Source: a virus (taxonomy: Duplodnaviria; Caudoviricetes). Taken from it: a DNA stretch of 64,000 nucleotides. This document shows, piece after piece, positions 1 to 64,000 of the stretch. Within the stretch, counting starts at the first letter, position 1. Every line of letters starts with the position of its first letter. The DNA lies in IMG/VR virus record IMGVR_UViG_3300037400_002699, positions 1-64,000 of that record. The stretch is one strand, 5' to 3'. The notes below the pieces were generated by a model, which saw nothing but the letters and a program-made list of their open reading frames with translations, did no database searches and was not told the DNA's origin. Both the position numbers and the translations under genes were made by a program.

Positions 1-228
1 GATTGGGACGAAGAAAAGGATGATAATGGTGTTCACCTGTCATACATTGGCAGGCATGGTGAAACGACCTTGCTTATTGATAAGGTTAGATTCTCTAAGG
101 CAAAGGCTGGTTTTGGCTACATTGATGCGCATATCGCTGCGGAGGATGGTAATGGGTGTGATTACTGGATGATGGGCAGTGAGTTTGGTAATGATGCCGA
201 CTATATCTATGATAACATTATATGGTAA
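1..228 (+). CDS. 3' end of hypothetical acidic phage protein (partial)
   Basis: Frame 1 open from base 1 (DWDEEKDD...DNIIW) to TAA at 226-228. Confidence 0.6.
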   Translation, partial: DWDEEKDDNGVHLSYIGRHGETTLLIDKVRFSKAKAGFGYIDAHIAAEDGNGCDYWMMGSEFGNDADYIYDNIIW

Positions 229-274
229 GACTGATGATGAAGATTTGAAGTAATAACATATAAAGTGATAGAGT

Positions 275-661
275 ATGAGACATTTTAGTACATTCGCAAT
301 GGTAGTCCTGCTGTTGACGCTTTCTATAGCCTCTTATGGGCTGTCACAGGACATTGAAAAGGTGAAGCCCTCACAACTGCAAGGGAAGTATATAACAGAC
401 GATTCTGAGGCTTTCTACACGTTTACTGGTGACAGCCTCTATATTGATTGCGCTGGAAGTGGTTGCGGCATCCATGCCTATAGTCTGAGATACACCAAGA
501 ATGATTTCAGTGAGTGTGACTTGGAAGAGACGGTAGTAGACTTATACACAGGCAGGGAGTTCAAGGAGAGGCATCACTTTAAGTTCTTAAAGCATGGTGA
601 CAGGGTTTCTGTGATGCTGGGAAGTAAAACAATAGACGTGATTAAGAAAGTGTTTCCATAA
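275..661 (+). CDS. Secreted/exported hypothetical protein
   Basis: 128 aa ORF with hydrophobic N-terminal signal-peptide-like segment (FAMVVLLLTLSIASYG). Confidence 0.65.
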   Translation: MRHFSTFAMVVLLLTLSIASYGLSQDIEKVKPSQLQGKYITDDSEAFYTFTGDSLYIDCAGSGCGIHAYSLRYTKNDFSECDLEETVVDLYTGREFKERHHFKFLKHGDRVSVMLGSKTIDVIKKVFP

Positions 662-692
662 TCATATTTACAGGTTTTAGGTTTTTTAACAG

Positions 693-741
693 TCTGGAAA
701 GGGCATAAATTTGCTTTTTCCAGATTTTTTTTATATCTTTG
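693..741 (+). promoter_or_regulatory. Composite terminator hairpin + Bacteroidota sigma promoter
   Basis: Stem TCTGGAAAGGGCA/TGCTTTTTCCAGA with T-tract, TTTG in loop/arm, TATCTTTG (-7 box) at 734-741. Confidence 0.7.
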
Positions 742-768
742 CACCAGTTAATTGAAACATTAAAATAA

Positions 769-1095
769 ATGGAACAGAACGAAAGTAAAATTTGGGAAAA
801 GTTCTACGGCAAGAAGATTTGCACGGAGAAACTAAACATTGAGGGTTTTAAGAAGCCCATTGAGTTTGACATCTACGACGGTCATGCTGTCTGTGAAAAC
901 TACAGGGGTCACAGGTTTGATATGTTCTACCCACAGATGAAAGCAATCAAGGACAGCAAGGAAATGGCTGATGCCATCATCGAGTCTGTTGGTGGGATTG
1001 AATGTGCCGACGAGATTACCGTACTACACATTCTTATTGCGTTTAACACGCTGTATAAGGACGGTGTTGAGATTAAGCCAAAAGAGGTAGAATAA
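769..1095 (+). CDS. Hypothetical early protein
   Basis: 108 aa ORF directly downstream of promoter, A-rich start context. Confidence 0.7.
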   Translation: MEQNESKIWEKFYGKKICTEKLNIEGFKKPIEFDIYDGHAVCENYRGHRFDMFYPQMKAIKDSKEMADAIIESVGGIECADEITVLHILIAFNTLYKDGVEIKPKEVE

Positions 1096-1129
1096 TCATT
1101 TATTATGGAAACTTAAACATTTAAGCATC

Positions 1130-1300
1130 ATGAGGAAATATACTATTCAATTGAATTATAATGCCTCCATCATCGTGGATGTAACTGGTAACGATGAGGG
1201 TGAGGCTCTGGATAATGCCCGTAACTTGGCAGAGGAAGCAGACATTAAGGAGTTTACCATCTGTGGCGAGAGGGAGAGCCAGATATTAAGACAGGAGTGA
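1130..1300 (+). CDS. Small acidic hypothetical protein (56 aa, MRKYYIQLNYNAS...)
   Basis: ATG 1130 to TGA 1298-1300 read by hand; below ORF-track cutoff. Confidence 0.6.
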   Translation: MRKYTIQLNYNASIIVDVTGNDEGEALDNARNLAEEADIKEFTICGERESQILRQE

Positions 1301-1361
1301 TTTTAGTTTTGTTCATAGGTTTTTTGTTGTTTTAGTTATTGGTTAATTATTGGTTGTATTT

Positions 1362-1394
1362 GGGAGGTACAGGATGCTGTGCCTCCCTCTTTTT
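1362..1394 (+). terminator. Intrinsic terminator
   Basis: GGGAGGTACAG-gatg-CTGTGCCTCCC followed by T-tract. Confidence 0.7.
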
Positions 1395-1445
1395 GTAAAG
1401 AAACCAGAAAAATTTTATATGTATGGAAAAAAAGTTAGGAAATTA

Positions 1446-1477
1446 TTTGGTTATCTCAAATATTTTGTCTACTTTTG
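1446..1477 (+). promoter_or_regulatory. Bacteroidota primary-sigma promoter
   Basis: TTTG at 1446 and TACTTTTG at 1470-1477. Confidence 0.75.
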
Positions 1478-1554
1478 CAGCGTGAAAGGGAAACAACAAC
1501 CCAATCACCCCCAGATTGGATAGTCCATCTGGGGAACTTAACAACAAAATCATT

Positions 1555-2085
1555 ATGGCTACAAGAAGTTGTGTAATTGTTAAGGTTCGTCCAGAGGACA
1601 TCGGTAAGATGTTCAAGTTCGATGCCAACAAACTGCCAAAGGGAGTGAAGTTAGACGATTGGCTCGAAAAGGATTCAGACGGTAAGGTATGGCTCGATGA
1701 AGTAGGAGAAGAGCGCAGCAAGAGCGTAGAACTCCAGAACGTATATATCGGCATCTACTGCCATTGGGATGGTTACATTAAGGGTGGCGTAGGTGATTCT
1801 CTGAAAGCGAAGTTCAACGATTACGAGACTGCACGGAATCTGATTGTAGGAGGCTTTTGCAGTTGCATCGAAGACAGCAAGGTACGTCACTATGCCAACA
1901 GAGGCACACCAGAGCAGAAGTGGATTTACGAGAAGTGGAACGACATTAAGCCAATTCAAGGCAAGACCCAGAAAGAGGTTTACGAGCATATCGACTGCCA
2001 GCACATCTATCTTTTTGACGAGGCTCGTGGCGGTTGGCTGCACAAGGAAATCGGCTGGTCTAAGTCTGGATTTAAGAAGTATTAA
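1555..2085 (+). CDS. Conserved phage hypothetical protein (MATRS...YCHWDGY family)
   Basis: MATRS start and IYCHWDGY motif typical of a widespread phage protein family; ATG 1555 preferred over upstream TTG. Confidence 0.75.
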   Translation: MATRSCVIVKVRPEDIGKMFKFDANKLPKGVKLDDWLEKDSDGKVWLDEVGEERSKSVELQNVYIGIYCHWDGYIKGGVGDSLKAKFNDYETARNLIVGGFCSCIEDSKVRHYANRGTPEQKWIYEKWNDIKPIQGKTQKEVYEHIDCQHIYLFDEARGGWLHKEIGWSKSGFKKY

Positions 2086-2099
2086 AAGGAGGTTTAATC

Positions 2100-2318
2100 A
2101 TGGAGTATAAGAGTGAAACAGGCTATGTAGCCACCGATACATTGAGCGGTATTGACATATATGATGCTGATGGTAATTTCGTCGTGGAGTTGCAGGGATT
2201 ATCCCTATCACGCTTCGAAGATGAAGATGGAAACATCAATGACAACCAGTTGGAAGAAGAAATCCGTAACACATTGGATGCACAGGAGTTTCTGGATTAC
2301 CAAGCAGAGTATTGTTAA
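2100..2318 (+). CDS. Small acidic hypothetical protein
   Basis: 72 aa, D/E-rich, follows previous gene. Confidence 0.65.
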   Translation: MEYKSETGYVATDTLSGIDIYDADGNFVVELQGLSLSRFEDEDGNINDNQLEEEIRNTLDAQEFLDYQAEYC

Positions 2319-2398
2319 AGATGTCAAAAATATGACGTGAAATTTTGATTTCTCAAAAAAAACTTATATCTTTGCACTACTAAAACAAGGTACGAGTT

Positions 2399-2521
2399 AT
2401 GAGTAAAAAGAAATTTCTACGCTCCATTGCCAACATTCGAGTCGTGGCGATGCCAAGCAAAGTAAGAGAAAACGAGGACGGTACTAAGACACAGCTCTAC
2501 AAAATCCGTCCAATGCGTTAG
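2399..2521 (+). CDS. Small basic peptide (40 aa, MSKKKFLRS...)
   Basis: ATG 2399 to TAG 2519-2521, directly after promoter TATCTTTG at 2367-2374. Confidence 0.45.
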   Translation: MSKKKFLRSIANIRVVAMPSKVRENEDGTKTQLYKIRPMR

Positions 2522-2524
2522 GTC

Positions 2525-3294
2525 GCCGCACGGGTTGGCAGCAGCCCCCAGACCAAGTAGTATTAACATTAAAAGTATGCAGCGATGAATAGTAATGAAC
2601 GACCCCCGCCCTAATGGGTGAATATAGTTAGACAGTTCGGAATATTATATAATCGAGTATGAATTTTAAAATGTAAAGGGGTGCATGGAAAAATCCCCAC
2701 ATCATAGAGTATGATTAGAGACCGACCCAACTAAGGAATGATACTTAGATGATAGACGATTTTAATAAAATGAAAAAACCCCAACAAGGTGGAGATAGGG
2801 TAAAGTTCGTGTAACGTTATAATGCCGCCGCATAAGTAAACTTTAATGCCAGGGCAAAGTGAGTTTGGAACACATGAGATAGTTCCGTCCGAGCCGATTA
2901 AGTGTCAATGAGCGACCAATATCCAGAGAGCCGCCATTTCCGAGGCACATTGCGCCCCCAGCCGCTACAAAAGAGAGCCGCATTTGGACGCATCCGTATG
3001 GCTATTAAACCACTGCCAAGGGCGATTAGGGCATACCGAAGTTGAGACAAGACCGCATAAGGAGTAACGTGCGCACAATTCTACTACCAAGCAATGCGGA
3101 TGTTAGTTATAGGATGCCCATTTTTCAACAGAGAGGGGCGATATTAGGCGAGCGAACCAATTTAGCCGAGTATATGCGCTTGCCATGCCCCATTAGAGAG
3201 TGAGGTGGGAGTGACCCACACAGATGTCGAACTGCGCTGCTTAACGCACTCGCCTTTGCCATCAAGGTGTGGTGTCCCACCCCGCTCATTTTTT
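2525..3294 (+). ncRNA. Candidate large structured non-coding RNA (GOLLD/ROOL-like class or new)
   Basis: ~770 nt without ORF, many long-range complementary segments including crossing (pseudoknot) helices, ends in closing stem 3198-3210/3275-3287 plus T-tract, immediately before a tRNA. Confidence 0.55.
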
Positions 3295-3297
3295 CAT

Positions 3298-3370
3298 GTG
3301 TCTATAGCTCAGTTGGTAGAGCGCCACATTTGATATGTGGGGGTCGGGGGTTCGAGTCCCTCTGGGCGCA
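3298..3370 (+). tRNA. Atypical tRNA, anticodon TGA (Ser-type) on a short-variable-loop body
   Basis: Cloverleaf: GTGTCTA/TGGGCGC acceptor, GCTC/GAGC D-stem, CCACA/TGTGG anticodon stem with loop TTTGATA, GGGGG-TTCGAGT-CCCTC T-arm; no encoded CCA. Confidence 0.75.
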
Positions 3371-3425
3371 CCCTCGTTGCGTTGTGATAACGCTGTTTGT
3401 TTTCCATAATGATTGTTAGGTTGAG

Positions 3426-3465
3426 GGGAGCACTCCAGATAAGGGGTGCTCCCATTGTTTTTTCT
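3426..3465 (+). terminator. Intrinsic terminator
   Basis: GGGAGCACTCC-agataa-GGGGTGCTCCC then T-rich tail. Confidence 0.7.
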
Positions 3466-3547
3466 TAATTTTCTCTAAAATATTTGGTAGTTTCGATTTT
3501 TTTGCCTAATTTTGCAGTGTCAAACAATTAAAGCAATAAGATTTATT

Positions 3548-3847
3548 ATGGAAAAAGAGATTATCGCCCTATTAAAGAGCAAAGGAATGACCAGAATGGG
3601 ATTCGGGCACAATGTCGAAATCACATCAGAGTTCGATGAAGATGGTGATGAATATCCAAGCATCGTCAATGCAGTTGAGATTACTGAATCTGGGCTGATT
3701 GCCTACGATTCAAATGACGAGGACGAAAACGGAGAGTATGACCCTTATTGGGAGGTATCTGAACTGCCAGAGGATATACAAAAGGAAATCCTGTGGGCAC
3801 TAAACACATTCCCTTGGGATGTCTGGAATTGGGAGGCTTATAAATAA
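3548..3847 (+). CDS. Acidic hypothetical early protein
   Basis: ATG 3548 after promoter TAATTTTG at 3507; very D/E-rich. Confidence 0.7.
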   Translation: MEKEIIALLKSKGMTRMGFGHNVEITSEFDEDGDEYPSIVNAVEITESGLIAYDSNDEDENGEYDPYWEVSELPEDIQKEILWALNTFPWDVWNWEAYK

Positions 3848-3864
3848 CTTAAACAACAAGTATT

Positions 3865-4287
3865 ATGGTTATAGGAGAATTAAAGGTTGTAAAGACCTCA
3901 AAGGTAAAGAACAATTACTATTATGGTGACTATGAGATTGTAGATACTTTCACACATTGCATTGTGAACGAGAAGTATGAAAAACTTGTTTCGCCAGAGA
4001 ACGGCATACACATTGTGGTAGAGTCCATCGACGGTGATAAACTGGACATTACAGCAAGCAAATATGCTTTCACGGGTGAGGATGAGAAGTATTGTGACAA
4101 GGACACAGAGTTTTCAACGTCGTTTTGTTTTGCTGGACATGTATATGAAATTGCTGTCAATGCTCGTGGGCAACTTGCATCTCTTGATGAATGGTATAGT
4201 ATTAGTGATTTCGAGGACAGTAATGAACCAGACAATCACTATAAAGCTAAGAGTAATGGTATCAAGTGGGAAGTTTTAAAACAATAA
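3865..4287 (+). CDS. Hypothetical early protein
   Basis: 140 aa ORF in operon. Confidence 0.7.
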   Translation: MVIGELKVVKTSKVKNNYYYGDYEIVDTFTHCIVNEKYEKLVSPENGIHIVVESIDGDKLDITASKYAFTGEDEKYCDKDTEFSTSFCFAGHVYEIAVNARGQLASLDEWYSISDFEDSNEPDNHYKAKSNGIKWEVLKQ

Positions 4288-4328
4288 GATTTAGAGATTG
4301 AGTTTGGGTATTTTATCTAAAAAGTGTT

Positions 4329-4376
4329 AAAAGTGAGGCTATTATTTGGTAGTCTCACTTTTTTTGCCTAATTTTG
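4329..4376 (+). promoter_or_regulatory. Composite terminator hairpin + promoter (repeat family)
   Basis: AAAAGTGAGGCTA-ttatttgg-TAGTCTCACTTTT, then TAATTTTG at 4369. Confidence 0.8.
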
Positions 4377-4406
4377 CAGTGTCAAACAACATTAAATATA
4401 AGAGAT

Positions 4407-4715
4407 ATGGAATTACAAAATTTTGAGAACACTCTTAGTGACGGCACAAAGGTTGTCACTTTGGGATTTACAAAGGATTGGAACGACATCGTTATTAAGA
4501 TGTTAGAATCTGATTCTGATTCATTCGGTAACTACTCTCTGGAACAGCAAGACCCAGAAATGGTGAACGTCTGGATTTCTGATGCTTTCAGTGAGGGAAA
4601 CACAGAGTATGCAGAAGCATTGCGGGATGGTTTAGCCCATGATGCTGACATCTACACTCTCGAAGATGGTATTGGCGATTTCCGTCAGCAGTTAGGTGAA
4701 GTAATAGTGTATTAA
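4407..4715 (+). CDS. Acidic hypothetical early protein
   Basis: ATG 4407 after promoter. Confidence 0.7.
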   Translation: MELQNFENTLSDGTKVVTLGFTKDWNDIVIKMLESDSDSFGNYSLEQQDPEMVNVWISDAFSEGNTEYAEALRDGLAHDADIYTLEDGIGDFRQQLGEVIVY

Positions 4716-4735
4716 CAATTAAAACAGGTAAGAAT

Positions 4736-4999
4736 ATGGCTGAGACTACGATTAAAAACATCTACTATGTGGATGAAAACGACAACACCAAGGGCAATGT
4801 CCTTGCGGTTAATGGTGATGTTGATATGAGGAAACAAGAGGTGATTGATAAAATTGCTGAGAAGTTAGTGGATATATTCTCTTTTGTCCCTTATATCTTG
4901 CTGCATAAGGAAGAGATTGCAAGGTGCATCGCATATCACAACTTTGCCAATATCCATGAATATACTTTTGGCGTGGAAGAGATTGATTTCTTGTCATAA
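4736..4999 (+). CDS. Hypothetical protein
   Basis: 87 aa ORF, A-rich start context. Confidence 0.65.
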   Translation: MAETTIKNIYYVDENDNTKGNVLAVNGDVDMRKQEVIDKIAEKLVDIFSFVPYILLHKEEIARCIAYHNFANIHEYTFGVEEIDFLS

Positions 5000-5016
5000 T
5001 TCGTTAAAATAATGTT

Positions 5017-5064
5017 AAAAGATGAGGCTACATTTGGTAGTCTCATTTTTTTTATCTAATTTTG
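5017..5064 (+). promoter_or_regulatory. Composite terminator hairpin + promoter (repeat family)
   Basis: ATGAGGCTA-catttgg-TAGTCTCAT + T-tract, TAATTTTG at 5057. Confidence 0.8.
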
Positions 5065-5082
5065 CACCAGAGTTAAAACAAT

Positions 5083-5382
5083 ATGAGTATGGGAAAAGAG
5101 CAATTAAATCAGATTGGCGACAATGTTCTGGAAAGTGAGTTCTTTCAGAAATACGCCTACAAGGGGCACTGGACGAGTGGCAGTAGTACAGAAGTTTACC
5201 CTCTCACCGTCAACATGGTAGACATGAGCATTGTGATTCAACTGGATTGTAACACCCTTCGAGGGATTAAACAAGCCCTTGACAAGTTAGTCAGACAGAT
5301 TGGTGAACATCTGGTTAGGAGGTACTACATTTGGAAAACTGATGGTAGTTGCCCCAATGAAGCAAGAATCTATTTTAAATAA
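5083..5382 (+). CDS. Hypothetical early protein
   Basis: 99 aa ORF after promoter. Confidence 0.65.
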   Translation: MSMGKEQLNQIGDNVLESEFFQKYAYKGHWTSGSSTEVYPLTVNMVDMSIVIQLDCNTLRGIKQALDKLVRQIGEHLVRRYYIWKTDGSCPNEARIYFK

Positions 5383-5389
5383 TACAACT

Positions 5390-5521
5390 ATGGGTAAGAA
5401 AGATAAGCAAAACAAAAGTAACGACTTTCTGGTTACATCATGGTTTCTGGCAACGCCAGTGCCAGACTACACCAGTCTGATTGAGCAACAGAGCAAGGTG
5501 TATTATTCACCAGTACGTTAA
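5390..5521 (+). CDS. Small hypothetical protein (MGKKDKQ...)
   Basis: ATG 5390 with A-rich context, in operon. Confidence 0.45.
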   Translation: MGKKDKQNKSNDFLVTSWFLATPVPDYTSLIEQQSKVYYSPVR

Positions 5522-5540
5522 ACAATTAATACTGTATATT

Positions 5541-5639
5541 ATGTTTTGGATATTTCTAATAGTTTCTCTGGGCATTCTGGTCTACGATATAGTGACCGAC
5601 CCAAAGTTTAAGGAAAAACTTAAAGAAGTGGAGGAATAG
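5541..5639 (+). CDS. Small membrane peptide (32 aa, MFWIFLIVSLGILVY...)
   Basis: Single hydrophobic helix followed by charged tail; read by hand. Confidence 0.5.
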   Translation: MFWIFLIVSLGILVYDIVTDPKFKEKLKEVEE

Positions 5640-5641
5640 TT

Positions 5642-5776
5642 ATGGTAATGCGACTTTATATGAAACCAGACCCAGGGATGTATATGCCAGTTCTGGTTGA
5701 CGCATTCGGCAGCGTTGAGTACCATCCGAAGCATCACAAGCTAAAAGGATGGCAGAAAGCAAAAAAACATCGCTAA
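5642..5776 (+). CDS. Small hypothetical protein (44 aa)
   Basis: ATG 5642 to TAA 5774-5776, tightly coupled to previous ORF. Confidence 0.45.
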   Translation: MVMRLYMKPDPGMYMPVLVDAFGSVEYHPKHHKLKGWQKAKKHR

Positions 5777-5836
5777 AAATTTGGAATTACGAGAAAAAAT
5801 TTATATCTTTGCACAAGAATTAATATTTATAGTAAC

Positions 5837-6112
5837 ATGGCACAGAGAGCAAGAGCTATCAAGAACGGATTCGACAACTGCGTGTTCATCAGCAAGGACA
5901 TTGAAAAGGTTGTTAAGATACTGAGTGACAGAATCGCTGAGCACGATGTATTCACAGAGAATCCACAGGATATTAAGATGAGTCGTATCGACGACACTCA
6001 TGACCGATTATCTTTAACATTCAGTAACGGCACACTGGATGGTATTGTCACGTGGACTAAGACGAGCAATGGCTCGCACTACTTATTCCATTTTGACGTA
6101 GAAGAGAACTAA
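5837..6112 (+). CDS. Hypothetical early protein
   Basis: 91 aa ORF after promoter TATCTTTG at 5804. Confidence 0.7.
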   Translation: MAQRARAIKNGFDNCVFISKDIEKVVKILSDRIAEHDVFTENPQDIKMSRIDDTHDRLSLTFSNGTLDGIVTWTKTSNGSHYLFHFDVEEN

Positions 6113-6188
6113 ATTTATTTGTACTCATAAAGGTAATAATAAAAATTGAGCCATCCAAGTCTGTGACAGATATGGGTGGTTTTTTTTT

Positions 6189-6204
6189 TGTTTCACGTGG
6201 AACA
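6189..6204. promoter_or_regulatory. parS centromere-like site
   Basis: TGTTTCACGTGGAACA; reverse complement TGTTCCACGTGAAACA matches the bacterial chromosomal parS consensus TGTTNCACGTGAAACA. Confidence 0.75.
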
Positions 6205-6205
6205 T

Positions 6206-6290
6206 GCGACGGTGGTGGAACTGGCGTACACACATCCCTTAAAAGGATGCAGTCCGAAGGGGCTTGCGGGTTCGAATCCCGCCCGTCGTA
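6206..6290 (+). tRNA. tRNA-Leu (anticodon TAA)
   Basis: GCGACGG/CCGTCGT acceptor, CATCC-CTTAAAA-GGATG anticodon arm, long variable arm, GCGGG-TTCGAAT-CCCGC T-arm, A73. Confidence 0.92.
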
Positions 6291-6307
6291 CATTGTTAAA
6301 GAGTATT

Positions 6308-6355
6308 AAAAATGAGGCTATTATTTGGTAGTCTCATTTTTTTTGTTTAATTTTG
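6308..6355 (+). promoter_or_regulatory. Composite terminator hairpin + promoter (repeat family)
   Basis: ATGAGGCTA-ttatttgg-TAGTCTCAT + T-tract, TAATTTTG at 6348. Confidence 0.8.
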
Positions 6356-6379
6356 CCACATAAATAAGCATATAAGAGT

Positions 6380-6667
6380 ATGAAAAGATTTAAAGTTAGA
6401 ATTACAGACAATAATGGTTTCTATCGTGAGTTTGACGATGGCACTGCCATTGGAGGCAGTTATGGAGACCCACATGTGGCTACAATGAGCCTCAATGAGA
6501 CAGAATTTAAGGCTCTTACGATGTTCATGGGACAGGTGAGTGATTTGCGTCATGATGTAGCACTATTTAACTTTTCCCAGTGCTGTGTGCTAACTCCTTG
6601 GCATAAGAGGGTGATTTGTAAGACATTTCCCCAGATTACAGAACAAGTAACAATTGAAATCTTATAA
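6380..6667 (+). CDS. Hypothetical early protein
   Basis: 95 aa ORF after promoter. Confidence 0.65.
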   Translation: MKRFKVRITDNNGFYREFDDGTAIGGSYGDPHVATMSLNETEFKALTMFMGQVSDLRHDVALFNFSQCCVLTPWHKRVICKTFPQITEQVTIEIL

Positions 6668-6679
6668 GACTATATAATT

Positions 6680-7150
6680 ATGGAAAGAGAAGAGATTTTA
6701 AAGCAGTTACATGACATTATCGGAGGCAAGAAGTTTACGTTTTCCGAGGCGTTCATTAAGAAAGAGGGACACGTTCTTAAAATAGGTCAAGACAGACCTT
6801 ATTCTGCTGTCACAAAGAAGTATTTATATGTGTCCTGCTTTGCGGTCTACAAGTGGGATGAGGAACAACAGGAGTATGGTACATCCATCCAGAAGTTTCC
6901 CATCTACTACAACAGAATGGCAGGTAAGTTTGTAGATAAGGTGGCGTTAAATGATATGTTCACCAAGGACTTACAGAAAGTTCTGGATATGGTTGAGGTT
7001 GCTCTTTGGTGGGAGAAAAATATACGTCTGCCAGAGATTCAGAAGCAACTTGATGAGGTTAGCAAGTATGCTGCCATCTACGACAAGAAAATACATCCGC
7101 ACTATGCAGAGAAAGAAGAATTAAATAGTAAGAAATATGAAGAATGTTAA
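6680..7150 (+). CDS. Hypothetical protein
   Basis: 156 aa ORF in operon. Confidence 0.7.
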   Translation: MEREEILKQLHDIIGGKKFTFSEAFIKKEGHVLKIGQDRPYSAVTKKYLYVSCFAVYKWDEEQQEYGTSIQKFPIYYNRMAGKFVDKVALNDMFTKDLQKVLDMVEVALWWEKNIRLPEIQKQLDEVSKYAAIYDKKIHPHYAEKEELNSKKYEEC

Positions 7151-7514
7151 GATTTACGAGGGCTACAAGAAAAAGGCAGATTTCCTGCTGAATTTCCAAC
7201 TATGCCGTGCCTATCTGGGTGAGAATTGTAAGAAGGTAACAGACGCTGTTGAGGCTATCCTGTTGTACAAGTTTAGGGGCGAAATTGACACGAGTAGCCC
7301 AGATGCATACAAGGCGTTCACCTCCAAGGTGAGAGCCACAGGAGGCAAACAGCATGCTGCTGTTGAACTGCCCCTACAGGATTTCAAGGACTCTGTGGAG
7401 AACATTCTGGCTAAGTTCGTAGAGAACAAGTTTGACCGTATGGTATCAGCTGTCAAAATCAATCTGGGCGCATACCCGCTGAAATTCAGAGATATCATCG
7501 AGCAGTATAGTTAA
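7137..7514 (+). CDS. Hypothetical protein
   Basis: 125 aa ORF overlapping previous stop. Confidence 0.7.
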   Translation: MKNVKIYEGYKKKADFLLNFQLCRAYLGENCKKVTDAVEAILLYKFRGEIDTSSPDAYKAFTSKVRATGGKQHAAVELPLQDFKDSVENILAKFVENKFDRMVSAVKINLGAYPLKFRDIIEQYS

Positions 7515-7664
7515 CTCTTTCCATATCTTATATTTTGTTGTTGACGGGGCTGGGGTGTACTAGGCACTCCAGCCTTACTTTTTTCTTAAATAATCTTAAA
7601 ATATTTGGTAGTTACAGGATTTTTGCCTAATTTTGCAGTGTCAAACAATTAAAGCAATAAGATT

Positions 7665-7946
7665 ATGAAGTTAAAACATTGGCAAGGTTACGGTTCAGTT
7701 GAGGTGAAAAAGGTGTCAAAGACTACCTTTAACAACAACTGGGGCGAGAAGAAGACAAAACTCGTGTTGTCTGTAAAGGGCAATCATGAGTGCGGCTTGG
7801 TTCGTGACGACATCTATGATGTTAAACGCTGGCTTTTTGACAGGTTCGAGAAGAATTTCTCTGGAGAGTACTACGACATTGACATGAGCATCAAAGACGA
7901 TTATGTTGATGGTGTTGAGGTGGCTACCTACACGTTCATTTATTAA
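7665..7946 (+). CDS. Hypothetical early protein
   Basis: 93 aa ORF after promoter TAATTTTG at 7628. Confidence 0.7.
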   Translation: MKLKHWQGYGSVEVKKVSKTTFNNNWGEKKTKLVLSVKGNHECGLVRDDIYDVKRWLFDRFEKNFSGEYYDIDMSIKDDYVDGVEVATYTFIY

Positions 7947-7965
7947 CAGGTAATACAACAGGATT

Positions 7966-8199
7966 ATGAGATACGGCATGATTATCAGTAAGCACAACGC
8001 TGACCCAGAATATAAGAATGATATTGCTGATTGGAGAGGCGTTACATCCATTCTTCGTAATGGGCTTGACCAGTGGACTACGAGCGTTCACATCTATAAG
8101 TATAGTAGTGATAACCGCTTACTTGGCGAGAAACACGTCACGATGGGAAACATCTGTGATGTTGCGTTTGCATTGAGAGATAAGGACGTATTATTATAA
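7966..8199 (+). CDS. Hypothetical protein
   Basis: 77 aa ORF in operon. Confidence 0.6.
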   Translation: MRYGMIISKHNADPEYKNDIADWRGVTSILRNGLDQWTTSVHIYKYSSDNRLLGEKHVTMGNICDVAFALRDKDVLL

Positions 8200-8219
8200 A
8201 CAACTTAACAAATAAGATT

Positions 8220-8984
8220 ATGGGAAAGAATAAACTATTATCAAGGTTTCGTCTGGCTAATAGATTACTGAAAATCTACCAGCACGAGGGCAGCACAGGT
8301 TTTTGGCTGCGTGGCGTTCTCTACGAAGATAAGTGGGACACAAGTGTTTCGCCCAACAAGCATAGCTTGGTTCTTACCAGTGCGGCTAATTTCTACGCAA
8401 AGGACAATGAGGCTACCGAGCACAGGGTGAGAGAGTATTTCGGCATGACGTTTGCAAGACCTGTTACGTCTGATGGTTATATCGACGTTAATCACAGAAT
8501 TATCTGGACAAACGACAACTACGACGAGTGGGAGGCGTGTATGCTGATAGACTATCCAAATGAAGAGTCACGAGAGGAAGAGGGTATCACCATCGACTAC
8601 GAGACCTATCACGAGGAATGTGGTAACAGCCTGTATGACGAAAGGGGAAATCTGAATGTTCCTGTTGATGGAATTATCGTATGCTTCGCCAGATTGGGTC
8701 TCTGGGATGGAACACATATTGGAGCAAAGTGTATCGGCACTAATGTTAGACAAATCCTGTATTCCGATTGTGACTACCTTGACTGGTATTGTGACCGATA
8801 TAATGTTCGTTGTGATGCAACACACCACGACGGCAGTAACAGCTACCTGTATAGGGTTGCAAAGGACAGGGAAGAGGCTCGTAGGCTTATTAATAAGATA
8901 GCTGACGGCGAAATGACAGAAGAACAATTCAGAAAGGCTACAAAGAGTCTGCGTCCTTATGTAGCAAAGGTGTACGGATGGTAA
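8220..8984 (+). CDS. Conserved phage hypothetical protein
   Basis: 254 aa; C-terminal LGLWDG...HHDG.N.YLYR motifs seen in gut-phage hypotheticals. Confidence 0.75.
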   Translation: MGKNKLLSRFRLANRLLKIYQHEGSTGFWLRGVLYEDKWDTSVSPNKHSLVLTSAANFYAKDNEATEHRVREYFGMTFARPVTSDGYIDVNHRIIWTNDNYDEWEACMLIDYPNEESREEEGITIDYETYHEECGNSLYDERGNLNVPVDGIIVCFARLGLWDGTHIGAKCIGTNVRQILYSDCDYLDWYCDRYNVRCDATHHDGSNSYLYRVAKDREEARRLINKIADGEMTEEQFRKATKSLRPYVAKVYGW

Positions 8985-8992
8985 AATATGTT

Positions 8993-9040
8993 AAAAGTGA
9001 GACTATTATTTGGTAGTCTCACTTTTTTTGTCTAATTTTG
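8993..9040 (+). promoter_or_regulatory. Composite terminator hairpin + promoter (repeat family)
   Basis: AAAAGTGAGACTA-ttatttgg-TAGTCTCACTTTT, TAATTTTG at 9033. Confidence 0.8.
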
Positions 9041-9063
9041 CAGTGTCAAACAATTAAATAATA

Positions 9064-9750
9064 ATGATTATGGGAAAATCAGACGGAATCACAAGAAGTA
9101 GAAGTAAGGTAGGTGAGACCTACAAAGGCTTTTCAATTATTAGCGTCTTAGCTATTCATCATTGGTGGAATCACTATGATGGACGCTATGAAATGACAAA
9201 ACAATATGAGACCAAGAGAGAGGTTTACTACGAGTTCTGTAAAGAGGGTAACGAGAACAGACCCGCACAGGCTTATAGTGTATATCCTTATCCAAAGACT
9301 ATTGAGGCTATAAAGGAGGCTATTGACAAGATGATTTCTGGCGAGGTAATCTATTTCACTGATGCTGAGCGTGAGAAGTATGTGTATGCACCTAACCGAA
9401 AGTGTGATTGGGGTTATGGCTACGAGTCATTAATGAAGATTCTAAAGGAGCATAAAAAGGCTGACAAACGCATGAAACTCCTGTTGGAAGATAGACTTGA
9501 TGATGCTAATTTCCACTACGAGGCAGGAGAACTTTCACAGGAGCATTACGACGAGTTGGAGAAGTATATCACAGACCACTACACTTTCCATGAGAAGTTT
9601 GAGATTTATACCTACACGAAGTCGAAGCGTATCAAAGACCCCAAGAGATTAGAGGCACACATTAAGAGTGCTATCGAGGATTACTTTAAGGAGCATAAGA
9701 TGGACGTGGGAGATACATCCGTCGAAGTTAAGTTCTGTGAGGACTGGTAG
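9064..9750 (+). CDS. Hypothetical early protein
   Basis: 228 aa ORF after promoter. Confidence 0.75.
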   Translation: MIMGKSDGITRSRSKVGETYKGFSIISVLAIHHWWNHYDGRYEMTKQYETKREVYYEFCKEGNENRPAQAYSVYPYPKTIEAIKEAIDKMISGEVIYFTDAEREKYVYAPNRKCDWGYGYESLMKILKEHKKADKRMKLLLEDRLDDANFHYEAGELSQEHYDELEKYITDHYTFHEKFEIYTYTKSKRIKDPKRLEAHIKSAIEDYFKEHKMDVGDTSVEVKFCEDW

Positions 9751-9793
9751 GACTTAAATAAGTACAAAGAGGTTATATAAAATAATCACGAGC

Positions 9794-10039
9794 ATGAAGA
9801 TACAGATATTACACGCATCTGTCAACCCAGACAAATACGACGTTAAGCGTCTGGGTGACATGTGCTTTAGTGAAGCCAGAGAGTTCTTCGATGATGATAA
9901 CATCGGCTGTTGCAATTGGGGCATCGACGAAGTTGATGCAGAAGTATTCAATACCAGACTCTATAAGCCAGAAGGTGTTATGTATGGAGACACAAGCGAC
10001 GTGCTGTTTGTCTGGTTTAAGTTAGTGCCTTGGAGATAA
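9794..10039 (+). CDS. Hypothetical protein
   Basis: 81 aa ORF after GACTT-N4-AAGTAC..GTTATAT motif. Confidence 0.65.
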   Translation: MKIQILHASVNPDKYDVKRLGDMCFSEAREFFDDDNIGCCNWGIDEVDAEVFNTRLYKPEGVMYGDTSDVLFVWFKLVPWR

Positions 10040-10069
10040 TAATATTAATTTATATAAAAGCGTAAAATT

Positions 10070-10387
10070 ATGAGAAAAGAAAATTGCAGAAAGAAGATGA
10101 GCCGTGTGGCACGCTCAATCAATGTGTTTCGTAAGAGCCTCAAAGAACAGGAGGCTAAGAACAAAGCCCTGCGTGACCAGATTACGCCAAGGTGGGGTGA
10201 CAAGTCAAAGGATGGCGTGGTGAAAGACCTGTCTAAAAACCTCGCTGTAGGGCGTTTGAACGTTCGGGCTTACCAGACAGCACTCCATGAGTTGAAAGCC
10301 AACCTAAAGGCTTATAACTTTGAGTATGACTGCCTCGTCGGTGCTGAAGAAAACGAAATGAAATGGAGGGCAGCACACACCGCATGA
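10070..10387 (+). CDS. Basic helical hypothetical protein
   Basis: 105 aa K/R-rich ORF. Confidence 0.65.
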   Translation: MRKENCRKKMSRVARSINVFRKSLKEQEAKNKALRDQITPRWGDKSKDGVVKDLSKNLAVGRLNVRAYQTALHELKANLKAYNFEYDCLVGAEENEMKWRAAHTA

Positions 10388-10425
10388 CCTCCTAAGGAGC
10401 TATAACCAGATTCTTAATGTTTGTT

Positions 10426-10473
10426 AAAAGTGGAACTATTTTTTGGTGGTTTCACTTTTTTTGTTTACTTTTG
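10426..10473 (+). promoter_or_regulatory. Composite terminator hairpin + promoter (repeat family)
   Basis: AAAAGTGGAACTA-ttttttgg-TGGTTTCACTTTT, TACTTTTG at 10466. Confidence 0.75.
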
Positions 10474-10502
10474 CAGCGTCAAACAATTAAACATCAAACA
10501 TT

Positions 10503-10748
10503 ATGGCAAAGCAAATTATCAAAATTGGAACAAAGGTTAAGTATCGCCTACATGGTGACAGAACTCCTAAGACTGCTAAGGTTGTTGGTATCGAGAAATG
10601 TGAGTGTGGCGAGAAGTATGGTGAGCCTGTTGATGAGGTTGATTTCAGATACAGAGTATGCAACTTTGGTGCTGGTGTAGAGTACACCTTCTCTCTGGAT
10701 GATGACCATTGGTGCTATGGTGAGCAAATCATCGGCATCGTAGAGTAG
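10503..10748 (+). CDS. Small SH3/Tudor-like hypothetical protein
   Basis: IKIGTKVKY...WCYGEQI pattern, 81 aa, after promoter. Confidence 0.65.
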   Translation: MAKQIIKIGTKVKYRLHGDRTPKTAKVVGIEKCECGEKYGEPVDEVDFRYRVCNFGAGVEYTFSLDDDHWCYGEQIIGIVE

Positions 10749-10817
10749 TCTGGACTTGAATAAGTACAAGCCAGTTATATCAATCACACGTATGCGCAAT
10801 TTAAACAGCATGGTATT

Positions 10818-11309
10818 ATGGAAGTAACAGAGATTTATCAGCAGATTAAAGAACAGCATCCAAATCTGGTAGAAAATAAACTGGACAGGAGCAGTCTGGA
10901 GAGTGACGGCGAGAGACAAACCATCTACGGTGACTTGATGGACTGGATGAGAGACTACTACACGCTCATTCCTCTGGCTGACAGGGAACAGGTAGTTAGG
11001 CTGCTGTTGGGCGATTACGTCATACAGCATCCCTTCTGTCTCCAGAAAGTTTATATAGTACAGCAGGAAAGTAACGTCGATGGTGAAGTGCTGTTCAATG
11101 CAGTCCCCTGTGTCAGCGAAGAGACAGCAAAGAAACTCATGCAGGACGAGATTAGGACGTTATTGAATGAGAGCCATTTTATCGCTTTCATAGACAGACC
11201 TGACGACTTTATTCTTGAACAGACAGATACCTCTTACTATATCGAGGACACCTGTGACGACTACTACGAGGACATAAGGATAATAGAGAAAGTCATAGTA
11301 ATTCGTTAA
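10818..11309 (+). CDS. Acidic hypothetical protein
   Basis: 163 aa ORF. Confidence 0.7.
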   Translation: MEVTEIYQQIKEQHPNLVENKLDRSSLESDGERQTIYGDLMDWMRDYYTLIPLADREQVVRLLLGDYVIQHPFCLQKVYIVQQESNVDGEVLFNAVPCVSEETAKKLMQDEIRTLLNESHFIAFIDRPDDFILEQTDTSYYIEDTCDDYYEDIRIIEKVIVIR

Positions 11310-11317
11310 TAATTGTT

Positions 11318-11366
11318 AAAAGTGGGGCTGTTTCTTTGGCAGTTCCACTTTTTTTTGCTAATTTTG
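11318..11366 (+). promoter_or_regulatory. Composite terminator hairpin + promoter (repeat family)
   Basis: AAAAGTGGGGCTG-tttctttgg-CAGTTCCACTTTT, TAATTTTG at 11359. Confidence 0.75.
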
Positions 11367-11390
11367 CAGCGTCAAACAATTTAAAACAAC

Positions 11391-12203
11391 ATGATTATGG
11401 AAAGAACATTTGAAATTATCCCCAACTACATTGACACCATACTGGTGAGCAATACACCTGCAAACCGTAGGGCGTTTAAGAAACTGGAAGAGCCTTTTAA
11501 GAGCCTCTACAAGTTCGACGAGAACGGTGAGTGTGAAATTGAAATGGAGTTCTACGACGGACTGGCAATCGCCACTGATGGCAGCGGACTCTTTATGACC
11601 TATTATAAGATGGACTGCATCAAGGAATGCACGAGAAAGCAGAACGCCATCTGTGATTACACTGGCATCGACGATGGAATCAATCAGTACGACGTGTGTA
11701 TGAAGTATGGAATACTGGATTGTGACCCAAAGAATAAGGCGTTTGTGAAGTCCACTTATAACAACGCCTATAGGATGTCAGAAACATTCATCCTGCTTGC
11801 TGCCGACATCTATCAGAAGATTTATAATATGTCTGAGGTCGGAGGCTACGACGTAGCAGTAGACCTGCTCCATAATGCTGCTATACGCTTCGAGCGTGAA
11901 TTGAACTGGCAGGGAGGCAGCGAGGAACGTGACTACATACTGGAAATGGAGCAGTTCGAAGAGAGAGAACTGGCACGGCTTCGCAGCATCTATAGCACTG
12001 GCGATGAGGAAGAGGAATACGTCGATAGGAACGGCAAGCAGATTATCGTCGGCAGTAAGGTCATTTGGTATGACCCCGAAGAAGAGGCAAGAGATTTATC
12101 TCGTGTGTACAACGTAGATGATATTGGCAGTGATATGGTCTATATATCCGACGAGTTCAGTGAGGCAGAAGTGCTACCGCAGGAACTGGAAGTGGTTGGT
12201 TAA
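11391..12203 (+). CDS. Multi-domain acidic hypothetical protein
   Basis: 270 aa; C-terminal DRNGKQI.VG.KV.W.DPE..E.EV...EL SH3-like module. Confidence 0.75.
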   Translation: MIMERTFEIIPNYIDTILVSNTPANRRAFKKLEEPFKSLYKFDENGECEIEMEFYDGLAIATDGSGLFMTYYKMDCIKECTRKQNAICDYTGIDDGINQYDVCMKYGILDCDPKNKAFVKSTYNNAYRMSETFILLAADIYQKIYNMSEVGGYDVAVDLLHNAAIRFERELNWQGGSEERDYILEMEQFEERELARLRSIYSTGDEEEEYVDRNGKQIIVGSKVIWYDPEEEARDLSRVYNVDDIGSDMVYISDEFSEAEVLPQELEVVG

Positions 12204-12211
12204 AAAATATT

Positions 12212-12260
12212 AAAAGATTGGGCTATCATTTGGTAGTTCCAATCTTTTTGTTTAATTTTG
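12212..12260 (+). promoter_or_regulatory. Composite terminator hairpin + promoter (repeat family)
   Basis: AAAAGATTGGGCTA-tcatttgg-TAGTTCCAATCTTTT, TAATTTTG at 12253. Confidence 0.75.
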
Positions 12261-12324
12261 CATCGTCAAACAGTATAATGTACTTAGAAAAGTACAAGTA
12301 GGTTATATTAAAAGCAATATCACT

Positions 12325-12516
12325 ATGGAAGTAAGAATTACATTTAGAAGCGAGATTTACATCAATGGCGATAGTCTGGAAGATGTATCAAAGAAGTGGG
12401 AATCTCTGGAATTATTCTCTGATGAAGCCAACGCTTGTGGTGCTTGTGAGATTGAACTCGTAAGTGTTGAGGATGAAGATAACAACGACATTAAGTCAGA
12501 GTTTGACAGACTATAA
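12325..12516 (+). CDS. Small acidic hypothetical protein
   Basis: 63 aa, strongly D/E-rich. Confidence 0.65.
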   Translation: MEVRITFRSEIYINGDSLEDVSKKWESLELFSDEANACGACEIELVSVEDEDNNDIKSEFDRL

Positions 12517-12530
12517 TTAAGGTTTGGACT

Positions 12531-12761
12531 ATGACACAGGTAGTAAGAATAGGACAAGGCAGAAGCAAGTCTGGAAAGATTCTGGATAGAGGTACGGTCT
12601 GGTTTAATATCGACTCTAAGGAGGCTTGGGAACGCTGCATCCATGAATGGAGTATGAAGAAGTATAGCTGTAAGCCTGTTTACCTGTCAAAGAATGGCAG
12701 GGCGTACAAGCAAATCTCTGGTGAGCAGTTGCTACGACTTGGCGACACGTTTAAATCTTAG
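12531..12761 (+). CDS. Small basic hypothetical protein
   Basis: 76 aa ORF. Confidence 0.6.
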   Translation: MTQVVRIGQGRSKSGKILDRGTVWFNIDSKEAWERCIHEWSMKKYSCKPVYLSKNGRAYKQISGEQLLRLGDTFKS

Positions 12762-12773
12762 TATTATATCTAT

Positions 12774-12923
12774 ATGAATGACGACAGGTATTACGACCCA
12801 TTTACAGGACGCAGGACAGCTCCCTACCCCAGTCCTGTACATGTTAGGAGCATGAGAGAGATTAAGGCTGACTTTAACAGGCATATCCAGAGTCATGCCA
12901 AGAGTAAAACGAGACCACATTAA
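12774..12923 (+). CDS. Small hypothetical protein (49 aa, MNDDRYYDP...)
   Basis: ATG 12774 to TAA 12921-12923, followed by hairpin terminator. Confidence 0.5.
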   Translation: MNDDRYYDPFTGRRTAPYPSPVHVRSMREIKADFNRHIQSHAKSKTRPH

Positions 12924-13082
12924 TAAGGCTTGGGACTACCAAAATAGGGTAGTTCCGAGCTTTTTTCTTAAAAGATGTTAAATATTCGAGAAAAATTTGG
13001 TGGTTAGAAAAAATCGTTGTACCTTTGCCAGCGAATCCAACCGATAGTAGTTGGTAAACGTCAAATCAAAACTAAAAAAGTT

Positions 13083-13838
13083 ATGGCAAACAAACTTAGT
13101 TCCATCTATTTTGGAAGTAGAAAGAATGGTGAAGTAATCACAGAGAGAACCAGCGAGTTAGCAGCCTATTACGCAGCAGTGAATGTATTCCCAGTGCTGA
13201 CAACTGATGAAGAAGTGGAGTTGGCTTTTCAGACTAAGGCTGGTAACAAGGCTGCAAAGGAGAAGTTAATCAACTCTAATCTGCGTGGTGTTATCTCCAT
13301 TGTAAGAGAGCATTACGATGGTTGTGGCGGTTGCCTTACTACTATGGATTTGATTTCTGCTGGCAATATAGGTCTGATGAAAGCCGTAGATAAGTTCGAC
13401 CCTACCATTGGCGTGAAGTTCTTATCATTCGCAGTCAATGACATTCGTGCTGCCATTCTCGAAGAGATTAAGAAGTCAAGCCGCATCGTAGCCGACTACC
13501 ATAAGGATGCTACCACAAAGCACACATCGCTGGATGCTCCCCTTACTGATGATGATAATAACGCCACATTGGGTGACGTGCTTTGCACCACAACTGATAA
13601 AGAGCCTAACGAATCATTGCTGACTGACCTATTGAGAGTTATCAATATCCTGCTGGACGAAAAGGAAGCCAATATCATTTGCGTACTCTATGGCATTGGC
13701 ACTACGGCAAAAAGCAGATGGCAGATTGCAGAGGACTACGGACAGACAGAGGAAAGAATTAGGCAGATTTCAGTTACTGCCATTGGCAAGTTAAAGGCTA
13801 ATAAAAATGCTATGATTCTGCTGTCTAAGTATATTTAA
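13083..13838 (+). CDS. RNA polymerase sigma70-family factor (RpoD-like, degenerate region 2.3)
   Basis: Region 1.2 (LTTDEEVELA), region 2 (EKLINSNLRGVISI..DLISAGNIGLMKAVDKFDP), region 4 HTH (QIAEDYGQTEERIRQI); ATG 13083 after promoter at 13020. Confidence 0.88.
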   Translation: MANKLSSIYFGSRKNGEVITERTSELAAYYAAVNVFPVLTTDEEVELAFQTKAGNKAAKEKLINSNLRGVISIVREHYDGCGGCLTTMDLISAGNIGLMKAVDKFDPTIGVKFLSFAVNDIRAAILEEIKKSSRIVADYHKDATTKHTSLDAPLTDDDNNATLGDVLCTTTDKEPNESLLTDLLRVINILLDEKEANIICVLYGIGTTAKSRWQIAEDYGQTEERIRQISVTAIGKLKANKNAMILLSKYI

Positions 13839-13962
13839 AGAGCCTGACCCCACCATCAATGTGGTGGTGGGGATTTCTTAAAAGATATTAAAAAATCGAG
13901 AAATATTTGGTAGTATCAGAAATAATGACTACCTTTGCAGCGACAATTTAAACAACATCATT

Positions 13963-14655
13963 ATGGTACAGAGCATTAACATTAATAAGTTCCTTTTCGG
14001 TAGGACAAGGGCAGAGAAGAAGTTAGAGGTCATTAAGAACCTTAGTGCAAAAGAAGTGATGAACGTCAATGATGCAACCATCATCCGCATCTACAAGGAG
14101 TGCAGGGATGGCAGGGACAGATTCTACATCAATTCAGAGCGCAGAGTTGGCAACGATTGGAATAGCACCATCGAGTTCATCTATGAGTATCAAGGCAGGG
14201 CAATTCTGATGCTCTATATTCAAAATAGTAGCACTGATTCATCAATCAGTAAAAGTCTGTCAGAGTTCAAGAGAGGTGGCACTTGGTATGGGCATATCAG
14301 AGGTTCATATACCTACAATTCAGAGGACATCGTTCGCACCCTGCGCTGCATCCTTATGGAGTACGTCTATTGGAAGTATATCGAGAGGGCAGAGAGGGAT
14401 AAGGCAAAGAAGTTGGAATCCATTGCAGGATGGAAGATTATTAATCCCGTAGTGGACTATTTCTACAAGAATATGAGATTAGACAACTTGCCTTTCTCCT
14501 ATGCCACAACGACACCGAGATACAACCAATACTGCAAGGGTAAGAAAGCACTTGAAGAATACGCAAAGAGCCATGTAGACGAGTTGTTTGGCAAGTCGGT
14601 GGAAGAACTCCAAGCCATATACAAAGAAGTCTTTAGAAAGGCTGCAAATTGGTAA
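13963..14655 (+). CDS. Hypothetical early protein
   Basis: 230 aa ORF after promoter TACCTTTG at 13930. Confidence 0.75.
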   Translation: MVQSININKFLFGRTRAEKKLEVIKNLSAKEVMNVNDATIIRIYKECRDGRDRFYINSERRVGNDWNSTIEFIYEYQGRAILMLYIQNSSTDSSISKSLSEFKRGGTWYGHIRGSYTYNSEDIVRTLRCILMEYVYWKYIERAERDKAKKLESIAGWKIINPVVDYFYKNMRLDNLPFSYATTTPRYNQYCKGKKALEEYAKSHVDELFGKSVEELQAIYKEVFRKAANW

Positions 14656-14829
14656 GAAGTTTTGTTTTGTGTCATAACATATTAAGTTTTAGGTTTTTAG
14701 TTATTCATTCTGTGTGGCTGGGCGCTTGTGAAAGTCCCCAGCCATTTTTTTCTTAAATAATCTTAATAAATTTGGTAGTATGGAAAATTATGACTATCTT
14801 TGTACCCGAAATCAATAAACAACAAAGTT

Positions 14830-15138
14830 ATGGCAAACGTATCAACAACAAGATTTATCGTAGTGGTGTTCATTGATGGAGTTGGATGCACACTACAAGA
14901 GGGCAATGTGATGTCTTGGTTCTTCCGTCACTATCCGAAGTCCTACAAGTATTTTGAGTGCGCAAGGAAAAAGGCTAACACCCTGCTCTACCAATACAGA
15001 TGTGATAAGGTCTGTGTGTTCAAGGTAGAACTTGAAGAAAGACTATCGTGCGACCAATATAAGAAGTGGTGCGAGGACGAAAACAGAAATATGTGGGATT
15101 CATCTAAGTTATTCAATGATATTGATATAAGGTTATGA
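14830..15138 (+). CDS. Hypothetical early protein
   Basis: ATG 14830 after promoter at 14795. Confidence 0.65.
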   Translation: MANVSTTRFIVVVFIDGVGCTLQEGNVMSWFFRHYPKSYKYFECARKKANTLLYQYRCDKVCVFKVELEERLSCDQYKKWCEDENRNMWDSSKLFNDIDIRL

Positions 15139-15249
15139 AGAAGTATAAGTATATTAACGGCATCAAGCATAAGGCAATAGGTTACACATACGATGGTAAG
15201 CCAATAGGCTGGATTGCTTGCGGTAAGAACGATTAAAATGATTAAGACT

Positions 15250-15540
15250 ATGATACTGAAAAAAGACATTAAAATCGTTAATGAGTTTCTTGGTACTACT
15301 GATGTAAAAAGCATCATAAGTCCATTGAAATGCATTAGAACTTACTTTAAAGGGAATAGTATTGACAATGACGGACACGTTAATCATAAAAACATCATTA
15401 TGGTAGTAACTCCAATGATGTATGATTACAATGAGCCATTAGAGTTTTTTATAGGTGCTGCAAGTGCTGGAGGTGTTAAGCTAAAGATTGTTGAACATAA
15501 GGTAGGAACAAATTTCGTTAGAACATTAGAGGAGGAATAA
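15250..15540 (+). CDS. Hypothetical protein
   Basis: ORF in operon, ATG 15250 chosen. Confidence 0.6.
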   Translation: MILKKDIKIVNEFLGTTDVKSIISPLKCIRTYFKGNSIDNDGHVNHKNIIMVVTPMMYDYNEPLEFFIGAASAGGVKLKIVEHKVGTNFVRTLEEE

Positions 15541-15542
15541 AT

Positions 15543-15731
15543 ATGAGAAGAAAGATTATCAAGAAGGTGAATATCTACTCAGTAGATTGGCTTCACAATG
15601 GCTTCTGCTATCGCACCACAATGGGATGCACTTGGGAAGATGTTCTGGATTGTAAGAGGGCAGCAAGACTGATGGGCGAGAAGATTGAGTATCAAAAGTA
15701 TGATGTGAGAAAAGACGTATATACACTATAA
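15543..15731 (+). CDS. Small hypothetical protein
   Basis: 62 aa, coupled to previous stop. Confidence 0.6.
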   Translation: MRRKIIKKVNIYSVDWLHNGFCYRTTMGCTWEDVLDCKRAARLMGEKIEYQKYDVRKDVYTL

Positions 15732-15744
15732 AACAATAACGATT

Positions 15745-15987
15745 ATGGAAGAACTTAAAGAGAACGTTAGAAAACAAATCCTTAGCCTATTCCAATGGTG
15801 GGATGCAAGCGACATTGAAAGCATCCAGAGCGCAATTCTGGATGATGTGTGTAAGGACGTGGTAGAAACATCTGGTTATCCAGACTACAATGATTCCGAT
15901 ATTCGGATTGCTATTAAGAGAACTATCGTAAACAACTTACAAAACTTTAATGAGTTATGCAAAAGAAGAGAACATTTGGGGACTTAA
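15745..15987 (+). CDS. Hypothetical protein
   Basis: 80 aa ORF. Confidence 0.65.
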   Translation: MEELKENVRKQILSLFQWWDASDIESIQSAILDDVCKDVVETSGYPDYNDSDIRIAIKRTIVNNLQNFNELCKRREHLGT

Positions 15988-16289
15988 GGAAAGGTAGTTA
16001 TTTCTGGTCTGCTGGTATCGGTAGTGTAACCAGACAAAGGGTGTTTTGGATTGATAGGACTGATGATAAAGTAAAGTTTGGGACATCTTGGTACACAATG
16101 AAAAGTATTACCGTCGCCAACGATGCAACTGAATACATTGATGATTCGAAACGTTGGTTTACTGATAAACAAGATGCCAGAAGATGTGCCTATGAGTTAA
16201 TCCAGAAGGAGGTTAAAGATGCCGAGATTCACCTAAATTGGCTGAAAGAACGTGCAGAGTCGTTTAGGAGGAATTTTATCGATTGTTAA
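15957..16289 (+). CDS. Hypothetical protein
   Basis: 110 aa ORF overlapping previous. Confidence 0.65.
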   Translation: MQKKRTFGDLRKGSYFWSAGIGSVTRQRVFWIDRTDDKVKFGTSWYTMKSITVANDATEYIDDSKRWFTDKQDARRCAYELIQKEVKDAEIHLNWLKERAESFRRNFIDC

Positions 16290-16397
16290 AATATTATAAA
16301 AAATGGGACTATCTCTTGGTAGTTCCATTTTTTATTATTACCTTTGCACACAGAAACCTAAGGATAGTCCGAAGGTAATACTTAAAACATCATTATT

Positions 16398-16640
16398 ATG
16401 GCAAAGCAAACAACAAGACCTCTGTACGAGGTAGCAGAAGAAATCCGCAAGGATTGGAAGAACATCTACTTTGGTGCAAAACCTTACCTTGACGCAATGT
16501 CGTGCCTGGAGTCAGTCAATGACAACTATGGTTGGGACTCTGGTAAGAGCATCGTACTCTATTTCCTTGCAAACGCATGTAGCTGGAGAGGTGAAACCGC
16601 CAGACGCATCAAGAAGGAACTTAACGCTATGGTAAAGTAA
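16398..16640 (+). CDS. Conserved small phage protein (RPLYE.A.EI..DWK..YFGA.PYLDAM family)
   Basis: Recognisable widespread phage hypothetical motif; follows composite promoter at 16298-16346. Confidence 0.75.
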   Translation: MAKQTTRPLYEVAEEIRKDWKNIYFGAKPYLDAMSCLESVNDNYGWDSGKSIVLYFLANACSWRGETARRIKKELNAMVK

Positions 16641-16706
16641 GAATAACATCACCCGCCACCACTTTGATGGCGGGTTCTAATATAAACAATTAAAAACAAC
16701 AACATT

Positions 16707-17513
16707 ATGAGACAGCAAGTAGTAAGAAATTCAGAGGGTGAGCCAATGGGTATTGAGTACGTTCGTGACCAGTACGAAGAGGAAGAGGCTTTGTGTGAGG
16801 AGATGCAGATGAGGGCAGAAGACCCCATGTATGCAGCCAGACAAGAGGATGCCTATTGGTATCAGCAAGCGGTGGCTTGTTTCGAGGAGAAGGGCATCCA
16901 AGTCCCTTATAGTGTTATTAATGCACTCAAGTGCGAACTCCGCAAGAAGGAGGCTAAGAGGGAGGAGGAGAAGGCTCTCAAAGAGGCTGAACCTACCCTC
17001 AACTACCTCAACGAGAAACTGCCTAACTGCCAGTTCTATGCCAACTATTTCTCAGAGTCTTGGGATGAGGTTGCTCACGTGGAGATTGGGTGCAAGAACC
17101 GCCCCTATCGCTGGGAACTCGCTGAGGTCATTGCTGGCTTGACCGATGAGGATTGGAAGAAGGGTATCAGCATCGAGGATTATTTCAGCTATAACGAGTG
17201 CAAGACCCTCGTACACGGCGATGCTGGCAGATACTGGGGTTGCTACGTTCGTAGTTGGACGGCTGAGGAGAATTGCGGTAGTGAGTTCTTGTTTGCTCTC
17301 GCTAAGAACTGGCTGGATGAAAAGCAGACACCAAACGTACCAGAGGAGGAGAGATACCTACAAGCCATCTGGCATATCTCACCAGCCACCGATGACTGCG
17401 GCAATAGTCTTCGTGAGGAGTTCGAGAGAAAACACCCAGACTGCCTCATCTGGAGTGGTGAGATTCGCCACAATGGGGACTACAATGACATCATTTGTTT
17501 CCATTGGAGTTAA
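16707..17513 (+). CDS. Hypothetical protein
   Basis: 268 aa, acidic, strong codon bias. Confidence 0.75.
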   Translation: MRQQVVRNSEGEPMGIEYVRDQYEEEEALCEEMQMRAEDPMYAARQEDAYWYQQAVACFEEKGIQVPYSVINALKCELRKKEAKREEEKALKEAEPTLNYLNEKLPNCQFYANYFSESWDEVAHVEIGCKNRPYRWELAEVIAGLTDEDWKKGISIEDYFSYNECKTLVHGDAGRYWGCYVRSWTAEENCGSEFLFALAKNWLDEKQTPNVPEEERYLQAIWHISPATDDCGNSLREEFERKHPDCLIWSGEIRHNGDYNDIICFHWS

Positions 17514-17619
17514 AAACTCTTAAAAGATTGGGACTATTGATTGTAGTTCCAATCTTTTTTCTTACCTTTGCAAACGGAAACCCAAGGATAGTCCAAGGGT
17601 ACAACTTAACAACAACATT

Positions 17620-17874
17620 ATGATTACCGCAGAACAAGCAAAGCAGTACACTAAGAAGTTCGAACCAAATAAGGAGTTGGTAGAACAAGTAGAAGAACAA
17701 ATCAAGAGAGGTGAGCGTCACATTCACGTTTACACTACCCGCTATTGCCGTGACTATGCAGAGGACTTTGCAAAGTATTGTAGAGAGCAAGGCTACACCA
17801 ACGCACGCATTGAGGACATCTACAACCGCAGAACGGGTGAGAGAGGTGGCAATTATCTCGCTATCGACCTTTAA
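17620..17874 (+). CDS. Hypothetical early protein
   Basis: 84 aa after composite promoter 17522-17570. Confidence 0.7.
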   Translation: MITAEQAKQYTKKFEPNKELVEQVEEQIKRGERHIHVYTTRYCRDYAEDFAKYCREQGYTNARIEDIYNRRTGERGGNYLAIDL

Positions 17875-17938
17875 GGCATCAGTGGGGTGGGGAAACTCCC
17901 CATCCCTTTAATCATTAACAATTCAAACTATTAGTAAT

Positions 17939-18661
17939 ATGAGAATCGAAAACAAGACAAGAGAGCAAGTAACTAACTTGATTGCAAAACACATCAAGGA
18001 GTGCTTTAAGACTATGGGTAGCCGTACCAATATGAATCTTGACATCGACCTTTCTAATTGGGTGTGCGGCATGGGACGTGACAAGAAGTGGAGCAATTCA
18101 GAAATCCGCTTTGGTGGAAACTCTTACATATTCAAGGACAAGGAAATCACTGATGCAGCATTTATCCGTATGCTTAATGATGCTGCTGCCCTTTCCAATG
18201 TAAGATGCAAGGTGTATAGCCAAACCTATGGTGATGGTTACTGGACACCGCAGGAGGTACGTTTCGAGAGATTGGAAATTTATGCCAAGCCATGCAAGGA
18301 GTTCATCAGCCTATATAAACTATTAGAGAAGTATGCTGACAAGTCACTGGGCGAAACAGAAGTGTTCTTTGCAAGGGTATGTGGCAAACGTTCAAGTTGG
18401 TCGGAGAGTGGCAGACGTTCATATCTCTGCTATGATGCCAAGCAATGTCAGAACATCATCGACACCATTCGCAAGCACAGAACAAGCAAGGACACCCTTA
18501 GATTTGACGTAGAAGAGTATTTCTCTCACGGGGACGAATGCGAATATAAGATAGCACAATACCAAGAATCAGAGTGGTATGGTAGCAACCAAACCAAACT
18601 GCATATCACCATCAAGACACCAAACGGCAAGGTTAAAGCAGACTACAAGTTTGGTGTGTAG
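17939..18661 (+). CDS. Hypothetical protein
   Basis: 240 aa ORF. Confidence 0.75.
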   Translation: MRIENKTREQVTNLIAKHIKECFKTMGSRTNMNLDIDLSNWVCGMGRDKKWSNSEIRFGGNSYIFKDKEITDAAFIRMLNDAAALSNVRCKVYSQTYGDGYWTPQEVRFERLEIYAKPCKEFISLYKLLEKYADKSLGETEVFFARVCGKRSSWSESGRRSYLCYDAKQCQNIIDTIRKHRTSKDTLRFDVEEYFSHGDECEYKIAQYQESEWYGSNQTKLHITIKTPNGKVKADYKFGV

Positions 18662-18892
18662 TACTTTTATAAGTACATATTGCATAATGCTATACGATTT
18701 AAGTTTTGATTAATTATGTTTCATACTTAGCCAGCATCAGTTGTGAAACTCGTGCTGGTTTTTTTTATATGTATATAAGACTTAAAAAAGTACATTAGTT
18801 ATATACACAACATAATACACATATCACCACATTATATAATACCATAACACATCATATATGATTATCATAATGTAAAATAATATTATTGTGTA

Positions 18893-18908
18893 TGTTCCAC
18901 GTGAAACA
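18893..18908. promoter_or_regulatory. parS centromere-like site
   Basis: TGTTCCACGTGAAACA, exact match to chromosomal parS consensus. Confidence 0.8.
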
Positions 18909-18959
18909 TCACACATACATCACGACGTACACACATAACACGTCGTGCTACACCACAAG

Positions 18960-19285
18960 CACACCAGCACGACGGACACCAGCACTCCCAGCTACCAGCG
19001 ACGTGACAGGCGACAGGTACACACACCAGCACTCCCAGCCACCAGCCTGCAAGCTACCAGCATACCAGCAGGAACACCAGCCAACTACCATCCTGCTGGA
19101 CTCTGGACGGCTACCAGCATCAACCAGCCTACCAGCATGACGACCCCCTATATAACCCCCTACCCCCTACGATTTGTCAAGATTTTTCTTTGACACATAT
19201 TACTTCGTAATATAATAGATTTGCCGCTTGTAAGAATTTTTTACCTCCCCCAGCCTGCTGGTAGCCAGCACTCCCAGCATCACAC
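18960..19285 (+). repeat. Dispersed CCAGC (GCTGG) repeat tract, C/A-rich non-coding region
   Basis: 16 CCAGC copies on the plus strand; CCAGCACTCCCAGC three times here and again at 20940. Confidence 0.75.
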
Positions 19286-19409
19286 CCTGCTGATTTCTAA
19301 AAATTCCTTAAATTTCCTAAATTTCTCATAAATTGTTTGGTGGTTTGCTGGGAAAGCACTAATTTTGCACCCGAAATTCAATGTTTAATTTAATTAAAAC
19401 TTAATCGTT

Positions 19410-20936
19410 ATGGCAAAAATGAATTTTTCTCAGTATCAGTTGAACATCTTCAACGAAGTTGAAAACGGTAACACAAACCTTGCTATCAATGCAGTTGCTG
19501 GTAGTGGTAAGACCACCACAATTGTGGAATGCTGCAAGCGACTCCACTTGGGCAAATTTGACGTGAAGTTTTTGGCGTTCAATAACTCTATCGTTAAGGA
19601 GTTATCCTACAAAATTGGCTCTTATGCCGACGTTTCAACCCTGCATTCTTTTGGCTACTCAGTACTGAAAAAGATTGCTGGCAAAGACCGTAAATTCAAC
19701 ATTAACGATAGAAAGTATATCAATATCATTAAGACTGATAATATGCTTTCCCTTAATCGTGATGATAAGGACTACATTAAGGCTTTAAACAATGCTGATA
19801 AGTTGTTCCGTTTGTGCCGTATTAACCTTATCCAGCAGGGTGATATTGAATCTATTAAAGCCATTTGTGAGGAACACTCTATCACTCCGCTGGCTAATGA
19901 AGTTAGTGTAGTTAATATCCTGCTGGCTGATGCCTATGAACTTAACCTTAATGGCAAGTTGGAAATTGATTTTACTGATATGCTGGTGCTCCCGCTTTCC
20001 TATCCCCAGCAGATTCCCAGCTATAAGGTGGTTTTCATTGATGAATGCCAAGACCTATCAGCCGCACAACGTGAACTGATGCTTGCAGCCGCAAAGGGGG
20101 GCAGATTTGTAGCCGTTGGCGATAGACGACAAGCTATCAATGGTTTTGCTGGTGCTGATTGTCAGTCATTCAATAAGATTGCTACACTCCCCAACACAAA
20201 GGAATTGCCCTTGTCCGTGAACTATCGGTGTGGCTATAACATCATTGAACTTGCCCAAGAGATAGTGCCTGAAATCCAAGCTCATCAGGGTGCTATCGCT
20301 GGCGAAGTTTCCAGCACTAACAATGTCACTTTAGACACGTTTAAGGCTAATGATATGGTGCTTTGCCGTACCGCTGCTCCCTTAGTTGTTATGTGCCTTA
20401 AACTTATCCGTGCTGGTGTAACGGCAGTTGTTAAGGGTCGTGACATTGCCAATGGTCTTATAACTATGATTGATAAGAGTAAGGCAAAGACCGTGAAGGG
20501 CTTTGAAACTTGGGCTGATAACGAGAAAAACAAGCTGGCTAAAGAGATTGCAAAGAAAGAGCAAATGACCCCAGAGGAAGCAAAGGAAACTGGTAGATAT
20601 ATTGCCTATTGTGACCGTATCGACTGCATTCTTTGTATTGGCGAAAATAACTCTAACTTGGATGCAGTTAAAAACACTATTGAGCAACTTTTCAATGATG
20701 CCAACATTGCCAATGCCGTGACGCTTAGTACTTGCCACAAATCAAAAGGTTTGGAATCAAATAGAGTTGTTATCCTGCTGCCTAATAAACTCCCGCTTAC
20801 TTGGAAAGGGCAAAAGGATTGGGAGTTAGAGCAGGAAATGAACTTGCGCTATGTGGCAATAACACGAGCCAAGAAAGAATTGGTATTTGTCAATATGGAG
20901 CAAAAAGACCTTTTTGCAGTGGAATTTAAAAAGTAA
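19410..20936 (+). CDS. UvrD/Rep-family SF1 helicase
   Basis: AVAGSGKT, DECQD, VGD..QAI.GFAGAD, LSVNYRC, TCHKSKGLE, YVAITRAK motifs. Confidence 0.93.
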   Translation: MAKMNFSQYQLNIFNEVENGNTNLAINAVAGSGKTTTIVECCKRLHLGKFDVKFLAFNNSIVKELSYKIGSYADVSTLHSFGYSVLKKIAGKDRKFNINDRKYINIIKTDNMLSLNRDDKDYIKALNNADKLFRLCRINLIQQGDIESIKAICEEHSITPLANEVSVVNILLADAYELNLNGKLEIDFTDMLVLPLSYPQQIPSYKVVFIDECQDLSAAQRELMLAAAKGGRFVAVGDRRQAINGFAGADCQSFNKIATLPNTKELPLSVNYRCGYNIIELAQEIVPEIQAHQGAIAGEVSSTNNVTLDTFKANDMVLCRTAAPLVVMCLKLIRAGVTAVVKGRDIANGLITMIDKSKAKTVKGFETWADNEKNKLAKEIAKKEQMTPEEAKETGRYIAYCDRIDCILCIGENNSNLDAVKNTIEQLFNDANIANAVTLSTCHKSKGLESNRVVILLPNKLPLTWKGQKDWELEQEMNLRYVAITRAKKELVFVNMEQKDLFAVEFKK

Positions 20937-21459
20937 CTCCCAGCACTCCCAGCACAATCCCCAGCCGATATGGTTGGGGATTTTTCTTTTATCCCGATAT
21001 AAGAGAAATACGGATGATGCCCGTAAACCTATCAGAAATCGCCCACAATGGGCGAACACCCAGCCAAAGGTATAATTAACCCCCAGCACCACTTTAAGCG
21101 ATTGTGGGCGTTTTTTCGCTGGTTTGCTGGTATCACCCAGCAGGGATAAAAATCGACCTATTAACGCACAAATTGGATAATACGCAAAAATTGGCATTTT
21201 TGCTATTTTAGAATTAGCAAAATGATGCCTTATATCTATTTCTTATGATTGGAAACAAGAAAAATGCACTTTTTTGCGAAAAAAATCGTTTTTTTCTTGC
21301 AGGGATGGAAAATAATGCTTAACTTTGCAGCAGAAATCAGAAATGATGCGCTCTTTGACATATTGAAACACAATGCGGGTCACGGCAAAGTGGCAAATCA
21401 GAGTTAATTAACGTCCGTCCTACGGACACAATTTTTTAATTACTAATTGTACTACAATT

Positions 21460-22113
21460 ATGAAAAAGAACATTGCAATGCGGATGATTATCTCATTCGT
21501 TGAATTAACCGAGATTTTAGTAAACTTGTTCGGAACAAAGAAAAACGGCGAGCCTGCAAACGGCTGCGTTATGTGTTCGGCTACTTGGTTCAAGGACACT
21601 GATTCGTTCAATAACGATTTGGTAGCCGTTAAGCTAAACGGGGTCGGCAGGGCACTGAAAGTTAATAACCCCTACTACAATCGCTTGCAGGCTATCAAGG
21701 TCGGCAACAATATCCAGTTTGGTTATTCATACCAAAACGGGGTCAATAACCACCTGCACAAGCAGGGAGAAGAAAAAACCTTTGAATCGGGCAAACTCAC
21801 TTGGGGACACTGGTATAACTACAACGGCATCGAGCAGGTAAATAAGATTATCGAGCATAACGATAACCTTTACATACGGCTCTATTACTGCAAGAACACT
21901 GCTATCGACACTATCTATTTCTTAGACGGAAAAAGAGTTACCGATAAAAACATTATCGCTGACATCGAAAGCCACATCAAGGAAAGAGATTGGAACATTA
22001 AGACACAAGAAAATGCAGGTCTTGCACCCGAAGAGCAGGTACACCCGTTTGCAGTCAAATACGCAAACCTTAAACACATCAGCATCGGTGGCGGTAGATA
22101 TACGTTACTCTAA
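21460..22113 (+). CDS. Hypothetical protein
   Basis: 217 aa ORF, promoter TAACTTTG at 21320, terminator at 22121-22149. Confidence 0.75.
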   Translation: MKKNIAMRMIISFVELTEILVNLFGTKKNGEPANGCVMCSATWFKDTDSFNNDLVAVKLNGVGRALKVNNPYYNRLQAIKVGNNIQFGYSYQNGVNNHLHKQGEEKTFESGKLTWGHWYNYNGIEQVNKIIEHNDNLYIRLYYCKNTAIDTIYFLDGKRVTDKNIIADIESHIKERDWNIKTQENAGLAPEEQVHPFAVKYANLKHISIGGGRYTLL

Positions 22114-22120
22114 GAAGAAA

Positions 22121-22149
22121 AGGTAGTCGGAAACGGCTACCTTTTTTTT
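22121..22149 (+). terminator. Intrinsic terminator
   Basis: AGGTAGTCG-gaaa-CGGCTACCT + T-tract. Confidence 0.75.
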
Positions 22150-22460
22150 GTGCCCATACGCCAACTATCAGCCTGGCGATTCCAGGGCACACACACCCGC
22201 ACACATACACGCACACGCATAAGGAAACACACACAATATCAAAACTTTCGATTTAAGGCTATTTTTAAGCCTTCTGACAGGCTTTTGTTACGTTTTGGTA
22301 TAGTTTATAGTCCATACCAAAAAAAACGGCTTAAAACGCCTTATTTTAAGTCTAACCCAGTCAGCATCAGGAACTTATGGTAAAAAGTTTTTACATCAGC
22401 CACTTACATATAGTATATAGGTTTTTTTATTGGTAAAAACTCTTTACATCGCCCAGTATA

Positions 22461-22507
22461 CCCCCCACCTATCCCCCCACCTATGTCCCCCACCCCCAGC
22501 CCCCCAG
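22461..22507 (-). other. G-quadruplex-forming sequence (five G5-6 tracts on minus strand)
   Basis: Plus strand CCCCCCACCTATCCCCCCACCTATGTCCCCCACCCCCAGCCCCCC. Confidence 0.6.
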
Positions 22508-22737
22508 TTTTTAACACTATGTGGGTTGGACAGTTTGCTAAATAAAATTTCGGAAAAATTTTTGCCATTTGTTGAAGGTGGCCGCCTTTTTCTTTTTCAT
22601 CATGTTGTTCGAAAAAAATTCTGGAAAAAATTTTTGAAAATTCTGTAGACGGGTTATTATTTATAGGAAACGATATACTTGTTGACACTAAATTATATAA
22701 ATGCAGTCCTTATGGCTGCATTTTCAGTATATACTGA

Positions 22738-22744
22738 TATTTAT
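22738..22744 (+). promoter_or_regulatory. Putative phage late promoter TATTTAT(A)
   Basis: Same motif about 10-60 nt upstream of genes at 22777, 23304, 31176, 43393, 44713(-), 52739(-), 52803, 57991, 60390, 63963. Confidence 0.6.
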
Positions 22745-22776
22745 TAGAAAATAAGATATTAAATACGTATTTAGAT

Positions 22777-23208
22777 ATGAATAAGAAACTTATAAGATTA
22801 ACAGAAAGTGACCTTCATAGAATTATCAGAGAGTCAGTTAAGAGAATTATCAATGAAAAAAGATACGAAGATTTTGATGATGATGCTGACTGGAATGGTC
22901 CAAGTGAAATAGACCCTGTAGCCTATGATAATTTTCGTAAGGGGCTTGAAAATAGCGAATCTTGGTATCACCAAAAGAAACAAGATGATGATGAAAAACT
23001 GTATCATGGATATGAAACTGAACCAGAGTGGTATCGTAATCATAATGTAGACGTAAGTAATCCTCCTGGAAGGATGGCTATGAATGCAATGGCAACCGAT
23101 GAAGAAGACCCAGAAGGCACTATTAGAGACATATCACGTAGTTATAATGGAACATGGAAATCAATGTTACCAGCAGCCGAAAGATTTGCTAATAGAAAGA
23201 AAAAATAG
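22777..23208 (+). CDS. Putative head-internal protein with N-terminal IRLTESDLHRIIRESVKRIINE motif
   Basis: Motif shared with 43393 and other late genes; late promoter upstream; terminator at 23223-23250. Confidence 0.75.
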   Translation: MNKKLIRLTESDLHRIIRESVKRIINEKRYEDFDDDADWNGPSEIDPVAYDNFRKGLENSESWYHQKKQDDDEKLYHGYETEPEWYRNHNVDVSNPPGRMAMNAMATDEEDPEGTIRDISRSYNGTWKSMLPAAERFANRKKK

Positions 23209-23303
23209 CATAAAAAACAAAAAGAGCAACCAAAAGTAGGTTGCTCTTTTTGGTGTCAACAAATATATCGTTCCCTATTTATATACATAATATATTATAA
23301 CGA

Positions 23304-24089
23304 ATGAACAAAGATAGTCAGTTACAAAGAGACATTGAAGGATTAAAAAAAATGGGGGTAGATGTTTTTGATGAAAAATATGCTCCTAAGGCGCAGATGG
23401 AAGTCACGCCAGATAAGCAAGTGGAAACAAAAGAATATGTTAATGTATGTAACTTTGTCTATAAGGGTAAGAAGATAGAGGATATTGGCGATGGTGATTC
23501 TTTCGCTTATTTTCCTTGTGACATATATGGTACTCCTAAGTTATATTATGGTGATTCTCATTTTTCCTGTGCTGGTCAAGCATTTGACGACATATTAGAT
23601 TCTTTCAATGCTGGTAGTTCATATTATTGGCTTAACGACCACGAATTTGATTCTACTATAGAAGAGATATGGTGGAACAGTAGTGAAGAGCGAGGCAGGG
23701 TATTTTTTGGGAAATACATTGTAGTTGGCGAGGATGGTCATATACCTTCTCGTGAGTACGTATTGGGTATAATTAAGTATATGGGTGGCAGTCCTAATGA
23801 TTACACAATACTTTTCAATTGGGGCGACGAGGTAAAGGAGCTTCCAGTTAGTTCTTTTTTATCTAGTAATATGAACACTGGCATTAAGCCTTCAGAATTG
23901 CCTGTGCCAGATATTATTAAGAGGATATATGATGAAGTTACCAACAAGAGAGCTGCTGTTGACAAGAAATTCCCTAGTAATATGACGAGGGCTGAGTATT
24001 ATTATTACGCCAGGCAGGAGAGTAGGTTAATAGACAAGATAATAGTTGAGGTTATAAATAGTCATCTTAATAAGGGTTTAATTAGATAG
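23304..24089 (+). CDS. Hypothetical late protein
   Basis: 261 aa; TATTTATA at 23276; C-terminal QES.LIDKII.EVI motif variant. Confidence 0.75.
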   Translation: MNKDSQLQRDIEGLKKMGVDVFDEKYAPKAQMEVTPDKQVETKEYVNVCNFVYKGKKIEDIGDGDSFAYFPCDIYGTPKLYYGDSHFSCAGQAFDDILDSFNAGSSYYWLNDHEFDSTIEEIWWNSSEERGRVFFGKYIVVGEDGHIPSREYVLGIIKYMGGSPNDYTILFNWGDEVKELPVSSFLSSNMNTGIKPSELPVPDIIKRIYDEVTNKRAAVDKKFPSNMTRAEYYYYARQESRLIDKIIVEVINSHLNKGLIR

Positions 24090-24212
24090 TATTATGGAAT
24101 CACTTTCGCAAGTGGTTGAACAGATATGAGAATAAGATGCGTACAATTATTCCTAAAATGATAAATCATGTGATTAATCCTCCTGTCGAGTAACCCCGAA
24201 GGAGAGGAAAGA

Positions 24213-24248
24213 AAAAAAGAAAGGAGACTGCTGAGGTCTCCTTTTTTT
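24213..24248. terminator. Bidirectional terminator at strand-convergence point
   Basis: A-tract, AGGAGAC-tgctgag-GTCTCCT, T-tract between convergent gene blocks. Confidence 0.7.
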
Positions 24249-24249
24249 A

Positions 24250-24645
24250 TTATAGGTTTTTTACTCTATTCATTTTTGCTTCCAGCTCTCTCTTCTTTTT
24301 TCTTAGGATATTCATTGAGAGTTTCTTTGCGTCATCCTTGTTAAGGAAGAGTATATGGTTGGAGGCTATGAATCCAGTCATCCAGGAATCGTCCCTACTG
24401 TTCTTGTGTACGTAGAACATTGGGATGTTGAAGTACTTACTGGAGTTATACATTCTAATTAGGCACATATGTCCTGGCTTTGGGTTTGCCACATAGAATG
24501 CTTTCCCTGGTTCTATGACTGTAAGTTCTCCAGAGTTCCTGTTGACGGTGTAGAGTGTTACATCTAGAGTTGGCTGTTCGTCCTCACCTTTTGCTTGGTA
24601 GAGGTGATACTGGAGGTCATCGAATGTGAGACTACTGTTCTTCAT
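24250..24645 (-). CDS. Hypothetical protein
   Basis: ORF-track frame, ATG at 24645 (MKNSSL) overlaps upstream stop. Confidence 0.65.
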   Translation of the reverse strand: MKNSSLTFDDLQYHLYQAKGEDEQPTLDVTLYTVNRNSGELTVIEPGKAFYVANPKPGHMCLIRMYNSSKYFNIPMFYVHKNSRDDSWMTGFIASNHILFLNKDDAKKLSMNILRKKKRELEAKMNRVKNL

Positions 24646-24979
24646 CCTTGAGACCGTGAATTGGATTTGAGCATGATGCTGTATGGGTGACAGTTGTTGC
24701 CACGCCTCCACGAGAGTCACCAGTGTATGATACTGTCATTATGTATTCACAACCGTCATACTTAACGACATAGACCTTGGTGGTTGCTGTTGACCACTTG
24801 TCGATGACTCCAATCTCTGTGAAGAAAGTGGAATCATTGAACTGTACCTTTTCCTTTGCCTTATATGGGCTTATGGCTTCCTTGTTTGCGTCTTCGCATG
24901 ACGAAGCACTAAAGAGTATGAGTGCCACTACCAACACCAGGTATGGCAACAGGAACTTACTGTTAAGAAATTTTTTCAT
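24632..24979 (-). CDS. Lipoprotein
   Basis: Basic N-terminus, hydrophobic helix, lipobox-like ASSC. Confidence 0.7.
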   Translation of the reverse strand: MKKFLNSKFLLPYLVLVVALILFSASSCEDANKEAISPYKAKEKVQFNDSTFFTEIGVIDKWSTATTKVYVVKYDGCEYIMTVSYTGDSRGGVATTVTHTASCSNPIHGLKDEEQ

Positions 24980-24987
24980 ATTGTTTT

Positions 24988-25842
24988 TTATTTTGGAAAA
25001 TACAACTTTAAATTTGTATAGGTATCATCTGCGATTTTCTTATAGAGGTCTACCCTGCCGACACCATTGCATTGATGGTACATGTCTGTAATAAGGTGTA
25101 GTTTTGGTTCACCCATTACGAACCCACGTTCCTCATCAAATCTGTTTTTCTTCTCAGAAACCAGGAATGCTTTATGGGCATATTTCTCACTTTCGAAGTC
25201 ATATGACACCTTAAGCAAAGGTGCTTGATAAATTGTTCTCAGCACCTCGAACATATGGTCTTCCATTTCTGGTGATTTCTTTCCTGTCTTTTTCTCACGT
25301 TCCAGCTTCTCCTTAAGTAGAATTTGCCAGATGCTTGCCCAGTTTGATTCATATGGGTGAACAAATGAGTCTTCCCTTTCCTCGAAGAACACCTTACCTA
25401 TATATGGTTTAAGAACCTTATGCCAACAGTATTTTGAGTCATCGTTGAGAGTGAGTCCATTGGATATGTCTGGGAGTGGTCTATCATCGAGCTTCTGTTT
25501 GACTGGATTCCAGATAACTCCAAGCTTTGCCAGTGCGATGTTCGTTATGGATTTCTCAGCATCAGTTGCTGGTTTCATATTGTCGGTTCTGAAATTGGAG
25601 CAGAAGTACGGCACACCAGCGTAAACGCACTTTGTCCTTGTCTTATCCCAGATGAAGTCACCATTTGTGAGCTTCTTCGTTGAGTGCATTTCACACTCTG
25701 CTGTATAGATGAGTTGTACAACTGTATGTGACCAATCAACCCTTAGGGGCCTACACTCTATGACAATGTAGACTGTCTTGAAGTTGCTACAATCGTGTAT
25801 TGTCACATAGTCTCCTCTCTTTGGTAAATCAAACTTGCTCAT
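24988..25842 (-). CDS. Hypothetical protein
   Basis: 284 aa ORF in minus-strand operon. Confidence 0.75.
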   Translation of the reverse strand: MSKFDLPKRGDYVTIHDCSNFKTVYIVIECRPLRVDWSHTVVQLIYTAECEMHSTKKLTNGDFIWDKTRTKCVYAGVPYFCSNFRTDNMKPATDAEKSITNIALAKLGVIWNPVKQKLDDRPLPDISNGLTLNDDSKYCWHKVLKPYIGKVFFEEREDSFVHPYESNWASIWQILLKEKLEREKKTGKKSPEMEDHMFEVLRTIYQAPLLKVSYDFESEKYAHKAFLVSEKKNRFDEERGFVMGEPKLHLITDMYHQCNGVGRVDLYKKIADDTYTNLKLYFPK

Positions 25843-25889
25843 ATTTCATAATGTTCGTTATACTTCTTGTCTTAAAATATCGGCTTCTG

Positions 25890-26189
25890 TCATTTTTTCA
25901 CGTAATCTGGTTTACCTAATTGGATTCTGAATTTCTGTGCGCACTCCTGGCAGAGGAACTGATTACCATTGTCAGTGATAATCAGATACATATAGTCTTC
26001 GTCCTTGAAGGGTTTCTCACAGTTGAGGCACTTGGTCTGAGATAGATGCCATCTGAGGTTATGTTTAACTGCCATTTCATGGAACTTACCATAGTTGAAC
26101 CTAGCACCATTTTCTGGTGCTACGTCTTCCACTGTATATGTAGTGGTAGTGACCTTTACAATCTTTGGGAGTTCATTACAATCTTTCAT
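25890..26189 (-). CDS. Zinc-finger hypothetical protein
   Basis: CLNC...CQEC pairs. Confidence 0.7.
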   Translation of the reverse strand: MKDCNELPKIVKVTTTTYTVEDVAPENGARFNYGKFHEMAVKHNLRWHLSQTKCLNCEKPFKDEDYMYLIITDNGNQFLCQECAQKFRIQLGKPDYVKK

Positions 26190-26515
26190 ATGATTTTCTT
26201 TTTATTGATTACCGTTCCTTCGAATGCTTCATCATAGGGGATTGCTTCATCCTCATGTATGAAGACATCGTATCCAAGCACTGGAATTTCCTCGTCGCCA
26301 GTCTCCCACAGCTTTTCACAGATGTAGTATGGTGGGTGTAGTTCACTCACTCTAAACTTGGCATTGGGCTGCGTGACAAGTACCCTGGTGATATGCATGT
26401 CGTTGGGGAAATCCTTGTTAATTTCCTTCTCTGTCCTAAGTCCATAGTAGTACACGTCTTTTGTCTTGTCCTTTGAGCCATCAAAGGAAATCAACTCACC
26501 TATTTTATACTTCAT
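26186..26515 (-). CDS. Hypothetical protein
   Basis: 109 aa, 4-nt overlap with neighbour. Confidence 0.65.
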   Translation of the reverse strand: MKYKIGELISFDGSKDKTKDVYYYGLRTEKEINKDFPNDMHITRVLVTQPNAKFRVSELHPPYYICEKLWETGDEEIPVLGYDVFIHEDEAIPYDEAFEGTVINKKKII

Positions 26516-26933
26516 TGTTTGCTAATTTTTTCATTAATACCATGTCTGAAAGTTTCTCAGCCACCTTGAAGCCACAGCTCTCGTAGAACTTGACCAGGCA
26601 GTAGAGGGGGATATCGTCAGAATATCTTATTGTCGGTTTTGCTATGAGGGTGATATTGACGTTGCTGTAGAGTTTCACGGCGTATTCAACAATCATCTTA
26701 GCCAGTCCCTTGCGTCTGTACTGTCTATTCGTTCTCAAGTCCCAAAGCCATACATTGCTGTTTGGCTCATTGGTTACAGGCTCTATAATGATTGAGCACA
26801 CAATCTCATTGATGGTGGTGTCACGCACTGCTATCTTGGTAGCACCGTTATTGCCATAGTTGACATGGCACACTGTTGTAATATATCTTTTATCCATTTT
26901 ACTTGAGCGCATTAATTTGTTTAAGTGACTCAA
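26505..26933 (-). CDS. GNAT acetyltransferase
   Basis: YRRKGLA acetyl-CoA motif and KFYESCGF. Confidence 0.8.
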   Translation of the reverse strand: MSHLNKLMRSSKMDKRYITTVCHVNYGNNGATKIAVRDTTINEIVCSIIIEPVTNEPNSNVWLWDLRTNRQYRRKGLAKMIVEYAVKLYSNVNITLIAKPTIRYSDDIPLYCLVKFYESCGFKVAEKLSDMVLMKKLANNEV

Positions 26934-27327
26934 CGCACTTACCTATGAACTCCTCATTGAAGAGCTGTTTTCTGATGCTGCTCTTGCCCTTGGTGTTGGC
27001 TTTGTTGTAGTTTTTAACAAGTGACACCATCTTTGCAATGGGTGAGATACTGACACTAACCTCCTCGCGTCTTGTGGGGATTCTTACAGCCTCTATGATG
27101 AAGTCCTTAGCCCACTCTGGTTGGAATGTTTCAACTTTTTCTGAGACACAATCATAGGCGAAGTCAGCCTCCACGTAGGTATATGCCTTATGGATGTCAT
27201 CAGTTAGCTCAAAGTCCCAGTACTGCATTCTAACACCATCAATATACTTGACATGTGTATCCATACTCTTGTAATACTTGACAGAACCATCCTTTTTGGA
27301 TGTAAATTTAACTGCATATCTTGTCAT
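26899..27327 (-). CDS. Hypothetical protein
   Basis: ATG 27327 downstream of minus-strand promoter (TAACTTTGCA at ~27344-27353). Confidence 0.65.
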   Translation of the reverse strand: MTRYAVKFTSKKDGSVKYYKSMDTHVKYIDGVRMQYWDFELTDDIHKAYTYVEADFAYDCVSEKVETFQPEWAKDFIIEAVRIPTRREEVSVSISPIAKMVSLVKNYNKANTKGKSSIRKQLFNEEFIGKCVESLKQINALK

Positions 27328-27438
27328 AATTTTATAATTTTGGTGCAAAGTTAGACAAAAAATCTGAGATATCCAAAGAAATTAACATTAATTAAGGAAA
27401 AAGACACTCATTGGCCTCCTGGTATCTCTCCAGTTCCT

Positions 27439-27711
27439 TTACTGTAGATATGATGTAACGTAAGAGTATGTGGTGAAGAACTTTGTTCCTCCTGTTGTAA
27501 GAACAACGGCAAAGAAGGAGCTATAACTTGACATAAAGTTAAGCAAATTGCAGCATTCGCTGTAGTCAGTAATGTCAAATGAGATTGACGAGTCATAACT
27601 ACCGCCAGTAACCTGGATATCTGCATGATACCCACCTTCCTCATATGGTGTAAGTTCAAACCTTGACACCTGTGGAACTGCTATTCTAAAGATTTTCTCG
27701 AACTTTTTCAT
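27439..27711 (-). CDS. Hypothetical protein
   Basis: 90 aa ORF. Confidence 0.6.
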   Translation of the reverse strand: MKKFEKIFRIAVPQVSRFELTPYEEGGYHADIQVTGGSYDSSISFDITDYSECCNLLNFMSSYSSFFAVVLTTGGTKFFTTYSYVTSYLQ

Positions 27712-28187
27712 AATTTACTAATATAGATGTGATTAGGATATCTACCAAGGACGAAGAGTGTAACTGGGCAAATCCAGAATCTCTTCTGCTGAGTACCGTT
27801 TGCAATATCAGCATCGTCAACCTCCTGCTTATAGTCAGCACCAAGCAGGTACTTATCCAGTATAGACTTTTTTCCAAGGCTTTGTGGAATAAGTTTCTCG
27901 TAGTGGTCGAACTCATGTCCGAAGTACATGCCATATGGATACTTCCTAGCGATAATCTTTATTGTTACCTCGTTCTCACCATTGGCATAGAGTTCACAGA
28001 GTTTGTCAGCCCCGCATACCATTTCAAGGTTGGAATGGTCGAATCCCCAGCCCTTGAACTTGTAGTACCATCTTCTTACGCCGTTGTCTTCCTCACAGAT
28101 GAAGGTGAGCTTGTAGTTCTCCCTGCGTATGATGAAGTTGAACAGCAGTGCCAGTATGGTGTAAATTTTCTTGATAATATTCTTCAT
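27708..28187 (-). CDS. Conserved hypothetical protein (DUF6717-like, tentative)
   Basis: LEMV.GAD.L...W.CPVTLFV...P..IY pattern; promoter at ~28208-28240. Confidence 0.65.
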   Translation of the reverse strand: MKNIIKKIYTILALLFNFIIRRENYKLTFICEEDNGVRRWYYKFKGWGFDHSNLEMVCGADKLCELYANGENEVTIKIIARKYPYGMYFGHEFDHYEKLIPQSLGKKSILDKYLLGADYKQEVDDADIANGTQQKRFWICPVTLFVLGRYPNHIYISKL

Positions 28188-28266
28188 ACTTTATTAATAT
28201 TTTCTGGTGCAAATGTAGACAAAAAAATCGAGATAACCAAAAATTACCTCGATTTTTAACATTTTT

Positions 28267-28725
28267 TTACTCAAGGGCTGCGTTAGCAAATTCCTCTTCA
28301 GTCATTGTCTCCTGTTCATCTGGCTTGATATCCATGAGTTCGATATAAGCCAAGCCCAGTTCTGAGTCTGACTCCCTGCAACGCTTCTCGATACCCTTTA
28401 GCTTCGTTCTGCGTTTGTTAATCTCAACGATGGCTGCACTGATGCATTCCCGCTTTGTGAGGGCGTACACGTCAATTGAGAGACCAATCTCATCATTGTC
28501 CCTTTCGTTCACGTAGCTAGCCAATGCTCTTCGTGGCGTGATGGTTGTGACATCATCTGATAGATTGAGATATATGTTGCTTGGGTATCTGATGATGCTA
28601 CTTATTGTCAGCTCCTTAAACGCCTCACTATTTGGATATCTGTAGATGATTGAATCTACCAGTGAGAGCTTATAAACCTTGTCGTTTACCTTAGCCTCTT
28701 CAAAAAATTTAGTTCTTTCTGCCAT
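28267..28725 (-). CDS. Hypothetical protein
   Basis: 152 aa ORF. Confidence 0.7.
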   Translation of the reverse strand: MAERTKFFEEAKVNDKVYKLSLVDSIIYRYPNSEAFKELTISSIIRYPSNIYLNLSDDVTTITPRRALASYVNERDNDEIGLSIDVYALTKRECISAAIVEINKRRTKLKGIEKRCRESDSELGLAYIELMDIKPDEQETMTEEEFANAALE

Positions 28726-28727
28726 TG

Positions 28728-29120
28728 CTATATTCTTATTAATTGCTTACTTTCAAAATCCCATCTATACCCCACTTCCTTCAATTTTTCAACGAGGAAT
28801 TGTATCTCATAGTTGTTAGCCTTATAGGTGTCATAGCCACTCCCCATAAACACTGGGTGATTTTGTGGGTTTAGGTATCCACGTTTATCCTTGAAATTCC
28901 ACCACACCAGGCAGGAAACAATACCATCATCTGTCATTTCCTTGAATATTTCCACAATGAGGAAATCTCCCTTGTGACCATATACTGATTCTTTATATCT
29001 CACAAGGAAATCGCCATACTTAGGCAATTCATTAAATCTCTTGTTTTGATACAGGTAATGTATTGTTTTCCTAGCTCTTATGCCAAGTTTCGCACTCATT
29101 ATATCAAGTTTCTCGCTCAT
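28728..29120 (-). CDS. Hypothetical protein
   Basis: 130 aa ORF. Confidence 0.7.
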   Translation of the reverse strand: MSEKLDIMSAKLGIRARKTIHYLYQNKRFNELPKYGDFLVRYKESVYGHKGDFLIVEIFKEMTDDGIVSCLVWWNFKDKRGYLNPQNHPVFMGSGYDTYKANNYEIQFLVEKLKEVGYRWDFESKQLIRI

Positions 29121-29773
29121 AGGTCAAGTAGTTTAGCCTTTTTCCAGTTTCTAGTCCAATGTTCATCCGTCTGGACGTGGTTTGGTCTTACATATTTGCA
29201 GACATAGTGTGGGAAATAGTCTATGGCGAATGAATCTGTTATTCTCATGACGATACCTTCCTTCTCCTTGCCGTAGGTTGATGGCTGCTTCATGAGGCCT
29301 GTTATGATTTCCTCAATCTGCTTCTCCGACTCTGCCTCACATATGTACAGTTCTGGCACATGTGGAACATCTAGGATAAATGCCATTTCGACAATTTCGT
29401 CCCAGGAGTACCATCTTTCACCGTCGTTGACTGCGAATATGTGGAAGTAGTTAAGAAGCTTATCGTAGATGATAGAGTGCTCTCCATAGAGGTTTTCACC
29501 GAAGATTTCCTCATTATCTCCTATGGAGTTCTTGATTCTCCAGTAGAGTCCGTCTTGACCCCACAGATTGATTGACCAGGGACTCCTAGTCTCTGCTGAA
29601 TGGGAACGTGCAAAGACTCCACTTTGGCAGAGACAGGTATTCTCTCCGTCAAGTTTCTCTGTGAAGACTATTTTCTTACCACGATAGAAATCAAACCAAT
29701 CACCTTGTAATTTCTTATCATCCTTTGTTGCACCTGGTGAAAAAGGTAGATGATATGTTCTCGGATACTTCAT
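29117..29773 (-). CDS. ATP-dependent RNA ligase family protein
   Basis: KYPRTYHLPFSPG, motif I TEKLDGEN, GEN, EGIV, KYVR. Confidence 0.88.
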   Translation of the reverse strand: MKYPRTYHLPFSPGATKDDKKLQGDWFDFYRGKKIVFTEKLDGENTCLCQSGVFARSHSAETRSPWSINLWGQDGLYWRIKNSIGDNEEIFGENLYGEHSIIYDKLLNYFHIFAVNDGERWYSWDEIVEMAFILDVPHVPELYICEAESEKQIEEIITGLMKQPSTYGKEKEGIVMRITDSFAIDYFPHYVCKYVRPNHVQTDEHWTRNWKKAKLLDL

Positions 29774-29868
29774 AATGGGTTCTCTCTAATATTGTCAATA
29801 ATTCACCCCACTTATAATGTAGGTTACTCCAGAATGCACGCCCTTCTTTTGTATCATTTTATTCTTCA

Positions 29869-31017
29869 TCAGAATCCTATTTTCTTTACTTCCTGCTTGT
29901 TTACGACATTTTCATCATCCTTGTTATAAATGTCAGCTAGAGTCATACCCTTCTTAGTGTCTGGGATAAACTTCTGAGTCTTCTCAATGGTCAATGCATT
30001 GAAAGTGTACTTGAGTGAAAGTCTTCCCTTTCTAAGCAGGGCATCGTCAATCTTGCTCTCTGGACAGTTAAATGAACAAATGAACTTACAGTTGACCGTC
30101 TCACCAATGATACCGTCTGTAAGGTTAAGGAGTGTACCCATGAATGGGTTTCCTTCCTCTCTCTTGGACAGAATCTTCTCGCAGTCCTCCAGTACCACCA
30201 CAGAATTTCTATATTCCAACAGGAATGAGATAAACGCTGATGATGTCACATTGCTAAGGAGGCTGGAATCAATGTACAGGAACTTCTTATCATCGATAAC
30301 ACCGATGAGGTGCTTGATGAGGGAGGTCTTACCAGTACCAGCCTTACCGTTGAAGAGGATAAGCTCCTTATGGTCTGAATTAAGAATCTTGACAATCTTC
30401 TCGTATGGTATGTCATCATTATAGTTCTTGTTGAGGTCAAGTTCCATTCTCTTGAACTCAAGCTGCTGGGTCATAAGACCGCTTGAATAGCCCTGTCTTA
30501 CCCACAGGTATGATGACATATCCTTGGTGTCCAAGTCAACCATCACAAGACTGTCCATGATGTATTCGGCGAGTTGCCCAACAGTATCCTTATTGTCTGT
30601 GAAAATCTTCACGTGTTCGATTCTCTTAATCTCGCTGTCTCCAATGTTGGCACTATATGTTTCTATTACGGCAAAGCCATCCTCAGTTAGGAACATTGCG
30701 ATATTGTTAACTGGGAATGCCACACAGCCAAGCTTTTCAGCAGTGTCGATAAACGAATAGTTCTTGGAATACCTTGTGAACTTATCCTTGGGAGTGACAT
30801 AATCCAGTGAACGCTTGTAAAGCTTCAATGCCTTTGTATCCTTCATTTCGGCAATACCATACTCATAGAGTGGGTTATGACCGTAGACATAGGTAAACAG
30901 GATTCTGTAATTGATTTCTGGACTCATGCCATGATTATCAATTAAAATGTCTGGATAATGTTCAATCAGTACCTTGTTATACTTGTCGATAATCTTTAAT
31001 GGTTGTTTTATCTCCAT
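29869..31017 (-). CDS. AAA+ ATPase
   Basis: Walker A GKAGTGKT, Walker B VVLEDCE, LLNLTDG, DDALLRKGR, C-terminal KKIGF; ATG 31017 after promoter at ~31076. Confidence 0.88.
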   Translation of the reverse strand: MEIKQPLKIIDKYNKVLIEHYPDILIDNHGMSPEINYRILFTYVYGHNPLYEYGIAEMKDTKALKLYKRSLDYVTPKDKFTRYSKNYSFIDTAEKLGCVAFPVNNIAMFLTEDGFAVIETYSANIGDSEIKRIEHVKIFTDNKDTVGQLAEYIMDSLVMVDLDTKDMSSYLWVRQGYSSGLMTQQLEFKRMELDLNKNYNDDIPYEKIVKILNSDHKELILFNGKAGTGKTSLIKHLIGVIDDKKFLYIDSSLLSNVTSSAFISFLLEYRNSVVVLEDCEKILSKREEGNPFMGTLLNLTDGIIGETVNCKFICSFNCPESKIDDALLRKGRLSLKYTFNALTIEKTQKFIPDTKKGMTLADIYNKDDENVVNKQEVKKIGF

Positions 31018-31175
31018 TATATGTTCTTTAATAGTTATACAATACGGGCATAGCGCATGCCCTCCAATTTTTTGTTGCAAAGATATACAAAAATTTTGGA
31101 ATAACCAAACAATTCTACCTTTTAAAGTGATTTTTAACAATATTTATAGGTTGGAAAAAGTATTTATAGTATAAT

Positions 31176-31583
31176 ATGGGTGTTATTAAAAACATAAAAG
31201 AGTCTATTGACGACAAGTCTTCAATGAGTGTGAACAGCATCACCATGTTGGTGTCTGCCATTATGGGCGTTATCATTGGACTTGTCATATGTTTTGTGCT
31301 CATATACGACGTAGTTTACGATGGTAAGGTTGACACCAACTTGACAGACATGGGTATCTTCCTGCTTTGCAGTGGTGGATACATCCTTGGAAGCGGTGTT
31401 CCAAAGGCTTGGGTTGACAGCAAGATGAAGACTCGTTCTTGGGTAGAGAATGAGAAGATGCAGATTGAGGCTGATGAGGACTTGAGAGACTACAGAATGG
31501 AGAGAAAGAGGAAAAGAATGGCTGGAGTTATGCCTCCAGAACCAGAGCCAGATGATGATAATTTAACACCAGATGAACCATAA
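31176..31583 (+). CDS. Two-TM membrane protein (holin-like candidate)
   Basis: Two hydrophobic helices and charged C-tail; twin TATTTATA at 31141 and 31161. Confidence 0.6.
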   Translation: MGVIKNIKESIDDKSSMSVNSITMLVSAIMGVIIGLVICFVLIYDVVYDGKVDTNLTDMGIFLLCSGGYILGSGVPKAWVDSKMKTRSWVENEKMQIEADEDLRDYRMERKRKRMAGVMPPEPEPDDDNLTPDEP

Positions 31584-31606
31584 TAAGATTTAAACATATA
31601 TAGTAT

Positions 31607-32722
31607 ATGAATAAGAAAGTACTTAGTTTTGTAAACAAGCTTGAGGGTTATAAGACAGCCATCAAGGAGCTTCATTGGGATGCTGATAATATGTCCCAGC
31701 ACGAGCTTTGTGACAAGATAGCAGACAGCATAGCTGAATTCCAGGATACTGTATCAGAGGTTGAACAATCAATCACTGGAAAGCTTGCAACTGGTAACTT
31801 GAAACCAGTATCATATAAGGTTACGACATTGAAGAAATTCGTTGAGGATGTATTGGATGCTACCAACACTTTCTACAAGAGTCTTGAGGATGAGGGAGAC
31901 ACATACACTGGCATGAGAAGTGACTGTGAGTCATTCCTGTCAGACATGCAGAGAAATCTCTACCTTGTCAACTTCACCATGAAGGAAGACCTTAAGAGAA
32001 GGCTTGCTAATAGAATCAACGAAGCATACAGGAAGGAAGAAAACATCAAGACGACGTTTCATGGTACAAAGCCTTCCACTGAGAAGGGTTTATTCAAGAG
32101 AATAAATGACCTAACGAAGAATGGGCAGCTTAATACAAGGTTATTTGGCGGTGTGTCTGATGCCCTTGATTTCTACAGGAGAATCCTTGGTAAAATTGGC
32201 AATCTTAGGTGTGTTGATGCCTGTGAAGGTAATAATTACGTTGTTAAGCTTGATACTGAAGGCGGGCTTAGTTATTTAGGCCTTATGAGAATTAAGGATG
32301 CTGAAGAAGGTAAGTGCAAGGCTAGTATTACATTCTCCCCACACGCTGATGCGAACGATGGTGTTGAACCAGAGGAATCAGAGCCTACAATTGAGGATGA
32401 CTTTGATTATGAGGATACTCCAAATAAATACGGAACTGTTCAAAACGATAGAAACTATGAGATTTATGGAGAAGGAAGAATCACCAGGATGACTGGTAGT
32501 GAACTTCACAATCTTATCAAGGAATCTGTAAAAAAGCTGCTTAAAGAAGAGGAAAGTTCATATAGGGGTATCTATATACAGGGCTTAGGATTGCCAGAAG
32601 AGTGGCTAATGCGTAAGATTGACTGGGCTTTTGATGAGAAGGGTTATTCACCAAAGCAAGTTCAGTGGATGGTTGACTGGTTGGCACATGAGACTTCTAA
32701 TGATGAAAATTATAGGCGTTAA
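31607..32722 (+). CDS. Ferritin/Dps-like N-terminal domain fused to further domains
   Basis: KELHW...HELCD..D...FQD..SE ferroxidase-like pattern; internal GSELHNLIKESVKKLLKEE motif. Confidence 0.65.
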   Translation: MNKKVLSFVNKLEGYKTAIKELHWDADNMSQHELCDKIADSIAEFQDTVSEVEQSITGKLATGNLKPVSYKVTTLKKFVEDVLDATNTFYKSLEDEGDTYTGMRSDCESFLSDMQRNLYLVNFTMKEDLKRRLANRINEAYRKEENIKTTFHGTKPSTEKGLFKRINDLTKNGQLNTRLFGGVSDALDFYRRILGKIGNLRCVDACEGNNYVVKLDTEGGLSYLGLMRIKDAEEGKCKASITFSPHADANDGVEPEESEPTIEDDFDYEDTPNKYGTVQNDRNYEIYGEGRITRMTGSELHNLIKESVKKLLKEEESSYRGIYIQGLGLPEEWLMRKIDWAFDEKGYSPKQVQWMVDWLAHETSNDENYRR

Positions 32723-32724
32723 TT

Positions 32725-32976
32725 TTGAATGCTATGATATCAGAGAATATAATAAACAATATAATCAGTGAGTCCATTAATCTTGTTCTTGAGGGAAAGA
32801 GCAGTATTCACATCAAGAAAAAGAACAAGGGAAAGTTCAATGCCTTGAAGAAGAGGACTGGAAAGTCCACTGAGGAGTTGACTCATTCGAAGAACCCGTT
32901 GACCAGGAAGAGGGCCGTGTTTGCTCAAAATGCTAAGAAGTGGTCCCACAAAGGCAGGAAAAATAAAAAGAGTTAA
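32725..32976 (+). CDS. Small basic putative virion DNA-binding protein
   Basis: IHIKKKNKGKF...RKRAVFAQNAKKW motif, resembling one in Bacteroidota phages, preceded by ISE.II.NIISES..LVLE segment. Confidence 0.65.
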   Translation: MNAMISENIINNIISESINLVLEGKSSIHIKKKNKGKFNALKKRTGKSTEELTHSKNPLTRKRAVFAQNAKKWSHKGRKNKKS

Positions 32977-33169
32977 GGAGAGACCTTAACTCTTTTTTCA
33001 TGCCTTTACGGTTATACTTACTTTTGTCCTTGTAGACACGGTTCATTGAAACAAATTGACCGCCGCCATTGCGTTCAAATTGTTCATCACGGCTAATCAT
33101 CCTCAGTATCTTGTACTGTTCCGTGCTCTTCGTTGGTTTACTTTTTTTACACATCTTGGAATCCTCCAT
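32933..33169 (-). CDS. Small basic hypothetical protein
   Basis: 78 aa, overlaps upstream stop. Confidence 0.5.
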   Translation of the reverse strand: MEDSKMCKKSKPTKSTEQYKILRMISRDEQFERNGGGQFVSMNRVYKDKSKYNRKGMKKELRSLLNSFYFSCLCGTTS

Positions 33170-33845
33170 CTTCTGTTAGTATAAACGCTTTTCTGCAATC
33201 AAGGCAAGCCCATGTCTTTGTTATGACTGGGCGTTCCTCCTGTTGTGAATGCCCGAATATCTGGTAAATTCCATCAATATCCTCACTATCCCCTTTTTCT
33301 GCGATGTCAGACCATACTATGCTGCCTATTCTACCAAAGCCGCCTCTTTCTCTTGATACCTGCATAAGTATCTCAGTTCCTTGTCTAAGTCCTTTAAGTT
33401 TATTAAGATTCTCAGCATTAAGGTCTCCTATCAGCTCCTTATGCTGCTCATACCATGACTTCAATACACCTGCATGTGTGAACAGATAATGCTTGTCCCC
33501 CTCATATTCATAAGCAAGCTGGAACAGCCCCCTATTGTTATTAAAGAGTCTATTTATAGACCATGCATGACTTGAGTCGTATCTTGACCTTGTTCTGAAG
33601 TTGCTATCGTAGTATTGATAGTCATGATTTCCAAGAAGCAATATGACCTTATCTGTATGAGCCTTCTTATACTCTATTATATCAGCGAAGTTATTGATTG
33701 CACCCCTCCTGGTGATACCCTCCCAGTTATATGGGTCAAGGTAGTCGCCAAGGAATACGATTTTATCACGCCCCTCAGCATGTCTTTCAACGGCATCTTT
33801 CCAGAACGTCCTACCATGTACATCACCTATTATAAGTATACTCAT
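33147..33845 (-). CDS. Calcineurin-like metallophosphoesterase
   Basis: GDVHG, GDYLD, GNHD, HAG, GHS motifs. Confidence 0.9.
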   Translation of the reverse strand: MSILIIGDVHGRTFWKDAVERHAEGRDKIVFLGDYLDPYNWEGITRRGAINNFADIIEYKKAHTDKVILLLGNHDYQYYDSNFRTRSRYDSSHAWSINRLFNNNRGLFQLAYEYEGDKHYLFTHAGVLKSWYEQHKELIGDLNAENLNKLKGLRQGTEILMQVSRERGGFGRIGSIVWSDIAEKGDSEDIDGIYQIFGHSQQEERPVITKTWACLDCRKAFILTEDGGFQDV

Positions 33846-33894
33846 ATTTTCTTTATGTTATTAGCTCTTTTATTTTTTTATATTTTCTATTTTT

Positions 33895-34536
33895 TTATTT
33901 GGTTTTTTTCATCCACATTTTCATATTTTCTTTCTCTTTTATTTGAGATTGGATTTTAAAGTTCAAATCTAGCCAAGATATTGGGGCATAATCGTTAAAG
34001 TCAACACCAACATCATATTGTGTTGGAAATTCATACTTTAAGACTCGTTCTATATCTAAACCTTTTGGACTGTTTCTAGATAGGTGAACGTGTCCATGAC
34101 ACTGGTACACCAGTCCCTTCGGGTCACGATAAGTACCTCCGTAACATAGGAATGGTACATGATTAAGGTAAACCTTCCTTCCCTCAATCTCCACCTTCAT
34201 CTGAAAGGTTACATAGTCAAATAGCTCCTTTTCTGCTGTAGGTGTCATATTCTTCTCATCGTGGTTTCCCTTGATAAGAATAATGTTACCATTAAGCTGG
34301 CTTCTGATATTCTTCCAGAACGGGTATCCACCCCAAGCAAAATCCCCAAGGTGGAAGACCAATCCATCCGCTGGTACTTTCTTATTCCAGTTTTCAATGA
34401 GCTTGTAGTTCATTTCCTCCACGTCCTTGAACGGGCGGTTACAGAACTCAATGATTCGTTCATGACCCCAGTGAGTATCTGACGTTAGAAATATCTTAGA
34501 GCCATCTGGATATTTTATATCAATATTCTCTTTCAT
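33895..34536 (-). CDS. Calcineurin-like phosphoesterase
   Basis: SDTHWGH, HLGDF, GNHD, GHVH motifs. Confidence 0.9.
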   Translation of the reverse strand: MKENIDIKYPDGSKIFLTSDTHWGHERIIEFCNRPFKDVEEMNYKLIENWNKKVPADGLVFHLGDFAWGGYPFWKNIRSQLNGNIILIKGNHDEKNMTPTAEKELFDYVTFQMKVEIEGRKVYLNHVPFLCYGGTYRDPKGLVYQCHGHVHLSRNSPKGLDIERVLKYEFPTQYDVGVDFNDYAPISWLDLNFKIQSQIKEKENMKMWMKKTK

Positions 34537-34591
34537 TGTGCAAAGTTATATATTTTTTTTCTGAAAAACAAAAAATCGTGGTTAAAGTCTG

Positions 34592-35452
34592 TTAAAGTAT
34601 CATTTTTAGGTCTTCGATGTTAAGTGCGTTATAGACAAATTCGTATGTGTCGTCATTGTATGTAATCTTAACACCGTTATTTTCCAGCATTTCAACACTC
34701 TTTATTGCATCCTTGTTAAATTCTATTGGTGAGTAGGTGAACATATCCCTTGATAGCATGAGCATGTCAAGGGTTGACATCTTTGCTATTTCACCCTCAG
34801 TACCATTTTCCAGTATTCTATTAAACTCTTTATCCCTAAAGGCGCAAGACCTTTCATAATTATCCATGAAAGCCCCCCATTTAAACAATAGATAATGTAA
34901 CGTGTTGTCATTTATTATAATCCTGTTCCAGCAGTCGTGCCAAGTAAGTGATGTCTCCGACTCATGGTTCGATATATTCTCCAGGGTTGTCCTGGTGACA
35001 AACCAACAGTTGCCTCCAAGTTCCTCTATGAGTTCCTTTTCATTCTTGAATCTTACGTCATCAATCACATAATTTTCATTCGGGTTTATCATGGCACGTA
35101 TCCTGTTAACGTGCCAATCCTTGTTATACTTTCTGATTAAGTCAGTACCTATAAACTGAAGCATCTGTCTTACGGTGTTTATGACTTTACCGTGACACTT
35201 CTCCCTTACGACATCCAATGGTATCTCAGTCTCTTCAGCAAGAATCTCGCACATATCGTCACCAATTGTAATTCCTATGTCGATTCCCTTGTTTTTGGCT
35301 TCGTTGAGTCCATCAATGGAAATATCCAGGAGGTCTGCACAGAGTTGCTTAAGTGGTAAGGCAAAGTACAACTTACGATACCCCAAGTTCTCACAGACTT
35401 TCGCAAGTTCCGTCTTTCCAGAACGCATGCGGCCAGCAAATCCGATAATCAT
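34592..35452 (-). CDS. Deoxynucleoside monophosphate kinase (T4 gp1-like)
   Basis: IIGFAGRMRSGKT, FALPLK, RQMLQFIGTD, IDDVRF.NE, HESE. Confidence 0.85.
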   Translation of the reverse strand: MIIGFAGRMRSGKTELAKVCENLGYRKLYFALPLKQLCADLLDISIDGLNEAKNKGIDIGITIGDDMCEILAEETEIPLDVVREKCHGKVINTVRQMLQFIGTDLIRKYNKDWHVNRIRAMINPNENYVIDDVRFKNEKELIEELGGNCWFVTRTTLENISNHESETSLTWHDCWNRIIINDNTLHYLLFKWGAFMDNYERSCAFRDKEFNRILENGTEGEIAKMSTLDMLMLSRDMFTYSPIEFNKDAIKSVEMLENNGVKITYNDDTYEFVYNALNIEDLKMIL

Positions 35453-35454
35453 AG

Positions 35455-35790
35455 TTATTCCTCCTCTTCTTCTTTATCCTCTTCCTCACCCCTGTCTTGT
35501 AAGGCAGTGTTGATAAGGTCTATCAAGTCCTTGAGTGGTATATTACCCATGACCTTATAGATAGGGTCGTCGTTCTCATCAAACAGGATTGTGGTTGGTA
35601 TTGACCTAATGCCAAGCTTCTCGAATGTAGGTGACATATCCTTGCGTTTTTCGATATTGATTACCTCAAATTCCAAATCCTTATATTCCTCCATTTCGCT
35701 GACTTTCCTAAACGTAGGTGCATAGTTTCTACATGGTATACACCAGTCAGCTGAGTATTTTACTACTTTTTTTACTTTATTAGTGTTCAT
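35455..35790 (-). CDS. Thioredoxin-like protein
   Basis: ADWCIPC active site, IRSIPT. Confidence 0.88.
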   Translation of the reverse strand: MNTNKVKKVVKYSADWCIPCRNYAPTFRKVSEMEEYKDLEFEVINIEKRKDMSPTFEKLGIRSIPTTILFDENDDPIYKVMGNIPLKDLIDLINTALQDRGEEEDKEEEEE

Positions 35791-37580
35791 CTTCTTCTAA
35801 TTTTTACGTTTTTCTTATTTCTAAATATATCATTGAATGAATTAATTCCTCTCGAAGAATTCATACTGATTGTGGAGCTTGTAGGTATTCTCTTCTCTAC
35901 TGGCTTTGCATTGGCAATTATAGCCCTTGCTGAATTCTCATTAATGATTGTGGTGGTTGACTTTCCAAGAATCCTGTTGACCTGGTACTCAATCCTTGCA
36001 AGTTTTGACGTACTATTAGCGTTAGTTGCATCAAAATCCTGGAAGTCTTTCTCGTCGATGAATCCAAGTGTATCTTTAGCCCTGGTGTATGCGACATACA
36101 TGAGGTTTTGCTCCTGCCTTATCTCCCAGTCCTTCTGTGCCGCCTTGCTAGGCATGAGTGAAGGACAGACAATGTAGACGTTATTTGCCTCCAAACCTTT
36201 AGCCTTGTGAATGGTTGACAATGCTATTCCAGTTCCCTTCTTGTCGCCCTTCGGGAATATCTCATCAATTCTCTTGATAAGTTCATCCGTTTGGTTGATT
36301 CCCTCTGATAATATCTCAAGAGCCTTTATCATATCCATCTTATTTTCGATTATAGGGCTTTTTAAGGCTGTCTGAGCGTCGATTCCAGAGCGTACCATGA
36401 TGTTATTCCTCGTGGTAAATAAATCGTCGTAGAGCCTTGCAAATAAGCCATCAGACCTACAGTCAGCATTGATTACATCTTGCTTGGTACTCATCACGAG
36501 CTTCTTTAGGTTGCTCCCTATGTCCTTGCCCCTAATGAAGGCTTTCTTACCAATCTTCAGAAACTCGTTATAGACCTGGATAAGTGGTGCATTGTTTCTG
36601 CACAGTATCATATCACCATCCTCTACCATATCCAGTGGTACATTATATAATACCTTACCTTCTCTACCTCCAGCTTCATTCCATTCTATAGAAGGTACAA
36701 TCTGCTTTGCGTAGTCAACAATGTTCCTTCCACAGCGATATGAAATACTGAGTGGTAGGCATGTGGTATTAGGTATTGATAGTATCTTATTGAATGACTC
36801 TGGGTCGGCCCCCGCAAAACTATAGAGGCACTGGTTTCTGTCGCCAATGGAGATAAGCCTCGTGCCCATCTTGAAACACTTCAACACAAGCTCTCTCTCG
36901 GCTTTGTTCATATCCTGGCATTCATCTACCATAATGAAGTCGTAAAGCAGTCCCAGTGGCTTCAAATTAAGCACATGAGGCAACCATACCATGTCTGTAT
37001 AATCTATATCTTCCAGATGGTTCTTTCCCCACTCCATAACCTTCAATGCTACAGACTTTTCGTCAGCAAACGTCTCGATACCATATCTGGTTTCTATGAA
37101 CTCCAGGTCTTTCTCAGTCTGACAGAGATAAAATCTTCCGAAATCAACATACTTCTTGATATTATCCATATACTTGAAGTAGTCCTTTGGTGATAACCTA
37201 CGGAGGTTTATAGTGGTATAATCGCGTATGAAGTTCCTTATGTGGGACTCATATTTGAATGGTTCTGGAACAATAGATATCGTCGGGAGGTTTCTCTTAA
37301 TCATAGTAAAGCCAAGACCGTGAAGTGTCTTTACCTCCACGTTTTCAAACTTCTTTGTCTTCTTGGTTAGTTCCTCCACAATGTCCCTGTTGAACGCTGC
37401 CATCAGTATCTTTTTGTCCTCTGGTATCAGTTCAAGACATTTGATAAGCGTTGTTGTTTTTCCAGCACCAGCAGCAGCCTCTACTACTATATGACCACTA
37501 CCGTGAAGTATCTGGTCGAATATGGCCGTCTGGTATTTACTAGGTACAAAATTATCAACTTCTTTCTTCTTTCTTGACAT
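35787..37580 (-). CDS. UvrD/Rep-family SF1 helicase (second paralog)
   Basis: AAAGAGKT, DECQD, IGD.NQ..Y.FAGAD, LSISYRC, TIHKAKGLE, YVAYTRAK. Confidence 0.93.
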   Translation of the reverse strand: MSRKKKEVDNFVPSKYQTAIFDQILHGSGHIVVEAAAGAGKTTTLIKCLELIPEDKKILMAAFNRDIVEELTKKTKKFENVEVKTLHGLGFTMIKRNLPTISIVPEPFKYESHIRNFIRDYTTINLRRLSPKDYFKYMDNIKKYVDFGRFYLCQTEKDLEFIETRYGIETFADEKSVALKVMEWGKNHLEDIDYTDMVWLPHVLNLKPLGLLYDFIMVDECQDMNKAERELVLKCFKMGTRLISIGDRNQCLYSFAGADPESFNKILSIPNTTCLPLSISYRCGRNIVDYAKQIVPSIEWNEAGGREGKVLYNVPLDMVEDGDMILCRNNAPLIQVYNEFLKIGKKAFIRGKDIGSNLKKLVMSTKQDVINADCRSDGLFARLYDDLFTTRNNIMVRSGIDAQTALKSPIIENKMDMIKALEILSEGINQTDELIKRIDEIFPKGDKKGTGIALSTIHKAKGLEANNVYIVCPSLMPSKAAQKDWEIRQEQNLMYVAYTRAKDTLGFIDEKDFQDFDATNANSTSKLARIEYQVNRILGKSTTTIINENSARAIIANAKPVEKRIPTSSTISMNSSRGINSFNDIFRNKKNVKIRRR

Positions 37581-37696
37581 CTTTTTCTTTTAGTGCAAAG
37601 ATATATAAAAAAAGTTAAAAAAACAAATTTATCAAAACAAAAAAATGGACTAGAAGCGAATCTAGTCCATTTTTTTTTTCTGTCTACGTTCTTCTT

Positions 37697-38536
37697 TTAC
37701 TCATCCTGGAAGATGTCACGGAGGTAGTTACGCAGGTGGGGGTTCTTCTCAAGGGTGTCCTTGATTTTGTTCTTGAGGTTGACCACTGAGGGGTCAATTG
37801 GAGCACCACCGTTACGTGCTGCACGAAGTTCTGCCATACGTCTGTCCTTGTCCTCAAGGAAGTGTACGAGCTGCTCACGGCTTGCGCTCTCAACGTCAAT
37901 CTCACCGTCCCACAGCTTGCTCTGGATGATGTCCACGAGCTGCTCACGCTCCATCGTGTTGAAAGGAGGACGCTGCTGCTGACCAGGTGCTGGCTTTGGC
38001 CAAGGCTTGAATCTGCCGTTAGCACCACGAGGCTGAACGCCTACTGGAGCTGGTTCGGGCATTTCCTGGCGATGGAAGTCATCGAACAGACCTGGAGGAG
38101 GTGGGGGCATTGTGCCTGGACGACGCATAGGAGCACCTGGACGCTGTGGCATTGGCATAGGTGTACCAGGACCGAAGCCTCCCTGCGGACGCTGTGGATG
38201 GTTTGGAATAGGGCGACCCTGTGGAGTGAAACCCTGGGGCTGCTCTGCTGGAGGAACGGGAGCACCGTTTTCCATAGCGAGAGGAGACTCCTCTACGGGC
38301 TTAATCTCAAGGACGTTGCCAGTTGCGATGAGCAACTTTGCGAAGGTAGTGAGGGTAATCTCACCGTTTCCATCGAGAATCTGCGCCAGCTCTGCCTCGG
38401 AAATTGCAAGTGCGTAAGCCAACTCACTGCGAGAAGTGTTAACCTCCTGCATAAACTGCATCATTCTGTTACGAATGTCATTCTTAGCCTGGCGAACCCA
38501 CTCGCTAGAGGCTGAAAGTAAAATCTGTCTATTCAT
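37697..38536 (-). CDS. XRE-type HTH protein with long proline-rich linker
   Basis: SRSELAYALAISEAELAQILDG HTH; ~100 aa P/G/Q/R-rich low-complexity middle; own promoter at ~38574. Confidence 0.75.
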   Translation of the reverse strand: MNRQILLSASSEWVRQAKNDIRNRMMQFMQEVNTSRSELAYALAISEAELAQILDGNGEITLTTFAKLLIATGNVLEIKPVEESPLAMENGAPVPPAEQPQGFTPQGRPIPNHPQRPQGGFGPGTPMPMPQRPGAPMRRPGTMPPPPPGLFDDFHRQEMPEPAPVGVQPRGANGRFKPWPKPAPGQQQRPPFNTMEREQLVDIIQSKLWDGEIDVESASREQLVHFLEDKDRRMAELRAARNGGAPIDPSVVNLKNKIKDTLEKNPHLRNYLRDIFQDE

Positions 38537-38621
38537 TTTAAAACTGTTTGTTAGTTAAATTTCTAATTCACGGTGCAAAGATATATATTTTCTGTGAGAA
38601 AACAAAATCCCTTAACACTTT

Positions 38622-39839
38622 TTAAGATAAATGATATGCTTTCTTCCTTATGTCGATAAGAAGGTCATTCACGAATGACTCGTCAATCTTCTTAGGAAGG
38701 TTTGACTTCTCAATTGCTTCATCAAGGTTTGCCTTATCCTTGTTTACAATCTCCATAAGCTCATCATACTCGAACTGATGATTTCTAACAGCCATAAGGA
38801 AGTCTCTGTCACCAGCAACACGTCTGTCAAGAATAAGTCCGTCACCGTTTGCAATCTCCTTACCCATACGGATAAGTCTGATGCAGTGCATCATGTTCTT
38901 TGAGTCATAGTTCTTGTCGAGGTTTGACTCATAACGCTTCTGGTTACGGTTCTGCTCCCAGTCCTTGTACTCCTTATACTTCTTGCAGTGGTCTTTGAAA
39001 CCACTCTCGTTGTATATCATGTGAACAAGAGGCTTCTCACCCTTTGTAACAGAAGAGCAACGCATATCAGTAGCCTCGTCAAGGCACATACCACGATAAT
39101 GCTTTACCTCCTTATTCTGCTCGAACCACTCCATAAGGGCGTAATCCTTAGACATAAGGTCGTAGAACTCAAGAGCGAACTCAAACGCCTTTCCACCAAG
39201 GTGCATAAAATCACCTGCTCTCTTGAAGTTATTTGCCTCGAAGTGAGCACCCCAGTCATAGTATACACCGTAGGTATCGTGCATATTAGGGATATGTACC
39301 AGACCACAGAAGTCCTTGTTAAGGCCACGGTTCTCCAGCCAGTTCTTAATCTTAGTACTACCCTGTGCATGGAAAGTATATGCAAAGTCGAATGGAGTCA
39401 GACGCTCGTGCATAGGATTCACAATCTTCTTGTTTAGCCCACGAGCCTTACCAATCTGCTGCACAGCATAACCTACAAACGGTGCAAAACACTGCTTGGT
39501 AATGAACTTATTCTTGTTTGCAAACAACTCAGCAAGAATAGGAGAAGGCTTGGTGATAACCTTATCCTCTGGAACAAAGAGTGACTCGATAATGCTGGGG
39601 TTGGACTTCATAAGCATGTGCATGTACTTACGAAGCTCATACCAGGTATTATCGTTCTTTGCATCAGCAACAAGCTCCTGGTAGCCAAGACCGATACCAA
39701 GCAGGGTATCGTGCGGGGCAATGAAGAGTCCGCTGCTGTCAACGTCACTATCTTCTGTCGCTAATCCATAGAGGTGAGAACCCCTAACGTACTCGTAAAG
39801 GAGTCTACCATCTTCTCTGATTTTATCGAAATTAGTCAT
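38622..39839 (-). CDS. RlaP/YcgL-like pol-beta nucleotidyltransferase
   Basis: RGSHLYGL..EDSDVD motif, KSNP..IESLF, YD.KNMMH..RL. Confidence 0.85.
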   Translation of the reverse strand: MTNFDKIREDGRLLYEYVRGSHLYGLATEDSDVDSSGLFIAPHDTLLGIGLGYQELVADAKNDNTWYELRKYMHMLMKSNPSIIESLFVPEDKVITKPSPILAELFANKNKFITKQCFAPFVGYAVQQIGKARGLNKKIVNPMHERLTPFDFAYTFHAQGSTKIKNWLENRGLNKDFCGLVHIPNMHDTYGVYYDWGAHFEANNFKRAGDFMHLGGKAFEFALEFYDLMSKDYALMEWFEQNKEVKHYRGMCLDEATDMRCSSVTKGEKPLVHMIYNESGFKDHCKKYKEYKDWEQNRNQKRYESNLDKNYDSKNMMHCIRLIRMGKEIANGDGLILDRRVAGDRDFLMAVRNHQFEYDELMEIVNKDKANLDEAIEKSNLPKKIDESFVNDLLIDIRKKAYHLS

Positions 39840-39860
39840 ATTTATTTTAATTTATTAGTT

Positions 39861-40655
39861 TCAAAAAAAGACGTTTTTTTCAGTAAGAAATTTTTCCAAA
39901 TCGGTGTAACTTTTAATCATCACATCCTGTATTTTGAAGACATCTTCATCTTTTACAACCAATGTTCCAGTTTTTTCAAAATTGGAGAGATTATTCCAGT
40001 TAATGCTGAATGTTTCCATTAACATATCTTGCATTTGACTTGAATTCTTACCCTGGAGTTCCTTTGGTGAAAATTTTGATTGTGCTAATGATGAAACAGA
40101 ATTCCTTACTGAATCCTTAATGCGCCAAAGTATACAATTTATAAGTTCTTCTCTTGGGATGTTGAACACACGTGCGTCGAACATTGCACCCTTCTCAATG
40201 GCTTTTTCATAAACTTTGTTAAACTTATGTGCGTCCTCGCTAACCTCTACTTTGCTATATGCATCCGTAAACCACTCTGCATATGCGTCAATAAACTTAT
40301 GATTGAAGTACAGTGTACACATAGAAGCAGCCACTGAGCACATCTTCTGTACGCTGTAGTCGAACCAAGCATCTGTGTTAATATCGTTGTAGTCAACCAA
40401 TACAAGTGTAATCTCGTCTGACTGAGTGTAGCCAAGAACACAACCCTGGATTTTCTGACACAGCTTAAGGGTTGTCTCTTGCATCGCCTTCATCAGCACC
40501 TTATCAAACGGTTTATCGAAGCCACGTGTGAAGGTGTGGAATGCTTTACCATCCAGTCTGACAATAACTGGCATACGTCTAACGAGATAGGTCTTAGCCC
40601 TGTTCTCGTAGTAGTTTTTCATCCTGTCACCCAGGCTATCTCTTTTATTTGCCAT
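39861..40655 (-). CDS. tRNA(His) guanylyltransferase Thg1-like protein
   Basis: VRLDGKAFH.FT, YTQSDEI, FDARVF, WR..D..RNS. Confidence 0.92.
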   Translation of the reverse strand: MANKRDSLGDRMKNYYENRAKTYLVRRMPVIVRLDGKAFHTFTRGFDKPFDKVLMKAMQETTLKLCQKIQGCVLGYTQSDEITLVLVDYNDINTDAWFDYSVQKMCSVAASMCTLYFNHKFIDAYAEWFTDAYSKVEVSEDAHKFNKVYEKAIEKGAMFDARVFNIPREELINCILWRIKDSVRNSVSSLAQSKFSPKELQGKNSSQMQDMLMETFSINWNNLSNFEKTGTLVVKDEDVFKIQDVMIKSYTDLEKFLTEKNVFF

Positions 40656-41328
40656 ATTTCTTCTTAATTATTAATGTTGAATCACTGTAATTTATCATTA
40701 TGTCTCCAAACTTCCCAAGCATTGTCTGTCCAAATAGAGGAGAATCGTCAGCACTACCACCTTCTGGGTCTGATGTACATTTGACCGAATCAATCTTGAT
40801 ACCAGCAAGTTCTACTGATTTCAGCATATACTCCACACATTCATGTTCTTGACCATCAGCATATATGCAGGTTGCTGTTCCAACAGGTTTCTTGGAATCA
40901 AGCAGACCCTGGTGTCCCAAGAATAAAACCTCCACTGGTGTTAGGTGTATGCCAGCACACCCTGTATCAAGCAAGAAACGCATTTCTACTCCATTGATTT
41001 TCGGTCTGATATACATCATGTTTTTGTGTATCTCAAGTTTTACCTTAATTACAGAACTGTCAACCTGGTTTCTGACTGGTGCTGGCTTTGGAAGTGTATC
41101 ATTGATAATACCTATTTCAGTAAGTCCTTTAACCGTATCTTTCTTGATTCGTTCAATACTTAAAGCATCTGCAATAAGGTTGTATGTACTGTCCTTATAT
41201 TCAACAAGCTTTTCTCCAGCCTTATCAACAGCAGCTTTACCCCCAACAACAATGACGAAGGTAATTGCTGAAATGATTGCAATTATGAAAACTGTTACAA
41301 AACAGCCAAAGCCTTTTTTATTTTTCAT
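40645..41328 (-). CDS. Membrane-anchored retropepsin-like aspartyl protease
   Basis: N-terminal TM helix; INGV.M.FLLDTG and LFGQ..L motifs. Confidence 0.82.
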   Translation of the reverse strand: MKNKKGFGCFVTVFIIAIISAITFVIVVGGKAAVDKAGEKLVEYKDSTYNLIADALSIERIKKDTVKGLTEIGIINDTLPKPAPVRNQVDSSVIKVKLEIHKNMMYIRPKINGVEMRFLLDTGCAGIHLTPVEVLFLGHQGLLDSKKPVGTATCIYADGQEHECVEYMLKSVELAGIKIDSVKCTSDPEGGSADDSPLFGQTMLGKFGDIMINYSDSTLIIKKKYGK

Positions 41329-41560
41329 TTTCTATCAGTTTTTTTAATTCACGTACACAATCTGAATATCTCCTGTGTCCCTTGGTTACAACCTTACCAT
41401 CCTTTAATGCTCTGAACTCATGGTGGTAATAAACTGAGCATTTGTTAAAGCATGATTGCTCTATATACTCTATGATGTATCCCTTGTACTTATATGTTCT
41501 TAACGCACCAGGCTTACTCCAGGGTGTGCATTCAAACCAAGGTGCTGTTTTACTTTCCAT
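41318..41560 (-). CDS. Hypothetical protein
   Basis: 80 aa ORF overlapping downstream start. Confidence 0.6.
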   Translation of the reverse strand: MESKTAPWFECTPWSKPGALRTYKYKGYIIEYIEQSCFNKCSVYYHHEFRALKDGKVVTKGHRRYSDCVRELKKLIENEK

Positions 41561-41667
41561 TATTAATTATCGTTTTTAGTGATTGTGACATGTTCTTTAT
41601 TTCAAACAATACGTTTTGCAGTTTTTGCAATATTGTTTACGTCCAATCTGAGCCATTACTATCTTAA

Positions 41668-42000
41668 TTAACAGTTATCACATACCATTTCGTACCAAGT
41701 CTCATCTTCATAGATTTTAAACCCTTCAGACTTGTACAGGTGCAGGGCATTATCATTACCATGAGCACAGGAGAGGTAAATTTTTGTACCTTTGTACTTT
41801 TCTTTAATCCACCTTAGCATAGCTCTGCCAATACCCCTGTTTCGGTTTCTCTTATCCCAAATACCGAAACTATGTAAGTACATACCATCCTTTTTAGGAT
41901 AGACTGAAAGAGACCCTATATTGCGTCCAGTAGCTGTTCTAACAGCATATAGCGTACCGAAAGCCCGTCCCTCCTCAAAATTAAATTCTATTCCATTCAT
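41668..42000 (-). CDS. GNAT acetyltransferase
   Basis: RNRGIG, N..ALHLYKSEGF. Confidence 0.85.
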   Translation of the reverse strand: MNGIEFNFEEGRAFGTLYAVRTATGRNIGSLSVYPKKDGMYLHSFGIWDKRNRNRGIGRAMLRWIKEKYKGTKIYLSCAHGNDNALHLYKSEGFKIYEDETWYEMVCDNC

Positions 42001-42095
42001 CTTGCTTATTTATTACTTTTCTGCTGCAAAGATAAATAAAAAAAACGAGATAACCAAATGTTACCCCGTTTTTTTAATGTTTTTTAATGATTGGA

Positions 42096-42602
42096 TTACC
42101 AACCGAAGTCTTCACAATCCCACCAGTGGGTCTCTCCAATCAGCTCACAACCTGGAACTTCGTTCCTCATAGGAGGTGGACAGCTCACTGGCTTACGGAT
42201 TGCACCGCAGCGGTGTGTGATAACGTCCTCTGGAGTTGCCAAACCACGGGCGATGCAGTCCTCACCTGCCTCGACGAACTTGTCGAATGCTGCGTGGTCA
42301 CTCTCGAACTGCCAACGCTTGTCGTAGTCCTCACAACGAGGTTCTGTAATTTTGAACTCTGCGCCGAAACGCTTATTCTCACATGCTGGTGTTCCAGCGA
42401 TTCCCCACTCTGGGGCAGGACCGCCACAACCGCATGGGTTTGGACGAGGTGTCCACTGTGGCTTAGGAGCAGGACGTGGTGTCCATGCTGGCTTGCTACA
42501 ACGAGGCTCTGGTTTTTCAAAAGCTTCCTTCAATGCCTCACTAATCTTCTCAACTACGTTTCCGAACGTAGGAACTCCGATAACAAAAATTTTTGCTTCC
42601 AT
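42096..42602 (-). CDS. Pro/Cys-rich hypothetical protein
   Basis: 168 aa, WTPRP repeats, own promoter at ~42657. Confidence 0.65.
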   Translation of the reverse strand: MEAKIFVIGVPTFGNVVEKISEALKEAFEKPEPRCSKPAWTPRPAPKPQWTPRPNPCGCGGPAPEWGIAGTPACENKRFGAEFKITEPRCEDYDKRWQFESDHAAFDKFVEAGEDCIARGLATPEDVITHRCGAIRKPVSCPPPMRNEVPGCELIGETHWWDCEDFGW

Positions 42603-42817
42603 AACTATTTTAAAAGTTTAAAAATAAGATGTTTTCTGTAAATTTCTGATTTACGATGCAAAGATATATATTTTTTTTCGTAATTCCAAATTTTCGACTA
42701 TTTTTTTTTGAAAAATCTTTCTCTGTCCTTCTCTACCTTATTTAATATAGCAGTCTTAACGTTGTTGCTGAGTGTTGTAGTACACCTGGAGATAGAGCCA
42801 CTCTGTGTCTCGTCTAA

Positions 42818-43267
42818 TTATCTTCTTCCACCTACGTGTCCACCACCCCTTGGTGCTGGTCTTCTAGGCGTAGTTGCTCTCGGTGCTGGTGTTGGTCTGT
42901 TGTTACCAGGCCTTATGTTATTTCTCCCTGGCTCAATACGTCTACCACCAGGTCTGCCAACATGCGCTGGCCTTCTAGGTCTTACAGTTCTGTACTCTGG
43001 GAAATATGGTCTTGTTCTATGTCTGTCAAACACATACACTCTTCCATTGAAGTATCTTGGAGTGTAGTACACATTCCTGTACAAGTACCATAGGAGCACG
43101 TTGTCAGCAGAGTAATATGGAACTCCATATGCCATTACAAGGCGTATATCTATGTTTCCGTCATAGATAGCATATACACCATCAGTTTCTGCCTGTACTG
43201 TAGCTACGCATGATGTCATACAGAGACACATAGCAGCAATTGTCAAAAGTTTAATAAAATTCTTCAT
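42818..43267 (-). CDS. Lipoprotein with Arg/Pro/Gly-rich tail
   Basis: Lipobox MTSC, promoter at ~43294. Confidence 0.7.
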   Translation of the reverse strand: MKNFIKLLTIAAMCLCMTSCVATVQAETDGVYAIYDGNIDIRLVMAYGVPYYSADNVLLWYLYRNVYYTPRYFNGRVYVFDRHRTRPYFPEYRTVRPRRPAHVGRPGGRRIEPGRNNIRPGNNRPTPAPRATTPRRPAPRGGGHVGGRR

Positions 43268-43392
43268 AAGCGTATACTGTTTTCTATAACTAGTGCAAAG
43301 ATATATGTATTTTTTCTAAAATACAAGTATTTATAGAAGAAATAGGGATTTTCTAACGTTTTTTAGGAAAAAGCCTACTGGAGGATAGGAAT

Positions 43393-43779
43393 ATGAAAAA
43401 GGTAATTAGATTAACAGAAGGTGACCTTCACAAGATTGTGAAAGAGTCGGTTAAAAAGATATTGAAGGAGTATAATTTCAATGCTGTTCGCAGTGTTGAA
43501 ACAAAGCTGAAGATGGCTGCTGCAAAAGCTCAATATGGAAGATATAATGAGGCTGCTAGAATGATAGAGGAGGCATCGGAGCTTGTTGAACAGTACAACG
43601 ACAAACTAATCCAAGCATTAGGTGAAGACGAGTATGAGCAACTAGTTAAGATACTAGATGCAATGGTTCGCCCAATGCCCGTAGACGGAAAAATTCTATT
43701 GAGGCTCATAACCAAGGCATTGGCTATCATAAAGAATGGATATAAGACAGATGATAAAATTGAATTTGGTGAAATATAA
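43393..43779 (+). CDS. Putative head-internal protein with IRLTEGDLHKIVKESVKKILKE motif
   Basis: Motif shared with 22777; TATTTATA at 43328. Confidence 0.75.
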   Translation: MKKVIRLTEGDLHKIVKESVKKILKEYNFNAVRSVETKLKMAAAKAQYGRYNEAARMIEEASELVEQYNDKLIQALGEDEYEQLVKILDAMVRPMPVDGKILLRLITKALAIIKNGYKTDDKIEFGEI

Positions 43780-43793
43780 AAAAGGGAGCTTAA

Positions 43794-44225
43794 TCAGCCC
43801 CCCTTTTTTTTATAATGTGACATAGCCTTTTTCAAATAATCGTTTGTTCCTGCTGCTGTGTAGCCAGGACCGCCATTCCAAATTCTGATGGCTTTTTCTA
43901 CGTCGTTGGACTTGTTTAAGTACGTCTGGTACATTACAAACATTTCCTTTGACTTCTGAACGTTATATCTGTCTACCAAGGTATAACGTTTTTTAGATTT
44001 CTTGGCTTTTAACCAAGTATTACACTGCTTCACTAACCCTGGTGTAATCTGTAAGATTCCAGCACAATCACCTATCGGATTATGTGCCTTAGGGTTTCCC
44101 TTACTTTCTACTTGTATGATGGCATCAATTACTGGTGTCCAGTCATACGCTTTTTTCTTTTGTGCCGCTACGCTAATAGGAAGCATCAGCATGCACGTTA
44201 AAATTAATTTTTTCAGTCTCATCAT
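43794..44225 (-). CDS. Lytic transglycosylase (SLT-like) with signal peptide
   Basis: AIIQVES.GNP.A, GILQIT, IRIWNGG. Confidence 0.85.
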   Translation of the reverse strand: MMRLKKLILTCMLMLPISVAAQKKKAYDWTPVIDAIIQVESKGNPKAHNPIGDCAGILQITPGLVKQCNTWLKAKKSKKRYTLVDRYNVQKSKEMFVMYQTYLNKSNDVEKAIRIWNGGPGYTAAGTNDYLKKAMSHYKKKGG

Positions 44226-44239
44226 ATATAAAATTTAGT

Positions 44240-44310
44240 GAGGCTCGTATGCAGTATGCTGCACCGATATGGTGACGATATGTGAGAGCGAGTTACGTCA
44301 CCGTCTCCTC
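44240..44310 (-). ncRNA. Candidate cis-regulatory structured RNA upstream of transglycosylase
   Basis: Three-way junction: GAGG/CCTC, GGTGACG/CGTCACC, TGCAG-cata-CTGCA; GC-rich island in AT-rich spacer. Confidence 0.4.
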
Positions 44311-44323
44311 TTATTAATTAACC

Positions 44324-44713
44324 TTACTTGATGTTCCTCAAGAAGTCGTAACTTGTCAGATTTCCAAGCTTAAGCTTTGGTGACCTGTTGTACCAATCCT
44401 TGGCAATCTGGAGGAACAATCCCTTTCTTTCTAACTCATTTGCTATTAATTTATGATAATTTTCTTCTGATTCTAGTTGGTCTACCACATCGTCAATCCA
44501 TGCGGACTCACTAGTTGGTATTCCGTTCATTAACTTTACGAACACGGCAAGAGGCTTCATCGTGCCATTGCTATTCTTACCCTGGTACTGACCCTGCGTG
44601 TAGTTATCGTCCAAGAATTTCTTCACCATGAGAATCTTGTCTGCATATGATTCATTGATAATCTGCCTTTTGACAGTATCGAAAGCTCTTTCTGATAATA
44701 TTATCTTCTTCAT
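44324..44713 (-). CDS. Hypothetical late protein (KKIILSE...IINES N-terminus)
   Basis: 129 aa; minus-strand TATTTAT at 44733-44739. Confidence 0.7.
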   Translation of the reverse strand: MKKIILSERAFDTVKRQIINESYADKILMVKKFLDDNYTQGQYQGKNSNGTMKPLAVFVKLMNGIPTSESAWIDDVVDQLESEENYHKLIANELERKGLFLQIAKDWYNRSPKLKLGNLTSYDFLRNIK

Positions 44714-44739
44714 GTCATAACATGCATTTATAATAAATA

Positions 44740-45303
44740 TCAGCTTAACAGCTTTTTGTTCAATGGCATCATATAGAACACAGCCTCTGGTATTCTAAAC
44801 ACCTCTATGAACCCTAGCCTCTGCCAGTATGCGTGGGTCTTCAAGTCAATCTCAACTGCAATCCATATAAAATCGTAGTTTTTAATCAAGAACTCAATGT
44901 TGTGGAACAGCATCTTTCTGTCAAGACCTGTGCCCCTCAATCTCTCGTCAATGATGAACGAGTGACCGTTGACCTGTGAGAACTGACCCAGGTAGTCAGC
45001 CATGTCATTATTTATATGTTTCAACGGACTTCCAATGGCTATTGGATATTCACAGAACATCAACAGTCCATAGATGTCGCCCGTGTACTTATCAACCAGC
45101 TTTATAGACTCATCCAGTCTTGCCCTGGACTGTATCAACTGCTGGAAGGCTTCCTCCTCTGAGTACATATCGAATGCCTTGGCTAAAGTGTTGCATATTG
45201 CTTCAATGTCGCCTTGGCAGGTCTTCTGGATTTCTATCCTTTCTAACAAGTCGTTTTTACTTAAATCGTTGTCTACGAGCTTGTTACATAAATCTATCAT
45301 CAT
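44740..45303 (-). CDS. GNAT-like acetyltransferase
   Basis: RLRGTG and YWQRLGF motifs. Confidence 0.7.
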   Translation of the reverse strand: MMIDLCNKLVDNDLSKNDLLERIEIQKTCQGDIEAICNTLAKAFDMYSEEEAFQQLIQSRARLDESIKLVDKYTGDIYGLLMFCEYPIAIGSPLKHINNDMADYLGQFSQVNGHSFIIDERLRGTGLDRKMLFHNIEFLIKNYDFIWIAVEIDLKTHAYWQRLGFIEVFRIPEAVFYMMPLNKKLLS

Positions 45304-45472
45304 AGTCGATAACGATTTACAAGTGCAAAGATATACAATTTTTTTGTAATAACCAAAAATTTACGTATAAATTTACTTATTTTAACAAAAAGGAGAAGGG
45401 ATTTAGTGCCCCCTCCTCCCTAAAAAGTAGTTAATATGATAACAAAATATTTAAAAAATTATGAGGTCTAGT

Positions 45473-47956
45473 TTATTTAATTTCAATCTGCTCATTTGAG
45501 CATGACGCGCTGAATACGTAGTTTGACGGATATTCGTTCGTCAACATGAGGTCTGTAATTTTATCCTCTAAGTTGGTCTGTATAAGCCTTATGATAGGTC
45601 TAGCACCGAACTCCTTGGATTTGAGGGCTTCTGCATGTATACAGGTAACAACATCATCAGTATACGTAATACTATACTCTAACGTATTAAGCCTCTTATT
45701 AAACTTATCTATTTCTAATTTAACAATATCTCTAAGATTATCATCTGATAATGAATTGAAATATACTATCTGGTCCAATCTATTAATAAACTCTGGAGTA
45801 AATTTTTTCTTTAATTCCTTATCAATAATAGATTTCTTATTAGATTCCTCACTGTTAACGAAACCAAGACCATTACCAAGCTCTGCTGCCTTCCTAGCAC
45901 CTATATTCGAGGTCATGAGGACGATAACATTCTTGAAGTTGACAATCTGTCCAGCACTGTCCGTAAGTCGTCCCTCGTCGAATAACTGAAGGAATATGTT
46001 ATAAACCTCCTGGTCTGCCTTTTCAATCTCATCAAGGAGTAATACACAGTGCTGCTTGTGCTTCACAGCCTCAGTAAGCTGCCCACCGTTCTCGTAACCT
46101 ACATATCCTGGTGCTGCTCCAGTAAGCTTTGCTACAGAGTTTTTCTCTGAGTATTCAGACATATCAATCCTTATGAGTGCCTTCTCGTCTCCGAAGATTT
46201 CCTCAGCCAGCTTCTTGGCAATGAGAGTCTTACCAGAACCAGTAGGGCCTACCATTAAGATATTAGCTAGTGTTTTCGACTTGTCACCAAGTCCTACCTT
46301 GTTTCTCTTGATAACCCTGCAAACGCTGTCAACTGCCTCGTCCTGCCCTATGATACTCTCCTTGAGAATCTTGTCGATGTTGGCAATCTTAGCCTTCTCA
46401 CTGACTGACAGCTTGCTCACTGGAATCTTGGTCATTTCAGACACAACGTCTGCAATGTTGTCCTCAGTGATTTCTATTGTATCTATCTTAAGCTTCTTAA
46501 TGTCTCTCTTATAGTCTGCCATGTCTGAAGCCAGTACGTTCTCTTCTATCGTGAGTGAGTCAATGAGTTCAAAGTCTCCGTTATTAAGTGCTGTGTATTT
46601 CTCATTCTCAATTTCTCTCATTCTCTTTTTCGTATTCTGTATTTCTACTGGTTCTCTCTCCAGGAGTGATGTACCAGCACCAGCAAGGTCTATGATATCG
46701 AATGCTGAGTCTGGAAGACACCTGTCAGTAATGTATCTGTCAGCAAGTTCAATTGCTTTCTTAATGGTTTTATCACTGTATGTAACCCTGTGGAATTCTT
46801 CATAATATCTCTTGTTGTGGTCAAGGATTGCAGTCGCCTCCTCTATCGTGTTAGGCTCAATGACAATCTTCTGTAACTTTCTTGAAATAGATGAATTACT
46901 TTCTATTGAGTTCCTGTATTCCTTAAATGTAGTAGTACCGATAATCTTCAGTTTACCTTCTGATAAGGCGTTACTAATCATACCAGATATGTCAGTGTCC
47001 TTATCCTTGCTTCCACTCTTCAATACATTCTGCATGTCGTCGATGAACAGGATATACTTGTCGGATGCTTGTAATTCAGTGAACAATCCATTGATTCTCT
47101 CCTCGAACATTCCTCTAAAGTGTGTTCCACTTACCAATGCCATGATGTTGAGCATTACAATCTCCTTACCTTCAAGCACTGATGGAACTTTACCTTCTTC
47201 AATGAGGTTTGCAAGCCCATAGACGATAGCTGTCTTTCCGCAGCCTCCACGTCCTACCAGAACTGCATTGTTCTTCTTTCTTCTGGAAAGGGTCTTAATG
47301 ATTTCCTTTATCTCATTTTCTCTCCCAATCACGTCGTCAATCTCACCGTTCTTAGCCATCTTGTTGAGGCTTGTGGTGTATTTCGTGATGAAGTCGTCAG
47401 CCAGACTTGACACTGATTTGGCATTGACCTGGCTCTTGAGAGGTATACCATTTCCCTTTGCCTTGAGACCCTTCGGAGCTTTCAACTCACCCTTCTCTTT
47501 ATTAGGAGTATCGCACTTGTTCTGTATGAACTCGTACTCAAGTCTGAACTTGTCGAACACTTCTGCGTTCTTGAATCCGTACTCCTTATTGAGAACAGCA
47601 AGCAGGATGTGTTCTGTTCCTATTTCTATATTCTTTAATTTATCTCTTTCCTTTTGGGCACACTCAAGCAATCTCACCAGCTCATCATTAAATCTGATGT
47701 CGTCCATTTTCACTTGAGGGTTCATATGCGATTCAATAGCAGACACATACACCTTCCTCAGCTCATCCAGGTTGTTTGACATAAGACAGTTGTCAAGGAT
47801 AAGGTTCGCATGACAGTTTCTAATGTCCAGCATTGATAAAATAAGGTACTCTGGTGTAAGTAAGTCCGTAGGGAATTCATGAATGAGGGTATCAGTCATA
47901 TATGACATTACCTCATTAAGTTCTAATGTGTAAGAATTATCTTTTTTTCTACTCAT
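45473..47956 (-). CDS. clpC: ClpC-like Hsp100 AAA+ ATPase
   Basis: Clp-N repeats (TPEYLIL, GTEHILL), VIGRENEI..LSRRKKNN, GCGKT, LPD.A.D..D.AG, UVR-like M domain, GPTGSGKT, DMSEY, PGYVGY, DEIEKA, LGF loop, FGARP. Confidence 0.9.
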   Translation of the reverse strand: MSRKKDNSYTLELNEVMSYMTDTLIHEFPTDLLTPEYLILSMLDIRNCHANLILDNCLMSNNLDELRKVYVSAIESHMNPQVKMDDIRFNDELVRLLECAQKERDKLKNIEIGTEHILLAVLNKEYGFKNAEVFDKFRLEYEFIQNKCDTPNKEKGELKAPKGLKAKGNGIPLKSQVNAKSVSSLADDFITKYTTSLNKMAKNGEIDDVIGRENEIKEIIKTLSRRKKNNAVLVGRGGCGKTAIVYGLANLIEEGKVPSVLEGKEIVMLNIMALVSGTHFRGMFEERINGLFTELQASDKYILFIDDMQNVLKSGSKDKDTDISGMISNALSEGKLKIIGTTTFKEYRNSIESNSSISRKLQKIVIEPNTIEEATAILDHNKRYYEEFHRVTYSDKTIKKAIELADRYITDRCLPDSAFDIIDLAGAGTSLLEREPVEIQNTKKRMREIENEKYTALNNGDFELIDSLTIEENVLASDMADYKRDIKKLKIDTIEITEDNIADVVSEMTKIPVSKLSVSEKAKIANIDKILKESIIGQDEAVDSVCRVIKRNKVGLGDKSKTLANILMVGPTGSGKTLIAKKLAEEIFGDEKALIRIDMSEYSEKNSVAKLTGAAPGYVGYENGGQLTEAVKHKQHCVLLLDEIEKADQEVYNIFLQLFDEGRLTDSAGQIVNFKNVIVLMTSNIGARKAAELGNGLGFVNSEESNKKSIIDKELKKKFTPEFINRLDQIVYFNSLSDDNLRDIVKLEIDKFNKRLNTLEYSITYTDDVVTCIHAEALKSKEFGARPIIRLIQTNLEDKITDLMLTNEYPSNYVFSASCSNEQIEIK

Positions 47957-48081
47957 AATTTTTTTTTGTTTTACATAATAAAATGTAATCATTGACGTTT
48001 AAAAAACAATAAAAAAAGTTTGTAATTTTCTTGCTTTTTTAACATTTTTTATATATCTTTGCAAAAAATAGTTAAGAGACT

Positions 48082-48576
48082 ATGAAGATTTTTAATTTCT
48101 ATTCGAACGATGTTGACAGGACGTGGTATCAGTCCTCTAACATCAAGTACAGCGAGTGCATTGACCATGACAATGACTTGAAGACGTTGATTGTGGTATT
48201 CAACAATGGCACTCAATACAGGTATGAAAAGGTGGATGTCAGAGACTATCTGCTTTTTAAGAACGATGAAAGCCAGGGAAGGGCATTGAATCAGTACATC
48301 AAAACCAAGGGTTATGCCTTTGAGAAGATGGAGAATGCCGACCTAGCTACTCTTGATGGTGAACTCAGCTTCAGAATGGAAGGTGGTGTGTTCATCGACT
48401 ACGACGGTAAAATTATCAAGATGAGGAACAACAAGGATGAGGTTGTGTTCGAGAAGGAGGTAAAGCTTAACAAGGACGCTCTCAATGTCATTTGCGGCAT
48501 CTTGGTAGCTGCTGGTAAGGATGTTAAACTAATCACTACGGAGGAATTCGACAATGGAGAAACAGGAGAAGATTAG
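48082..48576 (+). CDS. KTSC domain protein
   Basis: SSNI...L.V.FNNGT.YRY..V...Y......S.G...N.YIK; promoter TATCTTTG at 48054. Confidence 0.78.
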   Translation: MKIFNFYSNDVDRTWYQSSNIKYSECIDHDNDLKTLIVVFNNGTQYRYEKVDVRDYLLFKNDESQGRALNQYIKTKGYAFEKMENADLATLDGELSFRMEGGVFIDYDGKIIKMRNNKDEVVFEKEVKLNKDALNVICGILVAAGKDVKLITTEEFDNGETGED

Positions 48577-48865
48577 ACAGTACGAGAGGGCACTTGAAAT
48601 GTGGGGAGTGACTGCACAGTTCAAGATGTTGGTTGAAGAGATTGGAGAGTTATTTGCGGCTCTTGGAAAATTTGACAGGAGACGTGTTGAGGAAGATGAT
48701 GTCATAACTGAGATTGCTGATGCATCCATCATGGTTGAGCAAATGGCAACACTTTTTGGATATGACAGATTCGAAGCAGAGAAGGATAGAAAATTACAAA
48801 GATTAAAGGAAAGGCTAGATAAACATGACGAACAAAAGCATAAGCCAGAGGCTCAAGGAAATTGA
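48554..48865 (+). CDS. MazG-like nucleotide pyrophosphohydrolase
   Basis: EEIGEL ... EIADA motifs. Confidence 0.8.
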   Translation: MEKQEKIRQYERALEMWGVTAQFKMLVEEIGELFAALGKFDRRRVEEDDVITEIADASIMVEQMATLFGYDRFEAEKDRKLQRLKERLDKHDEQKHKPEAQGN

Positions 48866-49046
48866 TGAGGAAATATCTGCGCTCTACCAGGAGAAGCATA
48901 TGTTGGAAATGGAACAGCAGGAGTATTGGAGAAAGATGGGCTGGACAGGAACTTTCATTGCAAAGGCTGAAGACGTGCCTATAGCTTGGATGGCTGACTC
49001 AGAAGATAACTTAGATAAACTGTACGAGTATGGGAATACTTATTAG
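48825..49046 (+). CDS. Hypothetical protein
   Basis: 73 aa coiled-coil-like ORF. Confidence 0.55.
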   Translation: MTNKSISQRLKEIDEEISALYQEKHMLEMEQQEYWRKMGWTGTFIAKAEDVPIAWMADSEDNLDKLYEYGNTY

Positions 49047-49581
49047 TTCATTTCCTGGGTGTGGTAAGACTTACTTAATGAACACTCACGGAAGCAAGGC
49101 AAAGATGCTTGATGCAACAACGCTGATGGGAGGAGGACAAGATGGCGAATACAACTACAACCTGTGGGTTGACAACATAATGGATGAGGTCGATGACTAC
49201 GATATTGTCTTTGTTCCAGTTGCAGAAAGGTTGCTTGAAACATTGAATAACAGAAAGATTGACTATGATATTTTCTACCCATCAAAGGACAGGAGAAAGG
49301 AGTTCCTGGAGAATATGGTTAGGAAAAGAGCCTTGAGAAATGATATAATGATGCTTGACAGGGAGTTTGATAAAATTGTTGACAGAATAGATGCAATTGA
49401 GTCTGACAACTGTTACAAGCACAAGATGGAGGAACTTGGTCACTTCATAGGCAATGATGCTGCCATCATGCAGTATATAAATAATGTAGAGTTAAATAAT
49501 AAAAAAAATGAGCAGAAACCTAGCGAAGGAGTGGAGGAATCTCCACGAGGCAAGGAGGATAATGAGGAGGATGAAGCATGA
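49030..49581 (+). CDS. P-loop kinase-like protein
   Basis: ISSFPGCGKT Walker A. Confidence 0.7.
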   Translation: MGILISSFPGCGKTYLMNTHGSKAKMLDATTLMGGGQDGEYNYNLWVDNIMDEVDDYDIVFVPVAERLLETLNNRKIDYDIFYPSKDRRKEFLENMVRKRALRNDIMMLDREFDKIVDRIDAIESDNCYKHKMEELGHFIGNDAAIMQYINNVELNNKKNEQKPSEGVEESPRGKEDNEEDEA

Positions 49582-49663
49582 GCTTCGTGAACTCGATGGT
49601 ATGATGGCAACCGCATGGAAGGAAGTATGCCAACCAGCTAATAATTAATTAAATTAGTATTAT

Positions 49664-50779
49664 ATGAATAATGTAGACAAACAATATCTCTCATTATTAT
49701 CCGATATAATGGAAAATGGTGTTGAGAAGGATACGAGGGCTGGACGTGTCAAGTCCTTATTTGGAAAACAGCTTAGGTTCGACCTCAAGAAGGGATTTCC
49801 ACTGCTTACAACCAAGAAGGTGTTCACCAAGGGTGTTATTCATGAATTGCTGTGGTTCTTACAACGTCCGTACAATTCTCATGGAAGTATGAATATAGAG
49901 TACCTTGTGAGGAATAAGGTATATATCTGGAATGATGACGCTTATAGATGGTACAAGGAATGGATTAATAAAAACATTGTAGAACCACATGAAGTTGATT
50001 ATGAGTTTTTTGTTTGCGTTGGCGATGATGAAAGAGGTAATAAGCCTGGCTTTGAATATTGGATAGATGGTGCTAACAAGAAGGGAAACTTGGAGTGGTT
50101 AATCAATATTGACAAAGAAGAATTCATTGACCTTGTTATCCAAAAGGTTGAAATCCGTACAAACACACATTACAGTTACGTAGGTCAAAAGGTGTATAGA
50201 TTCGGTGACTTAGGACCTGTTTATGGTGCTCAATGGCGTTCATTTGGCTATAGAAGCTATAAAAAAATAGACCAGATACAGAATATCATTGACACCCTTA
50301 AGACCAATCCAAATGACAGGAGAATGCTCTGTGTGGCATATCATCCAGCATTCATCAAGGACATGGCATTGCCTCCTTGTCACGTGATGTTCCAGTTCTA
50401 CACCAGAGAGCTTACGGAGGCTGAGAAGAAAGAATATGGCGTTGACTATGGACTCAGCTGTATGTGGGTACAGCGTAGCGTTGACACGGTATTAGGACTG
50501 CCATTTAACATTGCCTCGTATGCTCTGCTAACGCATATAATAGCTAAGCAGGTCGGAATGATACCAGATGAACTTATAGGAAGTCTTGGCGACTGTCACA
50601 TATATGAAGCTCATTTTGATGCTGTTAAGGAACAGTTGTCTAGAGAAGGTAGTAAAAATTTACCAAAGCTAGAAATTGAAGGAGAACACATAATGATTGA
50701 AGACTTCAAATTTGAAGAGTTTAAAATAGTGGGTTATGAACCAGACCCACCGATTAAAGCACCATTGTTAGTAGGATAA
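49664..50779 (+). CDS. thyA: Thymidylate synthase
   Basis: FPLLTTKK, ELLWFL, LGPVYG.QWR, MALPPCH, QRSVD..LGLPFNIASY, GDCHIY; contains a large insertion. Confidence 0.95.
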   Translation: MNNVDKQYLSLLSDIMENGVEKDTRAGRVKSLFGKQLRFDLKKGFPLLTTKKVFTKGVIHELLWFLQRPYNSHGSMNIEYLVRNKVYIWNDDAYRWYKEWINKNIVEPHEVDYEFFVCVGDDERGNKPGFEYWIDGANKKGNLEWLINIDKEEFIDLVIQKVEIRTNTHYSYVGQKVYRFGDLGPVYGAQWRSFGYRSYKKIDQIQNIIDTLKTNPNDRRMLCVAYHPAFIKDMALPPCHVMFQFYTRELTEAEKKEYGVDYGLSCMWVQRSVDTVLGLPFNIASYALLTHIIAKQVGMIPDELIGSLGDCHIYEAHFDAVKEQLSREGSKNLPKLEIEGEHIMIEDFKFEEFKIVGYEPDPPIKAPLLVG

Positions 50780-51436
50780 ATGGAAAATAATAGAAAGAAA
50801 GACATGAATGTTGAACGTGAGATTGCAGCATTCCTTGACGAATATTTATATTCAAATAATGAACTATTCTCTGAATTTGCAAGAACAGATGGGAAAGATG
50901 AACAAATAAGCGGCTCAGACCTTATTTTAAGTACCTCTGACAAGAGATTATACAGAGTTGTGGTAGATGAGAAGGTTGCTGCAAGATATGCGAACACAGG
51001 ACTTGACACATTCTCTCTTGAGTTATCGTTTATTGGCAAAGGTGAAAAGAAAAGATGTGGTTGGTTTCTTGATTATTCCAAGAAAACCCAATATTATCTA
51101 CTTGGGTGGATTGTAAAGGCTGATATACAGTATGATGAACAAAAGAAGAGGTATGATACTGACAGCATTACAAAAGAGAATATAAAGGAACTTGATTGGT
51201 GTCTTGTATCAAGGGAGAAGATTGTAAAGTTTCTTGAAAAGAAGGGCTGGACTCTTGATAAATTATCAAAGCAAGACCAGAGCATAAGAGGGAGAGGATA
51301 CGTCAAGACAAAGGAGTTTGTTGATGGTATCTCCTTTAGATACAGTGATAGGTATATTGAAAAGCCAATTAATATTTTACTAAAGAAACAAACATATATT
51401 GATTTGTCTGACTATCACGGGAAAATAATGTGCTAA
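50780..51436 (+). CDS. PD-(D/E)xK nuclease-like protein
   Basis: Q..GSDLI...VDEK..., F.LELSF, GWF pattern. Confidence 0.6.
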   Translation: MENNRKKDMNVEREIAAFLDEYLYSNNELFSEFARTDGKDEQISGSDLILSTSDKRLYRVVVDEKVAARYANTGLDTFSLELSFIGKGEKKRCGWFLDYSKKTQYYLLGWIVKADIQYDEQKKRYDTDSITKENIKELDWCLVSREKIVKFLEKKGWTLDKLSKQDQSIRGRGYVKTKEFVDGISFRYSDRYIEKPINILLKKQTYIDLSDYHGKIMC

Positions 51437-51447
51437 AAAAAAATTAA

Positions 51448-51975
51448 ATGATAAATAGAAAACTTAATGAGACAGTTAGGCAATTTTATTTTACTGGACG
51501 GTTGGATGAGGATTTCGTAATGGATTCTGTTAAATATACGCTTGGCGGGGCTGTTGAAAGGTCTACTCAGTCTGAGGACAAATATGACCATATAGACTTC
51601 TGGTGGGACAGCCCAAAGAAGGGAAGGATTGGAATTGATGTCAAGGGGATAAAAAGGAACAGTAGGGGTGATGAAAAGCAAGATGACAGTATACAGTGGC
51701 TTGAGTTACAAGGAATAACAGGTAAGCCTGGGTGGTTATATGGGAAGGCTGAGTATATTGCATTCAGAACGTTCAGCAAGATAATATTTGTAAAGCGTGA
51801 AAAACTGCTTTCTTTTGCTCTAGAATGCGTTAAAGGTAAGGAGACGGTATATGACACGCCAAAGGAGTGTTACGTGCCTTACAAGCGAAAGAAATGGGGT
51901 AGGGATGACCTTTCATTCAAGGTTAATACCAGTGATTTGGAGGAAATTGCAGATTTCTGCATTGATTGTGCTTAA
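51448..51975 (+). CDS. PD-(D/E)xK nuclease-like protein
   Basis: HIDF...IGIDVKG, WLEL..G..GWLYG.A.YIAF. Confidence 0.7.
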   Translation: MINRKLNETVRQFYFTGRLDEDFVMDSVKYTLGGAVERSTQSEDKYDHIDFWWDSPKKGRIGIDVKGIKRNSRGDEKQDDSIQWLELQGITGKPGWLYGKAEYIAFRTFSKIIFVKREKLLSFALECVKGKETVYDTPKECYVPYKRKKWGRDDLSFKVNTSDLEEIADFCIDCA

Positions 51976-52028
51976 GATACTTGTACGCAAGTGTAGCTGT
52001 AATTAAGGTACTGAGAGGTCAGTACCTT

Positions 52029-52739
52029 TTATTTTGGAATTCTATTAAGTTTCCATATGGACGTTTGTATGTAATCAAACGCTAAATATATTGGATTTTT
52101 CATGAACCTATCATCAGAATCTACAACTTCATCACGAGTCTTTTTCATTTCTTTTTCAAGAGTTTCTACGTTAAGTTTTCCTGTGAATCTATTCTTAGAG
52201 TACAGCCAAACTAGCATATCATTAATATCATCAAGTCTACCTATACTCCAAAGAGCCAAAGGTTTAAGCTGTCCGTTAAGATACTTATCAAAGAATCCTT
52301 TGTCAATAAGGTCTGCAACAGCCTTTTTACAGTCCCTATTTGTCTCATAGTTATTTCTTTCCTGTTCTATAAGCATATAATCGTATAATTCTTCAAGTGA
52401 CATATTCTTAAACTGTGGCTTTATTTTTTTTTCAACATATTCAACCTGCTTTTTTGAGAATGGTATATTACCTATTGAATGATATATCTTGTAATCATCA
52501 AATTCTGGAAGTTTCTCGCCATTATCAATCATCTTAATTGTTTTTGCAAATGCTATCTGATGTATAATTTTGTCTTTATTACCATTATATCTGCTTTGGT
52601 AGTAGGGGTAAAACAGCCATCTAGCTTTATTCATCTTGTCATTTGTGACGAAAAAATCACCATCCTGGTAAAAATTATTATTTCCAGGATTACCAAATAG
52701 TGATACAAACTTGGCTTTTGTTATTTTTACTCTTTTCAT
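52029..52739 (-). CDS. Hypothetical late protein
   Basis: 236 aa; minus-strand TATTTATA at 52754-52761. Confidence 0.7.
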   Translation of the reverse strand: MKRVKITKAKFVSLFGNPGNNNFYQDGDFFVTNDKMNKARWLFYPYYQSRYNGNKDKIIHQIAFAKTIKMIDNGEKLPEFDDYKIYHSIGNIPFSKKQVEYVEKKIKPQFKNMSLEELYDYMLIEQERNNYETNRDCKKAVADLIDKGFFDKYLNGQLKPLALWSIGRLDDINDMLVWLYSKNRFTGKLNVETLEKEMKKTRDEVVDSDDRFMKNPIYLAFDYIQTSIWKLNRIPK

Positions 52740-52753
52740 CTGCCTTTTTTTGT

Positions 52754-52772
52754 TATAAATAGAGTATTTATA
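52754..52772. promoter_or_regulatory. Back-to-back divergent late promoter pair
   Basis: TATAAATA-gag-TATTTATA between divergent genes 52739(-) and 52803(+). Confidence 0.6.
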
Positions 52773-52802
52773 GAGAAATAACTTTATAAATTACATTTTG
52801 AT

Positions 52803-53141
52803 ATGAAGAGTAATATATTAGACTACATGTACGAGGGTTATGGCTATGATATGGATAACCAGCTCCTTTATGTTGACGTTGAGAATTACGAAGAGGCTCT
52901 TACAGAGGTGTCAAAGATGTCAACCGCTGGAATGGAGACCCTTACACACCAGGGTATCGTAGGTCACGAGCCACAGCTTAAGGTTGAGGATGCTAGGAAG
53001 TACTCAGAAGTTGGACAGTTCATTTCTGAGAATGGTGCTAACTACACAGACCTTAGACAGGGTGTTTGTGCTTGCAACGCTAACGGTTCTACCAACCCAA
53101 GTCCAGTTGAGCCAGAGGATGGTGGAGAGAATGGTAATTAA
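52803..53141 (+). CDS. Acidic hypothetical late protein
   Basis: 112 aa, highly biased codons. Confidence 0.7.
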   Translation: MKSNILDYMYEGYGYDMDNQLLYVDVENYEEALTEVSKMSTAGMETLTHQGIVGHEPQLKVEDARKYSEVGQFISENGANYTDLRQGVCACNANGSTNPSPVEPEDGGENGN

Positions 53142-53162
53142 TTAGATTTCATATTGTTTTGA

Positions 53163-56100
53163 ATGGGAAAGACTATTAGATTTAACGAGAATGGTTTAAT
53201 AGCAATTAAGGGCAAATTAAACGAAATTATGGTTGGCACTGATGGTGTCAGCCATAATGACGTTTATGGTAATGTTAAGCTATATCATGGCACTACCATC
53301 GATGCATTACTTATGATTATGGAAAGTGGTGTGATGTCAGCGAAGCGTGGAAAACAGCATGGGGAAACATATGGTGTTAATTGGTTCTCGTTGAAGAATG
53401 GTGATAATTTTAATAAGGGGGTATTATTTTCCATTGAAGTCCCAGGGGATGTCTTTAATGAGAGATTTAGGATGATGAATAGCTCTGAGGCAGTATCAAA
53501 GGATGATGACCTGGATATAACTGGTTTTAACCTAACTATTGAAAAGATATGCGGCTTATCAAGAGGGGCTATAAAAAATGCATATGACAGATATGTAAGT
53601 AATGGTGATAGATATCCATTGGAGAGCATTGGATATTTATTTGACCATTTTATTGAAAAAGTGCAAGACGATGACGTTTTGTTCCCTAGCATCTTATATC
53701 ATAATTGGGATAAATATTATCCAATGATTATGAAGAATATACTTGGAAATAATATTAATGAGAGTGTTGCAAAAGAGTTTGCTCCAGTTACTAGTATTGG
53801 TATGGAAAAAGGTGGCGGACCTGGGTTATATGCCCATAAAAAGGAAGTTGATGAAGAAATTGACTTTGATGATAATGGCATGTCAATCAATGACGATAAA
53901 ATACTTGGAAAATACAATCTCAAAGACTTGATACTGTCAAAAACTGGTAACTACGTAACTCTTAACAAAATAGTTGCTAATGAACTTGGTAAGGGGTGTG
54001 GTAGTAAATTTATGGAAGAACTTGCTAGAATTGCCGATAAAAATGGTTGGATTCTAGTTCTTACTCCAGACACTGCATTTGGCGGTTCTTCTGTTTCAAG
54101 GTTGAAGAATTTCTACAAACGATTTGGGTTTGTTCCAAATAAGGGGAAAAATACTGATTTTAACACCAGGGAATCTATGATAAGAAAACCATTAAACGAA
54201 AATAAGTATGATGATTTGTTTGATATACGTAATACAAATAAAAAGATATCAGACTGTGAAGAAGCTATTTCATATTTCAAAAATGTTTCTGATGAGATAA
54301 GGGAGAAAAAGGAGCACATATCTAGTAAATATGGGTGTAAAAGTATGTTTTTTATTGCTAGTATTAATCAAGGGGTAATACAGGCGAACCAGAATGATGT
54401 TAATGAATTTCATAGATTGAGTGACGAAAGGAGAGAAATAGAAGAAAAAATAAAAACTCTCAAAGATTTAATTAAAGAGATAGAGAAGGAAGAAAAAAGG
54501 GAAAAAGAAGCACAAAAGTATCGTTTAGAACAAGAAGAGAATGATAGAATATTTTCTTTAGTAATTGATGAATATGGAACAACAAATAGAATAGAAAATG
54601 CTGAGTATATACTTCCAGACGGAACTATGCTATATTCTGGAGGAGACCATAGAGGTATTGCTAGTATTTATGCTACGAATAATATTAGTATTTTTGATGA
54701 TAAATATCGCTACAATTATGTTGTAGATTTTTTGAATCGTGGCGCAATTAGGTGTCGTATGTTTGACGGGGATGGTATTCTAGATATGACAAGAGAGCCA
54801 ACAGGCAAGCAATACCAAGTTATTAATACATTTGCCCGTTATGCAAGTAATATTAATATAGATTTCACTAGCAATGAAGGAGAAACATTGAATTCAGTAT
54901 CATATTCCAATGCAACGCCACAGAGAATTACTAGCGATATATACAAGTACTATAACGAAGGTATTATACCGCAAGAAAATTCACGATTTGAATCAAAGAA
55001 AAGCAAAAGTATCGTAATATCAGAAAATAAACTTGACGTTATAAAAGAAAATATTGAATCAGAGGTTGAATCGTCAGAGGTTGACCTTTCTTCGTTCAAG
55101 AAACGTGATACACTACCACCAAAGATATGGAAGGATGAAGAGACACTTAACTCAAAGGTTAGATTGAAACTTCTTGACATTGCAGATGACTTCTGGAAGT
55201 TCGTTAACCTTACCTGGGTTGAACCAAAGGGAATTATTATAACTGGCTCTATATGCAACTTCAACTGGTCTAAGTTCTCAGATATAGACCTACACCTAGT
55301 GGTTGACTTTAATGAGATTGACAGCAAAACTGAATTTGTTAAACAATATCTCGATTCGAAGAAGAACGAGTGGAATGCAGAGCATGAGGGATTGAAGATA
55401 ATGGGATTCCCTGTTGAGTTGTATACACAGGATGTTAGCGATAATGTTGAGGCTGGTGGAATATATGACCTGGAGGAGAATGCGTGGATTAGGAAACCTA
55501 ACCCACACACCATTAAGAGCATAGGCCTTGAGAAGTTTGACATCAAGCGCAAGGCGGCTGAGATAATGACAATCATTGATGAAATGTACAAGACATTATC
55601 ATCGACTGATGACGGATATGAAGTAAGTAAGATTGGTGAGGACGCAAGCTACCTATGGGAAAAGGTAAAGAGCTTGAGAAAGAAGAGCCTCACGAAGCGC
55701 GGAGAAAACGGTGCGGGAAATATAGTGTACAAGGTACTTAGAAGAACTGGATACCTTGATAAACTATTTAAATTATTCTCAGCAACATATGATAAGTCAA
55801 ATTCAATAACTGAGGGCGTACAATATGACAGACTTCGCAATGACCAGGTGTTCAGATACCGTGTCATAGCTGATATGGTTAAAGATGGATATGTATTTCA
55901 TGGTACTGGTGAAGACGGAAACGGAGTTGAATGGGATGCTGTTGACCCATCTAAAATAAAGGGTGGCAGCAGAGGAACGTATGGTTATGGTATATACTTT
56001 TCAGACCATGCATATAAGTGTGAGAAATATGCTGGCTACAGTGGTGGGCATTTCATAATAGCAAACATAAAAGGTTTTAACCTCATTAATTTGAGAGACA

Positions 56101-57938
56101 AAATCGATAAGGAAAATAATATCTTTGTTGATAAACAAGTAGAATATCATCGTTTGTGCGATGCATTGGATAATGCTAGAAACAACAGAGAGTATGACAT
56201 GATATTAGCCAAGATAGATGAATATAAGGAAACTGTTGACAAGGAGTTGCTGTATGAAATCACTAGAATCATCGACAAATCTGATGGCGATATTACCTAT
56301 GGGTATCTTAATGAGAACATACCATTGTTGTGGTATATGGAAGGTGATAGCAGAAAAAGGGTTTCAAACTTATATCTTTCTTTAGGCATTGATGGATTTG
56401 CTGTAGACACTGAATTTGTGATATTCAATTTCGATAAACTTAATAACGCCATTGTTAAAAATAAGGAAGAATTGATTTTACAATATGTACAGAAGGCTGG
56501 ATTATCAGAATCTGCCAAGCAATACCTCAAGGTTCTGAAGGAGGAATTTGCAATGGATGGTTCGTCTGAAGGAAACCCTTACGAGAAGAGGTGGAAGGCA
56601 GAGCGTGATGCATTAAAAAACTTTGTTGCCAATTATGGTAAACTGATGCAGTCGAAGGAAGACAATAAGATGGGAAGACTGTACAAGGTCTATTATGACG
56701 AAACGATGTCAAATCTCATAGGATATAACTACTGCATCTGTGTGCAGTGGGATGAATTAACAATGAAACCTAAGAGTACAGTATATATTAGGGCGTTGGA
56801 TAAATTCACTCCATTTATAAGGAGAAATTTGCAATATGATGATAGAGGGTTAGATAACCAAAGAGGTACTTATGATGATAACAGATTTGTTAGAGAATCA
56901 GTAGATGAATTGAATTTATATCATTCTAGCTATAGTAGTTTCGATAAGTTCAATCATAGGAAATATCTAAGTTCTGGTGCTGGTTCTCAAACCTTTGGGT
57001 GGGGAACTTATCTTACAGATTCATATCCTATAGCAAAAGACTATGCTGAAAAGTTTATATTATTGAAATTTAATGAATTTATTGTTAAGGCAGAACCAGA
57101 GAAGTACATTGAAAATAATGGGTCATATGACGAAGAACTAATTAAAGAAGCTGCTAAAACATATAAACAAATAGTAAGATTCAATATTTCATTTAATCCA
57201 GATAAAAGATGGAGTAAAAATTCTTTTAATTCTTCATTAAAAACTGATGAAAATGCAACTGAAAACTATGACAGTGCTTTGAAGGAATACGAACAAGCAA
57301 TACAAATGGCAAAGTCTTGGGCTGAAAATGTTCTTAAAACAGAATTTAATCTTGAAGAATTCAAAGCAAATTATTCAAAAAATAGCATTCTAAAGTTTTC
57401 TAAACAAGAATATATTAATAACGTCAATAGACAAAATGCAATATATCAATTAGTAAAAGAAATGATAAATAATATATGGGATGATGCTGATAAGCACGTT
57501 AGAAAAGAATCCTATATATATGAAGTAGAGACACCAGATGATAATGGCTTAAATTATATTGATTTAAATAATGAAGTTCCAAATGAAATCATAGAAAGCA
57601 TAACTAGTACTCTTTCTAAAATATCAAGAAGATATGGAGGTGAATGGAAAACAATGAGTAAGTGGCGTGAATTCTTATCTTATTGTAATAACGCTCCCAA
57701 AGGAGAAGATATACATGATGAGCTTGGAAAACTAGTAGGAGTAGAAACTTCTATTGGTAATTATGATAAAGCCATATCATTATTCTTACTACAGTGCGGA
57801 ATTGATGGATTCAAATATAAAGCTGGAACTATTTATGGCTTACCAGATGGAGCAGATGAAAATTCTACAAATTATGTTATTTTTGATGCTAATAAAGTAA
57901 GAATCGTTAGTAAGAACCTATTTACTGATACTTTTTAG
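53163..57938 (+). CDS. Polyvalent multi-enzyme protein (ART-like, GNAT, pol-beta nucleotidyltransferase, two ART-PolyVal-like domains)
   Basis: LYHGT..; GKGCGS..M..L...AD..LKNFYKRFGF; ITGSICNFNWSKFSDIDLH; FHGT..GYGIYFSD; YHSS..F.KF..GAG.Q.FGWG.Y.T...GIDG..Y...NYVIFD. Confidence 0.82.
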   Translation: MGKTIRFNENGLIAIKGKLNEIMVGTDGVSHNDVYGNVKLYHGTTIDALLMIMESGVMSAKRGKQHGETYGVNWFSLKNGDNFNKGVLFSIEVPGDVFNERFRMMNSSEAVSKDDDLDITGFNLTIEKICGLSRGAIKNAYDRYVSNGDRYPLESIGYLFDHFIEKVQDDDVLFPSILYHNWDKYYPMIMKNILGNNINESVAKEFAPVTSIGMEKGGGPGLYAHKKEVDEEIDFDDNGMSINDDKILGKYNLKDLILSKTGNYVTLNKIVANELGKGCGSKFMEELARIADKNGWILVLTPDTAFGGSSVSRLKNFYKRFGFVPNKGKNTDFNTRESMIRKPLNENKYDDLFDIRNTNKKISDCEEAISYFKNVSDEIREKKEHISSKYGCKSMFFIASINQGVIQANQNDVNEFHRLSDERREIEEKIKTLKDLIKEIEKEEKREKEAQKYRLEQEENDRIFSLVIDEYGTTNRIENAEYILPDGTMLYSGGDHRGIASIYATNNISIFDDKYRYNYVVDFLNRGAIRCRMFDGDGILDMTREPTGKQYQVINTFARYASNINIDFTSNEGETLNSVSYSNATPQRITSDIYKYYNEGIIPQENSRFESKKSKSIVISENKLDVIKENIESEVESSEVDLSSFKKRDTLPPKIWKDEETLNSKVRLKLLDIADDFWKFVNLTWVEPKGIIITGSICNFNWSKFSDIDLHLVVDFNEIDSKTEFVKQYLDSKKNEWNAEHEGLKIMGFPVELYTQDVSDNVEAGGIYDLEENAWIRKPNPHTIKSIGLEKFDIKRKAAEIMTIIDEMYKTLSSTDDGYEVSKIGEDASYLWEKVKSLRKKSLTKRGENGAGNIVYKVLRRTGYLDKLFKLFSATYDKSNSITEGVQYDRLRNDQVFRYRVIADMVKDGYVFHGTGEDGNGVEWDAVDPSKIKGGSRGTYGYGIYFSDHAYKCEKYAGYSGGHFIIANIKGFNLINLRDKIDKENNIFVDKQVEYHRLCDALDNARNNREYDMILAKIDEYKETVDKELLYEITRIIDKSDGDITYGYLNENIPLLWYMEGDSRKRVSNLYLSLGIDGFAVDTEFVIFNFDKLNNAIVKNKEELILQYVQKAGLSESAKQYLKVLKEEFAMDGSSEGNPYEKRWKAERDALKNFVANYGKLMQSKEDNKMGRLYKVYYDETMSNLIGYNYCICVQWDELTMKPKSTVYIRALDKFTPFIRRNLQYDDRGLDNQRGTYDDNRFVRESVDELNLYHSSYSSFDKFNHRKYLSSGAGSQTFGWGTYLTDSYPIAKDYAEKFILLKFNEFIVKAEPEKYIENNGSYDEELIKEAAKTYKQIVRFNISFNPDKRWSKNSFNSSLKTDENATENYDSALKEYEQAIQMAKSWAENVLKTEFNLEEFKANYSKNSILKFSKQEYINNVNRQNAIYQLVKEMINNIWDDADKHVRKESYIYEVETPDDNGLNYIDLNNEVPNEIIESITSTLSKISRRYGGEWKTMSKWREFLSYCNNAPKGEDIHDELGKLVGVETSIGNYDKAISLFLLQCGIDGFKYKAGTIYGLPDGADENSTNYVIFDANKVRIVSKNLFTDTF

Positions 57939-57990
57939 AAAATTTTGATATTTATATTAAAAATAAGTTTGAAAAATTAATATATTAATT

Positions 57991-59763
57991 ATGAATAAAG
58001 TAAACACTAACGACACTCTTAACAGAATGAAGTCATTAATGAATTACGGACTTCAGACTGAGAGCAAGAAAGCACCATACAGTGCTGTTGAGTACCAGAA
58101 GGTTGGTGCTGACGGAAAGGTTTATGGTATTGTACGTGAAGGTACTAAGTATTACATAAAGACTGCTCCTAACAAGCAAAACCTTATTAAGGAAGACTTT
58201 GGCTATATTGGTGGTTTCAGAAACAGAAAAGAGAACGAGTACACCAGTTACGCTAATGCTCAGAAAAACTTTGACATGAAGATGATGTCTCTTAAGGAGG
58301 CTTATAATAACCCTACCTTCAATGTAGAGTCTTGGGACTTGAATAAGAAGGAATTGGTTGTTACTGAGGCTTCTGACAAGATGAAGGGTGAGATTCTTCG
58401 TGAGCGTCAGATTATGAAGAACGCTATGAACATCATGGAGAAGAAGACCACTAGCGAGTGTGGAATTTCTGCTGAAATCGCTGGAACACAGAAGGCTAAT
58501 ATGCCTAGTGGAAAGATTGAAACTGGTAATGCTCCAGCCCATAGTGGACCTTTTGAGGAGTGCGGTGATAAGGAACTTCCAAAGGAGATGAAAGAATCTG
58601 TTGTTAAAGAAGAAGAGGTTCTTGGTTGGAACAGAAAGAGTCCAGACTATATGGACAAGTCTCACGGAACTGAAATCGGTGACAGCGCACCATTCGACGA
58701 TGCTGAGGCACGTAACATTGATAACCAGGACAAGAAGGTAACAAAGACTGGTGAAATGAAGAACGGTGTTGTTGAGAATCACGGTGTTTCAATGCATGAC
58801 ACTGACAACCAGAACAAGCCTGGTGTAGGTGTTGGTGAAGGCCCTTCAGATGACAACAACAAACCATTCGATGCTGAGAAGGGAAAGCAGATTGACGAGG
58901 CTGTAGATGGTCTCGATACCCCTCCAATGGATGATGCAGAAGGTGGAGAAGAGCCAATGGGTGATGAGCCAATGGGTGACGAAGCTCCAATTGACGATGC
59001 TGGTGCTGAGGGTGAGCCAGTTGATACTGGAATCGGTGATGAGGCTGGACTTGACGATGAGGAAGGTCTTGACGATGTTGACCTTGATGATGAAGAAGGC
59101 CTTGACGATGATTTCGAGGATGAAGACCCATACGACGAAGAGCTTGAAAACCGTCTTGATTCACTTGAGGATAAGCTTGACATGATTATGAATAAGCTTG
59201 GCGTAGACGAGCCAGCAGTTGACGCTGACAACTACGAGGACGATGACCTATTCGGTGATGAGGACTTCGAGGATGATGACGAGTTTGGTGACGATGACTT
59301 TGAGGGTGAGGAAGGCTTCGGTGAGGATGACCTTGGTGGCACTCCAGAAGACGATGAGTTCGAGGATGAAGACGAGGATGAGTACCCAATGGAGTCAAGA
59401 CGTAGACGTGGCGTTCAGATTTTCGAGACAAGGGCATTCAAGAGAGCAATGCGTAGGAATAGACTTAATGAAGAGGGTATGACCCCATTCACTGATGCAG
59501 GTCGTGTTCCATCTGGAAATATGAACAAGCTCGATGACTTCGGAAAGCACCCAGCATATCAGAAGGTTGTTATGGATTTGCCACCAAAGGATATGAAGGA
59601 ATTCCCTGGCAACTATGACATGAACGACGATTCTGTTAAGAACGACACACCTTATGGTGAGAAGATTGGTGATGGTGCTCCATTCGACATTGACCCAGAG
59701 GCAATCGATAACGCAATTGCTGAAGCTTTTGACCGTTTAAAAAAAAAAGGTAATAGAGGATAA
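57991..59763 (+). CDS. Highly acidic putative prohead scaffold/core protein
   Basis: 590 aa, RMKSLMNY N-terminus, long D/E tract, many (I/L/V)-x-E sites; TATTTATA at 57949. Confidence 0.65.
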   Translation: MNKVNTNDTLNRMKSLMNYGLQTESKKAPYSAVEYQKVGADGKVYGIVREGTKYYIKTAPNKQNLIKEDFGYIGGFRNRKENEYTSYANAQKNFDMKMMSLKEAYNNPTFNVESWDLNKKELVVTEASDKMKGEILRERQIMKNAMNIMEKKTTSECGISAEIAGTQKANMPSGKIETGNAPAHSGPFEECGDKELPKEMKESVVKEEEVLGWNRKSPDYMDKSHGTEIGDSAPFDDAEARNIDNQDKKVTKTGEMKNGVVENHGVSMHDTDNQNKPGVGVGEGPSDDNNKPFDAEKGKQIDEAVDGLDTPPMDDAEGGEEPMGDEPMGDEAPIDDAGAEGEPVDTGIGDEAGLDDEEGLDDVDLDDEEGLDDDFEDEDPYDEELENRLDSLEDKLDMIMNKLGVDEPAVDADNYEDDDLFGDEDFEDDDEFGDDDFEGEEGFGEDDLGGTPEDDEFEDEDEDEYPMESRRRRGVQIFETRAFKRAMRRNRLNEEGMTPFTDAGRVPSGNMNKLDDFGKHPAYQKVVMDLPPKDMKEFPGNYDMNDDSVKNDTPYGEKIGDGAPFDIDPEAIDNAIAEAFDRLKKKGNRG

Positions 59764-60322
59764 AGAGCCTAACAAACCACCTAAGTATTTGGATATAGAA
59801 GACGAAATAGGTGGAGATATTAAAAATAATCTAAACAGTGACCCACTAGAAGGTGGTATTGATGGGGTGGATAATTTAGACACATCATTGTCTTCAGTGG
59901 ACACTGGATTAGGTGGCGACGTTACACAGACAGATAATCTTGGCGGTGATATGTCTGGAGACATGACTGGAATGGCAGGCGACCCAAATGCACTTAGTGC
60001 AGGAGGAAACCCAGAGGTACAGCAGTTTGTCCAGGACTTCCAGAATTCTGACCCAGAGACACAGAATAGTACCATGAAGTACTTTGATAGTCAGAAAAAG
60101 GATGGCGGCACTGACCAACCAGCTGATGCAGCAATGCCACCATCACCAGGAGCAATGCCAGAGTCAAAGTTCAACTTCAAGAGAATAATTGATGAGACTT
60201 TCTCAGCAATTTTCGGTGATGGAAACCAAAGCAACTTTGAAAGAGGGACGACTGACAGACCTCAGACAGTAGTAGGTGAGGATGCTTTAACACAGTTAGA
60301 CAATCCATATTTACCAAGATAA
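59741..60322 (+). CDS. Acidic ORF, probable frameshift extension of 57991 gene
   Basis: Frame open from 59741, no ATG near its 5' end, +1 relative to upstream gene at an A10 run. Confidence 0.55.
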   Translation, partial: KKKVIEDKEPNKPPKYLDIEDEIGGDIKNNLNSDPLEGGIDGVDNLDTSLSSVDTGLGGDVTQTDNLGGDMSGDMTGMAGDPNALSAGGNPEVQQFVQDFQNSDPETQNSTMKYFDSQKKDGGTDQPADAAMPPSPGAMPESKFNFKRIIDETFSAIFGDGNQSNFERGTTDRPQTVVGEDALTQLDNPYLPR

Positions 60323-60326
60323 CATA

Positions 60327-60356
60327 AAGGGGATACCAACGGGGTATCCCTTTTTT
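60327..60356 (+). terminator. Intrinsic terminator
   Basis: GGGATACC-aacgg-GGTATCCC + T-tract. Confidence 0.75.
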
Positions 60357-60389
60357 GTTTGCAATGATATTTATATTAAAATTAATCTT

Positions 60390-60887
60390 ATGAAAGTATA
60401 CGTTAAGAAAGATAAGGTATTGAAGCTTCTTGGAGAAGGTAAGGTGTTCTCAAAGAAGGATTTAATTTTAAGAGAATTTGGTGGAGACACTAATAGCAGT
60501 GATGACGACACTGTTTCAATAAACCTATCACCAGATAATACCAATAAAAACCCATCACAGTTATCACAAAACGCAATAACTGCAAGAAATACAGTAACAG
60601 CACCTGGTAAAAAAATTGTCGGAAATGTTCCTGTTGAAGATGTCAATGGTGTTACTGCTCCAACATTATCACAGAATGACCCTGGTAACGATATGACAAT
60701 TGACTCATCAGATAATACCAGCACAGGCATAAAGAATGCAGCAGTTGCTGCTTCTAAGGCTAGGGTTGGTTCTGTTACAGTTCCAATTAAGGATTCTGTA
60801 AAGTCAAAGAAGGTTATGGATGAAATGAGAGCCAATTCAATACCATTTACAAAGTCAGAGTTAACAAAGTTTCTAAAGAGTCTTTAA
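60390..60887 (+). CDS. Hypothetical late protein
   Basis: 165 aa; TATTTATA at 60368. Confidence 0.7.
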   Translation: MKVYVKKDKVLKLLGEGKVFSKKDLILREFGGDTNSSDDDTVSINLSPDNTNKNPSQLSQNAITARNTVTAPGKKIVGNVPVEDVNGVTAPTLSQNDPGNDMTIDSSDNTSTGIKNAAVAASKARVGSVTVPIKDSVKSKKVMDEMRANSIPFTKSELTKFLKSL

Positions 60888-63800
60888 TGAAAAAGATATA
60901 CATCAACGAAAGTCAAATTAATAAGGAACTACTGCTTCCAAAGTTCCTCTTTGATGCAGTGGTTAAACATGAGACCTCCCTTGGGGATAATCCAGCATTC
61001 CCAGAGGAGGATGACTACCCGTTTGACTATACTGTTCTGAAAGAGGGGTTCAAGGATGTATGCGAACAGATGAAGGATGTTGGTATACCTATAACTAGCA
61101 CTGATGATATGGTATCAGAACTTGGTGCTATGGTCAATATGGCGAAGGAGCTGGAAAAGCCTGTAAGGGATTCACTTACAAAGATTTGCGAGAATGCAAT
61201 CAACAGGCTGTTTGCAATACCAGAGGGTGCTGTAAACATAAGATGCAGGCTTGTTGACAAGGTTACATATGGTAGCTCAATAGGAGTTACTCCAGAGATT
61301 TCCACCGACAGAAAGTTTAGATTTAAGGATATAAAGGACTTTGGTTTATCAAAGGCTGCAATTGCCAAGAGAAGACTTATTAATTCCCTTATTATGGGTG
61401 CTTCGGACTTTTACATGTCAATGATTACGTTGTACCAGGAAGACATTAATAAGCTTAATCCAGAACTTCTCGGACTGTATGACAAAATAATAACGCTTAA
61501 CAGGTATCTTACATTTGTCCTTGATGAAGAACTAAGTGATGAGAAGCCAAAGCAGGGGTCATTTGTGGAAGTACATGTTGGAAGTAACGGTAAGAAGAAT
61601 ACAATAGATGCACAGGGTGTCATATTCCCATTGCTATTCCATGACTTAATTAAGGGATTCTTCGAGCTATTTTCAGTTCATGGTTTGCCTCTTGATGGCG
61701 AGAAGGCTAAATATATAATCGGAAAGTCTGATTTCCTTCTTGCTGAGCCTTGGGATATGAGGTTTGGAACAAAGTTATGGCAGCTTATCTTTGATAGGCT
61801 GGAACTTGCTGAGGATACAAATATTGTACCTTATGTTTTTATGGAACTCGTTAAGCTGCCAACTGAAGAATTTAACCCAGTTATGCAGGAGTTGTTTATG
61901 CAGACTGAGAAAGGTGATGAAATCATTGGTAAGCTTATTGAGAAGTCAAGGTATAACGATGGATACCAGAAGTTCCAGAATAGGATTAATGCCAGAAATG
62001 TAGATAGGTCGATGATTGCTGATAGCTATTTCACTGCTTCTGAACTAGATGGATACGATATTGATGGTGAGGAAGATGGAGACGTTATCCAAGAGGATAT
62101 AATCACAGAATCCCAGGAATCTAAGTCAATATCTGCCGCAAAGAAACTTGTAATGCAGAAATTTGGATATGATGAGCAAGAAGCGGACGAATTTGTTAGA
62201 ATAAAGTTAAGAAACGACATACCATCTCTAAGAGATGTAGCCGCTAAGTTTACACTTGGTGTGACAAGAATGTTTTGTGACTATGAGTTGGAAGACGCTA
62301 ATACGATAAATAGGCTAAACAGAACACTAAAAATTGTTGGTTCTGAAGCGCATATTAATGAATATGATAGAAATCTCAACGGACTGTCAGCAGATGAACT
62401 CATAGACAGATTCTCACAGGCAATGACAGATAATGTTAATGCTGAGAGGGAACAAGATTCTAAGTTTATACCTGTTAAGCCCTCTGAATATACTATAGTA
62501 AAAATAGATTCATATAAGCAAGCCACTAAATATGGTAAATATACAGACTGGTGTATCACACATTATAAAAATAATTATGATAACTATACATGTAACGGTA
62601 TAAACCAGGTGTATTTTTGTTTAAAACCTGGTTTTAATAAACTATTAAGGAAAAAAGGAAGTAACTATCCACTCGACGAATATGGTTTATCAATGATTTC
62701 TGTTATCGTGGACGAGGACGGAGGACTTGCTTATTGTACATGTCGTTGGAATCACGGTGATGAGAATGATGGCTCATGTGATGACAGTGTTATGGACTAT
62801 AACGGCATTAGAGAACTGATGCAGGTTAGGTTCTTTGACACCTTTAAACCAAATAATAAGTGGAAGGAGTTTATTAGTTCGACGATGGAACGCCTTGCAC
62901 GAGGAGAAAACCCAGCAGACGTATTTGATTATTATGCTTATACAAATCTAGGATTTAGTGTAGTAGGTTTCGAAGAACTGGAGAGATATAATGTTATTGA
63001 TAAAGAAAACAATTTCATATCTGATAAATGGTATGTTTCCATTAAGCTTAACAATATTGGTGTTTTCATTGTTGAAGATAGTTCATATAAAAAGAGTTAT
63101 ATGGATTTAAATGGTAATGTAATATCAGAGAAATATAACGATATTGAAATTGACACTTATGACGGTTTGGCTATTGTTAGGAGAGATAGAAAATATAATT
63201 GGATTAAGCCGAATGGTGAAAGATTAAATAATGATTGGTATAATTGGGTCGGTAATTTTAAATACGGCCCAGCTCAAGTAGGTTCTGAAAAAGGAAAGAA
63301 TTTTGTTAACACCAACGGTGAATTAATGTGTAAAAGATGGTACGATGATATACACAGCATGACACTGAATAAAGATGGCACAATGGTAACGTTAGGTAAT
63401 AAAACAAATTACATTGATGCTAATGGTAATGAAATATCCAGTGAGTGGTTTGATGGAGGTTTCTATCGTTTTAACTATGGCTTTGTTGGTGTGTATAAAA
63501 ATTATGGTAACAACGTTACCCGTGCTAATTTTATTGACACTAAAGGAAATCTTTTATGTGATAAATGGTTTAAATCAATTATTAAAGATTTTAATAGAAA
63601 TGGAATTGCTGAGGTTACTGATGAACATGAAATGTTATATACAATAAACAGACGTGGAAAAATCACTAACACTGGAAAATATTATGGTGATTGGAAAGAA
63701 TATTCTGCTGACCCAGAATGTGTTAAAAAAGAAGTTAACAAGTTTGATACCCTTTTATATTACTTGATGACAGATGGGCAATGTAATTTATCATGTGCAG

Positions 63801-63901
63801 ACGTATCTTTCCATGAATGGCTTATACAAAATTATCCAAGTTTGAATTATTCTGTTTATTTTACAAATAAGTATTTTACAGAATTTTATAAAAAGAGATA
63901 G
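60887..63901 (+). CDS. Large multi-domain late protein with C-terminal WG-type beta repeats
   Basis: 1004 aa; KKIYINES N-terminus; IQEDIITES junction; WCIT-containing middle domain; repeated NF/YI..NG....W.D units. Confidence 0.72.
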   Translation: MKKIYINESQINKELLLPKFLFDAVVKHETSLGDNPAFPEEDDYPFDYTVLKEGFKDVCEQMKDVGIPITSTDDMVSELGAMVNMAKELEKPVRDSLTKICENAINRLFAIPEGAVNIRCRLVDKVTYGSSIGVTPEISTDRKFRFKDIKDFGLSKAAIAKRRLINSLIMGASDFYMSMITLYQEDINKLNPELLGLYDKIITLNRYLTFVLDEELSDEKPKQGSFVEVHVGSNGKKNTIDAQGVIFPLLFHDLIKGFFELFSVHGLPLDGEKAKYIIGKSDFLLAEPWDMRFGTKLWQLIFDRLELAEDTNIVPYVFMELVKLPTEEFNPVMQELFMQTEKGDEIIGKLIEKSRYNDGYQKFQNRINARNVDRSMIADSYFTASELDGYDIDGEEDGDVIQEDIITESQESKSISAAKKLVMQKFGYDEQEADEFVRIKLRNDIPSLRDVAAKFTLGVTRMFCDYELEDANTINRLNRTLKIVGSEAHINEYDRNLNGLSADELIDRFSQAMTDNVNAEREQDSKFIPVKPSEYTIVKIDSYKQATKYGKYTDWCITHYKNNYDNYTCNGINQVYFCLKPGFNKLLRKKGSNYPLDEYGLSMISVIVDEDGGLAYCTCRWNHGDENDGSCDDSVMDYNGIRELMQVRFFDTFKPNNKWKEFISSTMERLARGENPADVFDYYAYTNLGFSVVGFEELERYNVIDKENNFISDKWYVSIKLNNIGVFIVEDSSYKKSYMDLNGNVISEKYNDIEIDTYDGLAIVRRDRKYNWIKPNGERLNNDWYNWVGNFKYGPAQVGSEKGKNFVNTNGELMCKRWYDDIHSMTLNKDGTMVTLGNKTNYIDANGNEISSEWFDGGFYRFNYGFVGVYKNYGNNVTRANFIDTKGNLLCDKWFKSIIKDFNRNGIAEVTDEHEMLYTINRRGKITNTGKYYGDWKEYSADPECVKKEVNKFDTLLYYLMTDGQCNLSCADVSFHEWLIQNYPSLNYSVYFTNKYFTEFYKKR

Positions 63902-63962
63902 ACCGAAATCTATCTCTTTTTTATTTAATGTTATATTTATTAAAATTTAGAAAGTTACAATT

Positions 63963-64000
63963 ATGATATACGATAGACACGAAATGGCCGTTGAATATGC
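63963..64000 (+). CDS. 5' start of next late gene (partial)
   Basis: ATG 63963 after terminator 63893-63921 and TATTTAT at 63934. Confidence 0.45.
   Translation, partial: MIYDRHEMAVEY

Follow-up and report, generated by a model that had tools for sequence, protein, structure and literature searches.

Conserved prohead-protease-like sites at the module joints of a putative packaged polyprotein of a T4-like jumbo phage

The window analysed here, a 64,000-nt stretch of the IMG/VR virus record IMGVR_UViG_3300037400_002699, carries at 53163-57938 (+ strand) an ORF that is open over 1591 aa and encodes seven modules behind a 34-aa leader, with a 31-aa spacer after the first module, as delimited by the HSP ends of 120 homologs. 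Hydrophobic-x-Glu motifs lie in the leader and at the joints between modules, where their Glu is conserved and where modules are exchanged among homologs. We propose, with a probability of about 0.58, that the product is a capsid-packaged polyvalent protein that is cut in trans by the prohead protease of its phage, which is T4-like, about 300 kb in size and belongs to the jumbo phages of gut Bacteroidota.

Results

Module layout and assignment

The seven modules that an earlier note had read in this ORF were borne out, as the homolog breakpoints fell within about 10 residues of the borders drawn there. The features are as follows.

52764..52772, + strand: late-promoter-like motif [AG]TATTTAT[AT], 39 nt 5' of ORF 52803-53141
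52803..53141, + strand: 112-aa ORF, ending 22 nt before the polyprotein gene
53163..53264, + strand: leader, aa 1-34, containing KLNE21
53265..53762, + strand: module A, aa 35-200, alpha/beta, ending in INES200; borders from HSP ends and junction alignment
53763..53855, + strand: spacer mini-module, aa 201-231 (31 aa), between INE200 and VDE231
53856..54200, + strand: module B, aa 232-346, GNAT acetyltransferase-like, ending in LNEN346
54201..55049, + strand: module C, aa 347-629, helical hairpin, alpha/beta core and a linker with ISEN621 and IKEN629
55050..55814, + strand: module D, aa 630-884, pol-beta-fold nucleotidyltransferase, ending in ITEG884
55815..56510, + strand: module E, aa 885-1116, ADP-ribosyltransferase fold, ending in LSES1116
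56511..56897, + strand: module F, aa 1117-1245, small alpha/beta, its initial helix bearing LKEE1127; ending in VRES1245
56898..57935, + strand: module G, aa 1246-1591, ART-PolyVal/DUF3990-like with a helical insert, placed after the usual C-terminal module

The 112-aa ORF, for which a family search gave no match and whose synteny is kept in the relative L005, is probably the first gene of the polyprotein's transcription unit.

The GNAT reading of module B was supported by a weak Pfam match to Acetyltransf_7 (E 0.021), by Foldseek (9dsb, prob 0.77) and by GNAT matches in BFVD, and PHROGs matched it to phrog_10691 and phrog_11975. Module D is likewise supported as a pol-beta nucleotidyltransferase: the GS and DxD residues G695, S696, D707 and D709 were invariant in 39 sequences, CdnE (E 4.6e-4) and ANT enzymes were matched by Foldseek, and phrog_36119 was matched at 5e-46. 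For module E, the ADP-ribosyltransferase (ART) fold proposed earlier agrees with the VIA comparisons to 9k3a_B, chain B of the cyanophage A4 pre-ejectosome (Z 9.1, rmsd 3.9, 147 aligned), and to the diphtheria toxin catalytic domain (Z 6.1). The second ART-PolyVal-like domain, proposed for module G, found support in the kinship of the module's N-terminus to module E (hhalign 95.6%, E 1.2e-8) and none from Pfam at threshold, since PF18760 (E 0.033) and PF13151 (E 0.016) both stayed under the Pfam cut-off. Over the polyprotein, PF18760 (ART-PolyVal) scored 15.4 bits against a cut-off of 31.2, and several homologs carry a precomputed PF18760 match. An ART-like module A was not supported, as hhalign gave 3% to module E and 0.2% to module G. 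No fold could be assigned to modules A, C and F; in module C, a long helical hairpin is followed by an alpha/beta core at about 471-612, with AF2 pLDDT of 80-92 across 360-600 and <50 across 607-654. No peptidase or protease domain was detected in the chain by Pfam at E<=1, PHROGs, Foldseek or VIA.

Modules are exchanged at the motifs

Each of the 120 homologs covers 16-57% of the query, with the modules in varied order, and 23-25% of HSP ends lie within 3 residues of a motif, compared with 8% for random positions. The I-x-E-[SG] end of module D is kept in about 100 of the 103 non-redundant homologs, and at least eight unrelated modules begin after it; at least four different modules follow the GNAT end motif. 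In these cases the unrelated modules begin immediately downstream of the joint motif, so that the check for domain shuffling suggested earlier gave module swaps that fall exactly on the motifs. Module F is always preceded by x-E-S, whichever module is upstream. It occupies the C-terminus in most of the 120 homologs and, among 94 representative clusters, in all except about 3, while module G was found in only about six of the 120. Where module D is joined directly to module F, a single motif copy is common to both. The closest relative, L005, lacks module C and is 94% identical over D-G. The neighbouring gene at 60887-63901 has likewise gained 600 aa past an I-T-E-S joint.

Junction motifs stand out by position and conservation

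The junction motifs are KLNE21, INES200, VDEE231, LNEN346, ISEN621, IKEN629, ITEG884, LSES1116, LKEE1127, VRES1245 and VDE1249, and all hydrophobic-x-Glu motifs listed earlier are present in the sequence. The claim that they are non-random held for placement and conservation and failed for the raw whole-chain count, which is at chance (37 [ILVMF]-x-E observed, about 35 expected); the signal is one of position and conservation, not of abundance. The junction Glu had a median conservation of 0.99, against 0.35 at 33 internal sites (Mann-Whitney p = 1.4e-5, a value that overstates independence because the homologs share kinship), and flank-relative scores of +0.37 and −0.15 were obtained for junction and internal Glu, respectively. 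At LSES1116, the Glu is 99% conserved in flanks that are merely 25% identical. Certain homolog joints have Arg or Asn instead of a hydrophobic residue at P3, such as R-N-E-S. Joint codons vary synonymously (GAA/GAG; TCT/TCA/AGT), which indicates selection on the peptide. All 11 junction Glu fall in AF2 segments with pLDDT <50, in line with the expectation that the motifs lie in linkers outside the folded cores. The low values at the joints are weak evidence of disorder, given that the models have a mean pLDDT of 61.5 and 65.0 and were built on shallow alignments.

These data also bear on a reading in which the protein is packaged and, like T4 Alt, merely trimmed of its leader and perhaps of a piece at the C-terminus, so that one multi-enzyme chain remains and the internal motifs are module end-caps or preferred joining points. 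Known gp21-type proteases mainly remove terminal propeptides (PMC10052503, PMC5694885), polyvalent proteins of the N4 vRNAP type are packaged unprocessed (PMC5512222), and the single motif copy in direct D-F fusions is what a joining point would give. Nevertheless, we regard trimming alone as unlikely: the synonymous joint codons argue against a DNA-level recombination signal, the near-invariant Glu of LSES1116 within diverged flanks and the location of the sites in low-confidence linkers weigh against mere trimming, and a folded multi-domain chain of 182 kDa would be hard to eject.

A portable leader and a T4-type head module

The leader was found at the N-terminus of 32 homologs, where it is followed by different modules, and both L19 and E21 of KLNE21 are 100% conserved in 36 HSPs. 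Its residues 17-35 have pLDDT <50 (AF2), as does the spacer (aa 201-231), which directly follows the leader in homologs lacking module A. The leader has a weak similarity to the leader class of other head genes (hhalign P 7e-4) and was not matched by the strict leader HMM of the other head-module genes. We consider this portable 34-aa element a candidate capsid-targeting propeptide.

A prohead protease is encoded by a separate gene at 70568-71257, 12.6 kb downstream of the polyprotein gene. It matches Peptidase_S77 (PF03420, 86.9 bits) and T4 gp21 (PDB 5JBL, E 2.4e-16), its His and Ser occupying positions that are Ala in the crystallised mutant, and a gp21-type protease is also encoded by four of five related contigs. 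TerL (start 63963) and the portal (65904) were identified by PHROGs 6-8 kb downstream on the same strand, and a gp23-like MCP near the polyprotein gene matches 2587 mostly T4-like phage records. Judged by these genes (TerL, portal, gp23-like MCP), the head is of T4 type. The motif [AG]TATTTAT[AT] has 51 hits in the genome, of which 29, against 2.2 expected, fall 10-80 nt ahead of an ORF start on the same strand, and such promoter-like hits precede TerL, the portal, the protease, the scaffold candidate and the MCP. By gene order and this motif, the polyprotein gene is placed within the late head operon under a late-promoter-like element.

Throughout the genome, the refined motif [ILVM]-x-E-[SGN], which was set after the sites were seen, is most strongly enriched in two ORFs of the head module, with 9 sites in 71434-73038 (2.3 expected) and 6 in 68021-68956 (1.3 expected). 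The scaffold candidate is the most enriched in the joint-type motif, and in the MCP all four motif sites lie within the first 52 residues.

It could be argued that the protein is not virion cargo at all and acts as a late cytoplasmic multi-enzyme protein, with ordinary residues of linkers or helix caps that happen to look like protease sites. The total motif count is at chance, and E, S and N are common in the phage's proteome. Such a coincidence appears quite improbable in view of the position of the gene in the late head operon, with TerL, portal, protease and MCP close by, a conserved and portable leader, junction Glu whose conservation differs from that of internal Glu, enrichment of the motif both in the scaffold candidate and at the N-terminus of the MCP, and module E, which finds its best structural match in one domain of an ejection protein packaged in the capsid. 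Cutting of the joints by a host protease or by a peptidase hidden in module A, C or F, for which the three modules of no assigned fold and the embedded peptidases proposed by Iyer et al. (PMC5512222) could be cited, is very improbable, as no peptidase family appeared in the Pfam or PHROGs scans and the site type follows the T4 gp21 rule and recurs in the phage's own head proteins. Each of the in silico tests capable of going against excision of packaged cargo came out in its favour.

Discussion

On the reading that we prefer, packaging followed by cutting in trans, the polyprotein would be made late from the promoter type of the head genes and brought into the prohead core by the conserved leader, perhaps also by module F. 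The gp21-type serine protease would then cut after the Glu of hydrophobic-x-Glu before Ser, Gly, Asn or Glu, in the leader and at each module joint, yielding about seven proteins of 13-40 kDa together with short peptides. Module A, the GNAT, module C, the nucleotidyltransferase, the ADP-ribosyltransferase, module F and the second ART-like module would thereby be released as pieces small enough to exit through the tail with the DNA, and could then act on host targets. With its own cut-site punctuation, each module might enter the chain, drop out or be exchanged while the others would still be released.

We extend this tentatively, at slightly less than even odds, to a T4-like lineage of jumbo gut phages in which prohead-protease sites may punctuate capsid cargo universally. 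On this view, an enzyme module would need only to lie between two sites, in a gene that opens with the leader and usually closes with module F, in order to be packaged, cut out and injected, and a single protease would serve a rapidly shuffling, plug-and-play arsenal distributed among several genes of the head module. Should cutting at the joints occur, polyvalent effectors and T4-type prohead proteolysis would be joined in one mechanism, which would explain both the exit of a 182-kDa multi-enzyme chain through the tail tube and the free shuffling of its modules. It would also allow the injected proteins of uncultured jumbo phages to be predicted from a sequence rule. Foreign proteins have been loaded into capsids by the T4 capsid-targeting sequence (CTS) before, and the leader with its cut-site grammar could be used for the same purpose.

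Among known systems, T4 Alt and IPI-III share with this protein the T4-type head, a gp21-family protease and an N-terminal propeptide ending in hydrophobic-x-Glu, and Alt, a packaged ART that gp21 trims at ITE-6 and LTE-619 (PMC5694885), also places an ADP-ribosyltransferase among the cargo. Those proteins, however, are single enzymes trimmed at their ends, whereas seven modules are carried here per chain, each bounded by sites. The phages phiKZ, 201phi2-1 and SPN3US (gp175/gp245) similarly combine jumbo heads, many internal proteins and a T4-related protease with several post-Glu sites per substrate (PMC10052503, PMC5694885), and SPN3US gp245 prefers Ser at P1' (PMC10052503). They differ in lineage and in motif, which is small-residue-x-Glu with A/S/G at P3, and their multiple cuts fragment propeptides for removal and do not separate enzymes. 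P1 DarA and DdrB are head-packaged host-takeover (anti-restriction) proteins proteolysed before or during packaging (PMC5512222), yet each is a single protein cut once during maturation and lacks modular punctuation. RNA-virus polyproteins carry the protease inside the chain. In the present chain Pfam, PHROGs, Foldseek and VIA detected none, and the candidate is encoded by a separate gene.

The closest parallel is provided by the polyvalent proteins of phages and conjugative elements, which contain 2-15 domains (Iyer, Burroughs, Anand, de Souza, Aravind 2017; PMC5512222). The resemblance includes a large chain with ART, NTase and other conflict-type domains, mosaic shuffling, a portal/terminase context, and predicted packaging and delivery with the DNA. 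Packaging with peptidase release, and the analogy to RNA-virus polyproteins, were already proposed there (PMC5512222), so that a viral-style polyprotein in a phage, which the earlier note had proposed, is not new as a concept. About a third of the polyvalent proteins have an embedded peptidase, either zincin-like MPTase or C-terminal assemblin-like (PMC5512222); in contrast, no embedded peptidase was detected in the present chain, the gp21-type protease is encoded separately, each joint has a conserved site, and the leader at the N-terminus and module F at the C-terminus are fixed features of the family. What would be new here is the cutting in trans by the prohead protease, at a conserved site at each joint.

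Modular organization of the polyprotein

The IMG/VR record, 134,273 bp long with the window as its first 64 kb, has a CheckV completeness of 45%, which implies a genome of about 300 kb. The polyprotein ORF (53163-57938, +) is open over 1591 codons. Megablast of positions 48000-64000 against phage genomes gave no match, and tblastn of the whole polyprotein against phage genomes found relatives for the nucleotidyltransferase (NTase) module only, these being in cyanophages and in huge phages including Lak. Upon searching 5.8 billion proteins, 198 relatives were obtained among 8000 scored candidates. The best 120 were used, many of them carried by contigs of 300-420 kb, and query coverage per homolog among these best 120 of 198 was only 16-57%. 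Module borders, defined as the points where similarity between query and homologs starts and stops, agree with the seven-module layout proposed in the earlier note.

Modules of the polyprotein (amino acid residues)
1-34, leader, portable
35-200, module A
201-231, spacer of 31 aa
232-346, module B, GNAT
347-629, module C
630-884, module D, NTase
885-1116, module E, ART fold
1117-1245, module F
1246-1591, module G, ART-PolyVal-like

Thirty-two homologs begin with the same leader and continue with differing modules. Module F is C-terminal in most of the 120 homologs and, with about 3 exceptions, throughout 94 representative clusters (from 1.84 billion proteins); module G is thus an atypical addition. 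In L005, the closest relative, D to G are 94% identical, yet C is missing and the GNAT is joined directly to D, which indicates that shuffling is recent.

Pfam matches were all sub-threshold (GNAT at residues 276-324, NTase at 664-755, ART-PolyVal/DUF3990 at 1250-1373), and PHROGs gave a strong match over 644-881. The G-S and D-x-D of pol-beta NTases are invariant in module D, and a Foldseek search with its model hit CD-NTases as well as aminoglycoside NTases (best E 4.6e-4); module B matches GNATs. Module E has structural matches to a domain in chain B of the pre-ejectosome from cyanophage A4, an ejection complex carried inside the capsid (Z 9.1), and to the catalytic domain of diphtheria toxin (Z 6.1); the N-terminus of module G is related to E (hhalign 95.6%). 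The earlier observation of enzyme modules separated by cleavage-like motifs was borne out, except that module A had been called ART-like, a label dropped because hhalign of A against E and against G was negative. Foldseek of the second AlphaFold model (aa 867-1591) against PDB returned nothing at E < 0.001, matches in a VIA wide search with the first model (aa 1-900) were taken up by helical hairpins, and an ESM Atlas search with module F gave no usable match.

Candidate cut-site motifs are positioned and conserved at the module joints

All hydrophobic-x-Glu motifs listed in the earlier note were found in the polyprotein. In raw count, [ILVMF]-x-E is not enriched overall (37 sites versus about 35 expected); the motif signal is positional. 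Of 103 non-redundant homologs, about 100 carry I-x-E-[SG] at the end of the NTase, and what starts directly after it is any of at least eight unrelated modules. The GNAT closes with [LI]-x-E-N, behind which at least four different modules occur; module A ends in a similar site, and x-E-S always precedes module F, irrespective of the upstream module. Module shuffling among homologs is seen right behind the conserved motif. In all-against-all comparison, a [ILVMFY]-x-E-[SGNE] motif is no more than 3 residues away from 23-25% of the ends of local alignment segments, compared with 8% for random positions.

Median Glu conservation was 0.99 at the 11 junction sites versus 0.35 at 33 internal look-alikes (Mann-Whitney p = 1.4e-5, descriptive since the homologs are related), and the score relative to flanks was +0.37 and −0.15, respectively. 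Synonymous codon changes are seen at the joints, a pattern that suggests selection at the peptide level and disfavours a recombination signal in the DNA there.

In the two AlphaFold models (pLDDT 61.5 and 65.0, respectively), all 11 junction Glu residues fall in segments with pLDDT < 50 (17-35, 200-280, 345-356, 607-654, 879-900, 1114-1137 and 1222-1291), and module cores reach 70-92. The motifs are thus predicted to lie in linkers rather than folded domains, although the alignments are shallow and low pLDDT at the joints is supportive, not strong.

A prohead protease and its probable substrates

The record encodes a Peptidase_S77 protein (70568-71257, −; 86.9 bits) that aligns to T4 gp21 (5JBL, E 2.4e-16), with His and Ser present at the positions that are Ala in the inactive mutant used for the crystal. 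Its gene is flanked by those for TerL, portal and a gp23-like major capsid protein (MCP). The protease also occurs in four of five related contigs with a polyprotein homolog; the remaining contig has its polyprotein gene at one end.

Genome-wide, [ILVM]-x-E-[SGN] is most enriched in ORF 71434-73038 (9 sites versus 2.3 expected) and in ORF 68021-68956 (6 versus 1.3), followed by small leader-bearing ORFs. The former, a scaffold candidate, has a long variable centre rich in Asp/Glu, and six of its nine sites are kept in four to five relatives (61-93% identical). All four MCP sites lie within the first 52 residues; sequence identity to the MCPs on related contigs is 92-99.9%, too high for a test of site conservation. 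The MCP aligns in two pieces to its nearest relatives, Flavobacterium phage immuto and Microcystis phage Mel-JY01, implying a large insertion domain.

Head genes beyond the window (G000:C1, whole-record coordinates)
71434-73038, +, acidic protein of 534 aa between protease and MCP, scaffold candidate
73108-75144, +, gp23-like MCP, 678 aa

The motif [AG]TATTTAT[AT], judged from sequence a candidate late promoter, has 51 hits in the record (in the window, for example, at 52764, 57948, 60367 and 63933), 29 of them 10-80 nt upstream of same-strand ORF starts versus 2.2 expected. The 26 ORFs behind these 29 hits are mostly structural; every head gene is among them, as is ORF 52803, whose end is 22 nt ahead of the polyprotein gene.

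Leader-bearing ORFs and neighbouring genes

Six otherwise unrelated ORFs share an almost identical N-terminal leader of about 26 aa with many L-T-E-S and V-K-E-S sites, and by analogy they resemble cargo of the T4 IP type that bears a capsid-targeting propeptide. An internal copy lies at aa 292-317 of ORF 31607-32722 (E 1.3e-9). A strict HMM of this leader did not match the polyprotein, and the reverse HMM gave non-significant N-terminal matches (E 0.26-1.7; hhalign 26%), so descent of the two leader classes from one ancestor is unproven.

ORFs with the 26-aa leader
window 22777-23208
window 43393-43779
G000:C1 68968-69333
G000:C1 69364-69681
G000:C1 76019-76549
G000:C1 106032-106994

Other genes in the window
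3297-3373, +, tRNA-Ser(UGA), early region
6206-6291, +, tRNA-Leu(UAA), early region
45473-47992, −, ClpB/Hsp104-like double AAA+ ATPase, 839 aa (phrog_4871, E 7e-204), just upstream of the late genes and divergent from them
49664-50779, +, thymidylate synthase, 371 aa, matching a 266-position Pfam profile end to end, hence about 100 extra residues as insertions
60887-63901, +, head-module protein, 1004 aa

In the last of these, aa 1-403 are 97% identical to a 406-aa protein of L005, and about 600 aa are added directly behind an I-T-E-S joint, the start of the added part resembling a module that follows the NTase in some homologs of the polyprotein. The cut-site module grammar thus seems to reach neighbouring genes.

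Comparison with known systems

Core and cargo proteins are substrates of T4 gp21, and trimming of Alt, a packaged ART, takes place at ITE-6 and LTE-619 (PMC5694885), tripeptides the same as at the polyprotein sites. The main rival, that the polyprotein would be packaged and trimmed at its termini only, is held less likely. The best-supported reading, at a probability of roughly 0.58, is that the polyprotein would be packaged in the capsid and cut in trans by the prohead protease. A 10-residue CTS is enough for foreign proteins to be taken into the T4 head (PMC9026906), and SPN3US gp245 cuts after A-x-E, preferring Ser at P1', several times per substrate (PMC10052503). Our search of the literature on polyvalent proteins and prohead or maturation proteases found no paper on prohead-protease sites at polyvalent-protein joints, and Iyer et al. 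(2017) was the only polyvalent-protein paper in it. That study defined polyvalent proteins, predicted their packaging, proposed that embedded peptidases release the domains and drew the analogy to RNA-virus polyproteins (PMC5512222); what would be new here is that the prohead protease releases polyvalent cargo in trans, cutting at conserved punctuation between modules.
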